Assembly (NCBI GenBank): GCA_003553905.1
Contig: PWEA01000005.1
Location: forward strand, 7,915-71,914
Length of the DNA stretch: 64,000 nt
Source of the DNA: Candidatus Aenigmatarchaeota archaeon
Lineage (GTDB): Archaea > Aenigmatarchaeota > Aenigmatarchaeia > PWEA01
Direction: 5' to 3'
A program made the translations under genes and the position numbers. Below are positions 1 to 64,000 of this stretch, one piece after another. The notes below the pieces were generated by a model that was given only the letters and a program-made list of their open reading frames with translations, searched no databases and was not told the origin of the DNA. Numbering within the stretch: the first letter of the stretch is position 1; each line of letters starts with the position of its first letter.

Positions 1-287
1 CTATGTAGTTTCTCTATATCAACAGTATTAAAACCAGCAAATGTTATTCCATCAAGCATTATGATACGGAGTTGGTCTCTGTGCTTAGTATTCTTCGAAG
101 CCTTGGCAATTTTTTGGGTTGCATCAAAGCCATCGACGGCTATATCTTCAACAAGAACACCATCAAGATAGGGTTTACCACCACGGACTACACTCCCTAC
201 AATAGGTACTCTTTCATCCTCTTCGCTGAAAGGAGAATCGTCCCAGCCCAGGATTCGTATTTCCTCCTTGATTTTCCTTATAGACAT
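1..287 (-). CDS. DUF99 (UPF0215) family protein, truncated by the window edge
   Basis: Minus-strand ATG at 287..285 reads through to position 1 with no stop. Translation MSIRKIKEEIRILGWDDSPF..VPIVGSVVRGG..VDGFDAT..RIIMLDGITFAGFN fits the conserved pattern of archaeal DUF99 proteins. It is absent from the ORF track because its stop codon lies outside the window. Confidence 0.5.
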   Translation of the reverse strand, partial: MSIRKIKEEIRILGWDDSPFSEEDERVPIVGSVVRGGKPYLDGVLVEDIAVDGFDATQKIAKASKNTKHRDQLRIIMLDGITFAGFNTVDIEKLH

Positions 288-317
288 CAAAAATCGAACC
301 AGCAGAATAAAAAGAAG

Positions 318-590
318 TCACAGATTCTCTGTCTGTTTTTTGAACTCTCCTGCATCGGACTTTATCTCTTCTGAAGCGTTTATGACTTCTTCGACAGGAT
401 CTCCTTCGGTTGTTTCAACTAGTAACTTTATGTTATCTAAGTAGGTGTGACCTTTCCTGAACTCCGCTTTTTTTATCTCAGTGCCGGATTCCCAAAGGTT
501 TTGTCTAAGAAGGTTCACAAGAGAAAAACCTTCGTCTTCAAACTCAAGCTTGAGTTTATTCTTTCCCTTTCCTCTAATCTTTATGCTCAT
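318..590 (-). CDS. rpoL: DNA-directed RNA polymerase subunit L (Rpb11-like)
   Basis: 90-aa protein with KLKLEFEDEGFSLVNLLRQNLWES..AEFRKGHTYLDNIKLLVETTEG, which resembles the RpoL consensus (LEFELEGEDHTLGNLLR..). Size and position next to housekeeping genes fit. Confidence 0.6.
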   Translation of the reverse strand: MSIKIRGKGKNKLKLEFEDEGFSLVNLLRQNLWESGTEIKKAEFRKGHTYLDNIKLLVETTEGDPVEEVINASEEIKSDAGEFKKQTENL

Positions 591-632
591 ATTACCACAG
601 GTTTATTTTAAGAACAATACTTTTAAAGTTTA

Positions 633-1577
633 TTACATCTTTAGGTTCTTAAAAACATTTTTCAGCTCACGGGGGTTGAGTATCGGACATCTGAAAGCTG
701 TTCTGTGCTCAACTGCAATACGGGGACATGCTGTATTGACAAAACAGTCAACGTCTATACCTTCGAGTTTCTCCGGGGTTATTTCATCCATAACAAACAC
801 AGAAACATTCCTACCGGCCTCCTTAAGCATATCCTTAAGTTCAAAGGCTAAATCAGGCCTTGACTGTCCTTTTTTTGTGGTCACAAGAATACCAAAATCT
901 TCTGCTTCCTTAGCCTGTTCTTGGGCAACTATACACTGTCTCTGGAATCTATCAAAGTCTACCATCTTCAACGACCCTTCTTCGAAATCCAGTCTAAATA
1001 TAGGCTTATCCGTCTCTAAAGCAAGACCGAGAGGATGAAACATACCGGAACCAATGTATATGAAACAGTCGACGTCTTCTTCAACCGCCATGGCAGAAGA
1101 AACATCGCAACCAAGGATCTGACCCTCCTCGACCCTTTCCCCAGCATCGCTAAGGACAGTAAATCCATTAGACTCAAAAAATTCCTTTGCCTTTTCAAAA
1201 GAAGGTCGGAAATTTGCAGCGGCAAGTAGGCCTATGTTTTCAAAGTCCTGAACAGTTTCGATGGAAGACTCTAATATCGGAACAGGATCTTTTTGATAAT
1301 ACCAGGGAAAGTATATGGTCCTTATCTTCTCGTCCTTGCAAAATCGTGTGTGACCTATATGAACAAGAATATCGCAGCCGAGGTCCATGGCTTCTGTGTC
1401 CTTTATATCACATGCTCCATAACACGGTTCCAGAGACACAATAGAATCTGTATCTTTCTTATCAAGTTCGTCCTGTAATACCTTTACCTTTTTCTTGAGG
1501 CCTTCCGGAACCTGGATAAATACTCTCTCGGGGTTATCTTCCAAAATCACAGAAACCAGTTCTCTTATCCGTTTCAT
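633..1577 (-). CDS. dph2: 2-(3-amino-3-carboxypropyl)histidine synthase (diphthamide biosynthesis Dph2)
   Basis: 314 aa with a conserved Cys-containing segment (LEPCYGACD) typical of archaeal Dph2 radical-SAM-like enzymes. Size is typical. Confidence 0.75.
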   Translation of the reverse strand: MKRIRELVSVILEDNPERVFIQVPEGLKKKVKVLQDELDKKDTDSIVSLEPCYGACDIKDTEAMDLGCDILVHIGHTRFCKDEKIRTIYFPWYYQKDPVPILESSIETVQDFENIGLLAAANFRPSFEKAKEFFESNGFTVLSDAGERVEEGQILGCDVSSAMAVEEDVDCFIYIGSGMFHPLGLALETDKPIFRLDFEEGSLKMVDFDRFQRQCIVAQEQAKEAEDFGILVTTKKGQSRPDLAFELKDMLKEAGRNVSVFVMDEITPEKLEGIDVDCFVNTACPRIAVEHRTAFRCPILNPRELKNVFKNLKM

Positions 1578-1578
1578 A

Positions 1579-2256
1579 TTATCTCAAAAGGTTTGATATT
1601 ATCGGCAGATACGATATCTCTCCAAATATGGACCACATGTAGGGCATTACAAGAAGTACAGCAAGTAGGACTGCAACAACGATTAACCCCTGCTTACTAC
1701 CCCCTTCTCTGAAACCAAAGGCTATGCCGGATACCATACCACCTATATGTGCTATATGCGCAACGTTTCCGTGTCCTCCTGTCATAAAGCTAACAACTTC
1801 CGTAATGGCCATAAATATACCTATAAGGGCTAGAGGAAGGGGGAGAGGTATAGGATACGGTATAAAATCAAAGGGTGTGAGAACTATGGCAGTTCCCATT
1901 ATAGCAAAGACGGCACCGGAAGCACCTATAACTATCTGATCCATTGGGTATGTAAAGAGGACAAAAAGGTTACCGACTATACCTCCTATAAAGAATATTA
2001 TTAGGAATGTTTTTACAGATAACTCCTCCTCGAGCGCACGACCGAAGAAAAAAAGAGCTATAGAGTTAAGGGCAAGATGAGCAGGGTTTCCATGGAGAAA
2101 TATCGAAGTTATAAGGGTCCACACTTCACCACCCATAAGATTCTCACCAGAAAATCCAAGGTTTTGGGTAATAATATCGGTCTGTGGGAAAAGCCAAATA
2201 ATAGTAGATATAGCTATAATGATTAAAATCATAAGGTAGGTAATTCTTAGTTTCAT
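1579..2256 (-). CDS. Rhomboid-family intramembrane serine protease
   Basis: Polytopic membrane protein with the GASGAVFAIMG (GxSG) serine motif and a downstream AHIAHIGGMVSG histidine helix. Confidence 0.75.
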   Translation of the reverse strand: MKLRITYLMILIIIAISTIIWLFPQTDIITQNLGFSGENLMGGEVWTLITSIFLHGNPAHLALNSIALFFFGRALEEELSVKTFLIIFFIGGIVGNLFVLFTYPMDQIVIGASGAVFAIMGTAIVLTPFDFIPYPIPLPLPLALIGIFMAITEVVSFMTGGHGNVAHIAHIGGMVSGIAFGFREGGSKQGLIVVAVLLAVLLVMPYMWSIFGEISYLPIISNLLR

Positions 2257-2260
2257 GGGG

Positions 2261-4354
2261 CTACCTCATACGTTCCAATAGAAGTTTTTTCTCGATCCTT
2301 GCGACAGTGTTCTTTACATGGGCTACTTTGTTAGGTCTAACTAGGATAGTATCGACGCCGTTCTCTATAAGCTTCATGAGAAAGCCTTTGTCTGCCACAT
2401 CGGAAACCGCTACCTTTGAACCTTCCTCTCTACAGGTATCACAAAAGTCCTCAATAGAACTCCAGAAGGGCTTAGACGAGAACACATTTCTTCCCTTGGT
2501 GTGTCCAAAGAAAAGGTCCACTAAACTCTCGAAATCAAGCAGGTAAAGATCAGCCCCTGTGTCCCCCAAACTGCCCAACGAAAGAAGCATCTCTGGGGTA
2601 TCAACAACCAGACCTACCTCTGTCTCATCAGGAATCCCAAGCGAGTTTATTTTTTTATCAAGATCTTTAAAGCTATTTACAGACAGCAGAACATTCGTAT
2701 TTTCGGGACTTCTGTCTATGGTCCCAAGAAGCTCAGAGACCCTACTCATACCACCATCACTATCTTCAGGCTTTAACCAAAGCTCCTTTTCCTTCGGCCA
2801 TCTTGAAAGCTTGTCCGAAAGTCCCCTTTCCCTTGAAATCCCAAAATTCATAGACGATACATTAGAACCATCAACCAGTACAACACACCCTTCTACGTCG
2901 TCGAATCTCTCGGGATCAAAGTTTTCTGAGTTTGTCAAAACAATCAGTTCGGTTGCAGTTATAGAATCTATATTGTGAGCCATCAGACTCCCACCACTGG
3001 AAGTTTCAGAATCCCACTGCATTCCATCGGCCTCATGTTTAGTTCTGTTGTGAGAAAAAACAACTCCCTCAACAGTATCCACTACCACTTCCTTACCTTC
3101 GGACAATGAAGAATAATCGGGATCTTCAATTATCATGGAAGGTATTTCCAACTCTCTTGTGATCTTAGCCTGCCTTGATGAAAATCCCCCCGATGTCGTC
3201 AGGAGTGCACTAGGTCTTTTTGTTAAAATATCAAACACTGAAGTCAGGTTTTTTACCAGTATCTTTTCTTCGGAATTCCTTTCTGATCTAGTAACCTCAC
3301 CGGAAACCTTTCCTGGGCTTACACCAAATCCTTTAGAAAGTACATCACTATTCTGTCCTTCTCTTTCCATTGTATTGGTATTTTTCAATGTCATCACATC
3401 AAGTACAAAAAAATCACCGTTGCGCGTGCAGAACTCCACAGCTACCGACGAACCAAATCTTGAAGTTACCTTTCTTAAACTTGACGCAAGTTCACTTGCT
3501 TCTCTATCCTTTAAAACAGGCCTATCTTTCTTACTGGAAGAAGATGGTTGTTTCTCAATGTCACCAGTCGATGGGTTTTTCTCCTGTACCCACTCCCTCC
3601 TATTCGTTTTCTTATCTACCAGGGATCCGTTTTGGTCAAAAAAGTAAATATCAGGAACAACCTCACCCCTGAACATCAGCTCACCGAAACCGTATATACC
3701 CTCCAAAACCGAACGTTCTGGATTACAAGGATCTCTTTCGAGGTATGCAAAGGTTTTATCTGGAACTATCATCTTTTGGACAAGGACCCCAAAGGAAAGA
3801 TCATGTGGATATCCCCTCTTTTCTCTATAGTATATGGCCCCAGGACTAAAGAAGCTCTTCCACGACTCCTTGATTTCTTTTATTAGATTATCATTTCCCT
3901 TTACATTCATACTGCTTCTGTAGATAGACGGTGAAAGATTACCATCCCTTTTTGGAGAAGATCTAACCACAACAGGCGGATTGTCTCTACCGGCCTTAAT
4001 TAGTTCCATGGCCTTACGACCAGCCTTTTTGGCCTCGGAAGATATGACGAAGTTTTTATATGCTTCCTCTATCTCATTTTTTAGCTCATGTGATATATGA
4101 AAGTTCTCGAAAAGATTAAATATCTCTCTGCTGGCATCTTTTAGTTCTCTCCTATCATCAATTTTTGTTCTTGAAAGAATAGAAAGTATCTTATCACTTA
4201 TCCCATTTCTTTCGAGAAAGTCTTTCATGGCTTGGTCTGTTACTACAAAACCCTGAGGTACCTTGGAAGTCTCGGAAACCGCAGCCAATGAAGCTGCCTT
4301 GCTTCCTACATCATCCTCTTCGTACGCATCTTCAAGAGAAAGTATTTTCTTCAT
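2261..4354 (-). CDS. PEP synthase / pyruvate phosphate dikinase-like protein (PEP-utilizing enzyme family, divergent)
   Basis: N-terminal PPDK_N / ATP-grasp-like region (VGSKAASLAAV..VPQGFVVTDQA). Central mobile-domain-like segment GGFSSRQAKITRELEIPSMI corresponds to the canonical GGRTSHAAIxARELGIP but lacks the His. C-terminal region is degenerate. Confidence 0.5.
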   Translation of the reverse strand: MKKILSLEDAYEEDDVGSKAASLAAVSETSKVPQGFVVTDQAMKDFLERNGISDKILSILSRTKIDDRRELKDASREIFNLFENFHISHELKNEIEEAYKNFVISSEAKKAGRKAMELIKAGRDNPPVVVRSSPKRDGNLSPSIYRSSMNVKGNDNLIKEIKESWKSFFSPGAIYYREKRGYPHDLSFGVLVQKMIVPDKTFAYLERDPCNPERSVLEGIYGFGELMFRGEVVPDIYFFDQNGSLVDKKTNRREWVQEKNPSTGDIEKQPSSSSKKDRPVLKDREASELASSLRKVTSRFGSSVAVEFCTRNGDFFVLDVMTLKNTNTMEREGQNSDVLSKGFGVSPGKVSGEVTRSERNSEEKILVKNLTSVFDILTKRPSALLTTSGGFSSRQAKITRELEIPSMIIEDPDYSSLSEGKEVVVDTVEGVVFSHNRTKHEADGMQWDSETSSGGSLMAHNIDSITATELIVLTNSENFDPERFDDVEGCVVLVDGSNVSSMNFGISRERGLSDKLSRWPKEKELWLKPEDSDGGMSRVSELLGTIDRSPENTNVLLSVNSFKDLDKKINSLGIPDETEVGLVVDTPEMLLSLGSLGDTGADLYLLDFESLVDLFFGHTKGRNVFSSKPFWSSIEDFCDTCREEGSKVAVSDVADKGFLMKLIENGVDTILVRPNKVAHVKNTVARIEKKLLLERMR

Positions 4355-4408
4355 ACTATCAATACTTTGGATTGTTAATTAAATAACTTAGGAGACCCGA
4401 GGCGAAAA

Positions 4409-4945
4409 TCACGAATACTTTTCGAGACCCTTGATAGTACAAGGACATGGAAGTTTATGTTTTGCCCTTCTGAGTGTTTCCTTTGCGATATCCAATTTGT
4501 TCTCTGGTACTCTGATAAGCATAAAATTCTGTCCTTTATCCATCCTTGCGGCTCTTCCTATAGGATTACCAAATGCCTTCGTCATTCCTTCCTGAAATCT
4601 ATCGGCTCCTGCTCCCGTCGCAAGGGGATTTTCACGAAGTACGTGGTGAGGATAAACAAGAAGCTTAAGGAAATAATTTTTCTCACCGAGTTTGTCCTTC
4701 AGATATTTGTTAGCATTCATTCTAGCAGCTTCTATGGCGTTATGCCTTATCTGGACATCCTTATCAACGGAAAGTTTAAGCTCGATCTTATAGTCATCCT
4801 TGTTCTTTAGATCGCCGTTTTCAAAGTCCCTTGTCTTTATAGCTGGAACTCCTTTGATGTAGCTCTTCCTGGGGTTTCTTTCACTTACCCTTGTATAAGG
4901 CTTCCCGTCCTTGTCACGGTAACACCTTCCTGGTCTGAGTCCCAT
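4409..4945 (-). CDS. rpl10e: 50S ribosomal protein L10e (uL16)
   Basis: MGLRPGRCYR..GAGADRFQEGM..AFG.PIGRAARM is the classical L10e/L16 signature. Confidence 0.9.
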   Translation of the reverse strand: MGLRPGRCYRDKDGKPYTRVSERNPRKSYIKGVPAIKTRDFENGDLKNKDDYKIELKLSVDKDVQIRHNAIEAARMNANKYLKDKLGEKNYFLKLLVYPHHVLRENPLATGAGADRFQEGMTKAFGNPIGRAARMDKGQNFMLIRVPENKLDIAKETLRRAKHKLPCPCTIKGLEKYS

Positions 4946-5047
4946 AATTTCACCTTTTGCCTTGAGAATTTTACTGAGTACATTTAAATATTTTTGCCTC
5001 TAAAACAAAGAAAAATAAAAATGGGGGTTCGACCACAAAGATATGGG

Positions 5048-5290
5048 TCATTCCTTTTCTTTCCAATCGCCTGTTTTCTTAAGGTATTCTACTTCGCCCG
5101 AGTTCTTGGCATCGTAGGTTACGCCGGTTTCGTGAACCATCTTTTTAACTACCTGATTAGTCACTTTATCCTTTGCGTACTCAGATGCCTCTTCGATGTC
5201 CTTGCCAATTTCTTCAATGTCTATTGTTGTCGGTTTTAGAATATCTGGCTTATCCTCGGACTTGTCATACCCCGATTCTTCATCAGCCAT
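5048..5290 (-). CDS. Hypothetical small acidic protein
   Basis: 80-aa ORF with coding-like composition and no recognisable motif. Confidence 0.35.
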   Translation of the reverse strand: MADEESGYDKSEDKPDILKPTTIDIEEIGKDIEEASEYAKDKVTNQVVKKMVHETGVTYDAKNSGEVEYLKKTGDWKEKE

Positions 5291-5348
5291 AGAATCACCA
5301 ATAATACTTAGTTACCTGAACTTTAAAAGCATTATATATCGCAGAAGG

Positions 5349-5831
5349 TTACTGTTTGTCGTATTTCTGTATTTCGTCATTCATTATCTCAAGTGCCACA
5401 CCTGCTTTCTGGAATATACTCTTCGTATCCTCGGAAGCATGATAGTCTCTTTCACAAACCACCCTTTCTATCCCAGCGTTGATTATCATCTTCGCACATG
5501 TATAACAAGGAGTCATCCTACAGTATAGGGTCGCACCCTCTATGGATACACCGAGTTTAGCTGCCTGTACAATTGCATTTTCTTCTGCGTGGCTTGTTCT
5601 TACACAGTGTTGGCTTGAAGAACCATCCTCATGAGTAACTTCCTTGAACTTATGACCTACCTCATCACAGTGCGGCATTCCAGAAGGAGCACCTACGTAT
5701 CCTGTGGTGAGTATCCTTTTGTTCCTTGCTATAACACAACCACTCCTACCACGGTCACATGTCGCCCTATCGGCAACCACATCGGCTACCTTCAAAAAGT
5801 ATTCATCCCAACTTGGTCTTTTATCGGTCAT
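5349..5831 (-). CDS. dCMP deaminase (CMP/dCMP deaminase zinc-binding family)
   Basis: HAEENAI zinc-ligand and catalytic Glu motif, then PCYTCA Cys ligands. Confidence 0.8.
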   Translation of the reverse strand: MTDKRPSWDEYFLKVADVVADRATCDRGRSGCVIARNKRILTTGYVGAPSGMPHCDEVGHKFKEVTHEDGSSSQHCVRTSHAEENAIVQAAKLGVSIEGATLYCRMTPCYTCAKMIINAGIERVVCERDYHASEDTKSIFQKAGVALEIMNDEIQKYDKQ

Positions 5832-5835
5832 AGTA

Positions 5836-7080
5836 TCAAAAGGGAGTCAGCCAGTCAGAAATTTTATCTCCAAGGCTTTTGCTTTCTTTTTCCTCCTTTT
5901 CTTTCCTTTCCATCTCCTTTATATTTTTCTTTATAACCTTCTCCGCTTTCTTCGCCGCTTCACTGTCGTTTCCGACACCTACCGATATACCAACTCCAAC
6001 TACGATTATATCGCTTCCTTCGGGTGATCTCATAATAGATTTTTCAACTAGCTTCTCAACTTCAGGAACTGCTTTGTATATCTCCTCCTTCATTGGTCTT
6101 ACTACATCCTCCATTGGATCCTGATTGATTCCAATTGACTCTATGGCTATGTCTTCTTCTACAGCTATATCTTCTATCCAATGTCTTTCAGCATTTCCCC
6201 TTGGCCCCATGGCAAATCCTACACCTTCAACTACACTACCTCTCTTCTCTCCCTTCAACATTCCTTTGGCATCTATCGGTATTATTTTATCCACATCATT
6301 TTCCTCGGTGATTTTTTCGACCGCTTCGTGAACCTCACCGAGAACTGCAGCAGGACCGTTCGGTTTTATTATAAACACGTTCCTTCCCTCAATCTCCCTT
6401 TCCGCACAGACCTGATCCTCGGCTATTTCCTCTACATCAGCATCGCCTATCAAAGATGCAGCACAAAGAGGTCCTATAGAATCACCTACAGGCTCTTGGT
6501 TTGCAAGACAAAGAACACTTTCTTTTAGCATCTTTATCTGTTTCTCTATAAACGGTATCTGCATCTTAAGAAGCATCCCTATCTGTAGGTTCTTGGTTTC
6601 TTTAACCAATTCGAGCATATGCCTAACAATCTTAGAAATCTGCTGAACCGCAGTAGCATGAACAGTTGCCGCAGCAAAGCTCTTTTGTTCTCCTGCCTCG
6701 AGATCGGAAACATCGCCTATAAACTGCCTGTATCTTTCATCATGTATATCATACATCTGTTTTATCTTCTTCATAACACCAGAAGGATCCGTCTGCTCAG
6801 GAGGAACAGTAAACAGGTCCACAATCCTATCAAAGTTTTCTCTTAGTTCGCTACTGGATAGTTCGCTCCTTTTTTCAAGTAACTCTACTAGCTCGTCTCT
6901 CGCCTCTTCAGACATCTCTTCGAACTCTTTAACCTTCTCCTGTAGCTTCTGAACCAATTGGTATATCATTAGCTTGGGGTAGAACATGAAAAAGGATATG
7001 ATTAATGCAAACCAAAGAATTCTAGTCCACCAATCACCGTTACCAAAAAACTGTGCAAGAATCTCCAACATAAAACCCAC
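5836..7080 (-). CDS. Hypothetical N-terminally membrane-anchored protein with acidic coiled-coil region
   Basis: 414 aa. N-terminal hydrophobic helix (WWTRILWFALIISFFMFYP), then a long charged region. Possibly a DUF1512-like archaeal protein, but the family is not verified. Confidence 0.5.
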   Translation of the reverse strand: MGFMLEILAQFFGNGDWWTRILWFALIISFFMFYPKLMIYQLVQKLQEKVKEFEEMSEEARDELVELLEKRSELSSSELRENFDRIVDLFTVPPEQTDPSGVMKKIKQMYDIHDERYRQFIGDVSDLEAGEQKSFAAATVHATAVQQISKIVRHMLELVKETKNLQIGMLLKMQIPFIEKQIKMLKESVLCLANQEPVGDSIGPLCAASLIGDADVEEIAEDQVCAEREIEGRNVFIIKPNGPAAVLGEVHEAVEKITEENDVDKIIPIDAKGMLKGEKRGSVVEGVGFAMGPRGNAERHWIEDIAVEEDIAIESIGINQDPMEDVVRPMKEEIYKAVPEVEKLVEKSIMRSPEGSDIIVVGVGISVGVGNDSEAAKKAEKVIKKNIKEMERKEKEEKESKSLGDKISDWLTPF

Positions 7081-7169
7081 GAACTTATTTTTATCTTTGG
7101 TCCTTTTAAATGTTCACAGCAGAATCTAAGGAAGCATTTGACCATGGACCTTAATTACTACATGGTCGA

Positions 7170-7436
7170 TTATTCAGCCAACTTGTCAAGCTCTTTCTTG
7201 ACATCTTCAGGTAGAATATCCTTCCCAAACTTGTAGAGTGGTTCCGAACCTTCCTCACGTTCCGGATCCCTTAGATTGTAGCTATCGTCTGTTTTCTCTA
7301 CCTTTTTGAAGGAAAACTCCTTTGTAGAACCATCCCACATCTCTTTGTAGAGTCTTGGATCTCCCTTTTCATCGTACCCGAAGTTAATGTCAATTTTTCC
7401 ATTCTCTTTGTTGTCGTCGTTTTCCATACCTAACAC
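7170..7436 (-). CDS. Hypothetical protein
   Basis: 88-aa acidic ORF, same strand as neighbours, no motif. Confidence 0.35.
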   Translation of the reverse strand: MLGMENDDNKENGKIDINFGYDEKGDPRLYKEMWDGSTKEFSFKKVEKTDDSYNLRDPEREEGSEPLYKFGKDILPEDVKKELDKLAE

Positions 7437-7479
7437 CTTTACTATGTAACCTGAATTATATTTATTTTTGAGCTTAAAA

Positions 7480-8193
7480 TTACTTTATCTTCTCCTTGAC
7501 TTTTCTAAAGAATCCTATAAGTACACTTGCTTCCTTTCTCGATATCATCGATCTGCCTAATATGTTTTTGAATGAAAACTTCAATGATTCATATCTGTAA
7601 TCCTCAACGTCGACGGAATCAACGATATCCTTCAGTTGGTCCATTAGAACCTCTCTCTCCTTATGACTAGCAAGTTCATAAGAACCGTCCCCCTCTGCCT
7701 TACTTAACTCATATAGTATTATTGCAGTGGCATGTGAAAGATTGAATACTGGATACTCGCTGTTAGCCGGTATATGGCAAAGCAAATCCGTTTTTTTGAC
7801 CTCGTCGTTATTTAGTCCCTTTGATTCGGGGCCGAAGACCAAAGCTATGCTTCCTTTGACATCGGAGATCTTCTCCTTGATATCACAGGGCCCAAGTGCA
7901 TTTCTGAGTATATTGTACCTTCCACCTGTCTCTGAGGAAGTCGAAATGACTATATCGAAGCCCTCCCAATCCATACTTTCCTCGATGACCGCATCGTCGA
8001 GGATGTCTCTGGCATGCTTGGCTCTGTTTCTTGCCTCGGTTCCAATATCACAAGGATCCACGAGCAAAAGTTTTTCGAAGCCGAAGTTTTTCATGGCTCT
8101 GGCAACGGCGCCTATGTTCCCCTCTGTTTCGGGTCTCATCAAAACGACAGTTATATTTTCATTCTTCATACAATCACTCAACAGTATATCCAA
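7480..8193 (-). CDS. trmJ: SpoU/TrmH-family tRNA 2'-O-methyltransferase (TrmJ-like)
   Basis: MRPETEGNIGAVARAMKNFG is the SPOUT-class TrmJ N-terminal motif. 237 aa. Confidence 0.65.
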   Translation of the reverse strand: MDILLSDCMKNENITVVLMRPETEGNIGAVARAMKNFGFEKLLLVDPCDIGTEARNRAKHARDILDDAVIEESMDWEGFDIVISTSSETGGRYNILRNALGPCDIKEKISDVKGSIALVFGPESKGLNNDEVKKTDLLCHIPANSEYPVFNLSHATAIILYELSKAEGDGSYELASHKEREVLMDQLKDIVDSVDVEDYRYESLKFSFKNILGRSMISRKEASVLIGFFRKVKEKIK

Positions 8194-8296
8194 ACGTGGA
8201 AATCCCTTTGATCTTTAGACTTTTATTATTAAGAGTTGGATGTATAGAGTCGTTTTTAACAGAGTATTTAAATCTCCAGTTCTAAAAATTTAGACA

Positions 8297-8983
8297 ATGA
8301 AAAAAGGCATCAGCACTTCTGTACTTTTGGCAGTGATAGCTGCAACGCTGCTCTTAGCAGGAGGTTTAATAAGAGATGTTGGCGGTGAACTCCCAACTGA
8401 AGAAGGTGTAACAGTTCTGAGAAGGGTAATAAACTTTGTATCGGACTCCATATCAAAAGGTGTCACAGTCAGAAGAGATATAGACATAAATGGATCTCTG
8501 ACCCATAACGGAAGTTTTGAATTCGAGAACATAAATCCTGAAAAGATGTCTATAAGGTATCTACCCGCTGAAACCGACGTAGTATCAGATGACAAAAGTA
8601 TAGTTGTCGACGGCGATGTAGCAGATATGGAAGTCGTTGATTTCCGTGGTTCCGTCGAAATTGACCACGAAACTGTGATATTGGAAGGTGAAACAACCTC
8701 ACTCTCTTCAGGAGGCACGACCTTCGAAGGCGATTTTATAGACGTCACAATGAACGGTACTTTCAAAAGAGTGGAGATTGGAAAAGCAGAGATAAAGGAA
8801 ATAGGCTTCGGAGATCCCCATGGAATACTTGATGTAGGTAGATCTTTATCAGTGACCTTGGATGGGACCGAAACAACAGTACACGCATTCTCTGGGGATA
8901 TTCAGTTTGAACCTCAAAAAGTATTCATAACCGGAGAAACGAGCAAGATAACCTCAGGAAACAAAACCATAAGCGCAAACTAA
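8297..8983 (+). CDS. Secreted or surface protein with pilin-like (class III-type) N-terminus
   Basis: MKKG then ISTSVLLAVIAATLLLAGG: a basic N-terminus, a KG dipeptide, then a hydrophobic helix. The rest is beta-rich and acidic. Confidence 0.5.
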   Translation: MKKGISTSVLLAVIAATLLLAGGLIRDVGGELPTEEGVTVLRRVINFVSDSISKGVTVRRDIDINGSLTHNGSFEFENINPEKMSIRYLPAETDVVSDDKSIVVDGDVADMEVVDFRGSVEIDHETVILEGETTSLSSGGTTFEGDFIDVTMNGTFKRVEIGKAEIKEIGFGDPHGILDVGRSLSVTLDGTETTVHAFSGDIQFEPQKVFITGETSKITSGNKTISAN

Positions 8984-8988
8984 AACTT

Positions 8989-9417
8989 TCAGTCATCCTC
9001 GCGGTTCTCTCTTAATTTCTTATCGAGATCGTCCTTCGTGACAAAGTCTTTACTCTTCGAAAACAACTTCCTTGCAGGCCATGTAACTACCCTTAAAATC
9101 TTCTTGACTGTGCCTATGAAAACATATCCCAGATAAAGGATAAGTGCGAACAGGCCATAGGACAACATCGAATCAATCCCTATGGCTATGGCGGTACCGA
9201 AAAAATTGTTGGCAAAAAGAGGGAAAAGCGCCCCTGCAACAAAAACAAGCATCCCATGGAAGGCTATCTTTAATGACTTGTATATAAGATACACAAATAT
9301 AACAAATACTGCTACAGGAAGCAAACTATAGAGGTTGGACCCTATGCCTATGAACTGATCGGGGATAACGGACGATAGAAGCGAAACTATAATATCTACT
9401 AAACCAGATAGAGGCAT
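8989..9417 (-). CDS. Hypothetical polytopic membrane protein
   Basis: 142 aa with 3-4 predicted TM helices. No A24 peptidase motifs could be confirmed. Confidence 0.4.
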   Translation of the reverse strand: MPLSGLVDIIVSLLSSVIPDQFIGIGSNLYSLLPVAVFVIFVYLIYKSLKIAFHGMLVFVAGALFPLFANNFFGTAIAIGIDSMLSYGLFALILYLGYVFIGTVKKILRVVTWPARKLFSKSKDFVTKDDLDKKLRENREDD

Positions 9418-9450
9418 ATAGAAAAATACTCCTTATTAAATAAAAATGTT

Positions 9451-10053
9451 TTAGTTTTTCTGTGTTTTTGGGGATATCTCAAGAACAAAGAGTGTTTCCC
9501 ATGGGATCTTTTTCTTTTTAACAACTTCGACCTCGAATCCACCATCGACAAACAAATCCTTTGTATCCCGAAGACCCGTAACCGATGAAATTAAAAGAAG
9601 TATAGTTCCACTTTCGGAGAGATGGTTTTCAACCTCTTTGGAAAAATCTCTAATCACAGATATACCGTCTTCGCCACCGAACCACTGTTCGCTTCCGGGT
9701 ATTTTTTCATCATAACCGTTCCCTGGTAGGTAAGGCGGGTTGAAAACCACAAGATCAAACCTTCCTTCAACTTCCTCGAAAAGATTACTTTGAATAAACC
9801 TGACGTTCTCTATTTTGTTTTTCGATGCATTGTGTTTAGCAAGATTTACCGCTTTATCGTTTATATCTACACCAACAACCTCTTGACACATCTCCGCCGC
9901 AAAAAGTGCAATCAGGCCCGTACCCGTCCCTATATCGAGTACCTTGTAATCATCCGAAATCTTATCCTCCAGAACATTCAGAAGAAGATATGTATCCTCC
10001 CTTGGAACATAGACATCGCTCAATAGATCGATATCAAGACCAAAAAAATCCAT
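9451..10053 (-). CDS. Protein N5-glutamine methyltransferase (HemK/PrmC family, Mtq2-like)
   Basis: SAM motif VLDIGTGTGLIALFAA and the NPPYLPG catalytic motif. 200 aa is typical of archaeal Mtq2. Confidence 0.7.
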   Translation of the reverse strand: MDFFGLDIDLLSDVYVPREDTYLLLNVLEDKISDDYKVLDIGTGTGLIALFAAEMCQEVVGVDINDKAVNLAKHNASKNKIENVRFIQSNLFEEVEGRFDLVVFNPPYLPGNGYDEKIPGSEQWFGGEDGISVIRDFSKEVENHLSESGTILLLISSVTGLRDTKDLFVDGGFEVEVVKKKKIPWETLFVLEISPKTQKN

Positions 10054-10059
10054 ATATAC

Positions 10060-10869
10060 CTACACCCCGGTGGATTCTATTAAAGCGGCAACCACCAGAA
10101 CAACCAGCCCTATACCAAAAAACAAAAAGGAGTCTCCCATTAGCTTCATGGCGTAGGCCTTATCTTCCCACTGTACAACTGACCTCACTTCATGGGAAAG
10201 GAAAAAACCCGAAAGTCCTGCTATTATGTACGCTGAGATTTCGAGAATGCCGTGTGGAAGATATGAAAGAACCATGATGGGCACGTCTACAATCCCTTTT
10301 GAAATTTCTGAAATGAAAACACCAAGTATAGAAGCGTTCCAAACGAGAACAAAAATCATACCTGCAGTAAGAAAAAAGGACAGTATAAAGGTAACAAGAA
10401 AAACTGATAGGTTGTTTGTCAGTATTTCCGTGAAAAAGCCTGGTGAAAATATCCTCCCTGTGGCTACATCCGGTCTTATTGATCCTATAACTTCGTGTTG
10501 GACCTCGAAAGACTCCGGAATAAAGGCATTCGAAACTCCAAAGGCAAGAGAAACACCAAGGAAGAAAATCAGATATATTTCAAGTTCCGATTTATGTCTA
10601 TCGAGTAGATCAAACATGCTACTAGAATCCTTCACTTTCCCTTCTTCAAATATTTCCTGCTCGTCCTCAAGATATTTTATAAGTGGATATGATGCTGCAA
10701 GGGATGTCAAAACTACAGACATAAAACCAGTGAACTCATATCCAGAGACCTTGAAAGGCACGATATACCGGGCGATAATAATAGAAGCAAAGGTGAAAAT
10801 TGTTGAAAGTGCAAAACAAAAGACAAAGTTCCTTTCTCTCTCTTCCCGAATCCAAAGTTTTTCAAGCAT
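10060..10869 (-). CDS. SpoIIM-like / DUF95-family membrane protein
   Basis: Polytopic membrane protein with the LPHGILEISAYIIAG motif characteristic of the DUF95 (stage II sporulation protein M-like) family. Confidence 0.55.
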   Translation of the reverse strand: MLEKLWIREERERNFVFCFALSTIFTFASIIIARYIVPFKVSGYEFTGFMSVVLTSLAASYPLIKYLEDEQEIFEEGKVKDSSSMFDLLDRHKSELEIYLIFFLGVSLAFGVSNAFIPESFEVQHEVIGSIRPDVATGRIFSPGFFTEILTNNLSVFLVTFILSFFLTAGMIFVLVWNASILGVFISEISKGIVDVPIMVLSYLPHGILEISAYIIAGLSGFFLSHEVRSVVQWEDKAYAMKLMGDSFLFFGIGLVVLVVAALIESTGV

Positions 10870-10872
10870 AGG

Positions 10873-11127
10873 CTACTCCCCCAAATCTATTTTTTCCTCA
10901 ACCCCGAGTCTTTTTATCTTGCCGTTTTTAGAAAGAACAACGGTTAGGGTTGCCCTATCTACGGCACACTTCTTCATATTGAAGACCTCTCCACAACTGT
11001 AACATTCAACGTCAGAAGCCATATCAATTCCATACCATCCCGACTCTGCAACAGGAGTACTGCACTCGGGACAAACAGCTACAGCCATATCAAAAAAAGT
11101 TATTTTCTCAGATTCTGATTTAGACAT
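10873..11127 (-). CDS. Small zinc-ribbon protein
   Basis: CPECS...CYSCGE: two CxxC pairs in 84 aa. Confidence 0.4.
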   Translation of the reverse strand: MSKSESEKITFFDMAVAVCPECSTPVAESGWYGIDMASDVECYSCGEVFNMKKCAVDRATLTVVLSKNGKIKRLGVEEKIDLGE

Positions 11128-11130
11128 ACT

Positions 11131-11739
11131 TTATTCCCCGATGAAAGCATTTACCTTTTCTATTATCATTTTCTTTGTATCTTCCAGAGATCCGCTATTA
11201 TCAACAACTACGTTATAATATTTTTTATCTCTGACATCTATACCATACTTTTCCTTGTATGTTTTAATATCTTGTGAGTTCCTTCTCTCCAGTCTCTCAT
11301 CTGCCTCATCAGGTGTCATTTTTTCCCTTTCAGCCAGTCTTTCTACTACAACGTCTCTAGAACACTCGACAAGGATCCTAACCTCTGCTATGTCGCACAA
11401 CAACGCTCCTGTAAGTCTTCCCTCGATAACAACATCATCCTTCGTAAAAGCCAGTCCGAGCACCCGTCTGTCCCACATAAGATCCGGATCTGGACCAACA
11501 TCAGGATTTCTATATTTGTCAAAGAAATCAGGAAGATCTAGGTCCTTTTCTTCTGCCTTCCTGCGAAAAAATGTTCCTGAAGAAATCAGATCCATTCCAA
11601 GTTCATCGGAAAGAATCTCTGCAACAGTGCTACTACCAACCCCAACCAGTCCAGAAACTGTAACTACCCTTTCTGAAGATGGACCATGCTCATCTCTAAG
11701 CTTAGTCTCGTACTCTTTGAGCCTTTCAACACACGTCAC
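11131..11739 (-). CDS. cmk: Archaeal-type cytidylate kinase-like protein with degenerate P-loop
   Basis: The architecture ISSGTFFRRKAEE..DRRV..DDVVIEGRLTGAL matches archaeal CMP kinases. The P-loop reads GLVGVGSST instead of GxxGxGKTT, so the lysine is absent. Confidence 0.5.
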   Translation of the reverse strand: MTCVERLKEYETKLRDEHGPSSERVVTVSGLVGVGSSTVAEILSDELGMDLISSGTFFRRKAEEKDLDLPDFFDKYRNPDVGPDPDLMWDRRVLGLAFTKDDVVIEGRLTGALLCDIAEVRILVECSRDVVVERLAEREKMTPDEADERLERRNSQDIKTYKEKYGIDVRDKKYYNVVVDNSGSLEDTKKMIIEKVNAFIGE

Positions 11740-11846
11740 GGTCTACCACAGTATATTTCATGTTCCGATAGTATAAAAATAGGCCTTCGGAAAGTTTTAA
11801 ATAAATACTCGATGAATAATTTTGATACTTAAGGAGGTAGATTTCA

Positions 11847-12035
11847 TTGATAATAACGTTAAGGGATCTTGCAAAGTGCAAAAGATGTGGATCCTCAAAC
11901 ACAATTGCTGAGATGGTTATTCCTTCAAGGGACTTGGATAAACTAAGGGGTAGCGCTGAAGAAGAAATAGTAGAGATATCATGCAAAAGCTGTGGAAAAA
12001 TTGATAGAAGAGATCAAAAGATAGAGATAGAATAG
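11847..12035 (+). CDS. Small zinc-ribbon protein
   Basis: 62 aa with CKRCGS...CKSCGK. Confidence 0.35.
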   Translation: MIITLRDLAKCKRCGSSNTIAEMVIPSRDLDKLRGSAEEEIVEISCKSCGKIDRRDQKIEIE

Positions 12036-12057
12036 TTAATCGTGGATATTCGTAGGT

Positions 12058-13311
12058 GTGGAAATGAAAAGCATAGAAATTAAAGAACCAGATGTAGTTG
12101 TAAGTGAATTTCCATCACACCCGGAGCACAGTGACTGGGGCCCAAAGGAGTCTGTTGTTTATAATACGAGAATATCAGGCGATCCCAAAGGACGTTCTGC
12201 GATTGAAATATGGAAAAACAAAAAAGAATCCATGGGAAAAAAGGAGCTGTTGGAAGAGGAGGAAGGCTTTCTGGAATTTCTAGCAGAGAGGGGACACATA
12301 TCTGCATTCTACAGGACCAACGTGGGAATAACCTACAAAGTCCCAAGGCATACGACACTTTTTTTCTGCTCCTTCGATCATCCAAAATATATGCAGCAGT
12401 CACAGAGGTATACAAAGGCTAAAGAGTTCATAAGCTTGATAGATTCCACTGAAGCTAAAGAGATGTTCTCAAAACAGTCACAGTTATATAACAAGATGAT
12501 AGAAAACAAGTCCATACCAAAGGAAGATGCTAGATATATACTTCCGCTAGGCACAGCAGCAACACATCTACATCAAAACACAAACATAGCAGGACTTATG
12601 AATATATACCGCGTCCTTAGATCCAATGGATCCGAGGTACCTGATATGACTGAAGATATATTCAAAGACTGTATAGGAAAACTTGAGGAGCTGGAACCCA
12701 GTCTTTTCAATGAAAAAATAATGAACCTGCTCATGGGTGCAGATAAGGGATACCCTGTTGCTAACATGTTCTCACAAAAAAATGAATGGGTCGATAAGGC
12801 ACTAAAGAATCACAGGTCCTGTGATGTAGTATCACGTTTCACATACGAAGTAACAGAAAAACTGAAAAACAAAGCAGATGGGTTCAACGATGAAGCATTG
12901 AGTTTTCTAAACCTGAATAATAGTCCTCTGAAAGTCGAAGGCTATGTTACAACCATGTCGATATCAGCCTGGCACCAGTTTATGAGAAATGACACTGTAA
13001 AGAACTCCGTAGAATCCATATACAGTGCAGCAGATAGAGGGAAGATGGTTATACCACCAAAAATCAAAGATTCGGAATTTGAAGAGGATTATATAGATAT
13101 TTTCGAGGAGTCTTTGAAACTATACGAATCATTGAAAAAACAGAATGGGAGAAGCACTGCGATCGAAGTCCTACCACACGGTCTTGGTATAGGTGTAGCA
13201 TTCGGTCTTGATGGCTTCAACAGGATCAAAGGATTTTTACCGGACAGAACACAAGAAGCTGCGCAGTGGGAAATAAGAGCCATAGCAAGAAAAGTAGCAA
13301 AAGAGCTTTAG
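12058..13311 (+). CDS. ThyX (Thy1-domain, flavin-dependent thymidylate synthase)-like protein with large insertion
   Basis: Blocks match ThyX: ERGHISAF (cf. HGHETPFEH), FDHPKYMQQSQRY (cf. RHRIASYNELSGRY), EDARYILPLGTAATHLHQNTNIAGLMNIYRVLRS (cf. [32 protein letters not shown]), and C-terminal AAQWEIRAIA (cf. HAQWEIQQYALAI). A ~200-aa insertion separates the last two blocks. Confidence 0.5.
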   Translation: MEMKSIEIKEPDVVVSEFPSHPEHSDWGPKESVVYNTRISGDPKGRSAIEIWKNKKESMGKKELLEEEEGFLEFLAERGHISAFYRTNVGITYKVPRHTTLFFCSFDHPKYMQQSQRYTKAKEFISLIDSTEAKEMFSKQSQLYNKMIENKSIPKEDARYILPLGTAATHLHQNTNIAGLMNIYRVLRSNGSEVPDMTEDIFKDCIGKLEELEPSLFNEKIMNLLMGADKGYPVANMFSQKNEWVDKALKNHRSCDVVSRFTYEVTEKLKNKADGFNDEALSFLNLNNSPLKVEGYVTTMSISAWHQFMRNDTVKNSVESIYSAADRGKMVIPPKIKDSEFEEDYIDIFEESLKLYESLKKQNGRSTAIEVLPHGLGIGVAFGLDGFNRIKGFLPDRTQEAAQWEIRAIARKVAKEL

Positions 13312-13321
13312 AAAAATATTT

Positions 13322-13804
13322 TTAATCCAATAAGAAGCTATCGTCCTTGAACTGATTAAACTTCCTATCGGGCTCTTCTTTTTTGAGTATAGCATCCGAA
13401 ATATCTTCACGGAGCTTGTTCAAACTTTTGTAATATTTTCCTACTTCCGGAACACCTTTAGATGGATTCTCTTGATTATCAAGAAAACCATCAGGAAGGT
13501 TTTCAAAGGCCTTGTTGTAGTCAAGCAGATCTTTATCGATCTGTATTTCGTCGTGACCCACTCTCTTGCCTCTAAAGGGTATCTCATAACAGGAAACCTC
13601 CACACTACTTTCTTTGTGTTGTCTTAGCTCAACGTTCCATCTTTCTGCATCTCTGTATATTATAACTCCTTGATCTCTGCTTGGATTTGTAGCATACACC
13701 TCTGCTAAAAAACTATCCGTGTCCGTGTCACTATACTGCTTCTCCAAACCCTTCTTTACTGCATCATCAACATCTTTCCTCATAGATCCAAGTCCCTGTG
13801 TCAT
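13322..13804 (-). CDS. Hypothetical protein
   Basis: The ORF in the track runs to 14164, but its upstream 120 codons are low-complexity and overlap the next gene. Internal ATG at 13804..13802 (MTQGLGSMRK..) gives a compact 161-aa protein. Confidence 0.45.
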   Translation of the reverse strand: MTQGLGSMRKDVDDAVKKGLEKQYSDTDTDSFLAEVYATNPSRDQGVIIYRDAERWNVELRQHKESSVEVSCYEIPFRGKRVGHDEIQIDKDLLDYNKAFENLPDGFLDNQENPSKGVPEVGKYYKSLNKLREDISDAILKKEEPDRKFNQFKDDSFLLD

Positions 13805-13903
13805 TTTAATTACCCCATAGTAATAATTTATAATAAAATATTTATATATCCCACACAGAATTGAAGACTTAAATCCATAGAAAAGGAAATTTTTCTGGGT
13901 AGG

Positions 13904-14962
13904 ATGACAGATAAAGCAAAACATATTGACTGGGGAGTTTTCGACGTAAACCAAGGCCTCGATCACGCGGCCGCCTCTGAAATTGTCTATGTAATAAACA
14001 ACTATAGACCCGTAGAAAAAACGTTTGCCTATGCAGCTAAAAACAGAGAGTATAGAGATATCCTTCGTCGTGCAGGTGAAGTTGATCGGGATATAGAAAA
14101 AGAAATAGGAAAATCTTACAACCCAGAAAAAAGTATTCTTGACAAAATACGTTATAAAACACACAGATTTGTCAGCGGACTTTTCGATTCTTATACAGAC
14201 GATGTCTTCTCAATGTTAATGAAAAAGAGGCCATATAAAAAGGGTGCTGTGATGAATACTGTATGTGAAAGTGCTGTGGAAAGTTTTGATGAAAACCCTG
14301 AAATATACAGAGACATGATCGAGGATCAGTATGTGGATTCAAAAAAAGTATCTCATATAGCACTCGGGATTGATGAAGAAACGGACAAGAAGACCTTGGA
14401 ACTTCTAAAAGAGCCAGAAACCAAAAAACTTATGGACGACTATAAAAAATACACAACTCCATCCGTCCTAGACGTAAGACTGCTTTCCATCGAGCCAGAA
14501 AGATCATTTGAAAGACTTGAACAGATAGAAGTCATAAACAAAGAAATAGTAGAAGAAGGATATAATATGGATCCGATGTTGAAGTCCGTTCCAATGATGA
14601 CATACAAGGCCTTTGAACTTGAAATCGATGAAATACAGAACTTTGTAAAAAATACAAGCTCTATGGACAAGTTTGTCCGAAATCTAGACAAATTTCTTCT
14701 GGAAAGTGATGAGAAAAGGGCAGATTTAGCCATCGAAAGCGCAACAAAGCTTATTTCAGAAGACCTGGACACATACGATAAAAAATCAATCAAAATGGCT
14801 TCTACGGCCTTGCCCTATGATATGGATAAAGTAACTGAAATGATGTATGATAAATACAAAAACCCCACGAAATACTCAAAGAAAGAAGAGTTATCGGAAA
14901 TGGATTGGAGAGGAACCGTGGAAAAAATAACAAAGGACAACGAACATCCACGGGTTTTTTAG
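13904..14962 (+). CDS. Hypothetical protein
   Basis: 352-aa ORF with coding-like composition and no recognisable motif. Confidence 0.5.
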   Translation: MTDKAKHIDWGVFDVNQGLDHAAASEIVYVINNYRPVEKTFAYAAKNREYRDILRRAGEVDRDIEKEIGKSYNPEKSILDKIRYKTHRFVSGLFDSYTDDVFSMLMKKRPYKKGAVMNTVCESAVESFDENPEIYRDMIEDQYVDSKKVSHIALGIDEETDKKTLELLKEPETKKLMDDYKKYTTPSVLDVRLLSIEPERSFERLEQIEVINKEIVEEGYNMDPMLKSVPMMTYKAFELEIDEIQNFVKNTSSMDKFVRNLDKFLLESDEKRADLAIESATKLISEDLDTYDKKSIKMASTALPYDMDKVTEMMYDKYKNPTKYSKKEELSEMDWRGTVEKITKDNEHPRVF

Positions 14963-15015
14963 AACTGAACCCTATGAAACCAAAGTATAAATTTTTTTCG
15001 TGTTAGTTTACTACT

Positions 15016-15210
15016 ATGTCAAGCATAAGTGAAGAGAGTAGTCTGTTTTACACTCAAATAGAAAAAGAATGTGAAGATATAGAAAAAGATCTCAAAAAAC
15101 TAAAAGAAAGGCTGTACTCTGTAGGACACAAACTGGACAGCTTTGACATCTATTTTGAAGATATGAAGGAAATTTCGGAGGAAATAAACGAAAAACTGAA
15201 GAAGATATAG
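15016..15210 (+). CDS. Small coiled-coil protein
   Basis: 64-aa K/E-rich heptad-like sequence. Confidence 0.3.
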   Translation: MSSISEESSLFYTQIEKECEDIEKDLKKLKERLYSVGHKLDSFDIYFEDMKEISEEINEKLKKI

Positions 15211-15220
15211 ACCGATAAAA

Positions 15221-15637
15221 CTAACTACCTGATTCATCCAGTTTCCTATTACACAGAAAGTCCGCCCTGCCTATCATTTTATGTTCGCGGTTTCTGTGAA
15301 CAAAACTTACCTTATCAAAAAAACGAGTAAGTCTTTTCACCTTCCTGTACAATGGTTTTATATTACTGCTTTTGACTCTCCATTCCCCTTGAAGTTGTTT
15401 AACCAAAAGATTGCTATCTGAGTTTACTTGAAGATCGCCATCTGTGTACTCCTTTGCCATTTCCAATGCATTTATAACAGCAGTGTACTCTGCCTGGTTG
15501 TTTGTTTTCTTCCCGAGGTACTCTGATCGTTCCTGAAGAACTGTCCCTTCTCCATCGGTAATAATAAAGGCTGCCGACGCAGGACCGGGATTACCGCGTG
15601 AAGCACCATCTGTATAAACTTTCAACTCATCTGACAT
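15221..15637 (-). CDS. rnhA: Ribonuclease HI
   Basis: YTDGASRGNPGPA at the N-terminus (the DEDD-fold first Asp motif) and TNNQAEY. 138 aa. Confidence 0.8.
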   Translation of the reverse strand: MSDELKVYTDGASRGNPGPASAAFIITDGEGTVLQERSEYLGKKTNNQAEYTAVINALEMAKEYTDGDLQVNSDSNLLVKQLQGEWRVKSSNIKPLYRKVKRLTRFFDKVSFVHRNREHKMIGRADFLCNRKLDESGS

Positions 15638-16085
15638 ATTTTTTCATCTCCTCTGCAAACTTTTTCGCATTATCCAAATCACTTTCGTTCGGCCTGCTCA
15701 TGTGAAGTCCTCCAAAAAACTTCAAGGGACCGTATCTGTCGCTCCCACGACATGTGAATGATCCAAGAAACTCAAAGCCGTTTTCCTTCAGTCTTTTCCT
15801 CATTTTTTCTTCATAGTTGTGGACAAAAGGCAGTGGTCTGAAACCACTTGTAGAAAGTAGAAAAGCTCGCTTTCCGTCGCCGTCTGTGTTATCTACGAAA
15901 TCCTTGATGCTTCTGTGAAAATCACCGTAGTATACACCAGAAGCAAAACCAATGAGATTATACTTATCTAGATTTTCTACTTCATTAGGTTCTTTAATCT
16001 CACAACCAATCACATCGGAAACAGCTTCAGCTACCTTTTTTGTATTTCCCATGTGGATAGACTTGTATATTATAAGAGAGTCCAT
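15627..16085 (-). CDS. Flavodoxin-like protein
   Basis: IIYKSIHMGNTKKVAEAV N-terminal FMN-binding loop pattern. 152 aa. Confidence 0.6.
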   Translation of the reverse strand: MDSLIIYKSIHMGNTKKVAEAVSDVIGCEIKEPNEVENLDKYNLIGFASGVYYGDFHRSIKDFVDNTDGDGKRAFLLSTSGFRPLPFVHNYEEKMRKRLKENGFEFLGSFTCRGSDRYGPLKFFGGLHMSRPNESDLDNAKKFAEEMKKYVR

Positions 16086-16092
16086 GGTATCA

Positions 16093-16911
16093 TCAACAGA
16101 GATTTGAAAGTGAATGCAATATGGTCTTCGCAGCTAGATGTGCTGTCCTGTTGTTAAGCCTCTTTGAAGCTACCTCACATAAATCCATACCAACGACTTC
16201 CTTCTCAAAAACAACATCTATAAGACTGAAAACCTCACGTGGACTCATGCCATCTTCCTCCGGGAAACCCACGTCGGGGGCAAACGATGGATCAAATACA
16301 TCCATATCCACTGTCAGATATATCGGACCCTTTGCCTCCCTTATATCTTTCTTCACACCGTCTTCGTCCATATAACTTTTACCTGTTTCCTGATCCTCCG
16401 TATAGCTTCTACATCCAACTCGGATAACCTCTGTGTCGTCTTCACTTACATTCGAAGCCCATGTATTATGTGAAAACTTGTTGCCTTGGTAGTCTTTGGC
16501 CATATCAAGATGTGCATCCATCTGGACAACGGTACTAGGTTCAAGTTCCTGAACGATTGGAAGGGTTATAGAATGTTCTCCTCCTATGAAAACGAAGAAT
16601 ATATCAGAGTTTTCATCCAAAATATCACAAACTGTATCCTTTATCCTCTCGGACGTCTTGTCAAAACACCCAGGTACCCATTCAATATCACCTATATCAG
16701 ATATCTTCAAATCTTTCAAGGGATTTTTCTTTTTGTCGGGCACATAACTCACCTTTGTTTTTAGGGCCTGTCGAACTGTAACTGGTCCAAATCTCTGGTT
16801 TCCCTCTGCAAGGGCGGTGGAATCAAATGGGATTCCAAGAAAACATACATCGGCCTCGTCTAATGGATATCTTGCTGTAAACGAACTTCGTGTATAAAGC
16901 ATATCATTCAT
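16093..16911 (-). CDS. speB: Agmatinase (arginase/ureohydrolase family)
   Basis: GGEHSITLPIV, DAHLD and DMDVFDPSFAPDVG manganese-binding motifs. Confidence 0.8.
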   Translation of the reverse strand: MNDMLYTRSSFTARYPLDEADVCFLGIPFDSTALAEGNQRFGPVTVRQALKTKVSYVPDKKKNPLKDLKISDIGDIEWVPGCFDKTSERIKDTVCDILDENSDIFFVFIGGEHSITLPIVQELEPSTVVQMDAHLDMAKDYQGNKFSHNTWASNVSEDDTEVIRVGCRSYTEDQETGKSYMDEDGVKKDIREAKGPIYLTVDMDVFDPSFAPDVGFPEEDGMSPREVFSLIDVVFEKEVVGMDLCEVASKRLNNRTAHLAAKTILHSLSNLC

Positions 16912-16962
16912 TTTATTACCCGGAGAACTGTTTAAACGGAAGGTTAATAACTTTTACGCAGC

Positions 16963-17277
16963 TCAGTCAGATGTAAGACTTTTCAGAAATTTTACGTACT
17001 CCTTTGAATCTTCTAATGCATGTTTTCTGTCTTCTATCATCTCTTCCTGAGAAGAAAATCCATTTCCCTCGAGGCTAACACCGACATCATCCACCTCTAT
17101 TTTTACCTTGTATGACTTCTCTTCATCCTTCTCAAATTCCGAGAAACTGTCTCCATAGATCACGCCTTTGACACAGTTGCGTATATACTCACTTCTGTTC
17201 ATGCCAAGTAACTCTGCCCTTTGATCTATATCATTCTCAAAGTCCTTCCCTAGACGAAGACTTATCTTATTTCCCAT
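16963..17277 (-). CDS. Ribbon-helix-helix (CopG-like) DNA-binding protein
   Basis: N-terminal ISLRLGKDFENDIDQRAELLGMNRSEYIRNCV fits the RHH beta-alpha-alpha pattern. Confidence 0.5.
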   Translation of the reverse strand: MGNKISLRLGKDFENDIDQRAELLGMNRSEYIRNCVKGVIYGDSFSEFEKDEEKSYKVKIEVDDVGVSLEGNGFSSQEEMIEDRKHALEDSKEYVKFLKSLTSD

Positions 17278-17350
17278 AAACCAACAAATAAAAACTAAAG
17301 CTTAAATTAGTTTCCTTTAGAAAAAGAAATAAGAAAGGGGTCGAGGCTTG

Positions 17351-17743
17351 CTACTTCTTTTCCTTGAGAAGTTTGTCACCCATGACCTCCCAATATTCTA
17401 CTTCATCTCCTTCGCCTAAATCACAGCTGTAGTCGTCTGGAATAGCCATTTCAAATGTATCGTAGGTTTCGAGGTCCATCAGTTGAACAGAATCACTTTT
17501 TATCGAAATGACCTGACCAACCTTCTTGTCTATTATTGGTACTTTGATCTTTGCATCAGAAGGTTTTACGATCTGCCTTTTCTTTCCGTCCACAATTCCC
17601 TTTGTTCTCAGTCTGACTTTTGTTGAGCCATGTTTCCCAGCAGAAGAAGTTTTTCTCTTTGTTGCTACACAAGGCTCTCCTTCTATAACTATGTAGTCGC
17701 CTTCCTTTACATTCTTTATCTGGTCTTGTTTCGTTGGCATCAC
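17351..17743 (-). CDS. eif5a: Translation initiation factor 5A (aIF5A)
   Basis: TSSAGKHGSTKVRL hypusine loop (GKHG) and an OB-fold C-terminus. 130 aa. Confidence 0.85.
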   Translation of the reverse strand: MMPTKQDQIKNVKEGDYIVIEGEPCVATKRKTSSAGKHGSTKVRLRTKGIVDGKKRQIVKPSDAKIKVPIIDKKVGQVISIKSDSVQLMDLETYDTFEMAIPDDYSCDLGEGDEVEYWEVMGDKLLKEKK

Positions 17744-17746
17744 TTA

Positions 17747-17947
17747 TTACCTCGTTACCAGGTCAACATCCTCTTTCTTTACTGTAACTCTTCCTGCGTG
17801 TTTTGTGGCAGTTACTGCATCCTTAGCAAGATCCTCTGCTATGTCCTCAACAACGTCCCTAAGCTCTTTCACAGCTTCTTCGGAAACTCTATCGGCTCCA
17901 GAGTTCTTTGCAATCCTTTTCAGCGGCGCAAGTGGTAATTCACCCAT
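17747..17947 (-). CDS. Archaeal histone (HMf-like)
   Basis: 66 aa with ELPLAPLKRIAKNSGADRVSEEAV..AEDLAKDAVTATKHAGRVTVKKEDV, a typical histone-fold sequence. Confidence 0.85.
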   Translation of the reverse strand: MGELPLAPLKRIAKNSGADRVSEEAVKELRDVVEDIAEDLAKDAVTATKHAGRVTVKKEDVDLVTR

Positions 17948-18012
17948 GTTTTCACCTCTTTGTATTGTTTTGAAAGAAAACCTTAAAAAACTTAACTATA
18001 AACCAACGGTAG

Positions 18013-19179
18013 TTACATCAACTTTCTTGCTGATTTTATCATCTTAGGTCTCTTAAGTAAAAGCCTTCCGAGTTTCGATAGTCTCTTTCCCTGAGTAAAC
18101 TTCATAAGATCATCACCATCGAGCTTCCGTGATAAATAATTCAGGTCTTCGTCGTCAAGATCCTCAAGAACTTCCCTGAGACTTTCCACATTCTTGAGAT
18201 CCTTTCCTCTCTCTTTCCACCATCTTTTATTATACTTCTGTAGGTTCTCGCTTGTTGTATCACCCTTTTCCAAGGCCTCGGTGACTACATCCGAAGCTAT
18301 AACCCCCGCCTTTATGCCTTCTCTTATTCCCCCACCGTGGATGGGATTTACCTGGTTCGCTGCATCACCGACTGCCAGAAGATTTTCTGCTGTCATGTCG
18401 TCAAGAAAACCTCCCACAGGAATCAGTCCAGAATTGACCTCAACCACCGAAGCTCTTTCAAATCTATCGTTACTATCTATAAACTTATCGAGATAATGCT
18501 TTGCATTTTTATCTGCATCTCCCGATATCCCGATACCAACGTTTGCCTTGTTCTCACCCTTTGGAAACACCCATACATAACCACGTGGTGCAACATCATC
18601 TCCAAAGTAAAGCTCAAGCTTATGTTTGTCCTTTAGGTCAAGGTTCACCATCTCGTACTGATATCCCGAATCAACTAGATGCATCTGTGAAGATCCTCTT
18701 ACCCCTCCCTTTCTTGCTATCAAAGATTCGACACCGTCTGCAGCTATTACCATCCGTGACTCAACTCTTTTTGTCTCGCCTTCGACCTCAACAACCACAC
18801 CTCTGTTATCAGGTAGAAGATCAACCACATCGGACTTTGCACGGACCTTTGCACCGGCATTTGCAGCTCTCTCCGCCATCCATTTGTCGAACATCTTTCT
18901 TTCAATTATCCAACCAACGGTTTCATTGGAATGTATTCTTACATAGTCTCCGTTGGGCGAGAAAACCAGGGCACCGTTCATCGATTGCATGCGGCAGTAG
19001 TCGGGTATATCAAGATCAAGTTCGTCCATGGCACTCAAAGAAAGTCCCTCGCCACATCTTTTTGGCGCTCCTATCTCTTGTCTTTTTTCATAAACAACAA
19101 CATCGTATCCTTCGTCTGCAAGTCCCTTTGCAACCGAACATCCCGCGGGACCTGCTCCTACAACTACAACATCTTTCAT
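18013..19179 (-). CDS. Geranylgeranyl reductase (digeranylgeranylglycerophospholipid reductase)
   Basis: N-terminal FAD fold VVVGAGPAGCSVAKGLADEGYDVVVYEKR, then RCGEGLS. 388 aa. Confidence 0.8.
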   Translation of the reverse strand: MKDVVVVGAGPAGCSVAKGLADEGYDVVVYEKRQEIGAPKRCGEGLSLSAMDELDLDIPDYCRMQSMNGALVFSPNGDYVRIHSNETVGWIIERKMFDKWMAERAANAGAKVRAKSDVVDLLPDNRGVVVEVEGETKRVESRMVIAADGVESLIARKGGVRGSSQMHLVDSGYQYEMVNLDLKDKHKLELYFGDDVAPRGYVWVFPKGENKANVGIGISGDADKNAKHYLDKFIDSNDRFERASVVEVNSGLIPVGGFLDDMTAENLLAVGDAANQVNPIHGGGIREGIKAGVIASDVVTEALEKGDTTSENLQKYNKRWWKERGKDLKNVESLREVLEDLDDEDLNYLSRKLDGDDLMKFTQGKRLSKLGRLLLKRPKMIKSARKLM

Positions 19180-19358
19180 CTGTTACCACCAACGGTTATA
19201 GATCCAACGGGGCATAGTTTCTCACAGTTACCACAGCTTATACATCTCCTTTCGTCTATTTCAATACCGTTTTCCGTGAGGACGAGAGCATCTACAGGAC
19301 ACACTGCAACGCATCCGCCACATCTCAAACATTTCTTTCTTTCTATTTCCCATGTCAT
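19176..19358 (-). CDS. 4Fe-4S ferredoxin
   Basis: Two CxxCxxCxxxCP clusters (CLRCGGCVAVCP, CISCGNCEKLCP). Overlaps the GGR start by 4 nt. Confidence 0.7.
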   Translation of the reverse strand: MTWEIERKKCLRCGGCVAVCPVDALVLTENGIEIDERRCISCGNCEKLCPVGSITVGGNR

Positions 19359-19390
19359 GCCAAGATACCTCAGATCACAATTTTTAATTA

Positions 19391-20695
19391 TTACGGTTCA
19401 AGTCTATCGGGAGTCCTGGGGAAAAGCACAGCCTCCTTTATGTTTTCTATACCAAGAACACTTGCTATAAACCTATCCAAACCCATTCCAAAACCTCCGT
19501 GTGGTGGCATTCCATATCTAAATGCATCGAGATAAAACCTCATATCACTCGGATCCATACCCTGCTCTTCTATTCTCTTCTTTAAAAGCTCCAGGTTATG
19601 TATCCTCTGTCCACCGGAAGACAGCTCCCATGATCTATAGTTTAAATCAAAGGTCTGCGAGTATTTTGTATCCTCAGGATCTGGTCTGTAGTAGAAGGCT
19701 CTTTCGTCTGCAGGCCATCTCTTTATAAAATAAAAGTCGTGTCCTTCTTCCTTAAGCCTATCACCTATTTTTCTCATGGCCTTTATGTTTATATCCTCCC
19801 CCCATTGTATATCCTCTCCCTCCTCCTCTGCTATTTCTAAAGCTTCATCATAAGTTAACCTTTTCAATGGAAGCTCTGGTATTTCTAGACCTACATCCAA
19901 CTCTTCAAGCTGTTTGCGGCCTTTTTCTTTTATCATATTTACCATATCTCGGACAACCATCTCCTGTACCTCCATGACATCTTCTTGGTCCTCTATAAAT
20001 GACATCTCCATGTCCACAGACCATGATTCTGTAAGATGCCTTGGAGTCCGACTTTTTTCGGCACGCCACTGTGGAGTTATTTCGTATACCCTTTCAGCAC
20101 CACTCGCCTGCATCAGTTGTTTGTAAAGCTGTGCAGACTGAACCAAGAAAGCTTCTCTTTCGTAATATATTATAGGAAAGACTTCAGCGCCACCCTCGGT
20201 GCCCGAAACTGTTATCTTTGGTGTGTGAACCTCCATAAACCCGTTCTCCTCTAAACATTTCCTGGCTCCACGGCAGGCAAGGTCCCTGACCTCGAATATA
20301 GCCCTTCTATCGACCTTTCTTAAATCCATAAAACGGTTGTCAAGTCGTGTAGCAAGATTGGCATCCTGTTTTCCGCGTGGATCCATAGGAAGAGGTTTTT
20401 TTGCCTCGGAAAGTAGTTCAAGACTCTCGGGGTGTATTTCATTCCCGCCAGGTGCCTGTTCGTTTTCTTTTACAGCACCAACGACTGATATAACTGACTC
20501 ACGGGTAAGTTCCTCTGCGAGTTCAAGTAGGTTCCCATCAACCTCATCCTCTTTAACCGTTATCTGAACCTCGCCGTATCTATCCGCCAATATAAGAAAC
20601 ATTATACTTCCGAGATCCCTCTTTTCGCGTAGCCAACCCTGAACCTTCACGCTACCCGAGCTACCGGCGATATCCGAAGTGTGTATTCTTTCCAT
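19391..20695 (-). CDS. aspS: Aspartyl-tRNA synthetase (archaeal type, class IIb)
   Basis: N-terminal OB fold, class II motifs and C-terminal GMGLDRFIASVLG..FPRTPDRLEP. 434 aa matches archaeal AspRS. AsnRS cannot be strictly excluded. Confidence 0.7.
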   Translation of the reverse strand: MERIHTSDIAGSSGSVKVQGWLREKRDLGSIMFLILADRYGEVQITVKEDEVDGNLLELAEELTRESVISVVGAVKENEQAPGGNEIHPESLELLSEAKKPLPMDPRGKQDANLATRLDNRFMDLRKVDRRAIFEVRDLACRGARKCLEENGFMEVHTPKITVSGTEGGAEVFPIIYYEREAFLVQSAQLYKQLMQASGAERVYEITPQWRAEKSRTPRHLTESWSVDMEMSFIEDQEDVMEVQEMVVRDMVNMIKEKGRKQLEELDVGLEIPELPLKRLTYDEALEIAEEEGEDIQWGEDINIKAMRKIGDRLKEEGHDFYFIKRWPADERAFYYRPDPEDTKYSQTFDLNYRSWELSSGGQRIHNLELLKKRIEEQGMDPSDMRFYLDAFRYGMPPHGGFGMGLDRFIASVLGIENIKEAVLFPRTPDRLEP

Positions 20696-20704
20696 GGTAA
20701 ATCC

Positions 20705-20956
20705 TCAAAGATTGTAGAAAAATACTGAGAAAACTGCCCAAATAAGTATAAATGGCACTGCTCCGTTGCTAATCCACCACTTTAGTCCCCTTTCTTCATC
20801 CTCAGAAACAAATATCTTTGCCGCATTGCCTGTAACTAGAAGAACTGCGATTGCTACTCCGAGTGCATGCGTAGGTTGACCAGTAAAGTTTGAAAGGTAT
20901 CCTGCAACGGCACCTGATAATGCATGTACTGATGTCAGTAGTTTGTCGTCGTCCAT
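20705..20956 (-). CDS. Small membrane protein
   Basis: 83 aa with two hydrophobic helices. Confidence 0.4.
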   Translation of the reverse strand: MDDDKLLTSVHALSGAVAGYLSNFTGQPTHALGVAIAVLLVTGNAAKIFVSEDEERGLKWWISNGAVPFILIWAVFSVFFYNL

Positions 20957-21040
20957 AATACCCCCACAGTTTAAGCTACACTGGTTTTTATAGTTTGTAC
21001 TTAAATAATTTATTTAAATCTAGGAGAAAAAGTTAACTCC

Positions 21041-21682
21041 ATGAAAAGGGTCCATGGATACGTATCCATTGTTATCGTGTCTTTTCTTCTCCTTGGCAGC
21101 ATTGCATCGGCGGACTTCTTCAGCGAGGATCTAATGATAATTGTTGGGATAGAAGAAAGGATGGACATAGAGGTAACGGACTGTACGGGTTACGGAGACG
21201 AAACAATAGAAAAGAAACTAGGTGAATGGGGTCACTGTAATATAAGTCTTAGAAACGAAGGAAATACCGACTTCACCTTTAACATCACAGCTCCCCTTGA
21301 CCAAGGAAACAGAGACTGGACAAGATGGAAGTTTGAATGTACCGATGACATCGGAACGTGTAACGGTGAATCAGATTCAGAAATGGAGCCCCTGGATAAG
21401 GATCCTAAGGTAAGCAACATAGAACTCAATGCCGGTGAAAGTACACTGCTTCGATTAAATACCTCGGTTTCGTTATCAGGAAAGAGCTCCATAATAGGGC
21501 TTGTTATGGTCTATGAAGATCAAGAAGGTGATCCCGAGGAAGTAGGTAAAATTACCGTTATAACCGAGGACGAAATGGGTGATGAATATGGCCCCTTTGT
21601 AGCGCCTGGGTACACAGAAACTTCAATCATAGCACTCTTTATACTATCGGTTTCACTGTTTTCGTTAACAAAAATCAGATAG
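21041..21682 (+). CDS. Secreted protein with Sec signal peptide and C-terminal TM anchor
   Basis: N-terminal signal VSIVIVSFLLLGSIASA. C-terminus PGYTETSIIALFILSVSLFSLTKIR: a tripeptide, a TM helix, then a basic tail, which is PGF-CTERM-like. Confidence 0.5.
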   Translation: MKRVHGYVSIVIVSFLLLGSIASADFFSEDLMIIVGIEERMDIEVTDCTGYGDETIEKKLGEWGHCNISLRNEGNTDFTFNITAPLDQGNRDWTRWKFECTDDIGTCNGESDSEMEPLDKDPKVSNIELNAGESTLLRLNTSVSLSGKSSIIGLVMVYEDQEGDPEEVGKITVITEDEMGDEYGPFVAPGYTETSIIALFILSVSLFSLTKIR

Positions 21683-22339
21683 ATTTCCTTGGTTCTTTTC
21701 CTCGACCATTCTTTCTGCCGTTACCCAACTATTCCTAACTACATGAGGAAAAACGCCGTCTCTTTCAAGAACTCTATGAAGAAACTTCTTTGTCCTGTCA
21801 TCACTGGGATACCCATTTCCTATCTCCTCGTCAAGTTTTCTTTCTATATCAACTACTGAACTATCTCTTGTTACCTTGGCAAGAATAGAGGCCGCAGAAA
21901 CAACCGGATAGTTTTCATCTGCCTTGTTCTCTGCAACTATTTCCACAGTCTTTCTTGCTTCCTCGCTCAGAAGACTTTGTATAACCCTTTGAACCTTGTC
22001 CGTATTCGCTTCTGTGGCATCAACTATTGCCCTATCTGGTCTTAAAGTATCTATAAGATTCGCCATTCGTTTGGCTTCTATGAGGTTCAGACTCATGCTC
22101 CTCATCTCTTCATCTATTTTGCTGGCCCTTATCTTTATCACAGCAAAATCATGAGCAACCTCTTTTACCTGCTCTTCCAGCTCTTCCCTTCTCTTCTTAC
22201 TAAGTTTTTTAGAATCATCGACACCCATATCTTCAAGAACCTTCTCCTTTCCCTCCTCGACTACAACCGCAGCTATACAAAGAGGACCAACTACGGCCCC
22301 TCTACCGGCCTCATCAACTCCCAGAACAAGATCAGACAC
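21665..22339 (-). CDS. rnhB: Ribonuclease HII
   Basis: VLGVDEAGRGAVVGPLCIAAV N-terminal catalytic motif. Confidence 0.85.
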   Translation of the reverse strand: MSDLVLGVDEAGRGAVVGPLCIAAVVVEEGKEKVLEDMGVDDSKKLSKKRREELEEQVKEVAHDFAVIKIRASKIDEEMRSMSLNLIEAKRMANLIDTLRPDRAIVDATEANTDKVQRVIQSLLSEEARKTVEIVAENKADENYPVVSAASILAKVTRDSSVVDIERKLDEEIGNGYPSDDRTKKFLHRVLERDGVFPHVVRNSWVTAERMVEEKNQGNLSDFC

Positions 22340-22443
22340 CTTAGCACCATAGAAAAAATAGTTTTTGAACTTATTAAGATTCGGATACTAATCCAACAAA
22401 CTTTAAAAGCTTACTTCACAATTCAATTAAGGTAGTGAAATAA

Positions 22444-22518
22444 AGCGGGGTAGAGCAGCCTGGAGTGCTCGTCGGGCTCATAACCCGGAGGTCGGTGGTT
22501 CAAATCCACCCCCCGCTA
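22444..22518 (+). tRNA. tRNA-Met(CAU), initiator type
   Basis: Cloverleaf read by eye: acceptor AGCGGGG/CCCCGCU with an A1:U72 pair, D-arm GAGC..GCUC, anticodon loop CUCAUAA with three G:C pairs at the bottom of the anticodon stem, T-arm GGUGGUUCAAAUCCACC, discriminator A. No CCA is encoded. Confidence 0.8.
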
Positions 22519-22584
22519 CTATTTTCTAAAACAGCTCTGGAACAAGGCAAGGTATATAAATTTTTGTATTGTAAATAGTTAGAT

Positions 22585-23109
22585 ATGTCATCGAAAGAAG
22601 ATGCTCATGCTCCTGAATATAGGGTAAGAGGTGGTGAATTGGATTTTCCCCTCGATCCCGAAGAATTCGCTGAACTCCTTAGAAATGTAGAACTTATGGA
22701 GCTTGTTGATAAAAAACCTATATACCCCGGTGTAGAGAGATTGAAACCTGAAAACTCAACCAGAAGTAGAAAGGTTATAAACGGGTCGGGTGTGGGTGAA
22801 AAAACATCAGAAATTCTTGGTCTAGAAAATGATCTAATAGGTGAAGTATACTGCATAGAGGACAACTCCATATCGATACTTCTGGGAACAGAAACCCTGG
22901 GCAGGGGTGATGGCTACAAGAACCCTCTGAATTACAGTGTAAGGAAAGAAGGTAAAACACTGATACATTCGTTCAGGTGGAAGGGAACGGACTCGCCCGA
23001 TACAGAAACCGATTATGAAAAAAGGATACTCGATGCTTACGGTGATATAACAATGTCAAACAGAGATGATGTAGCAGACTACATGGAAATATGGACCGAT
23101 GGAGAGTAG
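22585..23109 (+). CDS. Hypothetical protein
   Basis: 174-aa ORF with no recognisable motif. Confidence 0.45.
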   Translation: MSSKEDAHAPEYRVRGGELDFPLDPEEFAELLRNVELMELVDKKPIYPGVERLKPENSTRSRKVINGSGVGEKTSEILGLENDLIGEVYCIEDNSISILLGTETLGRGDGYKNPLNYSVRKEGKTLIHSFRWKGTDSPDTETDYEKRILDAYGDITMSNRDDVADYMEIWTDGE

Positions 23110-23159
23110 AACTGCTTTTCTTGATAAAATACTTTAAAACTCCAAAAGTATACACATCC

Positions 23160-23711
23160 ATGCTAACACAAGAACAAGGCTCGAAGGTACTGGAATATAC
23201 AAGGAAAGTCTTCGAAAACTACATAGAAGGCCAAACTATACCCGATCCTCCCGACGAAGATTTCTTCAAAGAAAACAAAGGTGTTTTTGTAACGCTGAAA
23301 GGGGGAGATAATTTAAGAGGTTGTGTTGGGGTTCCCAGTCCCCGATTCAAACTTGGAGAAGCCATAAGGAGAGCTGCTATGTCTGCGGTAGATGATAGAA
23401 GATTTCCCCGGGTAGAAAAACACGAAACCAAAAAGATCGATATAGAGGTAACCATACTGACCGAACCTAAAACTATAGAAGTACAGGATCCATCGGATTA
23501 CTTAAAGAAGATAGAGATAGGTGAAGATGGACTGATAATAGAAAGGGGGAGTAAAAGCGGTCTTCTCCTTCCCCAGGTTCCTGTTGAACAGGACTGGAAC
23601 TGCAAGGAATATCTTAGGGGTCTGTGCAAAAAGGCTTTACTGGATCCAGATGCCTGGAAAAATAGTTCGACAGAGATAAAATCCTTCAGGGGTCAGATCT
23701 TTAGAGAATAG
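23160..23711 (+). CDS. AMMECR1-domain protein
   Basis: The LRGCVGV motif matches the AMMECR1 LRGCIG signature. Start is trimmed to the internal ATG (MLTQEQ..) to avoid overlap with the upstream gene. Confidence 0.65.
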   Translation: MLTQEQGSKVLEYTRKVFENYIEGQTIPDPPDEDFFKENKGVFVTLKGGDNLRGCVGVPSPRFKLGEAIRRAAMSAVDDRRFPRVEKHETKKIDIEVTILTEPKTIEVQDPSDYLKKIEIGEDGLIIERGSKSGLLLPQVPVEQDWNCKEYLRGLCKKALLDPDAWKNSSTEIKSFRGQIFRE

Positions 23712-23803
23712 ATACAATGACCACACTATATATACGATTTCTCGACATACAACGAGATAACCTTTATATATAACACATATCAATTGATATCATACGTGGT
23801 AAA

Positions 23804-24076
23804 ATGATTGAAATAGCATTCGTTCTTGTCTGCCTCCTAGCTCCTGTACTTGCTAAGTACGCAGGAATAATGGAGAGGGCAAAAAGAGGATTTTCATTGA
23901 TCGCTGGAGCAGGTATACTTTACCTGCTTTCTGCTTCCTTCGCAAGAACAGAACTTGTAGTTGAAGAAGCAGCTGAACTAGCAACATGGGGTTCCTACCT
24001 ATTTGGTCTCATTGGATGGATCTTCGTACTTGTGGGATCCCTTATGGTAGCATACAAATTTGCGATCGAGGAATAG
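23804..24076 (+). CDS. Small membrane protein
   Basis: 90 aa with three hydrophobic helices. Confidence 0.4.
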   Translation: MIEIAFVLVCLLAPVLAKYAGIMERAKRGFSLIAGAGILYLLSASFARTELVVEEAAELATWGSYLFGLIGWIFVLVGSLMVAYKFAIEE

Positions 24077-24106
24077 TAGAGACATAAAAAATCTCTACAC
24101 CTTTTC

Positions 24107-24943
24107 TTATTTTTTATCTTTGAAAACGCAGTCTACACATATCTTCCATTTTCTAGGAGCAAACGGTAAGACCTTTCTAGTGTCCTTTATCTCTGTTTCC
24201 TTGTTGTTTCTTCGTCCTGCCTCAATGAGGTTCTCCTTGGCTTTGTCGTAAAGTCCATCTTCTCCACTCCAACTATAGTAATGTACGATGCCTGTATCTT
24301 TCAAACACTTCACAGCCAAATCTAGAAACCTATCCGAATCCTTTGGAAGTGGCATAAGAACCCTATCACACATTCCAAAATATTCGGGACATATATCCAT
24401 CACATCACCTTTGAGAGGAACCACAGTATCCTCAAGCTTGTTCAGTTTTATGTTTTCCTCGAGATAATCGCATGCAGCTGGATTTAACTCAACTGCATAT
24501 ATCTTATTGACATCCTTTTCCCTGGCTATTACAATTGGGAATGGTCCAACACCTGCAAACATGGCCATTATAGTTTCACCCCTCTCGACCTGCTCCATTA
24601 TCCTCTGCCTTTCCGTTGCCTCCTTCTCAGAAAAATAAACCTTTGTTGGGTCAAGTTTAAACCGACATCCATGTTCTTTATGTATGGTTTCTATATTGTC
24701 CATCCCTGCTATTAGTTCATAGTCCCTCGTCCGAAACTCTCCTTTACGACCCGAAGTCTCTCTCAAAACCGTCCTTATATGACTGTTGAGTTCCATCAGT
24801 CTTTCGCCTATGATATCCTTCCTATGTTCAAGTTCCTCGGGAACCTCCAATATAGCTACATCACCCACTACCTCAAAGGACTTGACTAGATGGTCAAGCT
24901 CGTCGTCGTCAAGATCGTCTTCTAAAGCATCCTTGAGATCCAT
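24107..24943 (-). CDS. Trm5/Taw2-family (Met-10+ like) tRNA methyltransferase
   Basis: Class I SAM methyltransferase with MFAGVGPFPIVIA and AVELNP motifs, as in tRNA(m1G37) methyltransferase / wybutosine Taw2 enzymes. Confidence 0.65.
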   Translation of the reverse strand: MDLKDALEDDLDDDELDHLVKSFEVVGDVAILEVPEELEHRKDIIGERLMELNSHIRTVLRETSGRKGEFRTRDYELIAGMDNIETIHKEHGCRFKLDPTKVYFSEKEATERQRIMEQVERGETIMAMFAGVGPFPIVIAREKDVNKIYAVELNPAACDYLEENIKLNKLEDTVVPLKGDVMDICPEYFGMCDRVLMPLPKDSDRFLDLAVKCLKDTGIVHYYSWSGEDGLYDKAKENLIEAGRRNNKETEIKDTRKVLPFAPRKWKICVDCVFKDKK

Positions 24944-26403
24944 AGTGAAACACCTCTAAAAAAATCATCTAAAACCCTGGCTGTGTTTTCGACAAAAAGA
25001 TCCAAAGTTCCTGGTAAGGTTGGGTCCTCTAGCACACGTCTCTCTTCTATATCTATTTCTTCTTTTCTAGCGTCAAACGTATGGTTTAGATATATATCTT
25101 CCATGTCGAAGGTCTGGTTATTTATACGGTCCAGACAACTATCAAACTCAGTCCTGCTTTCATTATAACATGGTCGCATGTCGACTATATCCTCCATAAT
25201 TCTAGCTTTTTCGCCGGGATCTTCGATCCTTCTCCCGATTTCAGAAAGCTCACTATACAAATCTCTTAACGAATCCATACCCTCGTTCTTTACATGATTG
25301 CGTATAATAAGCTCTGAAAGGGCATAACCAAATGTTCTTGAATCCTCGTACTCTTCGTTTCTGGGTGACCAGTATACTATCCAGTCATCACCCTCCGAAT
25401 AGTAGTCCCATAGTTCGTCGGAAGAAGACTTGGAAGGTATCCTATACCTCGAGCCATCTTCGGTGTAGTCCACTGCCTCTCCAAACACTTCGGCTCTAGG
25501 AAAACCAACGACCTCGGAAAAGAGAAGTTCTGTGAACTGCGCAGTCCCCTCATCATAGTAGGCTGTTCCTGTTGAATCCCAGTTGAGAGCTCGATCGTTA
25601 AACGCATGTGTTGTTTCATGTAAAAGTGTACTTATCATATCTATATGGTCCATCTTTTCACGTATCGCTACAAGTCCGCCTGATTTATACATACCATCAC
25701 TCCACGATCCGAACTCGTCATCGTAGGAATCATCAGAAAGCACCACAACAGGAATCTTTTCATGTGGGTTCGAAACTCCTGTAACATGCTCGACAATTGG
25801 AAACATCTCCTCCGCTTCTGAGAAGTCATAGTCCTCAGAATAGTAATAATTATCTGTAGATTCGCCTCCGTCGGAAAGGTATCCCAATAACCAGAGATTA
25901 CCTTCCCCTTCGAACTTAAGAAGACCATCGGAATACTGTGATTTAAACAAAAATGGTTCGTTCCATGAAACCAACCGGGTATCTTCTACAACCACGTTTG
26001 TCTTTCTACCATCAAAGCCAAAAAGCCCCACATCTAGCCTTTTCAACCCGGAAAAGGGTTCTGTAAGAGCCCGATTCTTTGACCAAGCCACCTCTATATC
26101 ATGCTCTCTTCTTGAAACGGACGAATCGACCTCCAGGACCAAGTTACCGCCATCATAGCTATATGTAGCTTCTCCAACCTGACTGGATACGTTGATTACA
26201 TCTATATCTTCTTCAAGTCCAACCGTAATCCTTGCCCCACCAACGGCTTCCTCTGACTCCAGTAGGAGAAACGAATCCACTAGAGCTGAACCGCCGTCCA
26301 ACTCAACATCATGTCTAACAAAGGCCGAGGTCGTCGACGAAACAAGCGAAAAAAATAGTACAAAAGCAACTAAAGTACAAAAGCTCTTCGTGTATGGACG
26401 CAT
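24922..26403 (-). CDS. Secreted protein with HExxH zinc-metallopeptidase-like motif
   Basis: N-terminal signal (FCTLVAFVLFFSLVSSTTSA) and LLHETTHAF. 493 aa. Confidence 0.5.
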   Translation of the reverse strand: MRPYTKSFCTLVAFVLFFSLVSSTTSAFVRHDVELDGGSALVDSFLLLESEEAVGGARITVGLEEDIDVINVSSQVGEATYSYDGGNLVLEVDSSVSRREHDIEVAWSKNRALTEPFSGLKRLDVGLFGFDGRKTNVVVEDTRLVSWNEPFLFKSQYSDGLLKFEGEGNLWLLGYLSDGGESTDNYYYSEDYDFSEAEEMFPIVEHVTGVSNPHEKIPVVVLSDDSYDDEFGSWSDGMYKSGGLVAIREKMDHIDMISTLLHETTHAFNDRALNWDSTGTAYYDEGTAQFTELLFSEVVGFPRAEVFGEAVDYTEDGSRYRIPSKSSSDELWDYYSEGDDWIVYWSPRNEEYEDSRTFGYALSELIIRNHVKNEGMDSLRDLYSELSEIGRRIEDPGEKARIMEDIVDMRPCYNESRTEFDSCLDRINNQTFDMEDIYLNHTFDARKEEIDIEERRVLEDPTLPGTLDLFVENTARVLDDFFRGVSLWISRML

Positions 26404-26532
26404 ACAGTCTACTGATGGGCCCAGAGATAAAAAACTTTAGAAAGTAAACGATAACTCTTCCTGCGCCACCCAAACCGATCGAAACGATGATCGGTGATGG
26501 GATATTTAAAGTTTAAGAAACCTACTTTTTCC

Positions 26533-27273
26533 ATGCTCACTCTTATAGGCCTCGGTCTTATAGACGAAAAAGACATAAGTATCAGAGGTCTCGAAGCATT
26601 GGAACAATCCGATGAGGCCTTCCTTGAGATATACACCTCGCCCTGGAAAGGTCGGAGAGGCCTCGCGGACTATACAGATATTGATATAGAAACCGTTAGT
26701 AGGAGCGACCTGGAAGAAAACGTTGATAGAATACTGGATCTGGCTGAGAAGAAGGATATCGCTGTATTGATACCCGGTGATCCTCTTGTAGCTACCACAC
26801 ACGTAGAACTTTTAATCCAAGCCAAGAGAAGAGGTATAGATACAAGTATTGTGCACTCATCCTCGATCTATTCGGCTGTAGCTGAAACAGGCCTTCAGAT
26901 ATACAAGTTTGGAAAAACCACTACAATACCAACGCCACAGAAAAACTACAGACCTGAATCACCATATGAAGCAATAGCTGAAAACAAGGCCATGGGTCTT
27001 CATACTCTTGCCCTTCTTGATATAAAGGAAGATGCTATGAAAGTCAAAGAAGGATTAGAATATCTTTTAGAACTCGAAGAAAGGAAGGGTGACGGTATAA
27101 TAGACAAGGATGAAAAGGTTGTGGCATTCAGTATAGGAAAAGGTAAAAAAAGCATAGCTTACAGAAGGCTGGGAGAAATGTTAGAAATGGATTTTCCAAC
27201 TCCGGCAGTAGTAGTTTTCCCTGGGAAGCTCCACGAAAAGGAAGAGGAGGCACTCGAGCTACTTTCCATTTGA
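26533..27273 (+). CDS. dph5: Diphthine synthase (Dph5)
   Basis: MLTLIGLGL tetrapyrrole-methylase-fold N-terminus and ~247 aa. The track ORF starts 13 codons upstream; the internal ATG is chosen by homology. Confidence 0.8.
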   Translation: MLTLIGLGLIDEKDISIRGLEALEQSDEAFLEIYTSPWKGRRGLADYTDIDIETVSRSDLEENVDRILDLAEKKDIAVLIPGDPLVATTHVELLIQAKRRGIDTSIVHSSSIYSAVAETGLQIYKFGKTTTIPTPQKNYRPESPYEAIAENKAMGLHTLALLDIKEDAMKVKEGLEYLLELEERKGDGIIDKDEKVVAFSIGKGKKSIAYRRLGEMLEMDFPTPAVVVFPGKLHEKEEEALELLSI

Positions 27274-27283
27274 TGGTGTTAAG

Positions 27284-27529
27284 ATGAGAGAAACAGAAAA
27301 GCTACTCGTGAAGGAAACAGACAAATGGCTATCCAGATTAAAGAGCAAAGAAGTGATCTCTTTAGGTAAAAAAGGCGACATGATCAAAGAAAATATAGAA
27401 GCATACACGGAGGATGCAGAACACTTTTTAGACAAGGATGACCTCGTACGAGCGTTTGAAGCAGTTGTTTGGGCATGGAGCTGGCTAGAGATAGGTGAAG
27501 AACTGGGGAAAGTAGAAAGATCCGAATAA
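27284..27529 (+). CDS. Hypothetical small protein (possibly DUF357-like)
   Basis: 81 aa. DDLVRAFEAVVWAWSWLEIG recalls a small archaeal DUF family. Confidence 0.4.
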   Translation: MRETEKLLVKETDKWLSRLKSKEVISLGKKGDMIKENIEAYTEDAEHFLDKDDLVRAFEAVVWAWSWLEIGEELGKVERSE

Positions 27530-27550
27530 TTTTCTCGAAGTATAAATATC

Positions 27551-27955
27551 TTGACCTGGAACTATTTCTCGTCGAGCAAAACCTTGGACTGTGTGGTGAA
27601 TATCATCGAAAAAAAGAATTATGTAAAAAATCATCCAGGAGAAGATGCTACCGAAGACGAATGGGTAGAGATGTACAAGCAACATATCAATAGAGAAAAA
27701 AACGAGGGTATAGAAGGCTTTGTTACAGCCTACGAACTACTCGGAGAAGACAGACACAGATGGTTAAAAAGGATCTTAGGGATAGACAAGAAAATGAAGA
27801 AACCTCCCGAAGAACACAGAGAAGAGGAGGATATCTACAGGATACGAAACGAAACTGGAAAGTACGGAGAAATGCTGTCTGAGAATGAAAGAAAGCATCC
27901 AGGAGAAGAGAATTCCGACGATATCTGGTTAGAAAGATACGATGGATCTAGGTAG
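27551..27955 (+). CDS. Hypothetical protein
   Basis: 134-aa charged ORF. Confidence 0.4.
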   Translation: MTWNYFSSSKTLDCVVNIIEKKNYVKNHPGEDATEDEWVEMYKQHINREKNEGIEGFVTAYELLGEDRHRWLKRILGIDKKMKKPPEEHREEEDIYRIRNETGKYGEMLSENERKHPGEENSDDIWLERYDGSR

Positions 27956-28068
27956 TTTTTCGGATTAAATGAAGTGTTGTTAAAAACACCTGCAGTTTTA
28001 CTACTTTAGAGTTACAAATAACCCAAACCTTTAAATAGTAGGAATGTTAATTACTAATTGGTGGTAAT

Positions 28069-28398
28069 ATGTCAGAAGAAAAAAAGTTGTACGATAAAGA
28101 TAATGTCAAAAAAGGTGTCACAGAAGGACTGATGGACTTTGGAGATTATCTGACAAAGGGTTCAAAAAGCTTTCTGAAAGAAGTTTACGAAGGTGTCAAG
28201 TATAATCCAAAGGGAGAAGACTGGTATCCTGATACCTACGATGAAATCGATATAGGAGAAGACGAAGAAGAACTCTATATAGATCTAGAAAGTATGGTAG
28301 ATTATTGGAAGGACGTAGAAACAGAGTACAAGGATCTGAAGGATCACAAAGATACCCTTGTCGAAGACTTGGAGTACCTAGACTCCAACGAAGAGTAA
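28069..28398 (+). CDS. Hypothetical acidic protein
   Basis: 109 aa, very D/E-rich. Confidence 0.4.
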   Translation: MSEEKKLYDKDNVKKGVTEGLMDFGDYLTKGSKSFLKEVYEGVKYNPKGEDWYPDTYDEIDIGEDEEELYIDLESMVDYWKDVETEYKDLKDHKDTLVEDLEYLDSNEE

Positions 28399-28416
28399 AA
28401 TTTCTCAGGTGATTAT

Positions 28417-29433
28417 ATGAACGAAACAGAAATATATGAAAAACTTATGCGTGGCGTGGAAACCCGGGTAAAGGTAAAAGAGAAGATTAAAAATATTTCT
28501 CCAGAGTCCTTGATAAACAAAATAAACGGTTTTGAAAATGAGCTTGATGAAGGATACAACGAGTTTATAGGACCATGTCTACAGGAATACTGCAGCGTTC
28601 AGGAAAGACTGGAAAAGGTTCAGGAAGAAATAAACCAAGGAAGCGGGGACTGTGAGGAGTACAGGGATATTGAAAACAAAATCGAAGGTTCTTTTGGAGG
28701 ACTACCCTGGGAACCCGAGGACATAAAACAGATTGCAGACGAGGATGCAAAAGCCTACAACGATGCCATAAAAGAAAATGTTGACTCCGAAATACTTGAA
28801 AGAATAACTAATCAGGTAGATGTCTGGGAAAGTATGAAGGATTTAGTTAAAGAAAATCCAGGCGAACTGGAAAAAAGATTAGACCAAGCCCTTGAAGAAG
28901 AAAGGGGTCTGCTCGTTGAAATAGAAGAATCCATTGATCCTATATACAAGAAACAGGTGGAAATCGTTCGAAACTTAGAGGAAGCCGGTTATATAGAAAA
29001 CATCCTTGAAGATGCTGATAAGACGTACAATACAAGAGCCTACACAAAGGAAAGCAAGGCAATAAAATACCATGAGGGTCTATTGGACTTGAACGTTCTA
29101 GAGCAGAAAATGTACAATAACGGGAACAGAAGGGGGAGTGTACTGGATGACGATGATTATAAAATAGCAGACAGGATAAACGATATGACTATAGACGACA
29201 TCAACGACTGGAAGGTAAAAATAAATAGAGCTATGGAATCAGAAGAAAAATCGTACCTAGAACCAACAGAAGCACTCCAGGAAACAGTGAACGCATACGT
29301 AAATGAAATACTGGGGGGTAAAGACAGGAAGGGTGCAAAAGAAAAACTGAGAGTCGCTTACACAGACATAAGAGAGTGTACTAGCAAAGGACACGGAAAC
29401 GGTATACCCTGGCAGATCGTACAGGATATATAA
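28417..29433 (+). CDS. Hypothetical acidic helical protein
   Basis: 338 aa, charged and helical, no motif. Confidence 0.45.
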   Translation: MNETEIYEKLMRGVETRVKVKEKIKNISPESLINKINGFENELDEGYNEFIGPCLQEYCSVQERLEKVQEEINQGSGDCEEYRDIENKIEGSFGGLPWEPEDIKQIADEDAKAYNDAIKENVDSEILERITNQVDVWESMKDLVKENPGELEKRLDQALEEERGLLVEIEESIDPIYKKQVEIVRNLEEAGYIENILEDADKTYNTRAYTKESKAIKYHEGLLDLNVLEQKMYNNGNRRGSVLDDDDYKIADRINDMTIDDINDWKVKINRAMESEEKSYLEPTEALQETVNAYVNEILGGKDRKGAKEKLRVAYTDIRECTSKGHGNGIPWQIVQDI

Positions 29434-29478
29434 AAACCTAGTTTTTTATATAGGAGCCTTCAATTAATTACTGGTAGC

Positions 29479-30033
29479 ATGGACCTTTATCAGTTGATAT
29501 TCAGAGTAATTTTGGGGGTGGCCGAATGTTCCAGAGGTTCTGACTGGGGCTGTCTAACCGGAGATCCAACACATGATTTCATATATGCATTCCTACTTCC
29601 ACATATTGTTCTGTTCATTTTTCTATTCATATTTGCTCAACCAATCCATAAACTACACAATGGCCTGGGGGTTTTATTCGGGGTAGGTGCATACATATTC
29701 ATAATATACGAAGGATGGTACGGAGCTATCCTCGCTCCTCTGTTAATCTGGTGGTTTGTATTAAGTATCATTATGGGACTTGGATACTTTTTCATCACGA
29801 AGTTCATGGGTGCCGGTGAACAAAGAGGTAACGTAGGTAAATGGGCAGGTGAAAAGATCAAGAAAGGAATGAAAAAGGAGAAGGTTATACAGCAGCTTGA
29901 AATGGACATCAACGATTACAAACAAAAGTTAAAAAACACAAACAACGACGAACAGATTAAGATTTACACCCAAAAATTAGAAGAACTAAGAGAAACAAAG
30001 AAAAAAATAATGAGAGGAAATCTAGACCCCTGA
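29479..30033 (+). CDS. Membrane protein, distant member of the tandem paralog family (LPWLL..SQLGDG family)
   Basis: Three to four TM helices. FIFAQPIHKL resembles LLFAQPLMAF of the fourth paralog (31159..31653). C-terminal coiled-coil tail. Confidence 0.5.
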   Translation: MDLYQLIFRVILGVAECSRGSDWGCLTGDPTHDFIYAFLLPHIVLFIFLFIFAQPIHKLHNGLGVLFGVGAYIFIIYEGWYGAILAPLLIWWFVLSIIMGLGYFFITKFMGAGEQRGNVGKWAGEKIKKGMKKEKVIQQLEMDINDYKQKLKNTNNDEQIKIYTQKLEELRETKKKIMRGNLDP

Positions 30034-30048
30034 GGGTGAAAAAATACC

Positions 30049-30528
30049 ATGAGTTCTCCCTTTGTTCAGCTACTTCAAGACCCGACTGTACAGCCGTTCC
30101 TGCCATTTTTCTTTACGTTGGCGGTTGTTTACGGCCTATTGTCTATCATGGGAGAAGGTGATGAAGGACTTTTCGGGAAAAACTCTGTCAACCTTATAAT
30201 TTCTCTCGTATTTGCTTTTTTTGCGGCGGGCTACAGCCCCTTTGTAAATTTCTTCATAAACTATTTCGGCATAATACTATGGTCTTTCATAGGTCTCTTT
30301 TTCCTAGCCTTTTTCAAGAAAGCAATATCAGCAGGAGATGCAAATAGACAGGACAAAATAATAATAGTTGGTGCAGTTCTACTTGTAGGTGTTAGTCTGG
30401 CGGGGCTTGGTACAGGTTACATAAAAGATATGGATATACCGATAATAGGATCAGAGAACTTTATAGTGCTTATAGGACTTTTCCTTGTGATGTTCGTATT
30501 TTACAACGCATATAAGTTAAAGGAGTGA
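30049..30528 (+). CDS. Membrane protein, tandem paralog family member
   Basis: PFLPFFFTLAVVYGLLSIMGEGDEGLFGKNSVNLIISLVFAFF aligns with the LPWLLTFAIVYGVLSQLGDG..SDA.R.VI..VLAF core of the downstream paralogs. Confidence 0.55.
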   Translation: MSSPFVQLLQDPTVQPFLPFFFTLAVVYGLLSIMGEGDEGLFGKNSVNLIISLVFAFFAAGYSPFVNFFINYFGIILWSFIGLFFLAFFKKAISAGDANRQDKIIIVGAVLLVGVSLAGLGTGYIKDMDIPIIGSENFIVLIGLFLVMFVFYNAYKLKE

Positions 30529-30609
30529 AAACTTAGTCTGAATATTTTCAAAAGTGGCAGTACTGGTTGAAGCTTTAAATAAGTAACCTCGAAAGAATAA
30601 AATGGTAAG

Positions 30610-31107
30610 ATGTCAGGAAGCATTATAGGACAAATGATACAGAACCTCGAGGGTCTAGGCTTCTTTGCATATCTACTACCTTGGTTACTTACTCTGGCAA
30701 TAGTATTCGGAGTGCTAGAACATTATGATATGCCCGAGTCAACTTCAGCCAGAGGTGTAATAGCAATAGTTGCTGCATTTGTTGTACTTCCTGTAGGCAA
30801 TATAATAGCTCCATTTTTAAAGAATATAGTCACGGGACTTGTAGCTATAGGAGTCGGTATTCTGGTTGCAGTAATCTTTATAGAACTCCTGGGGTACAAG
30901 GTCAGTGAAAAGGAAAATATCTTCCTTGCAAATCCTATGAGCTTCGGTGTAATAATGATAATACTTGCTGTTATGGTATTCATCGGTGCCGGTGGAATGG
31001 ACCTTGTAGGGTTTAGCATAGATATTACGAGCGAGCTTGTAACGCTACTTGCCTTCCTAGCTGTGATATCGCTGGGTGTTTGGTTTATGGCAGCAAAGGA
31101 AAGTTAA
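30610..31107 (+). CDS. Membrane protein, tandem paralog family member
   Basis: LPWLLTLAIVFGVLEHYDMPESTSARGVIAIVAAFVV shares the core motif. Confidence 0.55.
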   Translation: MSGSIIGQMIQNLEGLGFFAYLLPWLLTLAIVFGVLEHYDMPESTSARGVIAIVAAFVVLPVGNIIAPFLKNIVTGLVAIGVGILVAVIFIELLGYKVSEKENIFLANPMSFGVIMIILAVMVFIGAGGMDLVGFSIDITSELVTLLAFLAVISLGVWFMAAKES

Positions 31108-31158
31108 TGTAAGCGAAAGGCTTAAAAAGTTTAAGGAGGAAAAGTAAGGTGTGAAAAG

Positions 31159-31653
31159 ATGAACGGAGTTGCTTTGGATCTTTTTGGAATGGGAGCTGCA
31201 GATTCTTTCTTTATATATGCTATGCCCTGGCTTCTTGTTTTTGCCCTTGTATACGGGATACTTTCACAGTTAGGTGATGGAGGACTACCCAAAAGCGATG
31301 CGTCCAGGGTTGTGATATCAGTAGTACTCGCTTTTTTCTCCCTTCTGTTTGCCCAGCCACTAATGGCTTTTCTTCAGGCAATGGGAGGAAGCACAATCGT
31401 GGTACTCACAGGCTTCTTGTTTTTCCTTATATTACTCGAAATAACAAGTGAAGATGGCGCCATGAAGTTTGTAAGCCAACGTCCAAAGGCCTTTGGTATA
31501 GGTATACTGGCCGTTATAGTTGTTTTATTCCTTGGGTCGGGTGGCATGGAAATGATTGGATGGGGAAACATAGATCCCCAACTGAACCCTGTAACTGTGT
31601 TTTTCCTTGTCATAGTTGCCGTTTCGATATGGTGGATGGTAAATGAAAACTAA
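31159..31653 (+). CDS. Membrane protein, tandem paralog family member
   Basis: MPWLLVFALVYGILSQLGDGGLPKSDASRVVISVVLAFF. Confidence 0.55.
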   Translation: MNGVALDLFGMGAADSFFIYAMPWLLVFALVYGILSQLGDGGLPKSDASRVVISVVLAFFSLLFAQPLMAFLQAMGGSTIVVLTGFLFFLILLEITSEDGAMKFVSQRPKAFGIGILAVIVVLFLGSGGMEMIGWGNIDPQLNPVTVFFLVIVAVSIWWMVNEN

Positions 31654-31665
31654 AAGGTGATATAA

Positions 31666-32268
31666 ATGTTTAATATAGCAAATGGTATGACTGCCTTGAT
31701 GGCGCAGACAGGACCAATCGACGAAGTATCACAGATAATCGGGATAGACTTCTTCTCAATGGTGCTTCCATGGCTTCTGACCTTCGCTATAGTATACGGA
31801 GTACTTTCACAGTTAGGTGATGGAGATGGACTACCCGAAAGTGATGCAGCCAGGGCGGTAATCGGAATAGTACTGGCATTTGTAATAGCACCTGTTCTTT
31901 CGCCTTATGTCATACAGCTCGCTGCGCTTTCAACCGGATTCGTAGCCTTGATCGCCGGAGTAATTCTGCTTTCAATATTCGTTCAGATAGCAGGCTTCGA
32001 AGGTGGTGGAGGTGGAAAGAAGTTCTTCGGGAAGTATCCGACATTAACAGGATTCACTGTCTTCGTACTCGCGGTATTGATTTTCATAGGATCAGGTGCA
32101 CATGAAGCCCTTGGTATAACAATCCCAGGATACATATCACAAAACTATCCGCTGTTGTTTTTCCTTGCATTCATGGTTATGATTGTACACTGGATGGTCA
32201 AGGGAGACGAAGACAACAAAAAAAGCGGCGGTAAACCAAAGCAACAAAGACCGAAACAACAGAATTAA
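31666..32268 (+). CDS. Membrane protein, tandem paralog family member
   Basis: LPWLLTFAIVYGVLSQLGDGDGLPESDAARAVIGIVLAFV, plus a Gly run and a basic tail. Confidence 0.55.
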   Translation: MFNIANGMTALMAQTGPIDEVSQIIGIDFFSMVLPWLLTFAIVYGVLSQLGDGDGLPESDAARAVIGIVLAFVIAPVLSPYVIQLAALSTGFVALIAGVILLSIFVQIAGFEGGGGGKKFFGKYPTLTGFTVFVLAVLIFIGSGAHEALGITIPGYISQNYPLLFFLAFMVMIVHWMVKGDEDNKKSGGKPKQQRPKQQN

Positions 32269-32279
32269 AATCTTTTCTC

Positions 32280-33074
32280 TTAGTCTGTTGGAATAGCTGA
32301 CATCCCGTCCTTTTCGTCTTGATTTTCCTCCAAAGAATCACCACCTACCATAGCCAAAGCCTTGTTTCTGTTGTCTCTCGATAGTTTTGGTAAAAACTCC
32401 TTAAATGCTCTTTCCAAAGAACTAACTCTGGATTCGATGCTCTCGACCCGAGAAAGTGCTTCATCTGCATCTTCTTCTATGTCTCTTATCTTTTTACGCT
32501 GGCTTTTTTCAAGATCTTCGACCTTGTCTTTGACGCTTTCAAGTTCTGTGTTTATATCACCGATATCATCGATAAGACCACTTAACTCGAGTTCTACGTT
32601 ATCCCACTTTTCATCGATTATCTCTTCCACAAGTATTTCGAGTTCTATCTGATCTTCATCTGACATCCCTGTCTTGTTACTGGACGGCTGTGAAAAATCG
32701 CTGTCTTCCTGATTTTCTTCCTGATTTGTAAAAGATGATGACGGCTGGGGTGCAATGAAGTTTTTATCGGAGATACCATCACCTGAACTACTGTAATCGG
32801 CTGGAATTTCTTCGTCGAAGTCCGGTGAACCACGAGCAACCCTTTCTTCTCCGGAGAAGCTTGAAACCTTGTTTTTGAGTACTTTGTTCATACTCCTCTC
32901 TATCTCATCGTTTGGATAGCCCTTGGCCTTGAGTTCATCGATTATCTCCATCTCAGAATATCCTCTCGAAGCAAGTCTCCTGACCTCTCCTGTAGGAGAC
33001 CCACCCCCAGAAGAATCTAAACTATCACTCCTCTCACTACCTCCGTCGGTGTTATTACCCAAACCAAGAACCAT
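32280..33074 (-). CDS. Acidic coiled-coil protein with small N-terminal helical (UBA-like?) module
   Basis: RRLASRGYSEMEIIDELKAKGYPNDEIERSMNKV, then a low-complexity acidic linker and a C-terminal heptad coiled coil. Divergent from the pilus ATPase operon. Confidence 0.5.
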   Translation of the reverse strand: MVLGLGNNTDGGSERSDSLDSSGGGSPTGEVRRLASRGYSEMEIIDELKAKGYPNDEIERSMNKVLKNKVSSFSGEERVARGSPDFDEEIPADYSSSGDGISDKNFIAPQPSSSFTNQEENQEDSDFSQPSSNKTGMSDEDQIELEILVEEIIDEKWDNVELELSGLIDDIGDINTELESVKDKVEDLEKSQRKKIRDIEEDADEALSRVESIESRVSSLERAFKEFLPKLSRDNRNKALAMVGGDSLEENQDEKDGMSAIPTD

Positions 33075-33079
33075 GTTAC

Positions 33080-33481
33080 CTACTTTCTCCTTTGAAACTC
33101 CTCTTTAATAAGTCTTTTTACTTCTTCTTCGGTAAGAAACTCCGTCTCGAGGGGAGAAAAAAGATCTACGAAGCTTTTCACCTCTTCGAACTCGCCTCTG
33201 CGGGGAACGTCCTCCAGTCTTTCCTTGATCTTGGGTATTTTGTTTTCTACCTTCATTATCCTCATTAGAAGTTCGTCCAGTCCGTCCTTTACCTTTTCTA
33301 TGTCCTCGACTTCCTTCTTTTCTAGATCCATCAACCGATCTTCTATAGACTTAAGGTTCGATTCCATGGAGTTACTTCTTTTCTCCACATCTCTGATACG
33401 TCTGGAATTTCCTTTAACACGGTCCAAAAGCTCCCGTACAATATCCCTGAGACCCGAATCATCCGCCTCACCGAAAGCCAT
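33080..33481 (-). CDS. Coiled-coil protein
   Basis: 133 aa, almost entirely heptad-like K/E/R-rich helix. Confidence 0.5.
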   Translation of the reverse strand: MAFGEADDSGLRDIVRELLDRVKGNSRRIRDVEKRSNSMESNLKSIEDRLMDLEKKEVEDIEKVKDGLDELLMRIMKVENKIPKIKERLEDVPRRGEFEEVKSFVDLFSPLETEFLTEEEVKRLIKEEFQRRK

Positions 33482-33562
33482 AGTATCAGTTTACTTTATT
33501 AGAACTTTACTTAATAAAGTTAGAGGGATACAAAACTTTTAGAAGCTCCTACACAAAAGATA

Positions 33563-33570
33563 AGTATATA
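33563..33570 (+). promoter_or_regulatory. Candidate archaeal TATA box for the ATPase operon (leaderless transcript)
   Basis: AGTATATA lies ~20-25 nt upstream of ATG 33588. The intergenic region is shared with the divergent coiled-coil genes. Confidence 0.3.
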
Positions 33571-33578
33571 CCTGTACT

Positions 33579-35861
33579 GTGGTTCAAATGCCATGTGATT
33601 ACGAATACAACCAAAAGGAAAATAAAATAGAAGTAAACTGCTCTGGATGCATCTACGGAAGTAGTGTAGCTGACTACGAGGAGTGTATGGCGAACACAAT
33701 CGATAAAATTCTTGAAGTAAAAGGAGTAGAATCGATTGTATTCAAAAACAGCCGTGAACACGAGTATCCGTATGAGCAGACAAAGCTCCTTGTAGAGATA
33801 GCCCAGGTTCTTAAGGATCTGACCAAAGACAAGGGTCTAAGGAAACTAAAGAAGCTAGATGTACCGGGCTGCAACAAATATTTCCGGGAAAAATATTCGG
33901 AGCTACAGAATATAATCCTCGAAGAACTGAGCAAGGACCCAATAGGTACGTACATACATCTCAAAAGAAAGATAAGGCATCTCAAGATCCAATTAAAGGA
34001 AAATAAGGGTGGTTCACAGAACGAGTGCAGAGAAAAGTACATGAACAAAATACTTATACCAATAAAGGACGAGATCGAGAACACGGGAATGATACAGGGG
34101 GTTAAAAACCAACTTTCCGGATATCGACCAGGCAGGAGAGACGCCTACAGAGAGCTTTTTTACCCTTCTGTACGACCAAACTTCATGCGGACAAAATACA
34201 TGAGACAAGCCCCCGAAGAAGGTAAGAAGGTAGAACATTATGATGTAGGAACTTCTGATGTAGATATATACAGACTGCCTGAAGAAACCAGGCCTCTATA
34301 CCACTTTTCCCCTCCCGAGTTCAAACTCGAGGAGGAAGAATATAAGATACTAGACGAGGCTCAGAGATATATCAGCGAGCATAGACCCGAAACTACCGAG
34401 TTTGCAGAGTCGAAGAGAACCAGGGAAGTTTTCACATCAATATGCAGGGACCTGGTGAAAGACATAGCGGATAATAAGAAAACTGTACTGGAAACCGATC
34501 AGGTCGAAAGACTCACAACCATACTAGGTAGATATACAGGTGGTTTGGGGATACTTGAAGCACTCCTGGAGGACAAAAGAATCCAAGACATATACATAAA
34601 CTCACCAATAGGAAACAAACCGATCTTCGTCAACCACGAAAAATATGGAGAATGCAAAACAAATATAATACCCACCCAAGACGATGCAGAAAGCTGGGCA
34701 ACAAAACTAAGACTTTCGAGTGGAAGACCATTGGACGAAGCCAATCCGGTTCTTGATGCATCCATAGAGGTACCCGGAGGAAGTGCAAGGATAACGGTCA
34801 TAGCTCCCACGCTTTCACCTGAAGGTATTGGTTTTGCTATAAGAAGACACAGAGAAGATCCATGGACATATCCACTGTACTTGAGACCGGATATAAACTA
34901 TATAAATCCACTTTTTGCAGGTCTCATGAGCTTCATAATCGATGGTGGACGTACGTTCCTCGTTGGGGGTGGAAGGGGTTCTGGAAAAACATCACTTCTC
35001 GGAGCCTCGATGCTTGAAATGAAGAGAGACTGGAGGATACTTACAGCAGAGGATACATTAGAGCTACCAGTCGAAAGGCTCAAAAGGCTTGACTACGATG
35101 CACAGAGATTAAAGTCAAGGTCTGTTATAACCCAGGTAGAAACCGAACTTCCTGCGTCGGAAGCAATACGAACGGCCCTTCGTCTGGGTGATTCAGCACT
35201 AGTTATAGGTGAAGTAAGGAGCACGGAAGCAAAGGCCCTCTACGAAGCCATGCGTATAGGAGCGATGGCTAAAACGGTCGCCGGTACTATACATGGTGAA
35301 TCAGCATACGGTCTTTTCGACCGTGTTGTAAACGACCTCGGAGTCCCAAAGACATCTTTCAAAGCTACAGACATCGTAGTTATATGCAACAGGATAAAGA
35401 GCGCATCCGGTCTCGAGGAAATAAGAAGAGTAACAAGTGTTACTGAAGTAAGAAAACACTGGTCCGATGATCCCAGGGCAGAGGATGGATTTGTTCCTCT
35501 TATGAAATATTCGGCAGAAGATGACGAGTTAAAACCGACCGACACTCTACTAAACGGTGAGTCAGAGGTTCTGAATAAGATATCTTCACAGGTCAAGGAC
35601 TGGGCAGGAAGGTGGGATAGGGTCTGGGAAAATATAGAGCTCAGGGCTAAGGTTAAAAAAGCCATAACCGACTATGCACTCGAAACAGGTGAAGAAGATC
35701 TAATGGAAGCCCCGTTTGTTGTCAAGAGCAACAGCAAGTTCCGCCTTATCATGGACGAGGTAAAAAAGAAGACAGGTTACATAGACCCGGATGAAACCTT
35801 CGATAAGTGGGAACAATGGCTCAAGGATCAGATAAAGACTGGTGAATTTAGGAATGTTTAA
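33579..35861 (+). CDS. Type II/IV secretion-system ATPase (FlaI/TadA/PilB/VirB11 family) with extended N-terminal region
   Basis: Walker A GGGRGSGKTSLLGA, Asp box ILTAEDTLEL, GEVRSTEA and a TIHGE His box. 760 aa from the GTG at 33579; the alternative ATG at 33588 would be leaderless. Confidence 0.8.
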   Translation: MVQMPCDYEYNQKENKIEVNCSGCIYGSSVADYEECMANTIDKILEVKGVESIVFKNSREHEYPYEQTKLLVEIAQVLKDLTKDKGLRKLKKLDVPGCNKYFREKYSELQNIILEELSKDPIGTYIHLKRKIRHLKIQLKENKGGSQNECREKYMNKILIPIKDEIENTGMIQGVKNQLSGYRPGRRDAYRELFYPSVRPNFMRTKYMRQAPEEGKKVEHYDVGTSDVDIYRLPEETRPLYHFSPPEFKLEEEEYKILDEAQRYISEHRPETTEFAESKRTREVFTSICRDLVKDIADNKKTVLETDQVERLTTILGRYTGGLGILEALLEDKRIQDIYINSPIGNKPIFVNHEKYGECKTNIIPTQDDAESWATKLRLSSGRPLDEANPVLDASIEVPGGSARITVIAPTLSPEGIGFAIRRHREDPWTYPLYLRPDINYINPLFAGLMSFIIDGGRTFLVGGGRGSGKTSLLGASMLEMKRDWRILTAEDTLELPVERLKRLDYDAQRLKSRSVITQVETELPASEAIRTALRLGDSALVIGEVRSTEAKALYEAMRIGAMAKTVAGTIHGESAYGLFDRVVNDLGVPKTSFKATDIVVICNRIKSASGLEEIRRVTSVTEVRKHWSDDPRAEDGFVPLMKYSAEDDELKPTDTLLNGESEVLNKISSQVKDWAGRWDRVWENIELRAKVKKAITDYALETGEEDLMEAPFVVKSNSKFRLIMDEVKKKTGYIDPDETFDKWEQWLKDQIKTGEFRNV

Positions 35862-37938
35862 GGGCGATAAGGATGACCGCAAAGAAGAGATAAAAAGACT
35901 TCTGGAAAGAAGAAACGAAGGACTCCGGATGCCCGAAAGCAGAAAAAGAACATTCACATCGAGGGAGTACGAAACATTCTTAAAAGAGGAACAGAAGCAG
36001 AGGAAACTATCACTTTACGAAAAACTATGTAATATTGCCGAAAATATAATAGTCGTAGAGCCGTCCGATGAAAAGAGGGAGGAGATGGAACGGTCAATAG
36101 ATATGACCTACATGAATATAACCCCTGAGGGGGCCTACTCTCTAGCCATTCTGTCCGGTATCGGCATCTTTGTCACTGCGATATTACTTATGGTACTGGG
36201 TCTTGCCTCGATAATATTTGGTCTCCTCATGTTTATACTGGGTGGTGTATCAATATACCTCCTCGCAGAATATCCAAATTCGGAGGCCAGGCTTTTCCGG
36301 GTCAAAGCTGCCGATCAGATTATGCTTGCTGTGATATACATGGTCATATACATGCGTACTTCTCCTAACCTCGAAGGTGCAGTTAAATTCACCGCCAAGC
36401 ATCTAGGAGAGCCCCTTTCACTTGATTTCAAAAAACTGCTCTGGGATGTAGAAACCCGAAACTATGTTTCGATGAGGGAAGCCCTTTCCGCCTACCTGGA
36501 AAAGTGGGAAGACAACAAAACCTTCGTGGAAGCTATACAGATAATAGAAGACTCGATGCAACAAGCCGGAGAAAAAAGAAAAAGAATGCTCAACGAAGCA
36601 ATAAACACGATGATGACAGGCTCAAGAGAGATGATGAAAAACTACTCAAACAAACTCGAACTTCCTATACTCGTAATACACGCCCTCGGTATAATGCTTC
36701 CTATCATGGTTCTGATAATGTTCCCTATAATAATGCTTATGCTTGAAGAAACTATCCGGCCTGCGTTTCTCATTCTGGGCTACAATGTTATACTACCGCT
36801 CATAATATATCTAACAGGAAAAAGAACGCTGGAGTACAGGCCGATGGGATTTTCTGAGCCTGACATATCAAAACATCCGGACCACATTCCCTCTGGAATG
36901 ATAAACATCGCAGGTAAGGAGATAAAGATATGGCCTATATCTGTTCTTCTGTCGGTTCCTGTGATAATTACCGGTATCTATCTGGTTAACTTCTACGCAG
37001 GTACAGATATATCAACTCAGCTCTACACGTCAATAATCATAACCATCGGAATAGCACTGGGTCCTTCGAGCTACTTCTACCTCGACTCCAGCGCTAAGCT
37101 CAAGATAAGGAAGGAGGTGAAGGATATCGAGGATGAATTTTCGGAGTCTCTTTTCTCACTGGGTAATATACTCAAGCTGGGTAAGCCAATGGAGAGGGCC
37201 ATGGAAGAAGCTGCTGTAAAAAATAAGGATATGGACATATCGAAGATGTTCGATATAGTCGTAAACAATATCAAAAAGGGTGGGATGAACATCAGGAAGG
37301 CTTTTTTCGATGATGAATACGGTGCAGTGTGGCATTATCCTTCGACACTCATAATATCCGTCATGAAAATCGTCATAGATGCGACAAAAAAGGGTTCCGA
37401 TATTGTCTCTAGGTCAACTATATCAATATCAAAGTATCTACAACAGCTCGATGAGATAGAAGAAGACCTGAAAAATATGCTCTCTTCGGAGACTACTTCT
37501 ATGCAGTTCCTGGGAACGTTTCTTGGACCCTTTGTGGCAGGTGTTTCTGTGGCCATGGCTGCTATAATGATATCAATATTCCAAGGTGTGGGTGGTTCAT
37601 TGGATGCACTGGCAGGAACCGGAACCTCACCCGGTGTTGGAGGTCTAGGTGGGATGGGACTCAATGAAGGCCTAGTAGGTGGATGGGGTTCAGCAGAAAA
37701 TATGATACCCATATCATGGATACAGGTTGTCGTAGGTCTCTATGCTATCCAGACATCCTACCTTCTTTCTATGCTAACATCCGGCATAGAAAACGGTCCC
37801 GGTGACCAAATAAAGAAAAGACAGTCCGCAGCAATTATGATAATGATAGGTGTAATAGTCTACGGTGTTTCAATTGCTGTGGTTTGGCAAATATTCGGAG
37901 GGCAGATATCTGAACTTCTAGCAGCAACCATAAACTGA
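35842..37938 (+). CDS. FlaJ/TadC-like polytopic membrane platform protein
   Basis: 698 aa. Cytoplasmic helical domains alternate with clusters of TM helices, the two-T2SS_F-domain layout. Overlaps the ATPase by 20 nt, suggesting translational coupling. Confidence 0.7.
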   Translation: MNLGMFKGDKDDRKEEIKRLLERRNEGLRMPESRKRTFTSREYETFLKEEQKQRKLSLYEKLCNIAENIIVVEPSDEKREEMERSIDMTYMNITPEGAYSLAILSGIGIFVTAILLMVLGLASIIFGLLMFILGGVSIYLLAEYPNSEARLFRVKAADQIMLAVIYMVIYMRTSPNLEGAVKFTAKHLGEPLSLDFKKLLWDVETRNYVSMREALSAYLEKWEDNKTFVEAIQIIEDSMQQAGEKRKRMLNEAINTMMTGSREMMKNYSNKLELPILVIHALGIMLPIMVLIMFPIIMLMLEETIRPAFLILGYNVILPLIIYLTGKRTLEYRPMGFSEPDISKHPDHIPSGMINIAGKEIKIWPISVLLSVPVIITGIYLVNFYAGTDISTQLYTSIIITIGIALGPSSYFYLDSSAKLKIRKEVKDIEDEFSESLFSLGNILKLGKPMERAMEEAAVKNKDMDISKMFDIVVNNIKKGGMNIRKAFFDDEYGAVWHYPSTLIISVMKIVIDATKKGSDIVSRSTISISKYLQQLDEIEEDLKNMLSSETTSMQFLGTFLGPFVAGVSVAMAAIMISIFQGVGGSLDALAGTGTSPGVGGLGGMGLNEGLVGGWGSAENMIPISWIQVVVGLYAIQTSYLLSMLTSGIENGPGDQIKKRQSAAIMIMIGVIVYGVSIAVVWQIFGGQISELLAATIN

Positions 37939-37987
37939 GGGAGGAAAACAATAAAAACAAGGTAAAACAAGGTTTACCTAGGTCCAC

Positions 37988-39286
37988 ATGAAGCCGCTCA
38001 ACGACCAGATAGGAGCTTCAACTCTTATCATGATAATAGCCGGGGTAATAATAATACTCATAGCGGGCAGCTTTGCAACAGTACTGATGAGTCGTATTGC
38101 CCAAGACGTACTTGGACAAAGTGTCATGTGTGATACTTTTTGTTCGATGCAGTCTACTGTTAAAGAAGTGACAACACTGGATATGATACCAAGCCCCGGA
38201 CTTACCGGTACACTTGGTTATATTGCCATAGGGGCTGTAATAGGTTCGGTGGTACCGGGAATAGGAACCGCGATAGGAGCAGCGATAGGAGCAATTGTTG
38301 GAGTTGCTATAGCCGCAGTACAACATTTTGCAAGCTGGCTGGGAAGAGATGATGAAGATGTTGCAAGAGATCTGGCAATAGACTACTTGGTTCGCCCCGA
38401 AGGCATGGGTTGTTACTGTGGCGTGTCCAATGCCAGAGGAAAGTATATACACTTTCTGACACCCGGTCCTAGCTCAACCAGGCCACATGTGGCCGAGTTC
38501 CATCTAACAGACCAAACTCCGGAAAAACATCTCCAAGAAGAGATAATAGATACAGATGGAAACACTATATTCAAACACGGTGGTTATGGCCAAAAAAGTA
38601 ACTGTGAAGATGAACTTAGTAAAATAGATGAACTTGACAACGGTGAATACTTAGTCGAACTCGATATATATCCAGGGTGCATAATACTATCAACGACCGA
38701 TGACAACTGTGCAATATGGGCATTCAATGAAACCTTTGCAATAACCAATGAAGAAGGAAAGTCCATAAGGGAACAGGCTGAAGAACAGGATAAAATAATA
38801 TTCGCTAGCACGATAAGGTCCGATGACCCCGTAAACAGCCTGGGTATCGCAGAAGAGATAGAGGCAAGTGGCAGACACGAGTCCCAGAGGATGCTCCTCG
38901 AGCATTACGAAGAAGGTATACACCCATTCCAAGTTCACGTCCCTGTAGTTTGTAAATCTGAAGAAAGAACTGAAAGGCGTGTCCAGGATCCACTTGACAG
39001 GGCATGTAGAGAACAGTGCCATGACGGAAACGCACTTCTATGGGCTTCTAGGTGTTTCGAAGAACCAGAAGATGCCGGGGAAACCTACTATTCACTGGAA
39101 GAAGATTTTCTTCCAGAAGAATATGATGACACCAGAGACTTATGCCCTATGGAAGACGAAGACAACGGAGATGAAGACGGGGGGGAAGATGAAAACAACA
39201 ACGAAGATCGCGGTTATCCCTTCTGTCTCTGTAACACTCCTCGAAGTTATTCATGGGAACTGGACGAAGAATACGCAGAAATATAA
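37988..39286 (+). CDS. Pilin-like protein with Cys-rich acidic extracellular domain (family 1, paralog A)
   Basis: N-terminal hydrophobic helix. Motifs shared with family-1 paralogs: C.TFCSMQ, GMGCYCGV, YIHF, HLTDQTP, DGNTIF, SQRMLL, VVCKS, CREQC, LCP, PFCLC, SWELDEEY. An extra Gly-zipper hydrophobic segment (GAVIGSVVPGIGTAIGAAIGAIVGVAIAAV) is unique to this copy. Confidence 0.65.
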   Translation: MKPLNDQIGASTLIMIIAGVIIILIAGSFATVLMSRIAQDVLGQSVMCDTFCSMQSTVKEVTTLDMIPSPGLTGTLGYIAIGAVIGSVVPGIGTAIGAAIGAIVGVAIAAVQHFASWLGRDDEDVARDLAIDYLVRPEGMGCYCGVSNARGKYIHFLTPGPSSTRPHVAEFHLTDQTPEKHLQEEIIDTDGNTIFKHGGYGQKSNCEDELSKIDELDNGEYLVELDIYPGCIILSTTDDNCAIWAFNETFAITNEEGKSIREQAEEQDKIIFASTIRSDDPVNSLGIAEEIEASGRHESQRMLLEHYEEGIHPFQVHVPVVCKSEERTERRVQDPLDRACREQCHDGNALLWASRCFEEPEDAGETYYSLEEDFLPEEYDDTRDLCPMEDEDNGDEDGGEDENNNEDRGYPFCLCNTPRSYSWELDEEYAEI

Positions 39287-39307
39287 TATCTTGAATTTGT
39301 GATGTAA

Positions 39308-40408
39308 ATGATTGACGAAAAAGGTGGTTCCTTATTACTCATAATAGTTGTAGGTATAATATTATCCCTGATCGTTGGTTCTTTGATGACCGGTGCATTT
39401 AGTGTGGTGGTGAGAACCGTAATCGGAACCGACCTGTCGTGTCCTACATTCTGTGCAGTTCAAGCAGACATAGAGGAGTATAGCATGGCAGATATAATGC
39501 TACCATCGATTCTACCATTCATAGAGGAAAGCTCTGAGGCAACGGCTCATAAAATAGCAGACTGGATAATACAACCGGAAGGGCTTGGCTGTTACTGCGG
39601 CGTCAAAGCAAGAAGTGGAAGATACATCCACTTCCATACAGGTTCACCTGGAGAAAGGTACATAAGAGAGCTTCACTTGACGGACCAAGATCCACATATA
39701 CATCTAGACTATCATGTCAGTGATTCCGATGGAAACACGTTGTTCGACCACAGCTTCGACAAGAGCAGCTGTGAGGAAGACATAAGTAACATAGAAGAAG
39801 TACAGTACTATCAAACCGTTGGCTGTGTAATCGTGGTTAACTCCGAGGGAGGGTACTGCTCTATACATGTAATAGGAGAAGGTTCAGTTATAGAAAACAA
39901 CATAGGTGAAAGCATACACGATCAGGTTGAAATAAAGGAAACATTGACGACAAACTATGAAGACAACGATCCCATTTCATTTTTTAAAATCGGCGACAGA
40001 TACAGCGTACCTCGATTTGCATACGGGACAGGAGATGTCCTGACCTACACGATAGGAACCCAGCCCTACCAGCACGATTCCCAACGAATGCTCCTCCGGG
40101 ACTACGACGAATACCTAGGAGCTAAGTTCGCTCTCTATGCTCCTGTTGTCTGTAGGGCATCAACAAGAGAAGGACAAGATACTCAGACAGAACTCGATGA
40201 AAAATGTAGAAAGCAATGTAAGGAAGACGATAAGATTTTCTTCTCTTCTGCATGCCAAGATATCCCCAGGGAAGGTTATGACATGCTACGTGACGAATAC
40301 CGCGAAGACACTCTCTGTGAAAAGGATGACGAGGGCCCATACTGCAGATGTGTGCACGAGAAACGATACTACTGGGAGGTAGACGAAGATTATTCGAGAG
40401 AAGAATGA
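39308..40408 (+). CDS. Class III signal-peptide (type IV pilin-like) protein with Cys-rich domain (family 1, paralog B)
   Basis: MIDEKG then GSLLLIIVVGIILSLIVGSL. Shared motifs SCPTFCAVQADIEEYS, GLGCYCGV, YIHF, HLTDQDP, DGNTLF, SQRMLL, VVCRAS, CRKQC, LCEK, PYCRC, YYWEVDEDY. Confidence 0.7.
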   Translation: MIDEKGGSLLLIIVVGIILSLIVGSLMTGAFSVVVRTVIGTDLSCPTFCAVQADIEEYSMADIMLPSILPFIEESSEATAHKIADWIIQPEGLGCYCGVKARSGRYIHFHTGSPGERYIRELHLTDQDPHIHLDYHVSDSDGNTLFDHSFDKSSCEEDISNIEEVQYYQTVGCVIVVNSEGGYCSIHVIGEGSVIENNIGESIHDQVEIKETLTTNYEDNDPISFFKIGDRYSVPRFAYGTGDVLTYTIGTQPYQHDSQRMLLRDYDEYLGAKFALYAPVVCRASTREGQDTQTELDEKCRKQCKEDDKIFFSSACQDIPREGYDMLRDEYREDTLCEKDDEGPYCRCVHEKRYYWEVDEDYSREE

Positions 40409-40447
40409 AAAAGTTAAAAACTAAACGAAAACCTATTAAATGATAAT

Positions 40448-40561
40448 ATGGAAGTAAGTATGTCTGTCTTGCTCTGGGTGATTGTAGCCTTTGCTCTGTT
40501 TGTATTTGTAGTAATATTTACCGGTATGTTTTTCGCCGACACGTTTGGAATTTTAATATAA
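40448..40561 (+). CDS. Possible 37-aa hydrophobic micro-protein
   Basis: MEVSMSVLLWVIVAFALFVFVVIFTGMFFADTFGILI is a single TM helix lying between two pilin genes, below the ORF-track cut-off. Confidence 0.2.
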   Translation: MEVSMSVLLWVIVAFALFVFVVIFTGMFFADTFGILI

Positions 40562-40572
40562 TCAAGGATACT

Positions 40573-41850
40573 ATGATCGATCAAAAGGGAGCATCAGTAA
40601 AGGCACTCTTCGTAATCATAATTGTAATGGTGGGTGCATGGGTTTTAATACAAAGTATTGGTCCTATAACCAAAGCTGCCATGGGAACCGAAGTATCCTG
40701 TCCGCTTTTCTGTGATATACAGTCAGGTATAGAAGACTACTCGAGATGGGCATGGTGGCCGGGGTGGCTTGGAGGAAGTGTAAGCTGGTCCGATATATTC
40801 AAAAATGAACTAAGAAGAAACATGGTAGCACCTAAATCAATGGGATGTTACTGTGGTGTACAGGAAGAAAGAGGAAAGTTTATCCATTTCCAGGGGAGTA
40901 CCAGTAGTATACGCGAATTCCACATGACGAATCAGGATCCATTGGTACATCTTAGCCTTGAGGCCGGTCCATTTGACCACAGGCCTACTTCATCGCAAAT
41001 TCGTAATATGTGTCGATCCATCATAGAAGATTACGGAGAAGAGTTCAGTCCACCTGTATACGATCAAAGCGATCTCAATAGAGTTCAAGCATGCATGATT
41101 GTTTCAGAATCACCGGGTTGTGCAATATGGAGATTTGAAGAGGGTTTTGTCATTAGGAGAGACTCTGATGATTCTATATGGGAACAGGCACAGGAACAGG
41201 GAAAAGACATAGGCTTTTTTTCCTTTAATAGAGACGAAGACCCTGTTTCGGATCTAAGCATAGGTGAAACTGTGTATGTATCGGGATCAAAGGACCCCTC
41301 CCAACGGATGTTACTCCAAAAATACGAAAGCGGCGATCAAGATTTCAATCTCTCTGCATCCGTGGTATGTAAAAGTGTTAGAATGGATGAATCTATGCCC
41401 ACAAACGAACTAGACAGGGCTTGCAACGAATACTGCTCGGATGAAAATCTTTTCTTCATGAATTCTAACTGCCTAGAGGAGAGGAGAGGTGGTTATGATA
41501 TCCTTCCAGAAGAATACATAGAAAATGGGAGGGATAAACTCTGCCCTGAAGGAAGAGAACTTCCCTTCTGTCTCTGTGCAGGAGAAAAGGACTACTACTG
41601 GGAAACATACTGGGAAGATTTCTACACAGTAACGGTAGAAACCCAAGGTAGTGGAAATGTGGACATAAGCCCCGACCTGGACGAGTATCACGAAGATCAG
41701 GAAGTATCATTGGAAGCAGAAGCGTACAACGATTGGGAATTTAGCCATTGGGAAGGAGATCATCCACATGGACAAAAAGAAGATGCAGAGATAACGATCA
41801 CGGTAGATGGAGATATGGAAGTAACTGCAGTATTCGAATCGACATCATAG
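40573..41850 (+). CDS. Class III signal-peptide protein with Cys-rich domain (family 1, paralog C) and C-terminal InlB B-repeat-like domain
   Basis: MIDQKG then ASVKALFVIIIVMVGAWVLI. Shared motifs SCPLFCDIQSGIEDYS, MGCYCGV, FIHF, HMTNQDP, SQRMLL, VVCKS, CNEYC, LCPEG, PFCLC, YYWE. C-terminus YTVTVETQGSGNVDISPDLDEYHEDQEVSLEAEAYNDWEFSHWEGD..ITITVDGDMEVTAVFE fits the divergent InlB B-repeat pattern. Confidence 0.7.
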   Translation: MIDQKGASVKALFVIIIVMVGAWVLIQSIGPITKAAMGTEVSCPLFCDIQSGIEDYSRWAWWPGWLGGSVSWSDIFKNELRRNMVAPKSMGCYCGVQEERGKFIHFQGSTSSIREFHMTNQDPLVHLSLEAGPFDHRPTSSQIRNMCRSIIEDYGEEFSPPVYDQSDLNRVQACMIVSESPGCAIWRFEEGFVIRRDSDDSIWEQAQEQGKDIGFFSFNRDEDPVSDLSIGETVYVSGSKDPSQRMLLQKYESGDQDFNLSASVVCKSVRMDESMPTNELDRACNEYCSDENLFFMNSNCLEERRGGYDILPEEYIENGRDKLCPEGRELPFCLCAGEKDYYWETYWEDFYTVTVETQGSGNVDISPDLDEYHEDQEVSLEAEAYNDWEFSHWEGDHPHGQKEDAEITITVDGDMEVTAVFESTS

Positions 41851-41910
41851 GACAGGTCGTGGATTAAAACTTATAATACGCGGTAAACATACATAATAGG
41901 GAGATGTTCC

Positions 41911-42093
41911 ATGAATACGGATTCAAAAAGCCTCTTTTCCAGAGGTGAAATAAGTATACAGGCCCTGGTAGTGATAATTCTAATGTTGATAGGGATCATA
42001 ATCATTGTTATAATATCATCGGGCGTCGGTGACTTTGGAGGAGATGCGTCTTCGACTATAATGGAATATTTAGCAGATGCTATAGGTGCATAA
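41911..42093 (+). CDS. Short pilin-like protein (60 aa)
   Basis: SLFSRG then EISIQALVVIILMLIGIIIIVI. Almost entirely the signal/helix segment, so a candidate structural pilin. Confidence 0.5.
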   Translation: MNTDSKSLFSRGEISIQALVVIILMLIGIIIIVIISSGVGDFGGDASSTIMEYLADAIGA

Positions 42094-42097
42094 AGTT

Positions 42098-42250
42098 ATG
42101 GTACATAATAAAAAGGGGTTCATAAGTTTCGCTATGATTGTGATCATAGTTCTTATAGCTCTAACGGTCGGTATTCTGCTTATACACACCTTTTGGGGAG
42201 GCGGTGAAGGATTGTTAAACCTACTCATCCAAAGGCTTCAACAGGTATAG
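42098..42250 (+). CDS. Short class III signal-peptide pilin (50 aa, not in ORF track)
   Basis: MVHNKKG then FISFAMIVIIVLIALTVGILLIHTFWGGGEGLLNLLIQRLQQV. Textbook archaeal prepilin N-terminus. ATG at 42098, TAG at 42248..42250. Confidence 0.5.
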   Translation: MVHNKKGFISFAMIVIIVLIALTVGILLIHTFWGGGEGLLNLLIQRLQQV

Positions 42251-42259
42251 GTATAAAAT

Positions 42260-42406
42260 ATGTCTACATTTAGCGACACATTAACTGTTTTCGAAAACAA
42301 TACAAAGATAATATTTGCCTTAGTGGTGTTTGCTCTGCTTATAGGCATACTTTACTACACGATAGGTCCTATAATAGATACATTACTGGGGGCTATAGGT
42401 TATTGA
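42260..42406 (+). CDS. Small membrane protein (48 aa, not in ORF track)
   Basis: MSTFSDTLTVFENNTKIIFALVVFALLIGILYYTIGPIIDTLLGAIGY. Single TM helix, no KG cleavage motif. Confidence 0.35.
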   Translation: MSTFSDTLTVFENNTKIIFALVVFALLIGILYYTIGPIIDTLLGAIGY

Positions 42407-42407
42407 T

Positions 42408-43124
42408 ATGAACGTAATCAACAAAAAAGGTTCAAGATCACAGAGTGAGTTCATATTTCTTGCAATAAAGGCAGTGATAGGTATCTTGGTTATAGGAATT
42501 GTTGCCTTGAGTGTTAGGGGCATGGAAACAGGCTGCAGTACACATGACGAAAATCCAACGGCATGTATAAGAAATACCGAATGCAGGCCTGCAGTTAGAA
42601 GAAAGAGAAACATATTCACGTTCTATATTGATCCTGCTCGTACCATAGACCTAATCTACCATACAAAAATAACCGGTGATATAGAATGCCGAGACGCGAT
42701 AAGGACTCCTAACAACAGATACCACGCCGCAGAGGATGCTCAGTGTGTATGTCCTGTTGGATGGGAAGTAATTTTAGACAAGGATGATCAGTACTACGGA
42801 GTCTGCAGACTACCAGGAACTAACGACTATCACCCATGCGAGTATCCACCAGACGGCGAACAGCAAGAAGCAGAATTCAAAGACATGTGTGAAGATGGAG
42901 ACAGATACCACGGAGAAGTCTGGATCGACGGAACAGATGAGGAAGCTCCAAATATGTGCTGCGATGATGGAGATACAAAGGAATGTGACTCCGATAACAT
43001 AGACGAAGAATGTGGCGATTTGGTTTGTATTGAAATAGAGGTCGAGGACGAAGACGGAGAAGAGGAAGAAACCACTTTCTGGATAGAAGAAGAAAGCGTA
43101 CCTGATATAGAATACTTCCTTTAA
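42408..43124 (+). CDS. Class III signal-peptide protein with Cys-rich acidic domain (family 2, paralog A)
   Basis: MNVINKKG then SRSQSEFIFLAIKAVIGILVIGIVAL. Shared with the next gene: ETGCSTHDENPTACIRNTECRPAV, GDIECRDAIRTPNNRYHAAEDAQCVCPVGWE, YYGVC, YHGEVWIDG..MCCDDGDTKECD. Confidence 0.7.
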   Translation: MNVINKKGSRSQSEFIFLAIKAVIGILVIGIVALSVRGMETGCSTHDENPTACIRNTECRPAVRRKRNIFTFYIDPARTIDLIYHTKITGDIECRDAIRTPNNRYHAAEDAQCVCPVGWEVILDKDDQYYGVCRLPGTNDYHPCEYPPDGEQQEAEFKDMCEDGDRYHGEVWIDGTDEEAPNMCCDDGDTKECDSDNIDEECGDLVCIEIEVEDEDGEEEETTFWIEEESVPDIEYFL

Positions 43125-43151
43125 AATACACAAAATAAAAGATGAAGCGGA

Positions 43152-43802
43152 ATGTTTTCAAAAAAAGGTACTGCTAAATCGCAGGAAGAAACACTTTGGT
43201 TTATAATCAAGATAGCTATAATGTTGATAGGAATGGTAGTTTTGATTGTTTCTTTACTCGAGATGGAGGCAGGCTGCAGTAGACACGATGAAAATCCATC
43301 GGCATGTGTAAGCGATGAAAACTGCAGACCCGCAGTTAAAACATTTGACCTAGGATGGGGTTTATATGGTTTCTCTCAAATCGAAGTAGTGGGTGAGATC
43401 GAATGCCGGGAATCTGTGAGAAAACCCAATACAAGATATCATGCAGCCCAAGATGGAAAATGCGTATGCCCTGGTTTCTGGAACGAAATCATGGACAGGG
43501 ACCATGACTACTTTGGTGTGTGTTATACTGAATATGACGGAGAAGAAATGTACTATCCATGCCAGTACGGCCTGGATGTTCAGGCTGAGGAAATAAAAGA
43601 CAGATGCGATACCGACAACGGTCTTAGAATGCACGGAGAAGTATGGGGCTCCGGTTGGAATGTTCCAGATAGATGCTGCGACGATGGTGAAGTAAAGAAA
43701 TGTGGGATAGATAAAAGAGGTGAAACTTGTGCAGACCATACCTGTAAATCCGGTCCAGCAATGCATGATGTTGTTATAGTCAACTACTATTGGCAGCCAT
43801 AA
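43152..43802 (+). CDS. Class III signal-peptide protein with Cys-rich domain (family 2, paralog B)
   Basis: MFSKKG then TAKSQEETLWFIIKIAIMLIGMVVLIV. EAGCSRHDENPSACVSDENCRPAV, GEIECRESVRKPNTRYHAAQDGKCVCPGFWNE, YFGVC, MHGEVWGSG..RCCDDGEVKKCG. Confidence 0.7.
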   Translation: MFSKKGTAKSQEETLWFIIKIAIMLIGMVVLIVSLLEMEAGCSRHDENPSACVSDENCRPAVKTFDLGWGLYGFSQIEVVGEIECRESVRKPNTRYHAAQDGKCVCPGFWNEIMDRDHDYFGVCYTEYDGEEMYYPCQYGLDVQAEEIKDRCDTDNGLRMHGEVWGSGWNVPDRCCDDGEVKKCGIDKRGETCADHTCKSGPAMHDVVIVNYYWQP

Positions 43803-43847
43803 ACCACATTTACACCTTTCAAAAAGATTTAAACGAACACGACAAAG

Positions 43848-44270
43848 TTGTATATGATGAACACCCCAGCAAAGGGCATAGGCGTAGGAAAGTCTCTTAT
43901 GTTAATATTGATACTGGTAGTACTCATATTTACAACGGTCGTAATAGGTGACATCTTTACATCTGTTCTTGGTATGGGTATAGGAGATGAGTTCCACCTC
44001 ACAATGGGTGAGTTGTCTGTATCCTACACTACATCTAGCTCTTTTCAGGAAAAAACAGAAATAGAAGAAAATCTTCCGATGGCCTGCGAAAGAGTTGTAT
44101 TTAGAAACAACACACTAAAGGCTTATCTAGAACATGATGAATTCTACTTCGTTTCCTACACTACACAGGAAATGGATGAAGATTTCGAGGTAGAATGTGA
44201 TTCCTTTGGTGGGGTGAAGTTTATTGACGGGAGGATTGAAGCCTCTAGCCCGGTTGATGGAACATTGTGA
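43848..44270 (+). CDS. Class III signal-peptide (pilin-like) protein
   Basis: MNTPAKG then IGVGKSLMLILILVVLIFTTVVIG. 140 aa. Confidence 0.6.
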   Translation: MYMMNTPAKGIGVGKSLMLILILVVLIFTTVVIGDIFTSVLGMGIGDEFHLTMGELSVSYTTSSSFQEKTEIEENLPMACERVVFRNNTLKAYLEHDEFYFVSYTTQEMDEDFEVECDSFGGVKFIDGRIEASSPVDGTL

Positions 44271-45169
44271 TTATGATGACAAGGATAGATAACAAAGGAA
44301 CAACCGGAGGAGACTATATATGGTATATACTATTTGTGATAGTAACAATAACCTATCTATATGCCTTTTACGCAATATTCATGGCCGGTTCAACAGTAGA
44401 TGTTGAGGGAATTGAAAGAACTCAAGGAAGACTACAGGGTTCTGCTGCTTATACAAGATTGTTATCATATCCCAACTTCGTCTCGACGGGAGAGATCGGT
44501 GTATTCGATAAATCATCTCTCGATTCGAAGAACGGTACAGAGAAGCTAGAGGAACTCTACAACCCATCACTCTGGATTTATATTGAGATAGAAAACACCG
44601 AAAATGATGATAAGTATATATTCGGTACACCAGGACCAAAGAAGGCAACCGAAGAATGGATAGCTGAGGACGGGTATATGAGTACCTGGGACGATGAAGA
44701 TGAAATGAGCTTTTGGGATCATATGTCCGCCAAATATAGTACAATGGTAAACATAGACACCGGCGACGGCTTCGATCTAGCTAAACTACATTTTTACTTC
44801 CGACAAATACCCGATCCTGTATTGAGCCTGAAAAGGGGTGCCCATATAGCCAAGGAGGAAGGAAGCCATACAGTCACATTGTTTCACCCAACGTCAGGCT
44901 GTAAAATTTATGCACAAGATAGATATGGGAGAGCTCAGTGTTTCGTCCGCGAAGATCCTTTTGTAATAGATACAAGTCAATCTGATAAAATAAAGGACGA
45001 CTTCGGTGAATACATGCATCTGAAAGGCATAGAACTGAAGGCATTCGACGATGATGAGGAAGAGTTCGAGATAGACCCGCCCGGTAGGTTTACAGAAGGA
45101 AAGACGAGGTTAGAACTAGCCCACACCGGCGGCAAAACGGTAGAGTATGAAATAGTCGATAGTTGGTAA
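44267..45169 (+). CDS. Class III signal-peptide (pilin-like) protein
   Basis: MTRIDNKG then TTGGDYIWYILFVIVTITYLYAFYAIFMAG. 300-aa acidic globular domain. 4-nt overlap with the upstream gene. Confidence 0.6.
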   Translation: MIMMTRIDNKGTTGGDYIWYILFVIVTITYLYAFYAIFMAGSTVDVEGIERTQGRLQGSAAYTRLLSYPNFVSTGEIGVFDKSSLDSKNGTEKLEELYNPSLWIYIEIENTENDDKYIFGTPGPKKATEEWIAEDGYMSTWDDEDEMSFWDHMSAKYSTMVNIDTGDGFDLAKLHFYFRQIPDPVLSLKRGAHIAKEEGSHTVTLFHPTSGCKIYAQDRYGRAQCFVREDPFVIDTSQSDKIKDDFGEYMHLKGIELKAFDDDEEEFEIDPPGRFTEGKTRLELAHTGGKTVEYEIVDSW

Positions 45170-45170
45170 A

Positions 45171-45701
45171 ATGAAAAAAAGAATCGGTAAAAAGGGTGGC
45201 TTTATGATCTTGCTAGCTACGCTTATATTCACCGCCGTGTTCTTAATTACTTTGTTTATAGTCGGTCCCTTCGTTGGAGGAGCACAGATGGAAATAGAGG
45301 TAATGTCAGAAGACCCTGCCAGATTCAGTATAGAGAAAAATACGCTTCTAAGAACCAATGAAACAAAAAGAAAACTCATGGCTTTCGGAGAAGGAGACGG
45401 GTCGGTAGACGAATCTATCGCCAAGACAAGCGACAAATTTGGAGAAGCTGATTCGGGCTCTCATATACTGCTTTTCCAGTTCGAAGGGGACGATGACATA
45501 GAAAGGGTGGGTTTCCTTTGTTTAGACGACTGCGGGCATATAAGTGGATATGATGAAGAGTTTAAAGCAATTCTACAAAATTCAAAAGTAATAGCACCTA
45601 GACCCATAATGCTCCCGGAAGGTGGAATGGGATCCTCATATTCGATCTATTATGATCCAGATGAAGTCGCATCAGATATTATGGACGGTGTGATGTACTG
45701 A
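45171..45701 (+). CDS. Class III signal-peptide (pilin-like) protein
   Basis: MKKRIGKKG then GFMILLATLIFTAVFLITLFIVG. 176 aa. Confidence 0.6.
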   Translation: MKKRIGKKGGFMILLATLIFTAVFLITLFIVGPFVGGAQMEIEVMSEDPARFSIEKNTLLRTNETKRKLMAFGEGDGSVDESIAKTSDKFGEADSGSHILLFQFEGDDDIERVGFLCLDDCGHISGYDEEFKAILQNSKVIAPRPIMLPEGGMGSSYSIYYDPDEVASDIMDGVMY

Positions 45702-45708
45702 TGATAAA

Positions 45709-46272
45709 ATGTTAGGAGATAAAGGAATAAAGGTTACGATTGTGGTCTTAGCAGCCGTACTGATAGCCATCTCTCTGGCAACTACAGTAATTGTAGGAGT
45801 ACTATCATACCAAGGTCAGGAGCAGTCCTGGTTCGGGCAGAGTGAAAGAGTTACAGCAAAGGTTCAGTTTGACCATGCTCTGGAAGCTATAGAAGATTCG
45901 TTTTTGTTAGGTATATACTGGGGTATACGGGAATCAGGTAGCGACTGGGAAGACGCAAGTGAATCCCTTGAAGAAGAAATAGAGGAGAAAATAGATGATT
46001 ATCTGACTAAGTTAGAGGGTTTCTACAGAGGCGAATACGATACGCAACCGTTCCGACTCGAAACGATGATACAGATAAATGACGTCGATATAGAAGTAGA
46101 TTTGGATGAGGACGAGGAAACCATAGATAGGGTAGAATTATCAGGTAATCTGACTTCTTACAGGAACCAGCCCTCGATAACAATATCCGATGATTTCTAC
46201 TTCAGTGAAAACTTTAACGAAGACTATTCAGACCTCTATGACATGGCTCGTAATCCATTAGAAAATATGTAA
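45709..46272 (+). CDS. Class III signal-peptide (pilin-like) protein
   Basis: MLGDKG then IKVTIVVLAAVLIAISLATTVIVGV. 187 aa, acidic. Confidence 0.6.
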   Translation: MLGDKGIKVTIVVLAAVLIAISLATTVIVGVLSYQGQEQSWFGQSERVTAKVQFDHALEAIEDSFLLGIYWGIRESGSDWEDASESLEEEIEEKIDDYLTKLEGFYRGEYDTQPFRLETMIQINDVDIEVDLDEDEETIDRVELSGNLTSYRNQPSITISDDFYFSENFNEDYSDLYDMARNPLENM

Positions 46273-46301
46273 ATTTTATAAGAAAGGGGGAGATATTTAA
46301 C

Positions 46302-47288
46302 ATGAAGATGAATCAAAAGGGATCCAAGTCTATGATGGCTTTAGTAGTTCTTATAATTCTAGGTGTTTTGGTAATATTTGTTTTTTCCACAACATCGGGA
46401 TCTTTTTTGGAGATTTCAGAAGGTCTTATGGACATAGGCGAGGAGGAGGCAAGAAGGGTTCATAGGAAGTTCAAATACCCTATTTTAAAACACGAGCTCC
46501 CGGAAGAAGAATTTCCCGGAGAGGGGTCAGGACGGATTGTGACCTCATGTAAATCAATAGGTTCAGAAGGTGAATATCAGCTCCAAGACTCTATAAGATG
46601 TTCAGATCACGAACCAATCCGAGAGTTCAGCGGGACGCTGGACGGTCGTGGTCACAGTATATATGGTTTAGATGAGCCACTATTTGAAACGATATCTTCC
46701 TCGGGAACCGTAAAAAATATTAGAATCTCGGAAGTAGATATATTTGAGGAAGGTCCTGCAGGTGGTCTTTCTGTAGAAAACCAAGGAACCATCAAAAGAA
46801 TCCGTATTTCCGGGATGGTTCAAGGCGAAAGTAACGTTGGCGGTCTTGTTGGAACAAACAGTGGAGAGATACGGAAATCTTCCTCCACGGCAAATGTAGA
46901 TGGAGATCAAAATGTAGGAGTACTGGTAGGACAACATACCTCCGGTTCCGTAACAAATTCTTACACGGTCGGCTCTGTAGAAGGTATATCAAATGTAGGG
47001 GGACTAATAGGATCAGGAAGTGGACAGGTAGATAAAACATACGCAGCTAGTTTTGTAACCGGACTCACAAACAAACAAGGCTTGGTCGGTTCCGGTTCTG
47101 CTGGGGCAGTGACAAACTCCTTCTGGAGTACTGACACATCCGGAATTCTTCCTGGAGATATCTCTGGAAGTGTTATAGGAACACCGAAAGTTGACGAAGC
47201 CATGGAAGACAAGGCAACATTTGTTTCCACAAGAACGGAAGGCCTCGTAGATCCCTGGGACTTCGATGAAATATGGACTATGGGATAA
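46302..47288 (+). CDS. Class III signal-peptide protein with GLUG-like repeat domain
   Basis: MKMNQKG then SKSMMALVVLIILGVLVIFVF. Central repeats NVGGLVGTNSGEI..NVGVLVGQHTSGSVTNSYTVGSVEGISNVGGLIGSGSGQV..GLVGSGSAGAVTNSFW fit the GLUG motif (GGLVG.N.G.I.NSYATG.V.G). Confidence 0.65.
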   Translation: MKMNQKGSKSMMALVVLIILGVLVIFVFSTTSGSFLEISEGLMDIGEEEARRVHRKFKYPILKHELPEEEFPGEGSGRIVTSCKSIGSEGEYQLQDSIRCSDHEPIREFSGTLDGRGHSIYGLDEPLFETISSSGTVKNIRISEVDIFEEGPAGGLSVENQGTIKRIRISGMVQGESNVGGLVGTNSGEIRKSSSTANVDGDQNVGVLVGQHTSGSVTNSYTVGSVEGISNVGGLIGSGSGQVDKTYAASFVTGLTNKQGLVGSGSAGAVTNSFWSTDTSGILPGDISGSVIGTPKVDEAMEDKATFVSTRTEGLVDPWDFDEIWTMG

Positions 47289-47290
47289 AA

Positions 47291-47452
47291 ATGAACTACG
47301 CTCTTCGAACCAGAGGACTACAGTTTAATATCCTTGTTTATATAATACTTGGAATACTTTTGATAGGTGTGATTGCTGCTCTTGCCCTGACTACAGAGGG
47401 GCTCTTCGAAGGATTTTTTGACCTAATGAAAGAACTGATACTTTCAGGGTGA
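47291..47452 (+). CDS. Short class III signal-peptide pilin (53 aa, not in ORF track)
   Basis: MNYALRTRG then LQFNILVYIILGILLIGVIAALAL. ATG 47291, TGA 47450..47452. Confidence 0.45.
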   Translation: MNYALRTRGLQFNILVYIILGILLIGVIAALALTTEGLFEGFFDLMKELILSG

Positions 47453-47497
47453 GGACAGACCGTAAGTTTTAAATCCAATAGGTAACAACCTTTAACC

Positions 47498-47755
47498 ATG
47501 AAAATCAAGTCCGGGAAGAGATTAAAGCCTCTACATCTCGGAGCTCTGGTTTTGAGTTTGATAGTGATCCTATCCATCATAGTTTTTAGTCTGGACGTAA
47601 CAGAAGGACCAGGTGAGGAAGATGAGATGGGCAGGTCTTGTGTAGGATACCTACAGAGGAATTGTTGCAGTAACCCCGGAGCAGTTCGATGCCAAGAATT
47701 CGAAAACGAAATATGGACACACCAAGAAGATCCATTTGATGTATGTTGTGAATAA
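47498..47755 (+). CDS. Small TM-anchored Cys-rich protein (family 3)
   Basis: N-terminal helix LHLGALVLSLIVILSIIVF, then SCVGYLQRNCCSNPGAVRCQEFE..DVCCE, a C..CC..C..CC pattern shared with the next gene. Confidence 0.5.
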   Translation: MKIKSGKRLKPLHLGALVLSLIVILSIIVFSLDVTEGPGEEDEMGRSCVGYLQRNCCSNPGAVRCQEFENEIWTHQEDPFDVCCE

Positions 47756-47758
47756 ACT

Positions 47759-48070
47759 ATGTTAAGTAAAAAGGGTATGGACGCGATAAGAATAATAAGG
47801 GTATTTATAATAACATTACTCATTCTCTTTGCTCTTCTTGCCCTCTGGGTAGGCACAGGAGATGCAGGTCTAACGGAAATAGAGTTCGATGGAAAGATGA
47901 GGATAGCCTGTAATAGATTTGAAAACAGGGGTTGTTGTAGAAGCTACGACGAAGAAGATCCCGGACAGTGTGCTGTAGATAAGGTATGGGAAGGCTACGA
48001 CGAAGAAGAAATGGACGAAGAGCTTATAGAAAGGCTGGAAGAAGTCGATTGGGAACAAAGGTGTTGTTGA
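47759..48070 (+). CDS. Class III signal-peptide Cys-rich small protein (family 3)
   Basis: MLSKKG then MDAIRIIRVFIITLLILFALLAL. IACNRFENRGCCRSYDEEDPGQCAVD..EQRCC. Confidence 0.55.
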   Translation: MLSKKGMDAIRIIRVFIITLLILFALLALWVGTGDAGLTEIEFDGKMRIACNRFENRGCCRSYDEEDPGQCAVDKVWEGYDEEEMDEELIERLEEVDWEQRCC

Positions 48071-48071
48071 A

Positions 48072-48323
48072 ATGAAAGAAAAGGGTATATCGCTTGCGAT
48101 AAGGACCGTTGTAATCTTGATTATCTCTATACTCATACTACTTGCAGTTATCACCATGTTTACAGATGTATGGGATGTAAGTCCCTTTGAAGACACTAAA
48201 GGAAATATTTCCGAGGAATACGGACCGGATTGGGGTAATGGGGAAGAAAATGGCCAAGAAAGTTACAATACCTTTTCTTTAAGCAGTCTATCCGAAACCA
48301 CACATTCACTGTCTAGTCTTTAA
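48072..48323 (+). CDS. Class III signal-peptide (pilin-like) protein
   Basis: MKEKG then ISLAIRTVVILIISILILLAVITMF. 83 aa, S-rich tail. Confidence 0.55.
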   Translation: MKEKGISLAIRTVVILIISILILLAVITMFTDVWDVSPFEDTKGNISEEYGPDWGNGEENGQESYNTFSLSSLSETTHSLSSL

Positions 48324-48329
48324 TCAATA

Positions 48330-48513
48330 GTGCGCCTGCCGGGAGTTCCCGAATCCCTCAGGAGAGGCATTCACATTATCTTCCGTGAACGTTTTGTCTT
48401 CTGCAAAAAGATTCTTTTGAACCCGGGCTTCGAGCATGGGAGGCTCGAGTCTTACCCAAAGGACGTAGACTTCGTCCACGTCGATCTCTAGGCCAGACTA
48501 GACCACAGGCGCA
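48330..48513. ncRNA. Candidate structured ncRNA (identity unresolved)
   Basis: A ~184-nt GC-rich island in AT-rich DNA between convergent genes. Terminal 9-bp helix GUGCGCCUG / CAGGCGCAC. A nested CCGGG / CCCGG helix encloses hairpins GGGAguuCCC, CCUCaggaGAGG and UUCAC..GUGAA. Further 3'-half hairpins CGAGC..GCUCG, GGACG..CGUCC and CUAG..CUAG. No ORF. Confidence 0.3.
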
Positions 48514-48538
48514 CGTTCTTATCCTTGTATTTTATAAC

Positions 48539-49669
48539 TTAAGTCTTTAATCCATGGCCTGTCACAATACAAACTACTTTTTCTCCCTGTCTGAAATTTT
48601 CTCTATTTTTCAGTATCCCTGCTAGCGCAACCGCACCTGCTTCTTCTGCATATATTCCTTCCCTTTTGGCTAGAACCTGTTTCGCCTCCAAAATATCTTT
48701 ATCGCTCACAGTAATACCCGTTCCTTCGCTTTCCCTCAAAGCCATGATAGCTTGGTCTCCGTCCAAGGGCTCTCCACATGATATTGCGTCCGCCACCGTA
48801 TCAGGTTGATCTATAACATCAGGTTTCTCCCGACCCTTGTTTAATGCCCCCACGACGGAATTGCAGCCCTTTGACTGAACACCAACCATCTCAGGACATT
48901 TCTTCAACAAACCTGTAGTCCTCAGCTCACAGAAACCTTTCCAAACGCCATGTATAAGGGTTCCGTTTCCGATGGGTGCAACAACTTTGTCAACCTCAGC
49001 CTGGTCGCCTATCTCATGACCTACTGTCTTTTCACCCTCGCCTCTGTAAGGATAGTCTCCCATGAGGTACATATCATCTTCTTCTTTGTCTTCCCATGCC
49101 CTCTCCTCTGCGTCATTGTAATCGTCGCTCACCTCTATAACCTCAGCACCGTGTTCTCTCATATGCTTTAGCTTCGGGCTCGCTACACCATGAGGTACAT
49201 ATATTCTTGCTTCAACGCTTGCCCTCGCACAGTAGGCAGCTATCGAAGAACCCATATTTCCGGTCGTGGCGGTAACTATCTCTTCGGCACCATGCTCCAG
49301 AGCCTTTCCAAGCTCGACGGAAGTTCCTCTGTCCTTGAAGCTCCCTGTAGGGTTCAAACTCTCCATCTTGAAGTAAAGGTCTATTCCTAGTTTCTCGCCT
49401 AAGCTTGTTGACTTTAAAAGAGGTGTTCCGCCCTCACCCATCCTTACTATAAAATCGGGGTCAAGGACAGGTAAAAGTTCCTTATATCTCAAGTGAGAAA
49501 AATTCCTTTCTCTCAAAAGATCCCAAGAAAGCTTGTTTTTTACCTCGTTGTAATTGTAAAGAACATCGACAGATGAATGGCATTTCTTACATGAATATCT
49601 TATTTCGTCTGCAGTATATACTTCACCGCACCCGACACAAACAAGGCCTTGTACATGCATACAATACAT
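48539..49669 (-). CDS. thrC: Threonine synthase
   Basis: N-terminal Zn-ribbon-like CVGCGE..CKKCHS, the PLP-lysine motif SLNPTGSFKDRG and GNMGSSIAAY. Confidence 0.8.
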   Translation of the reverse strand: MYCMHVQGLVCVGCGEVYTADEIRYSCKKCHSSVDVLYNYNEVKNKLSWDLLRERNFSHLRYKELLPVLDPDFIVRMGEGGTPLLKSTSLGEKLGIDLYFKMESLNPTGSFKDRGTSVELGKALEHGAEEIVTATTGNMGSSIAAYCARASVEARIYVPHGVASPKLKHMREHGAEVIEVSDDYNDAEERAWEDKEEDDMYLMGDYPYRGEGEKTVGHEIGDQAEVDKVVAPIGNGTLIHGVWKGFCELRTTGLLKKCPEMVGVQSKGCNSVVGALNKGREKPDVIDQPDTVADAISCGEPLDGDQAIMALRESEGTGITVSDKDILEAKQVLAKREGIYAEEAGAVALAGILKNRENFRQGEKVVCIVTGHGLKT

Positions 49670-49720
49670 CTCTAATTCACAATTAATAACTATAACGCAG
49701 AAATGGATATATCCAACAGA

Positions 49721-50578
49721 CTACGGACTGTCCGGATCCATACATGTTCTTCCGTAATGAAAAAGATATTCCTGTGCGTAACCAGCATACTTTCCAAAGT
49801 AGTTTCTCATATTTTCCGACAGCTCGCTGTAGTTTTTCGAATATTTTCCATTATACTCCTTTTTAACTATCTTCCTTATCCAAGTATCAATGGGGAACGA
49901 TTCAAGGAAGTCCAAAGAAAAAAGAAGAACACAGTCTGCAACCTTTTCTCCGACACCAGGAAGTATCATTAGTTTATCCTTTGCTTCCTCGTAGTTTAAT
50001 CGCCTGATTTCACCGGGATCAACGACACCGTCCCGTATCATCTCAGAGGTCCTCTTGATGTATCCGGCTCTATATCCTGCATTGAGATCCCTCAGTTCGT
50101 TCTCCGGTACTTCTGCAAGACTCTCCGGTGATGGGAACTGGTAATACTCTCTGTCAAAGTCCAGAGATGCTCCATAGTTTATTCTGATGTCCTTCTGTAT
50201 TCTTTTTATCCTGGGGATCTGCATCTGTGATGAGGTTATATACGATATGAGACAAGGGAAAAAATCATCTCTAACGATACGAAGACCATAGTTCGCTGCT
50301 ATAGTTCTTTCAATAAACCTATCCTTGTTCATGGATTCATAGATATCATCAAGCTTGTCATCAAGCCTTAGAACATCGATGGGATCCACCTCATCGCCCT
50401 GGTTAGTATAAAAAAGCTTATCACCGTCTTGCCAGACCTTTAAAACACCACCACTTCTCACCGTATAATATTTCTCGGTGTCCTCCTCCTTGATCTTGTT
50501 CCAAGAAAATGTCTGTCCGCATTCAAGGGTCTTTTCTAAACTAAACGGAACGTCTTCGAGGTTTATGAAATCAACCAT
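49721..50578 (-). CDS. ogg: 8-oxoguanine DNA glycosylase / AP lyase (HhH-GPD superfamily, Ogg-like)
   Basis: N-terminal LECGQTFSW (OGG N-domain GQ.FRW-like) and HhH-GPD motif LPGVGEKVADCVLLF with a downstream Asp. Confidence 0.6.
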   Translation of the reverse strand: MVDFINLEDVPFSLEKTLECGQTFSWNKIKEEDTEKYYTVRSGGVLKVWQDGDKLFYTNQGDEVDPIDVLRLDDKLDDIYESMNKDRFIERTIAANYGLRIVRDDFFPCLISYITSSQMQIPRIKRIQKDIRINYGASLDFDREYYQFPSPESLAEVPENELRDLNAGYRAGYIKRTSEMIRDGVVDPGEIRRLNYEEAKDKLMILPGVGEKVADCVLLFSLDFLESFPIDTWIRKIVKKEYNGKYSKNYSELSENMRNYFGKYAGYAQEYLFHYGRTCMDPDSP

Positions 50579-50756
50579 CTATATCACCAGCTTTTCTGAA
50601 CTTCCCATCGGAGTCCTTTGGTTTAGGTCGTGAACAACGGTTCGTTTTTTCTTTGTATGTAGCACCACAGTTATGACATTTCACACGTTTTTCTGCCTTG
50701 GACTTCTGCCTAAATCCACAGCGAGGACATCGGTGGTAAAAGACTTTATCTCTCAT
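50571..50756 (-). CDS. Small basic zinc-ribbon protein
   Basis: CPRCG..CHNCG in 61 aa. Overlaps the ogg start by 8 nt. Confidence 0.4.
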   Translation of the reverse strand: MRDKVFYHRCPRCGFRQKSKAEKRVKCHNCGATYKEKTNRCSRPKPKDSDGKFRKAGDIDG

Positions 50757-50831
50757 CGATCATAGTTTCGATCTCAAGTCTAAAAAGTTATTCGGTGGGT
50801 AACAGAATATTTAAACCATCGAGAAAAAGAA

Positions 50832-51329
50832 TTGTTCATGGAAAAGCTTTACCTTGATATAGAAACAACCGGCCTAAGTAAGGAAAGGAACAAAGTTACT
50901 GTAGTGGGGGCCTACGATGGAAACAGAGTTTATCAGCTTGTGAAGGGGAGGAACCTAAACCAAAAAGCTGTAGAAGAACTACTTGACAAAGCCGAAAGGA
51001 TAGTTACATACAACGGAAAAAGATTTGACATACCGTTTCTAGAGCACAACTACAACCTAGAGGTGGATATTGATCATAAAGATCTAATGTATCTTGGATG
51101 GAAATGTGACCTAAAGGGCGGACTAAAGGTAATAGAAAAAGAGATAGGAATAGGGAGAGATTCGGGTGTTTGTGGTGGTTCGGAAGCAGTTCGCCTCTGG
51201 AAAAAATACAAACAAAACAACTGCAGTAAGTCGCTCAGAAAGCTTCTTATGTACAACAGGGAAGACGTAGTAAATCTTGTAGATGTAGAAAAAGCCATAG
51301 TGAAGAGGCTACAAAAGCAAAACTCATGA
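50832..51329 (+). CDS. RNase H-like (DEDD-type) 3'-5' exonuclease domain protein
   Basis: YLDIETTGL exo I motif near the N-terminus. 165 aa. Confidence 0.5.
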   Translation: MFMEKLYLDIETTGLSKERNKVTVVGAYDGNRVYQLVKGRNLNQKAVEELLDKAERIVTYNGKRFDIPFLEHNYNLEVDIDHKDLMYLGWKCDLKGGLKVIEKEIGIGRDSGVCGGSEAVRLWKKYKQNNCSKSLRKLLMYNREDVVNLVDVEKAIVKRLQKQNS

Positions 51330-51335
51330 AACCAG

Positions 51336-51713
51336 ATGTCCGAAAAAGATAAGTTTTCAAAGGGTCTATATCTTCTTTTCATCCGCCTCGATGTCAGTAA
51401 AACTATAGGAATAGGGAAACTAGGAAACTTTGAATTCAAACCAGGGATATATTGTTACGTTGGATCGGGTATGAACAACCTGGATAAAAGGATTGAAAGA
51501 CATATTTCAGACGACAAGAAAAAACACTGGCATATAGACTACTTTCTCGAGGAGGCAGAAATCATAGCTACGGTAAAGATAAGAACCGAAAACAATGACG
51601 AATGTCTCCTAAACAAAGCTATTTCTATCTTAAGCAAAGAAACCCCGGTCAAAAAATTTGGATCTTCCGACTGTAACTGCAGAGCTCATCTTCACTATAT
51701 GGAGGAGAAGTAA
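51336..51713 (+). CDS. GIY-YIG nuclease-like protein (DUF123-like)
   Basis: GIYCYVGSG..LDKRIERH fits GIY-(x9-11)-YIG..R..E spacing. 125 aa is typical of archaeal DUF123. Confidence 0.5.
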   Translation: MSEKDKFSKGLYLLFIRLDVSKTIGIGKLGNFEFKPGIYCYVGSGMNNLDKRIERHISDDKKKHWHIDYFLEEAEIIATVKIRTENNDECLLNKAISILSKETPVKKFGSSDCNCRAHLHYMEEK

Positions 51714-51722
51714 AGCTATTCA

Positions 51723-52076
51723 ATGCTTAAATACTTTACCGACCTTATATTAGCCTATTGTCTCTTAACCTGGAAAGGAGGTGAAAAAATGAGCCAAGAA
51801 AATGAAATCGACAAAGAACTGTATTCTTTTGAAGAATTCAACGAAGTCATACGGGATCCTTATGCTACCGATATCGGTGCTGTTGCGCTGAATTTCGAGC
51901 CGGAGAACTGCAGACAAAGATTTTATAAAGCAATGGTCCTCGAAGGCCAGTGTTTTTTCGATGAAGCAGAAAAAGAGTATACATCTGTACTTGAAGAAGC
52001 CGAAGACCAATGTAACGAAGAAATCAAGTTCATGGCCGGTTACAGACTACACAAGCTTCCAAAGAAAAAGGATTGA
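51723..52076 (+). CDS. Hypothetical protein
   Basis: 117-aa ORF. Probably begins at the internal MSQENEIDKE. Confidence 0.35.
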   Translation: MLKYFTDLILAYCLLTWKGGEKMSQENEIDKELYSFEEFNEVIRDPYATDIGAVALNFEPENCRQRFYKAMVLEGQCFFDEAEKEYTSVLEEAEDQCNEEIKFMAGYRLHKLPKKKD

Positions 52077-52139
52077 ATAGACAGAAAGAATTTGTAAATA
52101 TTTAAAAAGGTAGTTGTCTAAGATAAGAACGGGGATAGT

Positions 52140-52685
52140 GTGTTAAGGAAATTAAAAGAAAGTTTTTTCTCGGCTTCTCGAAAGAGTGGGAGTTCGACAG
52201 AGAGACCCTATCCAAGGGTAGCAGAAAGCGCTTGGGTGGCTCCGGATGCTGTACTTATCGGAGATGTAGAAATAGGTGAAAACAGTTCTGTATGGCCTGG
52301 CACTGTGATTAGAGCAGACATAGGAAAAGTAAAAATAGGAGAAAATACGAACATCCAGGACAATGTTGTCATACACCCTAACTCCAAGGACGGCGTTAGT
52401 ATAGGAGACAACGTAACAGTTGCCCACGGAACTGTTCTCGACGGCTGTGATGTCGACGATAACGTAATGATAGGAATAAATGTTACTGCTCTGCATCACA
52501 CCAGGATAAAAAGGAACAGCATAATAGGAGCAGGAAGCCTGCTTCCTCCGGGAACTGAGACTAAGCCAAATTCTGTCTACAGTGGAAATCCTGCAGAAAA
52601 GGTAAGAGAACTCCAAGAACAGGACAGAGAAGTCATGAAAAAGATGGCAAAGAGCTACGTAAACCTGAAAGGAGAATACCAGTAG
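52140..52685 (+). CDS. Gamma-class carbonic anhydrase-family protein (left-handed beta-helix, hexapeptide repeats)
   Basis: AWVAPDAVLIGDVEIGENSSVWPGTVIRADIG.VKIGENTNIQDNVVIH shows hexapeptide repeats with conserved His positions. Confidence 0.7.
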   Translation: MLRKLKESFFSASRKSGSSTERPYPRVAESAWVAPDAVLIGDVEIGENSSVWPGTVIRADIGKVKIGENTNIQDNVVIHPNSKDGVSIGDNVTVAHGTVLDGCDVDDNVMIGINVTALHHTRIKRNSIIGAGSLLPPGTETKPNSVYSGNPAEKVRELQEQDREVMKKMAKSYVNLKGEYQ

Positions 52686-52709
52686 AACTGGATTTCTTCC
52701 CGATGTTAT

Positions 52710-53732
52710 ATGGGTGTGAATATTGCGGATCTCGTTGAACCTGAAGAATCTTCTTTAGATTCATTTAAAGGCAGAGCCTTTGCTATCGATGCTCTTAACA
52801 TGCTCTATCAGTTCCTCTCTATAATACGACAACCAGATGGCGAACCATTGAAAGACTCAAATGGAAGGATAACATCCCATCTTTCGGGCCTTTTCTACAG
52901 AACCACAAAGCTCGTAGAACATGAGATTAGACCCTTCTATGTTTTTGATGGAAAGCCTCCTGAATTTAAGGAGAGTGTAAACAACGAGAGAAGGGAAAAA
53001 AGAGAGGAAGCAAGGAAGAAATACAAGGATGCACTGAAGAGAGGTAATATAGAGAAAGCAGAAAAATATGCTAAACAATCAACAACGGTCCAAAAAGAGA
53101 TGGTAAACCAGTCTAAAAATCTACTGGATGCCATGGGAATCCCGTGGGTACAAGCACCAAGCGAAGGTGAGGCCCAGGCCGCACATATGACAAAAAAAGG
53201 TGATGCATGGGCGGTAGGAAGCCAAGATTTTGATGCACTTCTGTTTGGTTCACCAATACTCGTGAGGAATCTAACTATAACAGGAAAAAGAAAGCTCCCC
53301 AATAAGCAACAATACAAGAAGATTAGACCAGAGAAGCTGGATCTCGAGAAAATACTGAACAAAAACGGCATAAGTAGAGAACAACTAATTATAATGGGAA
53401 TACTTGTAGGGACTGACTACACTCCAGGCGGTGTAAAGGGTGTAGGCCCTAAGAACGCGTTAAAGCTTGTAAAAAAACACGGAGATCTACGCTCTGTAAT
53501 CAATCAAGTTGATTGGCCTTTCGAAAAGGACCCAGAAGATATATTAAACCTATTCATGAACCCGTCTGTGACCGATGATTATAAAATCGAATGGCGGGAT
53601 CCCAGTAAAGAAAAGATCAAGAGCTTTCTGTGTGATAGACATGATTTTTCCGAAGACAGAATAAAAAAGCCCATTGAAAGATTACAAAGGGACAGAAACA
53701 AAGGAACACAGTCAAGACTCGACACATTCTAA
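52710..53732 (+). CDS. fen: Flap endonuclease 1
   Basis: MGVNIADL..AIDALNMLYQFLS..TSHLSGLFYRTTKLVEHEIRPFYVFDGKPPEFK is canonical FEN1. Confidence 0.9.
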   Translation: MGVNIADLVEPEESSLDSFKGRAFAIDALNMLYQFLSIIRQPDGEPLKDSNGRITSHLSGLFYRTTKLVEHEIRPFYVFDGKPPEFKESVNNERREKREEARKKYKDALKRGNIEKAEKYAKQSTTVQKEMVNQSKNLLDAMGIPWVQAPSEGEAQAAHMTKKGDAWAVGSQDFDALLFGSPILVRNLTITGKRKLPNKQQYKKIRPEKLDLEKILNKNGISREQLIIMGILVGTDYTPGGVKGVGPKNALKLVKKHGDLRSVINQVDWPFEKDPEDILNLFMNPSVTDDYKIEWRDPSKEKIKSFLCDRHDFSEDRIKKPIERLQRDRNKGTQSRLDTF

Positions 53733-54971
53733 GCTGACATCAATCCCAAGGAGTTCTTCAGTATGTTTCACGAGTTCATCCTCCAGTTCATCTATCGTAT
53801 TCTCAAGATCCTTCTGTTTCTGCTTCGTTTTTTCGAGTCTATCCCTCATATCTTCTATATCCTCACTTTTTCTCTTTATCTTTCCACTAATATTCTCTTT
53901 GGGCCCCTCTGATAAAAGATTCTCGATTGATTCTTCTAGTTTGTTTCTTTCCTCTTCTAAATCATAAATGGTTTCAACAGAGGACTTGATTTTGTTTATA
54001 TCAACAGCATCGAGTTCATTTTCAAGTCTTTTTGCTTCTGAGTCATCGAAGTCCAGATTCCTGTCAGCAAGCTTTTCATCAAGTTTCTCAGTTGTTTTTA
54101 ATAAGAACGAAAGGCCTTCGTCTTTTTTGGTAGCCAGAACAGGCTTGGTGATATAATGTTCAAGAAGCTCTTCCTCTCCTGAAAAAAAACCAAAATATCT
54201 TAGCTTCTTAAGACCTCTTTTTAGTGGCGATATACTACTGCGTATCCTGCTCTTCTCCTTTTCCATTTTCTTCTCTACATCCCCCATCCTTTGGCGCTTT
54301 TCTTCTATGGCTTCTCTATCTTCAGATTTTTCTATCTCCTCCAACTTTTTATGAAGTTTTTCTCTTTCTTCGAGGCTGTCCTCCAACTCGATTTTTATCT
54401 TTTCATGCCTATCTGAAAGTTCCGAAAGCCTTTCGATCTTTTGATTGAGTTCCTTGTATAAATCAACTATTTCGACGGTCTTCTGTAGGTCTTCATCTAT
54501 ATCAAGAGATCTTTCTAGTTCTCTTATTGAATTAACTATTCCCTTTGTAACGTCTGGCTGTGCCTTATCAAGTACAACCAAACTCCTCTTTATATTATCT
54601 GAAACCTTATCGAGCTCCGACGATCTATCCTCCAGGAAGCTTTGCAATTGTTTGTATCCTCTTCCATCGGGTATAGTAAACTTATCGATGAAACTCTGAA
54701 GATGCTTTATCAAAACCTTTCTGTTTGATTGGGCCATTTTCTTAAGCCTGGGTGCCATTTCATCGGGAAGATCCTTTTCCTCGAACTCTACCAAAGCCTT
54801 CTGCAAGCCTTCCATAGAATTCTTTATTTGGGAGTATACTTCGTTCTGATCGCTCCAGTCGAAACCATCCAAACCCTTGAGCTGATTCTCAAACCAACAG
54901 AGGAAATCTTGAAACTTAACCGTTTTCTCTTCCTTTTTTTTGTCAGTAAAAAACCCAAATACAGAAGACAT
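53712..54971 (-). CDS. Large coiled-coil protein
   Basis: 419 aa, dominated by heptad K/E/L-rich segments. Confidence 0.45.
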   Translation of the reverse strand: MSSVFGFFTDKKKEEKTVKFQDFLCWFENQLKGLDGFDWSDQNEVYSQIKNSMEGLQKALVEFEEKDLPDEMAPRLKKMAQSNRKVLIKHLQSFIDKFTIPDGRGYKQLQSFLEDRSSELDKVSDNIKRSLVVLDKAQPDVTKGIVNSIRELERSLDIDEDLQKTVEIVDLYKELNQKIERLSELSDRHEKIKIELEDSLEEREKLHKKLEEIEKSEDREAIEEKRQRMGDVEKKMEKEKSRIRSSISPLKRGLKKLRYFGFFSGEEELLEHYITKPVLATKKDEGLSFLLKTTEKLDEKLADRNLDFDDSEAKRLENELDAVDINKIKSSVETIYDLEEERNKLEESIENLLSEGPKENISGKIKRKSEDIEDMRDRLEKTKQKQKDLENTIDELEDELVKHTEELLGIDVSLECVES

Positions 54972-54994
54972 ATAAAACCTATTTTATTTTAAAC

Positions 54995-55642
54995 TCAAAA
55001 ACCTTTGGTTCCTCTGAGCTTAACGAAACGATAACCCCTTTCTTTCTTTATGAGATCTAAACCGTCGTCTTTCTTCTCAAAAACAACAAGACTGTGTAAA
55101 ACTATTTCTCCGAGGGGAGTAACCAGCCTCCCTCCTACCTTAAGCTGTTCAACCCATTCGTCCTGAATCTCTGGAGAAACGGCAGTACAGATTATACTAT
55201 CATATGGAGCATATTTTTGTAGACCGATCGACCCATCCCCAAAAACAACCTCCACGTTGTCTATACCTGCCTTATTGATATTTTCTCTGGCGTTCTTTGC
55301 CAGCCCTTCAATTAGTTCAACTGTATAAACTTTTCCCGAACTTCCAACAAGACGAGAAAGTACAGCAGACTGCCATCCGGACCCAGCACCTATTTCAAGT
55401 ATTCTGTCACCCTCCTTGACGTCAAGAAACTCTGTCATCTTTGCAACAACAGACGGTTGGGAAATAGTTTGACCATGACCTATGGAAAGAGGTGAGTCGG
55501 TGTATGCCTTTTCTTTGTCTTTACTTGAAACAAAAAGATGCCTCGGAACCTTTCTCATAGCCTTCTCAACACGTTCAGAAGTAAGATTGCCCTTGGCCTT
55601 CATGGTTTCGATTAAAGAATCTATATCCTCTTTTTTGTTCAT
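54995..55642 (-). CDS. pcm: Protein-L-isoaspartate O-methyltransferase
   Basis: GQTISQPSVVAKMTEFL..ILEIGAGSGWQSAVL is canonical PIMT. Confidence 0.85.
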   Translation of the reverse strand: MNKKEDIDSLIETMKAKGNLTSERVEKAMRKVPRHLFVSSKDKEKAYTDSPLSIGHGQTISQPSVVAKMTEFLDVKEGDRILEIGAGSGWQSAVLSRLVGSSGKVYTVELIEGLAKNARENINKAGIDNVEVVFGDGSIGLQKYAPYDSIICTAVSPEIQDEWVEQLKVGGRLVTPLGEIVLHSLVVFEKKDDGLDLIKKERGYRFVKLRGTKGF

Positions 55643-55680
55643 ACAAAACCTTTTATTTATCGCTTCACATAAAGTTTTCT

Positions 55681-56535
55681 ATGCCGATGCCCGACGTCGA
55701 TGAGACTGTAAAAAAGATAAAGAACCTTGAAATACAGGGAGCACAGTCAATAGCAAAGGAAAGTCTTAAAGTTCTTTCGAAGATAGTCGAAGAAGAAGGG
55801 TTCGGTGAAAAATTCGAAGAAGCAGCAGAAAGATTGAAAAATGCGCGTCCCACGGGAGTATCAGCACATAACTGCATAAACTTTGTTAAAAGAAGGGGAG
55901 AGATAGAAGCCATAGACGCAACCCTAGACTATCTAAACACCGCAAAAAACGAAGCGGGTAAAGTAGTCGCAGATATTGTAAAGGACGAATCCGTAATACT
56001 GACACATTGTCACTCTTCTGCTGTTATAGCAGCTTTTAGGAGTATGCTGGATATGGACAGAAACTTCCGTGTGATAGTTACAGAAACCGAGCCAAAGCTA
56101 CAAGGCGTTAAAACAGCAAAAAAGCTCAATGAGATGAACATACCTGTCAATTATATAGTAGATGCAGCAGCCGGGCTATATATGTGGGCTGCAGACTACG
56201 TGTTTGTTGGCGTGGATTCGATAAGGCCTTCTGGTGTCCTGAACAAGATAGGAACATATATGCTATCCCTTGCTGCGAAGGAGGATCCTGATACGGAGTT
56301 TTACTTCATAGCTACAAAGGACAAATTCGACTACGACAACTTCTCAACACTGGAAGAGAGATCGCCTGATGAAATACGGGAACACGAATACCTTGAGAAA
56401 GAACACGAACTGGTACTAGAAAATCCTGCCTTTGATATGACACCCTGGGCAAATATAGACAAACTAATAACGGAAGACGGTGTAATGAAAAAACATGAAA
56501 TAATAGAAGAGTTAAAAGGAAGGTTCACAATATAG
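55681..56535 (+). CDS. Ribose-1,5-bisphosphate isomerase (eIF-2B alpha/beta/delta family, e2b2)
   Basis: eIF-2B-family fold signature (ILTHCHSSAVI, Rossmann-like segments). Immediately upstream of type III RuBisCO. Confidence 0.7.
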   Translation: MPMPDVDETVKKIKNLEIQGAQSIAKESLKVLSKIVEEEGFGEKFEEAAERLKNARPTGVSAHNCINFVKRRGEIEAIDATLDYLNTAKNEAGKVVADIVKDESVILTHCHSSAVIAAFRSMLDMDRNFRVIVTETEPKLQGVKTAKKLNEMNIPVNYIVDAAAGLYMWAADYVFVGVDSIRPSGVLNKIGTYMLSLAAKEDPDTEFYFIATKDKFDYDNFSTLEERSPDEIREHEYLEKEHELVLENPAFDMTPWANIDKLITEDGVMKKHEIIEELKGRFTI

Positions 56536-56553
56536 ATAGAGAGGGATGAATTT

Positions 56554-57816
56554 ATGAACTTCATAGACAAAGAATACGAACCAAAAGAAGACGATCTTAT
56601 CTGTCTTTTTAGAATAGAACCATCAAAGAACTACACGATCAAAGAAGCAGCAGCCAATGTCGCCAAGGAATCCAGTGTAGGAACATGGACACACATCGGA
56701 ACAGTCAATGAAAGAGCAAAGAGGATAAAGGCGAGGGTATATGATATAGATGATCCCTACGTAAAAATAGCCTATCCGAAGGAACTCTTCGAACTCAGCA
56801 GCATACCACAACTGCTGTCTTCGGTTGGAGGAAACATATTTGGAATGAAACTACTCGATAGTCTACGGCTAGAAGACATAAGATTTCCGAAGAAAATGTT
56901 AGAAAAGTTCCATGGACCACAGGTAGGTATAGACGGAATAAGAAACCTCTTTTCTGTATATGATAGACCAATGCTCGGAACTATAGTCAAACCCAAGCTC
57001 GGATTGGGCCCAAAAGAACATGCCAAGGTTGCTTACAAGGCATGGAAGGGTGGTCTTGATATAGTAAAGGATGATGAAAATCTTACCTCGATGAGCTTCA
57101 ACGGTTTCAAAAAAAGGGTAGACGAAACAATGAAACTCAAGGAAAGGGCCGAAAAGGAAACAGGCGAAAAGAAAGAATATATGGGAAACATAACGGCGCC
57201 TGTATCAGAAATGAAGAAGAGAGCAGACTACCTCATAGGAAAGGGCAGCAACTACGTTATGATAGACATAATAACAATAGGTTGGAGTGCACTACAGGAG
57301 ATGCGTGAATACCTCGTAGGAAAGAATGTAGTCATACACTGTCACAGAGCAGGTCATGCCGCATTCACCAGAAGCAAAAAACATGGTATCAGCATGCTTA
57401 CGGTGGCTAAACTAACAAGACTCATAGGTGGTGACCAACTACATATAGGGACAGCTGGTATCGGTAAGATGGAAGGAGACCAAAAAAAGGTCCTGAAAAT
57501 AGAGGAAGCTATAGAATCAATGGACGTATCCGAAGAAGGCCGCAGGTTGGATCAGAACTGGGGTAATATAGACAAAACATTTGCCGTTGCATCCGGTGGT
57601 CTTCATCCAGGAGGACTTCCTGGCTTAGTGGATAAAATGGGCAAGGATATAATAGCCCAGTTTGGCGGAGGATGCCATGGACACCCCGATGGTACAGAAG
57701 CCGGAGCCAGAGCCATAAGACAAGCCTGTAGAGCTGTTATGAATGGAAGAAGTCTAGAAGAAGCATCGATGGAAAACAAAGAACTGAAAAAAGCGCTAGA
57801 CAAGTGGGAAAAATGA
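56554..57816 (+). CDS. rbcL: Ribulose-bisphosphate carboxylase large subunit, type III
   Basis: GTIVKPKLGL (carbamylated-Lys region), GGLDIVKDDENLTSMSF, and a C-terminal GGGCHGHPDG-like loop. 420 aa. Confidence 0.9.
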   Translation: MNFIDKEYEPKEDDLICLFRIEPSKNYTIKEAAANVAKESSVGTWTHIGTVNERAKRIKARVYDIDDPYVKIAYPKELFELSSIPQLLSSVGGNIFGMKLLDSLRLEDIRFPKKMLEKFHGPQVGIDGIRNLFSVYDRPMLGTIVKPKLGLGPKEHAKVAYKAWKGGLDIVKDDENLTSMSFNGFKKRVDETMKLKERAEKETGEKKEYMGNITAPVSEMKKRADYLIGKGSNYVMIDIITIGWSALQEMREYLVGKNVVIHCHRAGHAAFTRSKKHGISMLTVAKLTRLIGGDQLHIGTAGIGKMEGDQKKVLKIEEAIESMDVSEEGRRLDQNWGNIDKTFAVASGGLHPGGLPGLVDKMGKDIIAQFGGGCHGHPDGTEAGARAIRQACRAVMNGRSLEEASMENKELKKALDKWEK

Positions 57817-58070
57817 TAAATATAGGATGGCTAGGAGCTATTTTACTGCTAGCAGCATGGCTACCCGAAACCATAACCACAATGAAAACAGAAAGCCTAG
57901 AAGCACTGGACCCAAAATTCATTTTCTTTAGTCTGCTTGGATCCATGTCACTTGCACTACATTCCTACAGGATAGGAGATCTTGCTTTTCTATTTATGAA
58001 TACGATCTTGTCGATTGTGGTAGCCATTGAGCTGGTTGTTTATTTTTATAAATCAAAGTCCACCGTTTAG
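57804..58070 (+). CDS. Small membrane protein (uncertain)
   Basis: 88 aa, three hydrophobic helices. Overlaps the rbcL end by 13 nt. Could be spurious. Confidence 0.3.
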   Translation: MGKMINIGWLGAILLLAAWLPETITTMKTESLEALDPKFIFFSLLGSMSLALHSYRIGDLAFLFMNTILSIVVAIELVVYFYKSKSTV

Positions 58071-58080
58071 TTGTGTTAAA

Positions 58081-59556
58081 ATGGAAGCAAAGGTAAAGAC
58101 TCTGGATATAAGGGCAGGAAAGCCTGTGGTAATTCTCAACAACAGGGAAGCCATAGAACGTTCTATATTCCTTGGCGACAGAATATGTATAAAGCACGAG
58201 GACACAGAAGTCATGGCCATAGTTGATACCTCAAACGAGGTCCCGGAAGGTCATATAGTACTGTTCGATGAAACAAACGAAGAACTCGGGGCCGAGGAAG
58301 GAAAAACCGTCATCGTAAACAGCATACCAAAACCTGATTCTATAGACTATATCAAGAAAAAGGTAGAAGGTAAGGATCTATCATATGATGAAACCCATGA
58401 AATAGTAAAGGATGCAGTAGACTTCCGTTTAACTGATTCCGAACTGATGGCATATACTGTAGCTATAGATATGTCCGACTTCTCACTTGATGAAGCAAGG
58501 GATCTTACAAAGGCGATGGTAGATACCGGTGAAGAGATAGATATAAAAAATGCATTGGACAAACACTGCATAGGCGGTGTCCCAGGAAACAGAACAACAC
58601 CGATAATAGTTTCTATAATCGCAGCAGCTGGTTATAAGATACCGAAAACCTCGTCAAGAGCGATAACCTCACCGGCAGGAACCGCAGACACAATGGAAGT
58701 CATCACAGACGTAGAACATTCTTTGAAGGAGATCGAAGATATAGTTGACAAAACCAACGGATGCTTCTCGTGGGGCGGAGCACTAAATCTCGCACCGGCC
58801 GACGATGAATTCATAAGAGTCAGGGATTCCCTCAATCTGGATCCACTGGAGCAGCTCCTTTCATCTGTTCTGGCAAAGAAAAAGGCTGTTGGGGCCGAAA
58901 CTGTGCTTATAGATATACCCATGGGAGACGGATCAAAGATAAAAAATTCCAAAGAAGCAAGTAAGCTATCTGAATATTTCGAAAAGCTGGGGAGTGAACT
59001 GGGAATGGATGTTTTCACTCTTGTATCAGATGGCTCCAATCCGATCGGAAATGGGATAGGCCCGGCGCTCGAGGCAAGGGACGTTTTAAAAATACTGAAA
59101 TCCGGGGGTAAAGAAGGACCTAAGGATCTAACAGAAAAATCTATTAAGATGGCCGACCTTCTACTTGAAGAAGTTGGTTCAGATAAAAGTGCAGAAAGGA
59201 TACTAACAAGTGGAAAAGCTTACAACAAGTTCAAAGATATAGTCGAGGCCCAGGGAGGTGGAGTTATGGACCCTGATGAAGTAGAACTTGCCGAAAATCA
59301 TCAGATAGTTCGATCTCAGAAAAGAGGGCGTGTAAAGGATCTGGACAATAAAATAGTGAGTAAAATAACAAAGGCAACGGGCTGTTCTAAGGACAAAAAA
59401 TCAGGACTATACCTACATAAGAAAAAAGATGATCCCGTTGAAAAGGGTGAAAAAATTATGACAGTCTATTCTGAAAGTCCTGATAAACTTAAAAAAGCAC
59501 TGGAAATTGCGGAAGAAAATAAGGTCTTTACATTCAAATCACTTCTTTCAGAATAA
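58081..59556 (+). CDS. deoA: AMP phosphorylase (thymidine phosphorylase family)
   Basis: MEAKVKTLDIRAGKPVVILNNREA N-terminal domain and GGVPGNRTTPIIVSIIAAAG glycosyl-transferase-family-3 motifs. Start is set at the internal ATG, 18 codons into the track ORF. Confidence 0.8.
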   Translation: MEAKVKTLDIRAGKPVVILNNREAIERSIFLGDRICIKHEDTEVMAIVDTSNEVPEGHIVLFDETNEELGAEEGKTVIVNSIPKPDSIDYIKKKVEGKDLSYDETHEIVKDAVDFRLTDSELMAYTVAIDMSDFSLDEARDLTKAMVDTGEEIDIKNALDKHCIGGVPGNRTTPIIVSIIAAAGYKIPKTSSRAITSPAGTADTMEVITDVEHSLKEIEDIVDKTNGCFSWGGALNLAPADDEFIRVRDSLNLDPLEQLLSSVLAKKKAVGAETVLIDIPMGDGSKIKNSKEASKLSEYFEKLGSELGMDVFTLVSDGSNPIGNGIGPALEARDVLKILKSGGKEGPKDLTEKSIKMADLLLEEVGSDKSAERILTSGKAYNKFKDIVEAQGGGVMDPDEVELAENHQIVRSQKRGRVKDLDNKIVSKITKATGCSKDKKSGLYLHKKKDDPVEKGEKIMTVYSESPDKLKKALEIAEENKVFTFKSLLSE

Positions 59557-59603
59557 AAAAAGAAAAGAAAGAATAGGGCTTGTTTTTGAAACATTACCTG
59601 TTT

Positions 59604-59894
59604 TTACTTCTTCATCAGGATGTCTATCGAGCTAACGTTGATTTCATCTCCTTCGTCTGTTTCAATTTCTTCGGTTCCTGTCTCGATGCTTTCTATAACA
59701 GCGTCTTCTTCGAACCTGTTCCTTGTTATCTCTGCAACATCAACTGCCCTTGAGATTGCTTTGCCTCTTGCCTTGATGTGAACCTCATCCATTCCATCGT
59801 TGAACTGAGTAACACATGCAAGAACATAGCTCATCGGTGGCTTGTTTCCAACGAAAATCACATTGTCGTCTGCTTCTTCTGCCATTAGATTCAC
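59604..59894 (-). CDS. albA: Alba (Sso10b) DNA/RNA-binding protein
   Basis: [45 protein letters not shown] is canonical Alba. Confidence 0.85.
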
Positions 59895-60016
59895 CTCCGT
59901 TTATTCTGTTGTTTTGGTCTTTGAATTTCTAGTACTTTTGAACACTAGATCTCACTCTGTCCATTTGATTAACCTGTAAAAGTATTTAAAAGTTTGCAGA
60001 AGGTGAAAACAAAAAA

Positions 60017-60343
60017 TCAGCATGCAGGACATTCACTTGGCCTGGGAACATATTCCGAACAGACGCGTTCTCTGCCCCCTATATCTACACAAACGTCGCC
60101 TTCCATATCACCACATTCGCTCATACCACTGAGCTCGGGATCCCAGCTGTCTTCACCACAGTGTCTATAGGTTACGACGGGGCTGCAGCATGAGTTTATA
60201 ACTGTTCTATCCTCCACGGGACCTGTGTCGAATCCACCGGTAAAGAAGGCTATAACGGCTAAAAGAACTATAACGGCTACAGCAAGGATTACAAGCATGT
60301 TGATAGGAAGAGATATTCCTTTATCCGTTGTCATGTTTAACAC
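60017..60343 (-). CDS. Class III signal-peptide pilin with Cys-rich C-terminal domain (family 4)
   Basis: MTTDKG then ISLPINMLVILAVAVIVLLAVIAFF. CCSPVVTYRHCGE..C..C..C..CPAC. Confidence 0.65.
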   Translation of the reverse strand: MLNMTTDKGISLPINMLVILAVAVIVLLAVIAFFTGGFDTGPVEDRTVINSCCSPVVTYRHCGEDSWDPELSGMSECGDMEGDVCVDIGGRERVCSEYVPRPSECPAC

Positions 60344-60397
60344 TACCTATAGTTTATCTGAACTACTTAAAAACTTGTTGTCGAGAAACGCTGATCT

Positions 60398-60733
60398 CTA
60401 ACAGGCAGGGCAGTTTTGTGGACCGCCAGGAATAACATTACTACAGTCGTGCCATTCGCCACCGACCTGTACACATACCTCGGCAGTGGAAACAGGTGAA
60501 TCATCGGGAGCATCACAATCAAGGGCTGTTAGTTCCTCTGTCCAACTGGTTTCTGCACAGTGACCAAAGGTTGCAACAGGACTACAACATCTATTTATGA
60601 CCGTCTGTTCATCTACAGCACCTGTCTCGAAGCCTCCCATAAAGAAAGCGACTATGGCTAAAAGAACTATAACGGCTACAGCAAGGATTACAAGCATGTT
60701 GATAGGAAGGGTAACACCTTTTTTTGCAGCCAT
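60398..60733 (-). CDS. Class III signal-peptide pilin with Cys-rich C-terminal domain (family 4)
   Basis: MAAKKG then VTLPINMLVILAVAVIVLLAIVAFF, near-identical to the paralog. CCSPVATFGHCAE..C..C..C..CPAC. Confidence 0.65.
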   Translation of the reverse strand: MAAKKGVTLPINMLVILAVAVIVLLAIVAFFMGGFETGAVDEQTVINRCCSPVATFGHCAETSWTEELTALDCDAPDDSPVSTAEVCVQVGGEWHDCSNVIPGGPQNCPAC

Positions 60734-60851
60734 ACAATCACTAACTTAAATGTATCAACTCCTTTATTTAAAAGTTTCCCTCTGTATCATGGGCAACTAG
60801 GTATAAAGGGCTGGTTTTGAAAGTTAAATACCTTGAAAATAATAATATATC

Positions 60852-61037
60852 TGTGGCGGGAGGTCAGGGGTCTAGCCTGTCTTAGTAAGGCGTGGAGCGT
60901 GCGTTCCATAAAGTCCTTGAGACTGGAGGGGCGTATGTGAGACGAACTGTAAAACACACGGGAGAAATTCGCGAATCGCGCCGTTTGGACAAGGCAACGG
61001 CAAGGAAGGTAGCCATGACCCTAATAACTTCCCCCAC
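60852..61037. ncRNA. Candidate structured ncRNA (SRP-RNA-like motifs; identity unresolved)
   Basis: ~186-nt GC-rich island after an A/T-rich promoter-like stretch (TATAAAGG at 60801..60808, AAATAATAATATAT at 60836..60849). Terminal helix GUGGCGGGAG / CUUCCCCCAC. 5' GGUCAGG and 3' GGAAGGUAGCCA segments resemble SRP RNA helix-8 consensus. The only ORFs here (60872..61162 minus, 60892..61083 plus) are low-complexity and mutually overlapping. Confidence 0.3.
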
Positions 61038-61089
61038 GTTTTACCCAACCGAAATATTTTTAAGTATGACAACGAGAGAGTGAAAGGCA

Positions 61090-61647
61090 ATGATAAAGGA
61101 TAAAGTCGATGAACCCCTCGTGAGAGAAGTAATGTCTGAGGATTTGAACTATGCCGACCCACAGGAATCCATATGCGACATAGCCAAAAGACTGAAAAGT
61201 GGCGACAGGGGTTCAGTTATAATAAAAAAAGATGATGAGATAAAGGGATTAATCACTAACTCAGATATAGTCAACAAGTTTGTCGTCGATGATAAGGGAA
61301 GCAAAGCAAAGGACATAATGACAACAGATATGGTCACAATCTCCCCTGAGATGGATATAGAGGATGCAGCAATGGTTATGGTGGAGGAGGGAATAGAAAG
61401 ACTTGTTGTTATGGAAGGAGGAGACATCATAGGTATAATCTCACAACATGACATAATGAAAGTAAGGCCAAACCTCTATCTAGGTATAAGCCAGGGAATC
61501 AAACTTGGTCCCGAAAGTATGGATATGGACTTCGGTGATAGAGAAATAGGGAAGTGCGAATCTTGTGAAAACTACTCTGAATCTCTCAATGAGGTCAACG
61601 GAAACCTTCTCTGCCCCGAATGTCAGGAAGAAATGAACTTTGCCTAA
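61090..61647 (+). CDS. CBS-pair domain protein with C-terminal zinc ribbon
   Basis: Two CBS-like segments (VMSEDLNYADP..I; IMTTDMVTISPEMDIEDAAMVMVEEGIERLVVM..IGIISQHDI) and C-terminal CESCEN..CPEC. Confidence 0.65.
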   Translation: MIKDKVDEPLVREVMSEDLNYADPQESICDIAKRLKSGDRGSVIIKKDDEIKGLITNSDIVNKFVVDDKGSKAKDIMTTDMVTISPEMDIEDAAMVMVEEGIERLVVMEGGDIIGIISQHDIMKVRPNLYLGISQGIKLGPESMDMDFGDREIGKCESCENYSESLNEVNGNLLCPECQEEMNFA

Positions 61648-62024
61648 GAATTCAGTTTCTTAACTTCTCCGTGAACAAGAACAAGGCCGATAAATGTAGA
61701 AAGTACTCCTACAAAGAAGTTCAGTCCCATTGGCATCAATACGATCAAGGGGACACCCATCAGAAAGAAAGCAAGGCCGAAAGCAAGCTTGCCCTTGTTG
61801 AATCCAAGTTCCTGGTCCATCAGCATATCCTTAAACTCATCGGAATCCCTTTCCTCCAAAAACTCCTTCGCGTCATCTAGTCTATCTCCATCTATATTCA
61901 AAAACAGCCTTCCTTTGTATCCACATTCAGGACAGCTGTATCCGCGCTCCATCCCCAACAAAGCTAAAAAATTAGCTCTATCTGTTTCTATCTTCTCCGA
62001 ACCACAACTGGGACATATTCTCAT
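61644..62024 (-). CDS. Zinc-ribbon protein with C-terminal TM helices
   Basis: CPSCGS..CPECG, then two hydrophobic helices. Confidence 0.45.
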   Translation of the reverse strand: MRICPSCGSEKIETDRANFLALLGMERGYSCPECGYKGRLFLNIDGDRLDDAKEFLEERDSDEFKDMLMDQELGFNKGKLAFGLAFFLMGVPLIVLMPMGLNFFVGVLSTFIGLVLVHGEVKKLNS

Positions 62025-62096
62025 GTCTATATCTTATCTATCAAGAACTTTAATCTTTCCCGTAAACATTTAAAGAGAAAAGTAAATTATCACAAC

Positions 62097-62756
62097 ATGC
62101 TCAAGGAAAAAATCGACCGTTTCTACCGAAAACAGGAAAAAAATAGACGTAGAGACTACTTTTATGCTTCCGAAGTAACCGACTGCAAGAGAAAAATATA
62201 CTTAAAGATGAAAGGAGCCGACAAAGAAGATCTTGATCCGCAGACAAGACGAAAGTTTGAAAGAGGAGATATGATACACCAAAGGCTTGTGTCTGCTCTC
62301 TATTCAGCAGGGGTAGTTACAGCATCGGAGGTTAGAATGCCGGATCAGTCCATGTTCCATGGACGAGCAGACGCAATCGTTTCGATAAACAACGAAAACT
62401 ATATAGTTGAAATCAAATCGGCAAGTCCGTATAGTTTCAAAAATCTAAGCGAACCCAAAGAATCGTGGAAAAAACAGCTCCAGATCTATCTAAACCATTT
62501 TGGTATAGACAAGGGGATAATACTCGTAGAATGCAAAGGAACACAGAAGCTTAAGGAGTTCAGTATAGAAAAAGACGAAGGAGTTTTGGAAGAGCTTCAG
62601 GAAGAGTTCGAAAAGCTCCTGGATATGATAAAAAAAGATGTAATACCCAAAAAGCCTGACAAGGGCGACTGGAAGTTCGATAAGTGTAGATACTGCCTTT
62701 ATAAGGAAGCATGTGAAGAATCCAGCAATAATTTAACAGGCTTCACAGGTGAGTAG
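62097..62756 (+). CDS. Cas4-like PD-(D/E)xK nuclease with 4-Cys cluster (DUF83/RecB-nuclease family)
   Basis: N-terminal YASEVTDCKRK (first Cys), GRADAIV..YIVEIKS (D..E.K catalytic triad) and C-terminal CRYCLYKEAC (three Cys). No cas genes or repeats nearby. Confidence 0.55.
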   Translation: MLKEKIDRFYRKQEKNRRRDYFYASEVTDCKRKIYLKMKGADKEDLDPQTRRKFERGDMIHQRLVSALYSAGVVTASEVRMPDQSMFHGRADAIVSINNENYIVEIKSASPYSFKNLSEPKESWKKQLQIYLNHFGIDKGIILVECKGTQKLKEFSIEKDEGVLEELQEEFEKLLDMIKKDVIPKKPDKGDWKFDKCRYCLYKEACEESSNNLTGFTGE

Positions 62757-63189
62757 GATACCACAAAACGTTTTGGCAAGCGGTAAGTTTGACTTGATCC
62801 ATCCTGGCCACCTATTCTACCTTAAGAAATCCAAGGAACTGGCAAGCAACGGAAACCTAAACGTAGTGATAACCAACGAAAAAAACATAAGAAACTGTCT
62901 TTTCTCGAATATCGAAAGGAAAGAAATGATAGAAAACCTTGGTATTGCTGACTATGTTGTTGTTGGCGAAAGGAAAATCAACTACAACAAAATATTAAAG
63001 AGATTCGAACCTGATATAATATCCCTTGGACACGATCAAGAACCAAACGGTCTCCAAGAAGCTCTCGAGAATTATAAAGGTAAAATAAAAATCAAGAGAA
63101 TCAGATCACTGAAACCCGAAAAGTACTCCTCAAGCAGATATAAAAAAATCTTCAAGAACCGAGATCCTAATCTTCAAGGCCGCTTATAA
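62749..63189 (+). CDS. Cytidylyltransferase-like nucleotidyltransferase (RibL/FAD synthetase-like)
   Basis: GKFDLIHPGHLFYL is the (H/T)xGH motif of the nucleotidyltransferase alpha/beta phosphodiesterase fold. 146 aa. 8-nt overlap with the upstream gene. Confidence 0.55.
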   Translation: MSRIPQNVLASGKFDLIHPGHLFYLKKSKELASNGNLNVVITNEKNIRNCLFSNIERKEMIENLGIADYVVVGERKINYNKILKRFEPDIISLGHDQEPNGLQEALENYKGKIKIKRIRSLKPEKYSSSRYKKIFKNRDPNLQGRL

Positions 63190-63985
63190 AGCTGTGGATA
63201 TTCTTACCCAGATGATCGGCTCCGTATCCACCTTCTAAAACACAAAAAGTAGGTAAACCAAGTTCGGATAGTTTCTTCCCTACTCTCCTATAAGATTCTG
63301 TGGTAAGCTGTATTTGAGAAGCCAGGGGGTCTTCTTTATGTGTATCAAAGCCCGCAGAAACCGCCAATAGATCAAACTCTCCACTGGAGTTCAACATGCT
63401 TCCAAGAACTTCAAGATACTCATCATCCTCTACAGTACGTGTAAAGCGGTGATTGCGACAGTTTTGTTTTGATAGTTTACCTGTACCCGGGTACCCGACA
63501 CTGTGTAGAGAAACGTACTCTACATCATCCCTCCCAAAAAATATATTCTGTGTACCGTTTCCATGATGTCTGTCTATATCAACTATAAGGACTTTTTTAT
63601 CTGATCTCTCAACGGCTACAGCTATATTATTAAAATAACAGAATCCACCAACCGAATCATGTGTAGCGTGGTGACCAGGTGGTCTCATCAACGAAAAGCC
63701 GTTGATTTCTGCAGCCTTTAGGGCGCCACCGACAGAAAGACAGGCGTATTCGTAAATTTTATCATATCTTGGACAGTCTGAAATATGAAAATTATTGTTT
63801 TTAACCTTCTCGATAAAATCTCTGCTGTGCACTGTAAGTAGATCCTCTTCAGTACATTTTCCAGGGTCGGTGAATTCGTACCCTTTATTCTTCAAAAAGT
63901 CAGCAGCCTTCTCTACCCGTCTGGGCGATTCTGGATGGCCTATTCTACCGAAACGTAGACATTTGGGAGTATATACTATCTTCAA
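63167..63985 (-). CDS. Histone deacetylase-family protein (HDAC / acetoin utilization / acetylpolyamine amidohydrolase)
   Basis: RPPGHHA, DIDRHHGNGTQ and GGGY motifs. Start Met at 63985. Confidence 0.7.
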   Translation of the reverse strand: MKIVYTPKCLRFGRIGHPESPRRVEKAADFLKNKGYEFTDPGKCTEEDLLTVHSRDFIEKVKNNNFHISDCPRYDKIYEYACLSVGGALKAAEINGFSLMRPPGHHATHDSVGGFCYFNNIAVAVERSDKKVLIVDIDRHHGNGTQNIFFGRDDVEYVSLHSVGYPGTGKLSKQNCRNHRFTRTVEDDEYLEVLGSMLNSSGEFDLLAVSAGFDTHKEDPLASQIQLTTESYRRVGKKLSELGLPTFCVLEGGYGADHLGKNIHSFISGLED

Positions 63986-64000
63986 CTCACACCAACTCCT

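Follow-up and report, generated by a model that had tools for sequence, protein, structure and literature searches.

Three tandem paralogs with pilin-like N-termini and cysteine-rich heads beside a type IV filament motor in an Aenigmatarchaeota archaeon

We describe here three tandem genes, A, B and C, on the plus strand of a 64,000-nucleotide stretch of DNA from Candidatus Aenigmatarchaeota archaeon (GCA_003553905.1, PWEA01000005.1:7915-71914), hereafter the window. Their products are full-length paralogs with a common pilin-like N-terminal anatomy; the genes are linked to those of a type IV filament motor, the cysteines of the products co-vary, and the family has a narrow distribution and no known relatives and diverges fast under constraint. 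The reading to which we give about an even chance has all three as exported, pilin-like proteins that serve the filament machine encoded just upstream as non-redundant minor-pilin or tip subunits, in a halophilic DPANN archaeon. Judged from sequence context, they are candidates for an adhesion role, that is, for attachment to a partner cell.

Three full-length paralogs behind a filament motor

Paralog A (37988-39286, +; 432 aa), delimited by ORF call and all-pair alignment, is laid out as a leader (MKPLNDQIG), a hydrophobic helix, a CxxxC motif, a Gly/Ala-rich hydrophobic insertion, a Cys/His core and a six-cysteine C-terminal module. Paralog B (39308-40408, +; 366 aa) is the shortest of the three and was the one used for AF2 modelling, and paralog C (40573-41850, +; 425 aa) has a Trp-rich linker (AWWPGWLGGSVSWSD) and an additional C-terminal domain. 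All pairs align end to end in BLASTP (A-B, E=1e-58, 29% identity; A-C, E 3e-50, 34%; B-C, E 3e-51, 31%), a similarity far above chance, and the three tandem paralogs of the initial annotation are thus borne out over their full length. Most of the collinear motif series that it had listed also recurs in all three proteins, namely G(L/M)GCYCGV, (Y/F)IHF, H(L/M)T(D/N)Q.P, SQRMLL, C(R/N)(E/K)(Q/Y)C, LC(P/E) and P(F/Y)C(L/R)C, with small deviations in each: A has MCDTFC..Q..VKEVT in place of SCP.FC..Q..IE(E/D)YS and ends in YSWE rather than YYWE, B has VVCRA where VVC(K/R)S had been given, and C is without DGNT(L/I)F owing to a deletion.

The neighbours of A, B and C encode an ATPase of the FlaI/PilB family and a platform protein of the TadC/FlaJ type. 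The first is a type IV filament assembly ATPase of 760 aa (33579..35861, +; Pfam T2SSE, E 1e-15) with a ~280-aa N-terminal extension that begins with a Cys cluster; its NCBIfam matches to FlaI (E 2.2e-40) and to the TadA family (E 9.7e-33) both lie under the equivalog cut-offs. The second is a polytopic TadC/FlaJ-like protein of 698 aa (35842..37938, +), whose reading frame overlaps the end of the ATPase gene by 20 nt and whose T2SSF match is weak (E 0.12), as it is weak or faint in the orthologs too. The platform gene always lies between the ATPase gene and the genes of the A/B/C family (family 1), and this order is kept in six independent loci (L004, L006, L009, L012, L013 and L014), the syntenic loci holding one to three family-1 copies.

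Small hydrophobic ORFs accompany the paralogs. One of 37 aa lies between B and C (40448..40561, +), is called in L001-L005 and is 73% identical in L006 and 57% in L004. Three more, of 60, 54 and 48 aa, follow C (41911..42406, +), two of them having (R/K)G and a hydrophobic N-terminus; they are candidates for helix-only pilins or assembly factors, and in L004, L006, L009, L012 and L014 the family-1 genes are likewise followed by two or three such ORFs (47-60 aa). Next come two tandem pilin-like proteins of a second family (42408..43802, +; 238 and 216 aa, 14 Cys each), which hhalign matches to family 1 over the first ~36 residues only and which are otherwise unrelated to it, and nine further ORFs (43848..48323, +), most with (K/R)G and a hydrophobic N-terminus. 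One of the latter (46302-47288) contains GLUG / Peptidase_M26_N repeats (Pfam Glug E 1.2e-6, Peptidase_M26_N E 1.1e-6). About 15 ORFs of similar N-terminus are found downstream of A/B/C in the same operon-like block, and two ORFs of ~110 aa at 60017-60733 on the minus strand, with a weak Pilin_N match, are candidate small pilins.

The existence of candidate small pilins at 41911-42406 and 60017-60733(-) speaks against a reading in which at least one of A, B and C is a major structural subunit of a thick filament, with the 48-60-aa ORFs as assembly factors. We hold this to be improbable: it would fit with family-1 genes coming first after the motor in every locus, with single-copy loci such as L009 and with an N-terminal anatomy identical to that of filament-forming pilins, but three distinct orthologous clades are kept side by side and A has an additional hydrophobic hairpin. 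Heads of 300-400 aa also far exceed the filament-forming archaeal pilins known to us, which counts against such a role.

N-terminal anatomy and predicted architecture

In all three proteins a short polar leader, with K-G (I-G in A) as its last two residues, precedes a stretch of about 20 hydrophobic residues: MIDEKG and then GSLLLIIVVG in B, MIDQKG and then ASVKALFVIIIV in C, and ..DQIG and then ASTLIMIIAG in A. Such N-termini are like the archaeal class III (prepilin) signal. K-G with a hydrophobic stretch is present in 23 of the 25 family members that have a complete N-terminus; among the 383 ORFs of the window it occurs in 18, with 13 of these at 39.3-48.3 kb on the plus strand. In the AF2 model of B, which is of moderate confidence (29 sequences, mean pLDDT 78.1, pTM 0.71), helices at residues 6-38 and 40-54 make up a long helix of ~50 residues (aa 7-54; 39326..39469, +) that ends in C45-x3-C49 and bears a globular head, a predicted lollipop architecture. 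The description of these proteins as pilin-fused thus agrees with leader and hydrophobic stretch, with the predicted helix 6-54 and with the position of the genes directly after those for the ATPase and platform protein. Pfam pilin N-terminal models (such as PF07790 Pilin_N) gave no match to A, B or C at E<=1 and no Pilin_N-type match to any of the 29 family members at E<=0.01, and window ORFs of at least 150 aa gave no Peptidase_A24-type (prepilin peptidase) match. Paralog A stands somewhat apart: its residue -2 is Ile (Lys in the L006 ortholog), and the lack of Lys/Arg at this position counts against a prepilin reading of A, while its second strongly hydrophobic segment could hold it in the membrane, not in a filament.

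The alpha/beta core of B (aa 77-290; 39536..40177, +) contains the invariant and near-invariant columns of the family, namely GCYCG (C95, C97), H108, E121-x-H123-x-T125, P129, H132, H148, C155, C173, C184, SQRMLL and C282. It is followed by the six-Cys C-terminal module (aa 295-358; 40190..40381, +; pLDDT above 90), predicted as a helix (295-306) with C300-x3-C304 and then strands (310-317, 343-349 and 352-358), with C316, C337 and C346-x-C348, the last strand being YYWEV. A fold search found no structural neighbour of the core, and no Pfam or NCBIfam model showed a sequence relationship to the family; neither a known family nor a solved fold matches the head, as had been surmised.

Cysteines and putative disulfide staples

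Fourteen cysteines are invariant across A, B and C and across 10 sequences from four genomes, where at least 10 had been counted before. Full-length family members have all 14, only one member, a short one, has not kept the eight core cysteines, the six C-terminal ones are all-or-none, in line with a module that is present or absent as a whole, and across the family C45 and C49 are conserved to at least 90%. Changes come in twos: P0024 has lost both C155 and C184, and P0020 and P0021 each gain two cysteines together, one at i-4 of the helix (CxxxCxxxC) and one at i-2 of the strand (CxCxC). Almost all family members have an even number of cysteines. So do the Cys-containing proteins of the locus that are predicted to be exported (11 of 11), while counts of 9, 11 and 1 are found in its cytoplasmic and membrane machinery. 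Cysteines thus come and go in pairs or as entire modules, which sits well with the disulfide-stabilised domain proposed initially; the outcome named as refuting it, cysteine positions that fail to co-vary in homologs, did not appear. From spacing, even counts and co-loss we infer a head with about seven disulfides.

A CxxxC on a helix is matched by a CxC in two cases, C45x3C49/C95xC97 and C300x3C304/C346xC348. In the model of B, C45 and C49 lie within helix 40-54 and C95 and C97 in extended coil right before the first strand; C300 and C304 lie within helix 295-306 and C346 and C348 within strand 343-349, with pLDDT above 90. These two pairs suggest putative disulfide staples. The CxxxC/CxC framework is a known signature of the cysteine-stabilised alpha/beta (CS-alpha-beta) architecture of defensins and scorpion toxins, in which a helix CxxxC is paired with a strand CxC (PMC5234102), a combination found twice here. 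The canonical six-Cys order (C1..C2xxxC3..C4..C5xC6; PMC5234102) is, on the other hand, absent from the six-Cys module, because a third pair (C316, C337) sits between CxxxC and CxC. Furthermore, CS-alpha-beta peptides are of ~40 aa, whereas the staple here sits in a 300-aa head domain. The six-Cys module resembles the CS-alpha-beta staple without homology and is not a member of the defensin family.

The same cysteines could in principle be metal ligands (Zn or Fe-S), A, B and C then being metalloproteins, possibly redox-active at the surface; we consider this quite improbable. Zn-ribbon and ferredoxin sites have CxxC knuckles or CxxCxxC spacing, unlike A/B/C, which argues against it. CxxxC and CxC pairs could make tetrahedral sites with conserved His, and a reducing habitat would favour such ligands by disfavouring extracellular disulfides (the source is soda-lake sediment, which may or may not be reducing). 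Gain and loss of cysteines in twos (C155/C184; the extra pair of P0020 and P0021), not in fours, and the prevalence of even counts nevertheless speak for disulfides, as does a spacing that fits the helix/strand staple (PMC5234102).

A conserved His/Glu cluster

H108, E121, H123, H132 and H148 form a cluster found in A, B and C and in almost every other family member, and this cluster is the best-conserved exposed feature of the head. None of 29 sequences departs from H108 or H123, and P0025 and P0028 each lack E121, Q127, H132 and H148 as a group. H108, E121, H123 and T125 alternate on neighbouring predicted strands (106-111 and 118-125) and could thus share one face. The cluster looks more like a shared site for a metal, a ligand or catalysis than like a determinant of variable binding specificity. 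An adhesin site that sets specificity would not be expected to be an invariant cluster of this kind.

A conserved site common to A, B and C, its invariant and co-lost residues and the face that they could share all favour a different reading, in which the proteins would be membrane- or pseudopilus-anchored surface enzymes or ligand/metal-binding proteins that use the class III signal for anchoring only. The ATPase, which also gives a match to the BasE model of the bindosome (E 1.4e-14), points the same way: the proteins would be like Sulfolobus bindosome substrates, with the His/Glu cluster as an active or metal site acting, for example, on a partner's envelope. We regard this as unlikely, if still to be taken seriously.

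Divergence of the family

In an NJ tree, A, B and C each group with orthologs from several genomes and form three old orthologous clades, of which the C-clade is kept in at least six lineages. Between the window and L004, L014 and L009, the ATPase is 75-85% and the platform protein 56-74% identical, the family members 22-47%. The dN/dS of the family (0.16-0.21, against 0.06 for the platform protein) is well below 1 and thus gives no sign of diversifying selection; A, B and C diverge much faster than the motor, at 22-31% identity where the motor has 78-85%, yet are under purifying selection. Fast divergence relative to the motor is consistent with the minor pilins or tip adhesins of the initial annotation, while adhesion itself we infer from context.

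Proposed role and relation to known systems

For the minor-pilin reading, we envisage the following steps. First of all, a class III signal (prepilin) peptidase would remove the short leader ending in K/I-G. Second, the hydrophobic first half of the ~50-residue N-terminal helix would, from its anatomy, serve as membrane anchor and later pack into the filament core, and the second half would be stapled to the head through a CxxxC(helix)/CxC pair. Third, the alpha/beta head, of no recognisable fold, would be held by about seven disulfides, including the second CxxxC/CxC staple in the C-terminal module. Finally, the three bulky-headed clades would most likely work together in a tip or initiation complex at the filament's distal end, where the heads and the B-repeat domain of C would contact a surface or partner cell. 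The filament is here a prediction from genes.

Bacterial minor pilins are non-redundant and co-encoded, have the same N-terminal helix and are thought to cap the filament, as in the tip or initiation complexes GspI-GspJ-GspK of the T2SS and FimU-PilVWX with PilY1 of T4aP. As in these complexes, several distinct subunits are encoded together, at least one with a bulky inserted domain; A, B and C differ in being mutual paralogs that share one head fold, and no sequence or fold similarity was detected between the head and bacterial minor pilins or GspK-type tip subunits.

Parallels also come from archaeal T4P loci, which contain Cys-rich components and large signal-peptide proteins described as 'minor pilin or adhesin' (Makarova et al. 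2016, PMC4858521). Like A/B/C, such proteins adjoin a VirB11/FlaI-family ATPase and a TadC-like platform and have multiple conserved cysteines, with disulfides expected (PMC4858521; bioRxiv 10.64898/2026.04.22.720090). The described Cys-rich examples are in Thermoproteales, which include hyperthermophiles, whereas family 1 is found only in Aenigmatarchaeota-type loci; Aenigmatarchaeota are absent from the text of PMC4858521 and of the archaeal TFF survey (bioRxiv 10.64898/2026.04.22.720090). A functional analogy for the proposed role is offered by the episymbiotic Saccharibacteria (CPR), likewise ultra-small and host-dependent, whose type IV pili are implicated, with experimental support, in binding to the host (PMC9894109, PMC11623550). 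Those systems are bacterial and their pilins unrelated, and the lifestyle and role of the archaeal locus are putative.

Add-on segments and acidity

The insertion of A (aa ~69-113; 38192..38326, +) has GxxxG repeats round a V-P-G turn, is hairpin-like and reaches a best 19-aa Kyte-Doolittle mean of 2.17. An extra Gly-zipper segment had been suggested here; the Gly/Ala-rich hydrophobic insertion is real and its composition and GxxxG spacing resemble the glycine-zipper family, but the match of aa 80-110 to Pfam Gly-zipper models (PF13488/relatives, Gly-zipper_Omp; E 0.0019, 18.5 bits) falls under the cut-off of 25. In comparison with L006, no other part of the gene diverges as much (61-68% nt identity, with an indel), and its conservation is poor even in the closest ortholog; a long G/A-rich linker is present in all A-clade orthologs (L006, L004, L008, P0007 and P0016).

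In C, the InlB-B-repeat-like domain recognised earlier (aa 351-424; 41623..41844, +) matches PF18998 (Flg_new_2, 'Divergent InlB B-repeat') above the gathering threshold (E 6.9e-9, 36.0 bits against a cut-off of 23.6). These C-terminal 74 aa are an add-on outside the family core: the Pfam search did not find PF18998 in A or B, the domain occurs only in the C of the present genome and of L006, and L004_C, P0017 and P0018 have a different ~100-aa domain instead.

A, B and C were also described as acidic, and their pI is indeed 4.2-4.5. Acidity is nevertheless not specific to the family, in which non-halophilic members have a pI of 6.4-8.7, and nearly all proteins of the locus are acidic too, cytoplasmic ones included; it is a trait of the halophile lineage. 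The non-halophilic relatives carry 5-7 N-x-S/T sequons, which, like the InlB B-repeat-type domain of C, we counted for an extracellular location.

Three tandem paralogs of a narrowly distributed family

Three tandem genes on the + strand, A (37988-39286, 432 aa), B (39308-40408, 366 aa) and C (40573-41850, 425 aa), encode large pilin-like, cysteine-rich proteins (family 1), which pairwise BLASTP relates to one another over approximately their full length, with E values of 1e-58 (A-B), 3e-50 (A-C) and 3e-51 (B-C) at 29-34% identity. The collinear motifs listed in the initial annotation are recovered in a MAFFT alignment with minor departures, A having MCDTFC in place of SCP.FC and ending in YSWE, and B having VVCRA; the DGNT(L/I)F motif, however, which had been assigned to all three paralogs, is absent from C. 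The Gly-zipper segment described for A is indeed a hydrophobic Gly/Ala-rich insertion, but the Pfam Gly-zipper match falls below threshold (E 0.0019). The linker between the CxxxC and CxC motifs is 71-111 residues long, Gly/Ala-rich and hydrophobic in the A clade, carries a conserved Trp-rich motif (AWWPGWLGGSVSWSD) in the C clade and is short and acidic in the B clade. Both the Gly/Ala-rich hydrophobic hairpin of A and the Trp-rich motif of C are positioned just past the N-terminal helix. The InlB-B-repeat-like end proposed for C is confirmed by a match of its last 74 residues to Pfam PF18998 (Flg_new_2) at E 6.9e-9, above the gathering score. In three other C-clade proteins (L004 11328-12677, from a related locus, and the homologs P0017 and P0018) its place is taken by another conserved domain of ~100 aa, with the pattern ..ISFY.DFE..P.EV.V.. 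and the ending ..F(S/T)F.T.., which has no Pfam match; this indicates that the C-terminus of paralog C is subject to domain swapping.

The exact A, B and C proteins are present in NCBI, JGI, ENA and Logan assemblies, in each case without a name, and the earlier impression that they belong to no characterised family is upheld: Pfam is blank for the 29 aligned members apart from the B-repeat of C, NCBIfam models give no match to family-1 proteins, and no PDB sequence is matched by the family profile at E<=10. A scan of one genome per GTDB species returned only three loci, all in soda-lake sediment MAGs of 'Candidatus Aenigmatarchaeota' (T1Sed10_130, T1Sed10_105 and B1Sed10_69), and a JGI metagenome scan returned seven, all from two soda-lake sediment datasets. 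Word-indexed homolog searching gave only 3-5 relatives and overlooked the in-window paralogs; a profile search with HMMER, run exhaustively over 1.84 billion cluster representatives, reached 27 proteins at E<=1e-3, with 18 at E<=1e-30. Neither a degenerate-pattern scan of viral contigs with alignment A4 nor tblastn against phage genomes found a viral or phage relative, and a mobile-element or viral origin of family 1 is rejected on this basis.

The acidity noted for these domains holds within the window but is not a feature of the family. Nearly every locus protein, cytoplasmic enzymes included, has a pI of 4-5, whereas the non-halophilic family members on the related locus L012 have pI values of 8.7 and 6.4 and carry 5-7 N-glycosylation sequons; acidity is thus a trait of the lineage. 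A halophilic lineage with an acid-shifted proteome has been described within Aenigmatarchaeota (PMC13195033), and the proteome signature of the locus fits it.

Cysteine framework and predicted fold

Where at least 10 conserved cysteines had been counted, there are 14, and they remain invariant with orthologs from three further genomes included. Co-variation of these positions in homologs, as anticipated for a disulfide-stabilised domain, is also found, since they are kept or lost as pairs or modules. All 21 long members with a complete N-terminus have the 14 cysteines, three of them having 16; the fragment P0012 is missing C45 and C49 alone (residue numbers refer to B), and eight short members (243-336 aa) lack an entire six-Cys module, an insertion that separates the 'VVC(K/R)S' strand from the closing 'YYWEV' strand. 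The eight core cysteines are complete in seven of the eight short members, and in P0024 C155 and C184 are lost jointly.

An AF2 model of B built from the 29-sequence family alignment has a mean pLDDT of 78.1 and a pTM of 0.71, with more than 130 residues above 90, while a model from six sequences was unusable (pLDDT 43). In the model from the larger alignment, residues 6-54 form an unbroken N-terminal helix, and a linker of low confidence (55-76) leads into an alpha/beta core (77-290); residues 295-358, predicted with very high confidence, make up a C-terminal module with four strands and a single helix. The head appears to have a new fold. The model puts C300 and C304 on a helix, and C346 and C348 on a strand, the same staple geometry as in the cysteine-stabilised helix/strand framework of CS-alpha-beta peptides (PMC5234102). 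P0020 and P0021 have two extra cysteines, one four residues before C300 (CxxxCxxxC) and one two residues before C346 (CxCxC), a joint extension that is as expected of a CS-alpha-beta-like ladder. A second CxxxC/CxC pairing brings together C45 and C49, at the end of the N-terminal helix, with C95 and C97 of GCYCG, and such a staple, read from the sequence, would tie the pilin helix covalently to the head. With these pairings and C155-C184 assigned, C173-C282 and C316-C337 would be the remaining pairs by elimination.

Of the 35 sequences tabulated, 33 have an even number of cysteines, the two others being L013_2 (= P0024), with 7, one of which precedes the K-G site, and P0026, with 11. All 11 Cys-containing proteins of the locus that are predicted to be exported (37988-48323) likewise have even counts (14, 14, 14, 14, 14, 2, 2, 2, 2, 6 and 6), as against 9, 11 and 1 in the ATPase, a PLP enzyme and the platform, a difference in composition that points to systematic extracellular disulfide formation in the source organism. 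For the family-1 cysteines we prefer disulfides, with inferred connectivity, to metal sites.

A conserved His/Glu cluster

Every one of the 29 sequences has H108 and H123; E121, Q127, H132 and H148 are nearly as constant and are lost as a set in P0025 and P0028. The AF2 model places H108 and E121/H123/T125 alternately along two neighbouring predicted strands, so that they could share one face. The cluster resembles a metal- or ligand-binding site shared by A, B and C, and it is the main reason for keeping alive the rival explanation that these proteins are enzymes or binding proteins.

Genomic context

The reading of A, B and C as pilus subunits draws on their surroundings, a tightly packed gene block on the + strand from 33579 to ~48323. 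It opens with a 760-aa ATPase (+; Pfam T2SSE, E 1e-15), which also matches the NCBIfam FlaI (E 2e-40) and TadA-family (E 1e-32) models with scores below the equivalog cut-offs. The start of this ATPase (33579-33700) encodes a cysteine cluster (C6, C21, C24 and C36) within an N-terminal extension of ~280 aa; variable N-terminal Cys-rich domains have been described in some archaeal T4P ATPases by Makarova et al. (PMC4858521). Overlapping the ATPase gene is that of the platform (+), a polytopic protein of 698 aa with weak T2SSF similarity, which is weak or faint in its orthologs too. There follow A, B, a conserved hydrophobic mini-ORF of 37 aa (40448-40561), C, and then tiny hydrophobic ORFs of 60, 54 and 48 aa (41911-42406). 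All related loci have comparable tiny ORFs after their family-1 genes, and these may be helix-only pilins or assembly factors.

Next come two tandem family-2 paralogs of 238 and 216 aa with 14 cysteines each (42408-43124 and 43152-43802), a position occupied by shorter relatives in the related loci L012, L013 and L014, and then about nine more ORFs that end the block. Family 2 shares the type of N-terminus seen in A, B and C, but membership in the same family is rejected, as the hhalign match is limited to the N-terminal ~36 residues and the heads are unrelated. A pilin-like protein of 328 aa (46302-47288, +) with GLUG repeats and the end of an IgA1-protease M26 N-terminal region (Pfam E ~1e-6), present in a larger 734-aa version in L014, is a candidate for a further surface-exposed subunit of the same pilus system. 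Two small ORFs of 85 and 103 aa (47498-48070, +), with a hydrophobic N-terminus and six cysteines each, CC doublets included, look like miniature Cys-rich pilin-like proteins.

We scanned for prepilin-like N-termini with a rule requiring [KR]G among residues 1-16 and, after it, an 18-residue stretch of mean hydropathy >=2.0. It is passed by 18 of the 383 window ORFs, 13 of which lie at 39.3-48.3 kb on the + strand; A and the ORF of 300 aa fall just short of it. Two tandem ORFs of ~110 aa (60017-60343 and 60398-60733, -), some 12 kb from the motor, have a textbook KG and hydrophobic N-terminus (MAAKKGVTLPINMLVILAVAVIVLLA...). They match Pfam Pilin_N weakly, below threshold (E 0.07 and 0.58), and are possible stand-alone major pilins. 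Among the window ORFs of 150 aa or more we found no prepilin peptidase.

Evolution of the paralogs

In a neighbour-joining tree A, B and C fall into three separate clades, each with orthologs from several genomes, so that the triplication is old and each copy has been retained. Related loci carry one (L009), two (L012) or three (L004, L006, L013 and L014) family-1 genes, always after the platform gene and directly so except in L013, two of whose three copies are located further downstream. Identity to L004 is 75% for the ATPase and 74% for the platform but 43-47% for A, B and C; against L009, L012 and L013 it is 54-58% for the platform and 22-31% for family members, with 78-85% for the ATPase (L009 and L012; only 31 residues align in L013). 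A, B and C evolve two to three times faster than the machinery. Relative to L006, the closest locus, dN/dS is 0.21 for A and 0.16 for both B and C, as against 0.06 for the platform, and dS is saturated for the ATPase; constraint on A, B and C is relaxed, and selection is clearly purifying. Positive selection is unsupported at these values (0.16-0.21).

Nucleotide identity to L006 is 70-85% across most of the operon. A patch of ~550 bp in the core of A (38400-38950) reaches 94-95%, its dS being 0.07-0.2 where that of the motor genes exceeds 1, and shorter patches at 42780-43080 and 43820-43970 reach ~90-92%; the adjoining Gly/Ala-rich segment of A (~38000-38290) has 61-68% identity and an indel. 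The high-identity patches suggest recent recombination between lineages within the surface-protein genes.

Proposed role

The pilin-related reading proposed at the outset is supported as far as is testable: anatomy, linkage and evolutionary pattern all accord with A, B and C being pilin-like subunits of this type IV filament system. The most economical reading is that they are non-redundant minor-pilin or tip-complex subunits: first, their heads are bulky; second, three distinct paralogs have been retained; and finally, much smaller candidate pilins are available, namely the ORFs of 48-60 aa and the two of ~110 aa at 60017-60733 (-). The bacterial GspI-J-K or PilVWX complexes are analogues of such a role. 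Cys-rich minor pilins or adhesins next to an archaeal type IV pilus motor are of a kind already known, Makarova et al. having described, for archaeal T4P loci, both Cys-rich components and large proteins labelled 'minor pilin or adhesin' (PMC4858521). What is new here is the family, its apparent fold and the double staple.

DPANN archaea are thought to draw on their hosts through a cell-cell bridge, and to our knowledge the mechanism by which they recognise and hold on to partners is largely unknown; we also know of no cultured representative of the halophilic Aenigmatarchaeota. The locus offers a small and concrete candidate set of surface proteins, with a conserved trio tied to a pilus motor. 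In a DPANN organism, A, B and C could plausibly adhere to a partner cell, by analogy with the episymbiotic Saccharibacteria, in which a parallel role of type IV pili is experimentally supported (PMC9894109, PMC11623550). The head domain, with its apparent new fold, unusual double helix-to-strand cystine staple and invariant His/Glu cluster, is a worthwhile target for structure determination. A more elaborate proposal, which we regard as very improbable, is that A, B and C assemble into a heterotrimer that caps the pilus of a host-dependent DPANN cell and is membrane-active. The hydrophobic hairpin of A and the Trp-rich motif of C would insert into the membrane of the partner cell, and the disulfide-locked heads, with their putative His/Glu metal site, would engage its envelope; if true, the cap would be a pilus-delivered device that helps to open the cell-cell bridge.

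Other genes in the window

Upstream of the pilus operon lie five consecutive polytopic membrane proteins of 159-200 aa (29479-32268, +), at least the last three of which are clearly paralogous; they gave no family match, and their position is kept in L004, L006 and L014. Two divergently transcribed coiled-coil proteins of 264 and 133 aa (32280-33481, -), just upstream of the ATPase, are syntenic in the same three loci; they may have a regulatory role or be accessory components in the cytoplasm. In the larger one, a RecX_HTH1-like motif scores at about the Pfam threshold. Distant from the locus, a 228-aa ORF (8297-8983, +) that starts MKKGISTSVLLAVIAATLLLAGG... has a class III-signal-like N-terminus and no Pfam match. 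The remainder of the window encodes common archaeal housekeeping functions (diphthamide synthase, ribosomal protein L10e, ThyX, RNase HII, FEN1 and an Asp/Asn-tRNA synthetase type). It includes, in a row at 55681-59556 (+), an IF-2B-family (e2B2-type) isomerase, a form III RuBisCO large subunit and a glycosyltransferase-family-3 / PYNP_C (AMP) phosphorylase, which we take to be an archaeal AMP salvage pathway, unrelated to A, B and C.

Follow-up and report, generated by a model that had tools for sequence, protein, structure and literature searches.

Conserved small genes for putative helix-only pilin-like proteins in a type IV pilus operon of a Candidatus Aenigmatarchaeota archaeon

DPANN archaea need physical attachment to their hosts, and most of the proteins encoded at their pilus loci cannot be recognised. 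Previous surveys have described 'dark matter' pilus islands in these organisms, in which an ATPase gene and a TadC-like gene stand together with unrecognisable signal-peptide proteins, the latter being predicted to represent a variety of pilins (Makarova et al. 2019, PMC6393860; 2016, PMC4858521). In one clade of nanoarchaeal ATPases, no pilins could be identified (PMC4858521). The pilins of the Tad/Flp type have 40-60 residues and no globular domain, and one of them, Caulobacter crescentus PilA (45 aa when mature), builds the filament alone as a continuous helix with archaeal-type packing; the Tad system is itself thought to derive from archaeal systems (PMC10710030). The major pilin in Methanococcus maripaludis, EpdE (MMP1685, arCOG06620), is made as a precursor of 74 aa with a mature form of 62 aa, and the equally small pilins of this species include the minor MMP1283/EpdD and dispensable ones (PMC3875500). 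The EpdE family is devoid of a globular domain (bioRxiv 10.64898/2026.04.22.720090).

We analysed a 64,000-nt stretch of a Candidatus Aenigmatarchaeota contig (PWEA01000005.1, assembly GCA_003553905.1), called the window below. Contigs of NCBI GCA_022257665.1 and of several ENA and Logan assemblies match it at 99.9% identity. Positions 33579-48323 of its + strand are occupied by a single co-directional string of genes, a type IV pilus operon, whose products are an ATPase of the FlaI/TadA/CpaF type, a putative platform protein of the TadB/C type and about 16 proteins with N-termini like those of prepilins (Table 1). The ATPase matched the NCBIfam models for FlaI (2e-40) and the TadA family (1e-32), both under their equivalog cut-offs, and its top PDB sequence matches were A. 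fulgidus GspE (2OAP), CpaF and FlaI. Its relatives were found at 71 genome loci across DPANN, the nearest ones (75-85% identity) in Candidatus Aenigmatarchaeota MAGs, soda-lake sediment bins included, and those with about 50% identity in Aenigmatarchaeota, Woesearchaeota and Nanoarchaeota. The platform protein itself gave no Pfam match in a direct search; many of its homologues (31-68% identity) contain PF00482 (T2SSF), and several are named 'Flp pilus assembly protein TadB' by JGI. Downstream of the platform gene, the products of 16 of 18 genes start with a short polar stretch that ends in [KR]G, and continue with a hydrophobic helix. This prepilin-like motif is carried by 13 larger proteins of secreted type, and the only two products devoid of it are those of the 48-aa and 37-aa ORFs. 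No prepilin peptidase (Peptidase_A24) was found among the scanned polytopic ORFs of the window, which yielded only a rhomboid protease and a SpoIIM-like protein.

Table 1. Genes and gap of the pilus operon, with positions in the window. A slash marks the predicted cleavage site.
Feature	Position	Strand	Remarks
Assembly ATPase, FlaI/TadA/CpaF family, 757-760 aa, with Cys-rich N-terminal extension	33579..35861	+	Pfam T2SSE 1e-15
Putative platform protein, polytopic, TadB/C / T2SSF type, 694 aa	35854..37938	+	Start overlaps the end of the ATPase gene
Three paralogous Cys-rich proteins, 366-432 aa, with prepilin-like N-termini ([KI]G + helix)	37988..41850	+	
37-aa single-pass hydrophobic peptide	40448..40561	+	No prepilin motif; fails class III rule
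Largest intergenic gap of the operon, 60 nt, with TATA-like TTAAA box and GGGAG Shine-Dalgarno-like motif	41851..41910	+	Precedes the 60-aa gene
60-aa protein, putative helix-only pilin-like (..FSRG/EISIQALVV..)	41911..42093	+	Predicted mature form 48 aa
50-aa protein, putative helix-only pilin-like (MVHNKKG/FISFAMIV..)	42098..42250	+	Predicted mature form 43 aa
48-aa single-pass membrane peptide, always third of the triplet	42260..42406	+	No prepilin cleavage motif
Seven proteins with prepilin-like N-termini (KG + helix): 238, 216, 138, 298, 176, 187 and 328 aa	42408..47288	+	
53-aa protein, putative helix-only pilin-like (..RTRG/LQFNILVY..)	47291..47452	+	Predicted mature form 44 aa
Three small proteins with prepilin-like N-termini, 85, 103 and 83 aa	47498..48323	+	Operon end; syntenic in L072 and L073

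Several of the larger products resemble adhesins. The third of the 366-432-aa paralogues contains a divergent InlB B-repeat domain (Flg_new_2, 7e-9, Pfam), the only family assignment within this trio (37988-41850), whose members have CxxFC...GCYCGV motifs in common; the 37-aa gene lies between the second and the third of them. The 328-aa protein shows adhesin-like GLUG / M26-N motifs (Pfam Glug, Peptidase_M26_N), while a Pfam scan of the six other proteins of the same run gave no match. Among these, the 216- and 238-aa proteins (42408-43802, +) are Cys-rich paralogues that share a GC(S)xHDENPxAC motif and have no family assignment. About 50 nt of the 238-aa gene (window 42614-42665) are missing at about position 10517 of contig L074, an ENA sequence of the same species, where the product is shortened to 219 aa; this points to strain-level length variation of a putative surface protein. 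At the end of the operon, the products of 85 and 103 aa are again Cys-rich, and the Pfam scan gave no match for them either.

The first-pass annotation had drawn attention to five small ORFs between these larger genes (60, 50, 48, 53 and 37 aa). All five were confirmed on the + strand, packed at spacings of 1-60 nt among larger genes of the same orientation. They had been thought to be unannotated, which is incorrect: gene calls for all five already exist in public assemblies of the same species (NCBI GCA_022257665.1, ENA and Logan), with no Pfam match. They are thus unnamed rather than unannotated. Two of them have an alternative start, a GTG at 42086 for the 50-aa gene (leading to 54 aa) and an ATG at 47273 for the 53-aa gene (leading to 59 aa).

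Comparison with related genomes, which the first-pass annotation had advocated, revealed syntenic orthologues at the protein level. Depending on the ORF, the small genes are kept in the same order in four to six other Aenigmatarchaeota genomes. All five are represented in L001/L072, L005/L073 and L078 (these designations refer to the loci that we compared), while L002/L079 has only the triplet of 60, 50 and 48 aa, L080 the triplet and a weak match to the 37-aa ORF, and L008 a doublet of 65 and 45 aa at the position of the triplet. Orthologues of the 60-aa ORF and of the 50-aa ORF were found in six other genomes each, and those of the 48-aa ORF in five, at 44-79% identity. The 53-aa ORF has orthologues in L072 (60% identity), L078 and L073, all located after the GLUG gene and all with [KR]G at positions -2/-1. 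For the 37-aa ORF, orthologues were present in L001 (73%) and L005 (57%), with weaker ones in L078 and L080. A metagenome scan provided two loci only, both of which extend contigs already compared; they are the source of the 53-aa orthologues. Contigs L074-L077 add no evolutionary information, because they are 99.9% identical to the window.

We also compared synonymous and non-synonymous changes between the window and the closest genome (L001/L072), where the amino-acid identity of the five small ORFs is 60-79%. The Nei-Gojobori dN/dS ratios were 0.11, 0.30, 0.22, 0.17 and 0.23 for the 37-, 60-, 50-, 48- and 53-aa ORFs, respectively. The pooled ratio amounted to 0.21, with 93/566 non-synonymous and 91/175 synonymous sites changed (Fisher p = 2e-19), and the differences fell mostly on the third codon position (52:32:100 for positions 1:2:3). 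The large flanking genes had ratios of 0.14-0.16. The five small ORFs are therefore real genes under purifying selection.

The idea that they form a cluster of short pilin genes was supported for three of them. When we used a FlaFind-like rule (a [KR][GA] and, after it, a hydrophobic stretch of 20 uncharged residues with a mean Kyte-Doolittle value of at least 1.7), in keeping with the FlaFind check that had been suggested, the 60-, 50- and 53-aa ORFs passed, and these have the anatomy of class III signal peptides; the 48- and 37-aa ORFs failed and are not pilins by motif. Alignments indicated that the Gly at position -1, directly before the hydrophobic helix, does not vary within any of the three families, which cover 7 genomes (60 aa), 7 genomes (50 aa) and 4 genomes (53 aa). 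The residue at -2 is K or R in most orthologues, and S, E or T in three. Across 74 loci, motif-bearing ORFs of at most 70 aa were 7-fold enriched on the strand of the ATPase gene (29/3304, versus 6/4472 on the opposite strand), and short ORFs with KG and a helix were also observed at distant loci from Woesearchaeota and Nanoarchaeota (e.g., L039, L048, L051, L058 and L070).

Cleavage after the invariant Gly would release products with no globular domain. Each would start with a hydrophobic part of about 25 residues, go on with a hinge that is Gly-rich or of the TxEG type, and end in a tail of 12-17 residues, amphipathic and mostly acidic. For the 50-aa protein, AF2 predicted one continuous helix (residues 5-49, mean pLDDT 85), with a dip in confidence at the GGGEG stretch. 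Such Gly-rich stretches (GGGEG, GVGDFGGD) interrupt the helix, which counts against a pilin-like nature. Comparison of the families with hhalign gave a probability of 81% (E = 1e-5, nearly full length) for the 50- and 53-aa families and a weaker one, 48%, for the 60-aa family versus the 50-aa family. The families of 50 and 53 aa are thus likely to be paralogues, that of 60 aa being more distant.

Searches of Pfam, NCBIfam (E <= 0.1) and PDB sequences with the small peptides did not retrieve any family, Flp_Fap and other pilins included. Sub-threshold matches to the hydrophobic helices of PsaJ and MdfA were rejected as compositional. Foldseek gave no match with the single-helix model, as expected since the query is a lone helix, and in word-indexed searches for proteins similar to the 50- and 60-aa peptides nothing but the query came up. 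HMMER, run with the 60-aa peptide against 1.84 billion representatives, found three small relatives and two spurious large proteins, and the 60-aa family is, by sequence, restricted to this clade.

The 48- and 37-aa ORFs lack the [KR]G cleavage motif, and the 48-aa family has no Gly or Ala before its helix. In this family, Asp6 and Pro37 are invariant and Lys16 is present in 5/6 sequences (it is replaced by Thr in L078). Alignment of the two families to the pilin-like ones by hhalign covered only the transmembrane segment, with probabilities of 0.4-14%. We read both peptides as probable uncleaved single-pass membrane proteins. In more distant Aenigmatarchaeota, the platform gene is followed by 3-4 consecutive single-transmembrane ORFs of 40-79 aa (L009 14312-15036, L021 14447-15067, L024 14322-15041), mostly without KG motif, which suggests that loci of this family generally encode small membrane peptides.

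The TTAAA box in the gap that precedes the 60-aa gene is invariant in four genomes. TATA-like boxes were also found ahead of at least five other operon genes, in AT-rich DNA. The TTAAA box is therefore weak evidence for a dedicated promoter, and the idea of an internal promoter unique to the 60-aa gene was downgraded. A scan for promoters and terminators with bacterial-type models did not rise above background.

Additional observations concern the DNA on both sides of the operon. The genes directly upstream of that for the ATPase encode five membrane proteins, all polytopic and 159-200 aa long, of which at least four are paralogous (29479-32268, +), and two divergently oriented coiled-coil proteins (32280-33481, -). 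These genes are syntenic in L078-L081, and a similar membrane-protein segment was observed about 2 kb upstream of the ATPase gene in the distant loci L021, L024 and L044. A Pfam scan of these proteins gave no informative match; they may also belong to the pilus system. A non-coding stretch (48326-48540, +) that directly follows the final gene of the operon has counterparts in L072 (~10090-10250), L073 (~13560-13740) and L008 (~21750-21920). The blocks CCCGGGCTTCGAGCA and TGGGAGGCTCGAGTCTTACC are invariant across the four genomes, the ends are complementary (GTGCGCCTG ... CAGGCGCAC), and about 60 nt are inserted in two of the genomes. The energy of the predicted fold is -68 kcal/mol (z = -2.75 versus shuffles). 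There was no Rfam match even at E <= 1 and no tRNA; the stretch is possibly an undescribed structured RNA.

The explanation that we favour, with moderate confidence, is that the ORFs of 60, 50 and 53 aa are genes for minimal, helix-only proteins that resemble type IV pilins and belong to a pilus machine of the Tad/Epd kind; we are at least as confident that these small products are pilin-like and processed, their pilin-like character being well supported. The precursor would enter the membrane by its own hydrophobic helix and would be cut after the invariant Gly by a class III signal peptidase encoded outside the window. The platform protein and the FlaI/CpaF-type ATPase would then lift the mature helix of 43-48 residues out of the membrane and polymerise it, the hydrophobic N-terminal half being placed in the filament core and the short acidic/amphipathic C-terminal segment forming the surface, as in the Caulobacter Flp pilus. 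The many large proteins that share the same type of N-terminus would be minor or tip pilins with adhesin domains, and the 48- and 37-aa peptides uncleaved single-pass membrane partners. We infer cleavage and incorporation into a filament, as well as any assignment of a major or a minor status, from sequence. The motif and helix anatomy of the three small proteins and the linkage of their genes to those of the ATPase and the platform protein, which persists in the related genomes, are direct observations. What speaks against this explanation, besides the Gly-rich interruptions of the helix, is the lack of a prepilin peptidase among the scanned polytopic ORFs, of a Pfam match to any pilin family and of the Flp and EppA signatures, as well as the Ser, Glu or Thr at position -2 of some orthologues.

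The adjacent 60- and 50-aa genes would be the operon's best candidates for the bulk filament subunit. That one of the small products is this subunit, i.e., the major pilin, is plausible, and we propose it tentatively. The points in its favour are the Tad/CpaF-like machine, the helix-only architecture, the adjacency of the two genes and the upstream 60-nt gap with its TTAAA and GGGAG motifs; those against it are the TATA-like boxes elsewhere, the fact that small pilins can be minor, the presence of 138-aa and 83-103-aa candidates in the operon and of the 228-aa protein elsewhere in the window, and the lack of a prepilin peptidase among the scanned polytopic ORFs. A conceivable but rather speculative extension is that the mature 60- and 50-aa products, perhaps as a heteropolymer, make up the body of a pilus with which halophilic Aenigmatarchaeota would attach to their hosts.

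Three other readings of the small ORFs were considered. ORFs of 30-60 aa are common by chance (113 ORFs of at least 30 aa within 12 kb), and the small ORFs might have been non-coding ones in AT-rich intergenic DNA. This reading, which we consider as having practically no chance of being correct, was rejected because it is ruled out by the conservation tests: syntenic orthologues persist down to 22-44% amino-acid identity, the low pooled dN/dS ratio goes with an excess of third-position changes, and the ORFs are tightly packed among same-strand genes. It also appears quite improbable that the 60-, 50- and 53-aa products are uncleaved single-pass membrane proteins (platform stabilisers or regulators), in which KG and the helix would be a signal anchor. 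The co-conserved 48- and 37-aa neighbours are clearly of such a kind, runs of small transmembrane ORFs mostly without KG follow the platform gene in L009, L021 and L024, and position -2 is not always K or R. Yet the Gly at -1 is invariant in three families, over 4-7 genomes, the same motif is found on the 13 larger secreted-type proteins of the operon, and small motif-bearing ORFs are enriched on the operon strand.

A more serious competitor, unlikely as we judge it, is that the small ORFs encode minor or priming pilins, or pseudopilin-like assembly parts, and that the bulk subunit is another protein: the 138-aa protein (43854-44270), one of the proteins of 83-103 aa encoded at the end of the operon, the 228-aa protein of an unlinked gene (8297-8983) or the product of a gene elsewhere in the genome. 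According to the first-pass annotation, such shortness is typical of the major pilins of archaeal adhesive pili, but this holds only for the Methanococcus EpdE, those of Aap and Ups having 138-168 aa (PMC3875500). Furthermore, M. maripaludis has the gene for its major pilin at a place far away from the operon of the pilus (PMC3875500), and size fails to identify the major subunit because equally small pilins of this species have a minor role or can be dispensed with (PMC3875500). Synteny of the 138-aa protein extends to L001, L005, L078 and L080, and its AF2 model, a single-sequence prediction of low confidence (pLDDT 52), consists of an N-terminal helix and beta strands; this model is, however, unreliable and not good enough to look for similar folds. 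The 228-aa protein (+ strand, 25 kb from the pilus operon) has a class III-like N-terminus, MKKG/ISTSVLLAVIAATLLL, and no Pfam match; it could be an unlinked pilin or another substrate of the prepilin peptidase. What stands against a minor role of the small proteins is that the machine is Tad/CpaF-like, and in such systems the helix-only pilin of 40-60 aa is the major one (PMC10710030), and that the small genes are conserved as well as the large ones.

If the mature 60- and 50-aa products do make up the body of such a pilus, these proteins of 43-48 residues would be the shortest archaeal pilins known and would represent an archaeal counterpart, devoid of the Flp motif, of the bacterial Tad pilins, which would bear on the proposed archaeal origin of Tad pili. 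The uncleaved 48-aa peptide, which is always linked to them, would then be a new dedicated assembly partner. The three helix-only prepilin-like genes offer concrete candidates for filament subunits at a DPANN pilus locus, and ORF-length cut-offs of at least 60 aa hide core parts of such pilus systems. The advance is incremental, since short pilins are already established in archaeal and Tad systems.

Like Flp/Tad pilins, the small proteins described here would have mature forms of 43-48 residues with no globular domain, a hydrophobic N-terminal half, a polar C-terminal half and a predicted single helix, and their genes are partnered with those of a CpaF/TadA-like ATPase and a putative TadB/C-type platform protein. 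Unlike them, they have no Flp motif (G/XXXXEY; Glu5-Tyr6) and no match to Pfam PF04964 (Flp_Fap), the predicted mature N-termini being EISIQ, FISFA and LQFNI for the 60-, 50- and 53-aa proteins, respectively; they also have a Gly-rich hinge in the middle of the helix and an archaeal host. Another difference from Flp/Tad systems is that the operon contains three paralogues, two non-pilin peptides and about 13 large prepilin-like proteins. The small proteins share with the EpdE/Epd pilins their archaeal origin, their shortness, the lack of a C-terminal globular domain, a class III signal peptide ending in Gly and the company of many accessory pilins. They differ from EpdE, which has 62 aa when mature and is glycosylated, by their smaller size and the lack of a conserved sequon. 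EppA substrates have Gln at +1 and Glu at +5, whereas neither is a conserved signature here: the +1 residue is E/S/K/L in the 60-aa family, F/V/S in the 50-aa family and L/M/I in the 53-aa family, and there is no conserved Glu at +5. DUF361, the mark of EppA-processed Epd pilins, is also missing, as the small ORFs have no Pfam match at all. Moreover, EpdE is encoded away from its own operon, whereas the small genes lie within theirs, and the Epd platform is made of two genes, whereas that found here is a single protein. The layout of a truncated, helix-only pilin gene followed by a small separate partner gene is reminiscent of Geobacter sulfurreducens PilA-N and PilA-C (discussed in PMC10710030). 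This likeness is one of gene layout, and the 48-aa partner found here cannot supply a globular domain, because it is a transmembrane peptide with almost no extracellular part. The locus is of the same kind as the DPANN 'dark matter' islands. In the descriptions of these (PMC6393860, PMC4858521), helix-only ORFs of 37-60 aa were neither singled out nor tested; what is new here, for one clade of Aenigmatarchaeota, is the conservation of such small ORFs, the selection acting on them, the invariance of their motif and their paralogy.

Follow-up and report, generated by a model that had tools for sequence, protein, structure and literature searches.

Two adjacent genes in a Candidatus Aenigmatarchaeota genome raise the question of what kind of protein joins a class III leader to a cysteine-rich outer domain, and what such a protein would do in a DPANN archaeon. 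DPANN archaea need physical contact with a host, yet few of the proteins responsible are known, and surveys of their genomes often find no annotated pilins (PMC9563170). Minor pilins and Cys-rich components of type IV pili (T4P) are known in archaea (PMC4858521); for DPANN archaea, literature searches yielded no account of Cys-rich pilin-like proteins. The two genes lie on the plus strand of the window, the whole 64-kb stretch of DNA analysed, and are referred to as F2a (42408..43124, 238 aa) and F2b (43152..43802, 216 aa), exactly where the original prediction had placed a pair of pilin-fused Cys-rich paralogs. As judged from sequence, they are confirmed as related pilin-like proteins with a new, small, Cys-rich outer domain of two modules.

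The paralogy itself is well supported. Aligned by BLASTP, F2a and F2b are identical at 93/212 positions (44%, E 4e-54), far past chance. The shared motifs first used to define the pair are all present in F2a and F2b, respectively: ETGCSTHDENPTACIRNTECRPAV and EAGCSRHDENPSACVSDENCRPAV, GDIECRDAIRTPNNRYHAAEDAQCVCP and GEIECRESVRKPNTRYHAAQDGKCVCP, YYGVC and YFGVC, YHGEVW and MHGEVW, and CCDDGDTKECD and CCDDGEVKKCG. F2a has an ortholog in L006 with 86% protein identity, and the F2b orthologs in L006 and L004 share 75-76%. Since these orthologs exist, the dN/dS values against them are low (0.14 for F2a, 0.18 for F2b) and four related genome lineages have the pair at an unchanged place in the operon, both can be regarded as real genes. 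A search for recent gene conversion between them revealed no long near-identical tracts of DNA. The evidence on a single ancient duplication is divided: reciprocal E-values across genomes favour positional orthology, whereas F2a of the window is nearer to F2b (44%) than to the copies in L001 (39-41%), and the two also fall together in a neighbour-joining (NJ) tree of the N-module.

The genomic setting is that of a type IV filament (TFF) machine. The pair belongs to a 19-gene operon and follows genes for an ATPase and a platform protein. The ATPase (33579..35861, plus strand, 760 aa) is FlaI/TadA-like with an N-terminal 4-Cys cluster; it matches Pfam T2SSE at 1e-15 and the NCBIfam models FlaI (2e-40) and TadA (1e-32), both of the latter below their curated cut-offs. 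The platform protein (35842..37938, plus strand, 698 aa) is polytopic and TadB/C/FlaJ-like, with approximately seven transmembrane (TM) segments. Its orthologs carry PF00482 (T2SSF), and two of these are labelled “Flp pilus assembly protein TadB” by JGI. Three family-1 paralogs follow (37988..41850, plus strand; gene starts at 37988, 39308 and 40573), encoding 432, 366 and 425 aa with 14 Cys each and xKG/xIG leaders. Immediately ahead of F2a lies s48 (42260..42406, plus strand), a conserved 48-aa ORF with a single TM segment, whose stop falls one base before the F2a start codon; the translation of s48 and F2a is probably coupled. In most related loci the first F2 gene likewise has an ORF of this kind, mostly of 48 aa, immediately before it. 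Exceptions are L015/L016 and L017, with a preceding ORF of 53-54 aa, and L018, with its 48-aa ORF ~150 nt upstream. The remainder of the operon (43848..48323, plus strand) encodes further xKG-leader proteins, namely p140, p300 (44267..45169), p176, p187, a GLUG-repeat protein (46302-47288), two 6-Cys proteins (47498-48070) and small TM ORFs. Adhesin-type repeats, GLUG/M26_N and InlB B-repeat, occur in these neighbouring proteins.

All 19 operon genes are strictly syntenic in four related DPANN MAG lineages, labelled Ca. Aenigmatarchaeota by NCBI. The same kind of operon context recurs around distant F2 members. In other related lineages, the operon is otherwise similar and F2 is absent, with unrelated Cys-rich proteins occupying its slot. 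The related MAGs come from soda-lake sediment (PMC6146748).

The N-termini conform to the KKG-type class III signals that had been proposed: MNVINKKG (M1-G8) ahead of SRSQSEFIFLAIKAVIGILVIGIVAL in F2a and MFSKKG (M1-G6) ahead of TAKSQEETLWFIIKIAIMLIGMVVL in F2b, in each case a short basic leader ending in K-G and followed by a long hydrophobic helix. Both leaders are positive in a rule-based scan of the window ORFs, with 6-7 polar residues before the hydrophobic run. Downstream of the platform gene, the same scan finds xKG leaders in 12/13 of the operon's non-overlapping ORFs, compared with 7/79 elsewhere in the window. In alignment A2 of the F2 family, K5 is kept almost without exception, and 13/15 rows have G6. 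The helix extends to approximately residue 36 in F2a and is predicted at residues 8-37 in F2b.

An unusually polar segment (SRSQSE in F2a, TAKSQEE in F2b) follows the putative cleavage site, and the helix holds a conserved Lys; both features are atypical for pilin cores. The curated pilin and class III signal models (Pilin_N PF07790, Class_IIIsignal PF04021 and the NCBIfam archaeal pilin/flagellin N-terminal models) gave no match at E <= 1 to F2a, F2b or the 15 family members. Nor is a prepilin peptidase (A24) encoded in the 64-kb window, where a rhomboid, a SpoIIM-like protein and small membrane proteins lacking annotation account for the polytopic ORFs. These observations would also suit a different reading, by which F2a and F2b are uncleaved bitopic membrane proteins (type II, N-in/C-out) and not filament subunits. 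Such proteins could belong to the assembly machinery or to a surface coat around it, like alignment proteins of the PilN/PilO type, or could be bindosome-like surface proteins that take the class III route and do not polymerise. Many archaeal SPIII proteins have indeed been reported not to be pilins but binding proteins that functionalise TFF machines (preprint 10.64898/2026.04.22.720090). However, K-G is kept at a fixed, short distance from Met1 throughout the family and in about a dozen operon proteins, and this dipeptide is a hallmark of prepilin peptidase substrates for which a simple signal anchor has no need. The bindosome version also expects a substrate-binding protein (SBP) domain, but neither this nor any other Pfam domain is found in any F2 member. 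Overall, this different reading is rather unlikely. On the strength of leader, helix and operon, it is somewhat favoured that F2a and F2b are pilin-like subunits with class III signals, belonging to a type IV filament machine of the DPANN type.

The original prediction described the exposed part of each protein as a disulfide-rich head domain. The Cys-rich head is borne out, and it comprises two separable modules of eight and six Cys. All 14 Cys of F2a align with those of F2b. Cys accounts for 7.0-7.8% of the F2 ectodomain; the value for window ORFs that lie outside the operon is 1.25%. In F2a the N-module runs from C43 to C144 (42534..42839, plus strand; alignments A1 and A2) with the pattern GC..HDENP.AC....CRP ... 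C..A.R.PN.RY.AA.D..C.CP..W....D..YYG.C ... C.Y., and the C-module from C161 to C207 (42888..43028, plus strand) with the pattern C...HGEVW...CCDDG..K.C......C....C., ahead of an acidic C-terminal tail. The corresponding modules of F2b span C42 to C137 (43275..43562) and C152 to C198 (43605..43745), likewise on the plus strand. Both proteins are acidic (D+E = 56 and K+R = 21 in F2a; 37 and 22 in F2b). The independence of the modules is evident from short forms with a single module, which are complete genes of 123-134 aa with 8 Cys inside long contigs. It is equally evident from L009 (7875-8852), where the C-module sits at the C-terminus of a different protein (hmmsearch; BLASTP E 1e-5). That carrier is orthologous to p300 (E 2e-31), which ties F2 and p300 to one assembly.

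The Cys counts are even in 16/16 F2 members (8, 12, 14 or 16), and in P0005 the equivalents of C184 and C198 have been lost together. Even numbers and paired loss favour disulfides, and the description as disulfide-rich gains support accordingly, with the bonds themselves deduced from these counts. Soda-lake sediment is reducing, and seven exposed disulfides fit awkwardly with such a habitat. An alternative is that the Cys bind metal, as Zn(Cys)4 or an Fe-S-like cluster, and form a metal-stabilised or redox head suited to reducing, sulfidic sediment. Eight Cys would suffice for two Zn(Cys)4 sites, and the CxC and CC motifs adjoin Asp or His (GC.RHD, C.CP, CCDDG), but the six Cys of the C-module do not fit Cys4 sites, and gains and losses proceed in twos, not fours. 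H45 and H161, the only His seemingly conserved among the closest relatives, are variable family-wide, as is His97. F2b bears a weak local resemblance to the C-terminus of the Zn-binding DYW deaminases (Pfam DYW_deaminase, E 0.02, 15.1 bits against a cut-off of 24); it is alone among the members in doing so, and most of them have Asn or Asp in place of the aligned His (RYH). The expected location of the head is, moreover, extracellular. Metal binding is thus very unlikely, and disulfides remain the preferred reading of the Cys.

An AF2 run with 15 sequences yields, for F2b, the helix at 8-37 followed by beta strands (mean pLDDT 69.7, pTM 0.46); a run with 5 sequences is useless (pLDDT 45). The N-module is the best-predicted part, with 10-residue block means of 76-90 for residues 81-140 and 84-85 for residues 41-60, whereas a variable stretch is poorly predicted (61 for residues 61-70 and 47 for residues 71-80). 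A pilin architecture, with a long N-terminal helix and then mostly beta strands, can be recognised in the model with moderate confidence. Foldseek of the model against PDB and BFVD returned nothing at E < 0.01 (best PDB E 0.25, best BFVD E 0.049, TM <= 0.16), and these databases lend no fold support to a pilin-like head.

Homologs of F2 do exist elsewhere, as the original prediction needs, and only in a narrow clade: the family has 13 true representatives among 1.84 billion proteins. Pfam and NCBIfam searches of F2a, F2b and all 15 members gave nothing consistent, PDB sequence searches with single sequences and a profile gave 0 matches, and the C-module alone gave 0 matches in a set of 5.8 billion proteins. 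A repeat protein of 1650 aa (P0014) proved spurious, matching only a “YYRVCAY”-like stretch. An EGF-like fold was also considered and set aside, the Pfam matches being sub-threshold and confined to one member each (EGF_Tme5, E 0.024; EGF_Teneurin, E 0.58). F2 had been held to be unrelated to family 1, and no relationship is detectable: between A2 and A3, hhalign matches only 14 columns, at the end of the helix, with a probability of 42%. F2 shares with family 1 and with the 8-Cys pair at 60 kb no more than the leader and helix, or the helix end.

A scheme for the pilin-like reading can be proposed. The preprotein would enter the membrane, its short basic leader staying in the cytoplasm, and a peptidase encoded elsewhere in the genome would cut after the Gly (G8 in F2a, G6 in F2b). 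The helix of ~30 residues may then serve as the handle by which the ATPase and platform protein lift the subunit into a filament, as the operon context suggests. The exposed head would be small, very acidic and beta-rich, with the two independent modules seen in the alignments most likely locked by four disulfides in the N-module and three in the C-module. Such bonds would keep these small domains folded in a high-salt, high-pH brine. F2a and F2b are probably not the bulk filament protein but “minor” subunits, low in copy, within a heteromeric complex at the tip or for priming, since a dozen or more leader-bearing operon proteins stay one-to-one across genomes and F2 holds a fixed slot after three tiny TM proteins.

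It could instead be supposed that one F2 protein is the major subunit, with the pair acting as alternative or co-polymerising major pilins. F2 does have the leader and helix, and archaea commonly have major pilin genes duplicated in tandem (PMC4858521). Nevertheless, smaller and simpler candidates of the KKG/FISF type (slash at the putative cleavage site) lie just upstream (42086-42250 and others), some genomes hold the single short form only, and similar operons carry unrelated Cys-rich proteins in place of F2. Archaeal major pilins are usually heavily glycosylated, and F2a and F2b have no N-glycosylation sequons. A major-pilin role is therefore most improbable.

As minor subunits, F2a and F2b possibly bind the host. 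Their disulfide-stapled, fast-evolving heads are possibly adhesive; more speculatively, though in keeping with the context, the shuffled heads would take part in contact with a surface, and the most plausible one is that of the host cell on which this archaeon, with its reduced genome, would depend. A bolder version, which is quite unlikely, is that the dozen or more leader proteins (among them the F2 pair, the family-1 triplet and p300) form a heteromeric DPANN contact apparatus of fixed stoichiometry, as opposed to an ordinary pilus, with the F2 modules as host-recognition cassettes that are shuffled between carriers and replaced between lineages. If so, F2 would be a determinant of host range.

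The position of F2 names concrete candidates for the contact proteins of DPANN archaea, namely small, Cys-rich, leader-bearing proteins in a conserved slot. F2 is one lineage-specific occupant of this slot, and its modules move between subunits. Should the heads be adhesive or host-specific, they would offer handles for predicting host range from metagenomes, pull-down targets in enrichment cultures and a case of extracellular disulfide-stapled mini-domains outside hyperthermophiles. Should they be only structural minor pilins, F2 would be an ordinary, though previously unannotated, protein family.

Several known systems resemble F2 in part. Bacterial minor pilin and pseudopilin complexes (GspH-I-J-K; PilV-W-X with PilY1) are built from prepilin-like proteins of one operon, which form a priming or tip complex and may carry an adhesin. 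The likeness is one of logic and not of homology, as the bacterial proteins have a G/FTLIE-type leader and larger alpha-beta heads, unlike F2. EGF-like and knottin-like modules share with F2 a size of ~50-100 residues, an even number of Cys and richness in beta-hairpins, which in F2 is predicted; F2 is not a member of either group. Cys-rich archaeal pilus components are already known, and what is new here, as far as sequence and model searches go, is a family free of any Pfam, NCBIfam, PDB or fold match. The Epd minor pilins of Methanococcus maripaludis (MMP0233, MMP0236, MMP0237) and the minor-pilin sets predicted in archaeal T4P loci are, like F2, class III-leader proteins encoded beside an ATPase and platform protein; they are distinct from the major pilin, low in copy and mutually unrelated in their heads (PMC4858521). 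F2 differs from the Epd proteins in lacking sequence or profile similarity to them, in its tiny, Cys-rich, modular heads and in its DPANN host. The closest Cys-rich archaeal precedents are the T4P components of Thermoproteales subclade 4E and the disulfide-containing pilin of Pyrobaculum arsenaticum, to which no homology was detected. These belong to hyperthermophilic Thermoproteota, in which the disulfides are read as a thermal adaptation, whereas F2 comes from a moderate-GC, soda-lake-related source with an acidic proteome and consists of two shuffled mini-modules.

The two open reading frames (ORFs) of the family 2 (F2) pair lie on the + strand as predicted, at 42408-43124 (F2a, 238 aa) and 43152-43802 (F2b, 216 aa), with a gap of 27 nt. 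Both have the KKG-type start expected of them: MNVINKKG in F2a, followed by SRSQSEFIFLAIKAVIGILVIGIVAL, and MFSKKG in F2b, followed by TAKSQEETLWFIIKIAIMLIGMVVL. The original prediction that they are paralogs was upheld by pairwise alignment (BLASTP), in which 93 of 212 positions are identical (44%, E 4e-54), and every shared motif that it listed is present in both. Each protein carries 14 cysteines, which correspond one-to-one in the alignment, and cysteine makes up 7.0-7.8% of the residues beyond the helix as opposed to 1.25% in the non-operon ORFs of the window. The MAG contig JAKOPE010000024 holds a near-identical copy of the F2 region, and orthologs on PWHK01000020 and an ENA contig share 86% (F2a) and 75-76% (F2b) protein identity. 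Comparison of the window with the related locus L006 gives dN/dS values (NG86) of 0.14 (F2a) and 0.18 (F2b). Judged by their sequences, F2a and F2b are real genes.

The duplication that produced the pair came, on present comparisons, before the window and L006 lineages diverged. For the more distant pairs at L001 and L008, reciprocal E-values favour orthology of first with first and second with second copies. The window F2a shares 44% identity with F2b and 39-41% with the L001 copies, and F2a and F2b fall together in an unbootstrapped neighbour-joining tree of the N-module. Recent gene conversion would leave long stretches of near-identical DNA, and none were found, the best being 78% over 79 nt.

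The pair resides in a pilus operon that starts with a 760-aa secretion ATPase (33579-35861; Pfam T2SSE, 1e-15), whose NCBIfam scores for FlaI (2e-40) and TadA (1e-32) both fall under the curated equivalog cut-offs. Its N-terminus (33579-33700, +) bears a four-cysteine cluster (C6, C21, C24 and C36; C-x14-CxxC-x11-C) that resembles the variable Cys-rich N-terminal domains of some archaeal secretion ATPases (Makarova et al. 2016, PMC4858521). A polytopic platform protein of 698 aa follows (35842-37938), the orthologs of which have PF00482 (T2SSF), two being named TadB by JGI. The order downstream to 48323 is three family 1 paralogs with 14 cysteines each, three tiny transmembrane (TM) ORFs, F2a, F2b, p140, p300, p176, p187, a GLUG-repeat protein and small ORFs, two of them with six cysteines. 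The genes are tightly packed: a single base lies between the stop codon of a conserved TM ORF of 48 aa (42260-42406) and the start codon of F2a. A leader rule that calls for x[K/R/Q/E/D/N]G in the first 22 residues and a hydrophobic run after it selects 12 of the 13 non-overlapping ORFs that the operon contains past the platform gene versus 7 of 79 elsewhere in the window; three or more of these seven appear genuinely pilin-like.

By tblastn of all 19 operon products, four distinct genome lineages share these genes and their order (window/L005; L006/L004; L001=L007/L002; L008=L014/L013). The related MAGs are labelled 'Candidatus Aenigmatarchaeota archaeon' at NCBI, with isolate names beginning T1Sed10_, and F2 members are deposited as 'hypothetical protein'. 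Elsewhere in the operon, the family 1 member F1c (40573-41850, +) has a divergent InlB B-repeat domain at its end (Flg_new_2, E 7e-9) and a 328-aa protein (46302-47288, +) contains GLUG / Peptidase_M26_N-type repeats. Both repeat types are typical of bacterial surface adhesins. Adjacent proteins of 85 and 103 aa (47498-47755 and 47759-48070, +) have six cysteines each, including CC pairs, and look like a third Cys-rich family. Both have counterparts in L001 and L006, and the distant loci L019 and L020 have one of the 103-aa protein as well.

The anatomy of F2 was read from a 15-sequence alignment. The xKG leader is followed by a polar linker with conserved Ser and Glu, and then by a hydrophobic helix in which a Lys is mostly conserved. 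It appears somewhat probable that F2a and F2b serve a DPANN type IV filament as minor, prepilin-like subunits, cleaved after the Gly and exposing two disulfide-stapled modules. A peptidase encoded outside the window would cleave after the Gly, the helix would be the handle for assembly into the filament, and the exposed part would consist of two small acidic modules. An uncleaved signal-anchor, or a surface protein with a class III signal (SPIII) that does not polymerise, is an unlikely alternative, to which several points speak: the segment after the Gly is polar, the Lys lies mid-helix, F2 gave no pilin-model matches, and non-pilin SPIII proteins are stressed by a recent preprint (10.64898/2026.04.22.720090).

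Beyond the helix, the N-module contains eight cysteines. Its invariant residues are C42, C52, C58, C85, C106, C124, R90 and G122, and C104, P49, P60, P92, D101 and D115 are nearly invariant. Only the longer F2 proteins have the C-module, with six cysteines (C..HGEVW..CCDDG..K.C......C....C). Four representatives are short forms of 123-134 aa that end just past the eighth cysteine; contig truncation was rejected, since P0007 is complete and lies mid-contig (222 kb). In L018, short forms occur as a tandem pair. In L009 (JBKHEG010000001) the F2 gene is a single short form, and the C-module instead forms the C-terminal end of that locus's p300 ortholog (L009:7875-8852). The first 186 residues of this ortholog match window p300 (44267-45169, +; E 2e-31), and its last 55 align with F2b 161-215 (34% identity, E 1e-5) with four cysteines and the terminal YW in register. 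On this alignment evidence, a domain has been shuffled between two proteins of a single operon that both bear leaders, which argues that F2 and p300 belong to one assembly.

AlphaFold2 gave a pLDDT of 45 with five input sequences, and 69.7 (pTM 0.46) with 15. In the model, a helix spans residues 8-37 and a long hairpin 58-87, and there are two further, short helices and several short hairpins. The 10-residue block means of pLDDT are 84-85 over residues 41-60, 61 and 47 in the variable 61-80 region and 76-90 over 81-140. Foldseek returned nothing credible from the PDB (best E 0.25, TM <= 0.16) or BFVD (best E 0.049), a PDB profile search gave 0 matches, and Pfam and NCBIfam gave nothing consistent. 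As claimed, the cysteine framework is distinct from that of family 1: the two show no relationship past the end of the helix, to which their likeness is confined.

The cysteine count is even in all 16 family members, though it varies (8, 12, 14 or 16). P0005 has lost the equivalents of C184 and C198 and no others of the set, which predicts a C184-C198 bond. His45, His97 and His161 are kept in the closest relatives and vary family-wide. The even counts, the paired loss and the variable histidines indirectly favour four plus three disulfides, and make metal binding by these cysteines improbable. Weighing against the disulfide reading, soda-lake sediment is probably reducing. Such sediment is the source of the related MAGs (NCBI record; PMC6146748). 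The proteins are strongly acidic, F2a having 56 D+E versus 21 K+R, and this acidity fits, in our inference, a salt-in halophile.

The F2 family is very narrow. A word-indexed search found three clusters, and an exhaustive HMMER search among 1.84 billion representatives gave 14 profile matches at E <= 1e-3. P0014, a repeat protein aligned over a short low-information stretch, was discarded as spurious. All members with examined context lie in the same operon type, most directly behind the 48-aa TM gene; a 53-54 aa ORF takes its place in L015/L016 and L017, and in L018 the 48-aa ORF lies ~150 nt upstream. The platform protein has 836 homologs across DPANN at E <= 1e-10, with 43-87% identity in those labelled Aenigmatarchaeota and ~32-35% in those labelled Woesearchaeota or Nanoarchaeota. 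Two remoter operons (platform identity 57% and 44%) share the plan of ATPase, platform, tiny TM ORFs and many xKG proteins. The F2 profile matches none of their Cys-rich proteins (8, 10, 18, 20 and 52 cysteines), and at L019 the slot of F2 is taken by a 125-aa, 10-cysteine protein with a framework unlike F2. The spread of the platform, and the absence of F2 from remoter operons of the same plan, indicate an old putative filament machine, widespread among DPANN, in which F2 fills a conserved slot in a lineage-specific manner. The distant L020 operon (JAGGZI010000040), from an Aenigmatarchaeota genome and of the same plan, encodes large xKG proteins of 781 aa with 52 cysteines (L020:11337-13682) and 552 aa with 20 (L020:9636-11294), from which Cys-rich leader-bearing proteins appear generally characteristic of this operon type.

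Further pilin-like and membrane genes were observed. A minus-strand tandem pair (60017-60343 and 60398-60733; 108 and 111 aa, eight cysteines each) has leaders ending in DKG before ISLPINMLVILAVAVIVLLA and KKG before VTLPINMLVILAVAVIVLLA. The two are 54% identical (E 3e-41) and unrelated to F2 beyond leader and helix. Proteins at the end of the L020 operon (13693-14320) have similar N-termini, KKG followed by MSIPINTIIILAVGLIVLL. A 228-aa ORF far from the operon (8297-8983, +), without cysteines or Pfam or NCBIfam matches, has a textbook start of class III type, MKKG followed by ISTSVLLAVIAATLLLAG, and is a possible stand-alone candidate pilin. Upstream of the operon are five tandem membrane proteins of 159-200 aa (29479-32268, +), four of which had no Pfam match. 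The last four scored ~5 TM segments, three of these sharing LPWLL..A.V(F/Y)G.L. Two minus-strand coiled-coil genes separate this run from the operon, and L019 has a similar run of seven genes (143-188 aa) at the same position.

That F2 is the major pilin is very improbable, and a minor role is favoured, by the small, simple candidates with classic KKG-FISF leaders upstream, the many leader proteins kept one-to-one across genomes, the replacement of F2 by other proteins in related lineages, and the lack of N-glycosylation sequons (N-x-S/T; none in either full sequence). Such a lack is unusual among exposed archaeal surface proteins. As DPANN are generally assumed to be host-dependent, a role of the putative minor subunits in adhesion or host contact may be guessed from this assumption, the GLUG and InlB B-repeats of neighbouring proteins and the fast turnover of the heads.

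No description of such pilin-like proteins in this DPANN lineage was found in the literature. The novelty lies in the F2 sequence family, with a predicted fold that lacks a database match, in its two-module build with one module mobile between subunits, and in its presence within a lineage of DPANN that is related to soda-lake MAGs. Cys-rich archaeal pilus components are already known as a kind. Archaeal type IV pilus loci have predicted minor-pilin sets (PMC4858521) that, like F2, are leader proteins grouped at the pilus locus. The Thermoproteales 4E systems are Cys-rich like F2, with multiple conserved cysteines in nearly all components and disulfides expected (Makarova et al. 2016, PMC4858521), and the Pyrobaculum pilin has bonded cysteines (2026 preprint 10.64898/2026.04.22.720090).
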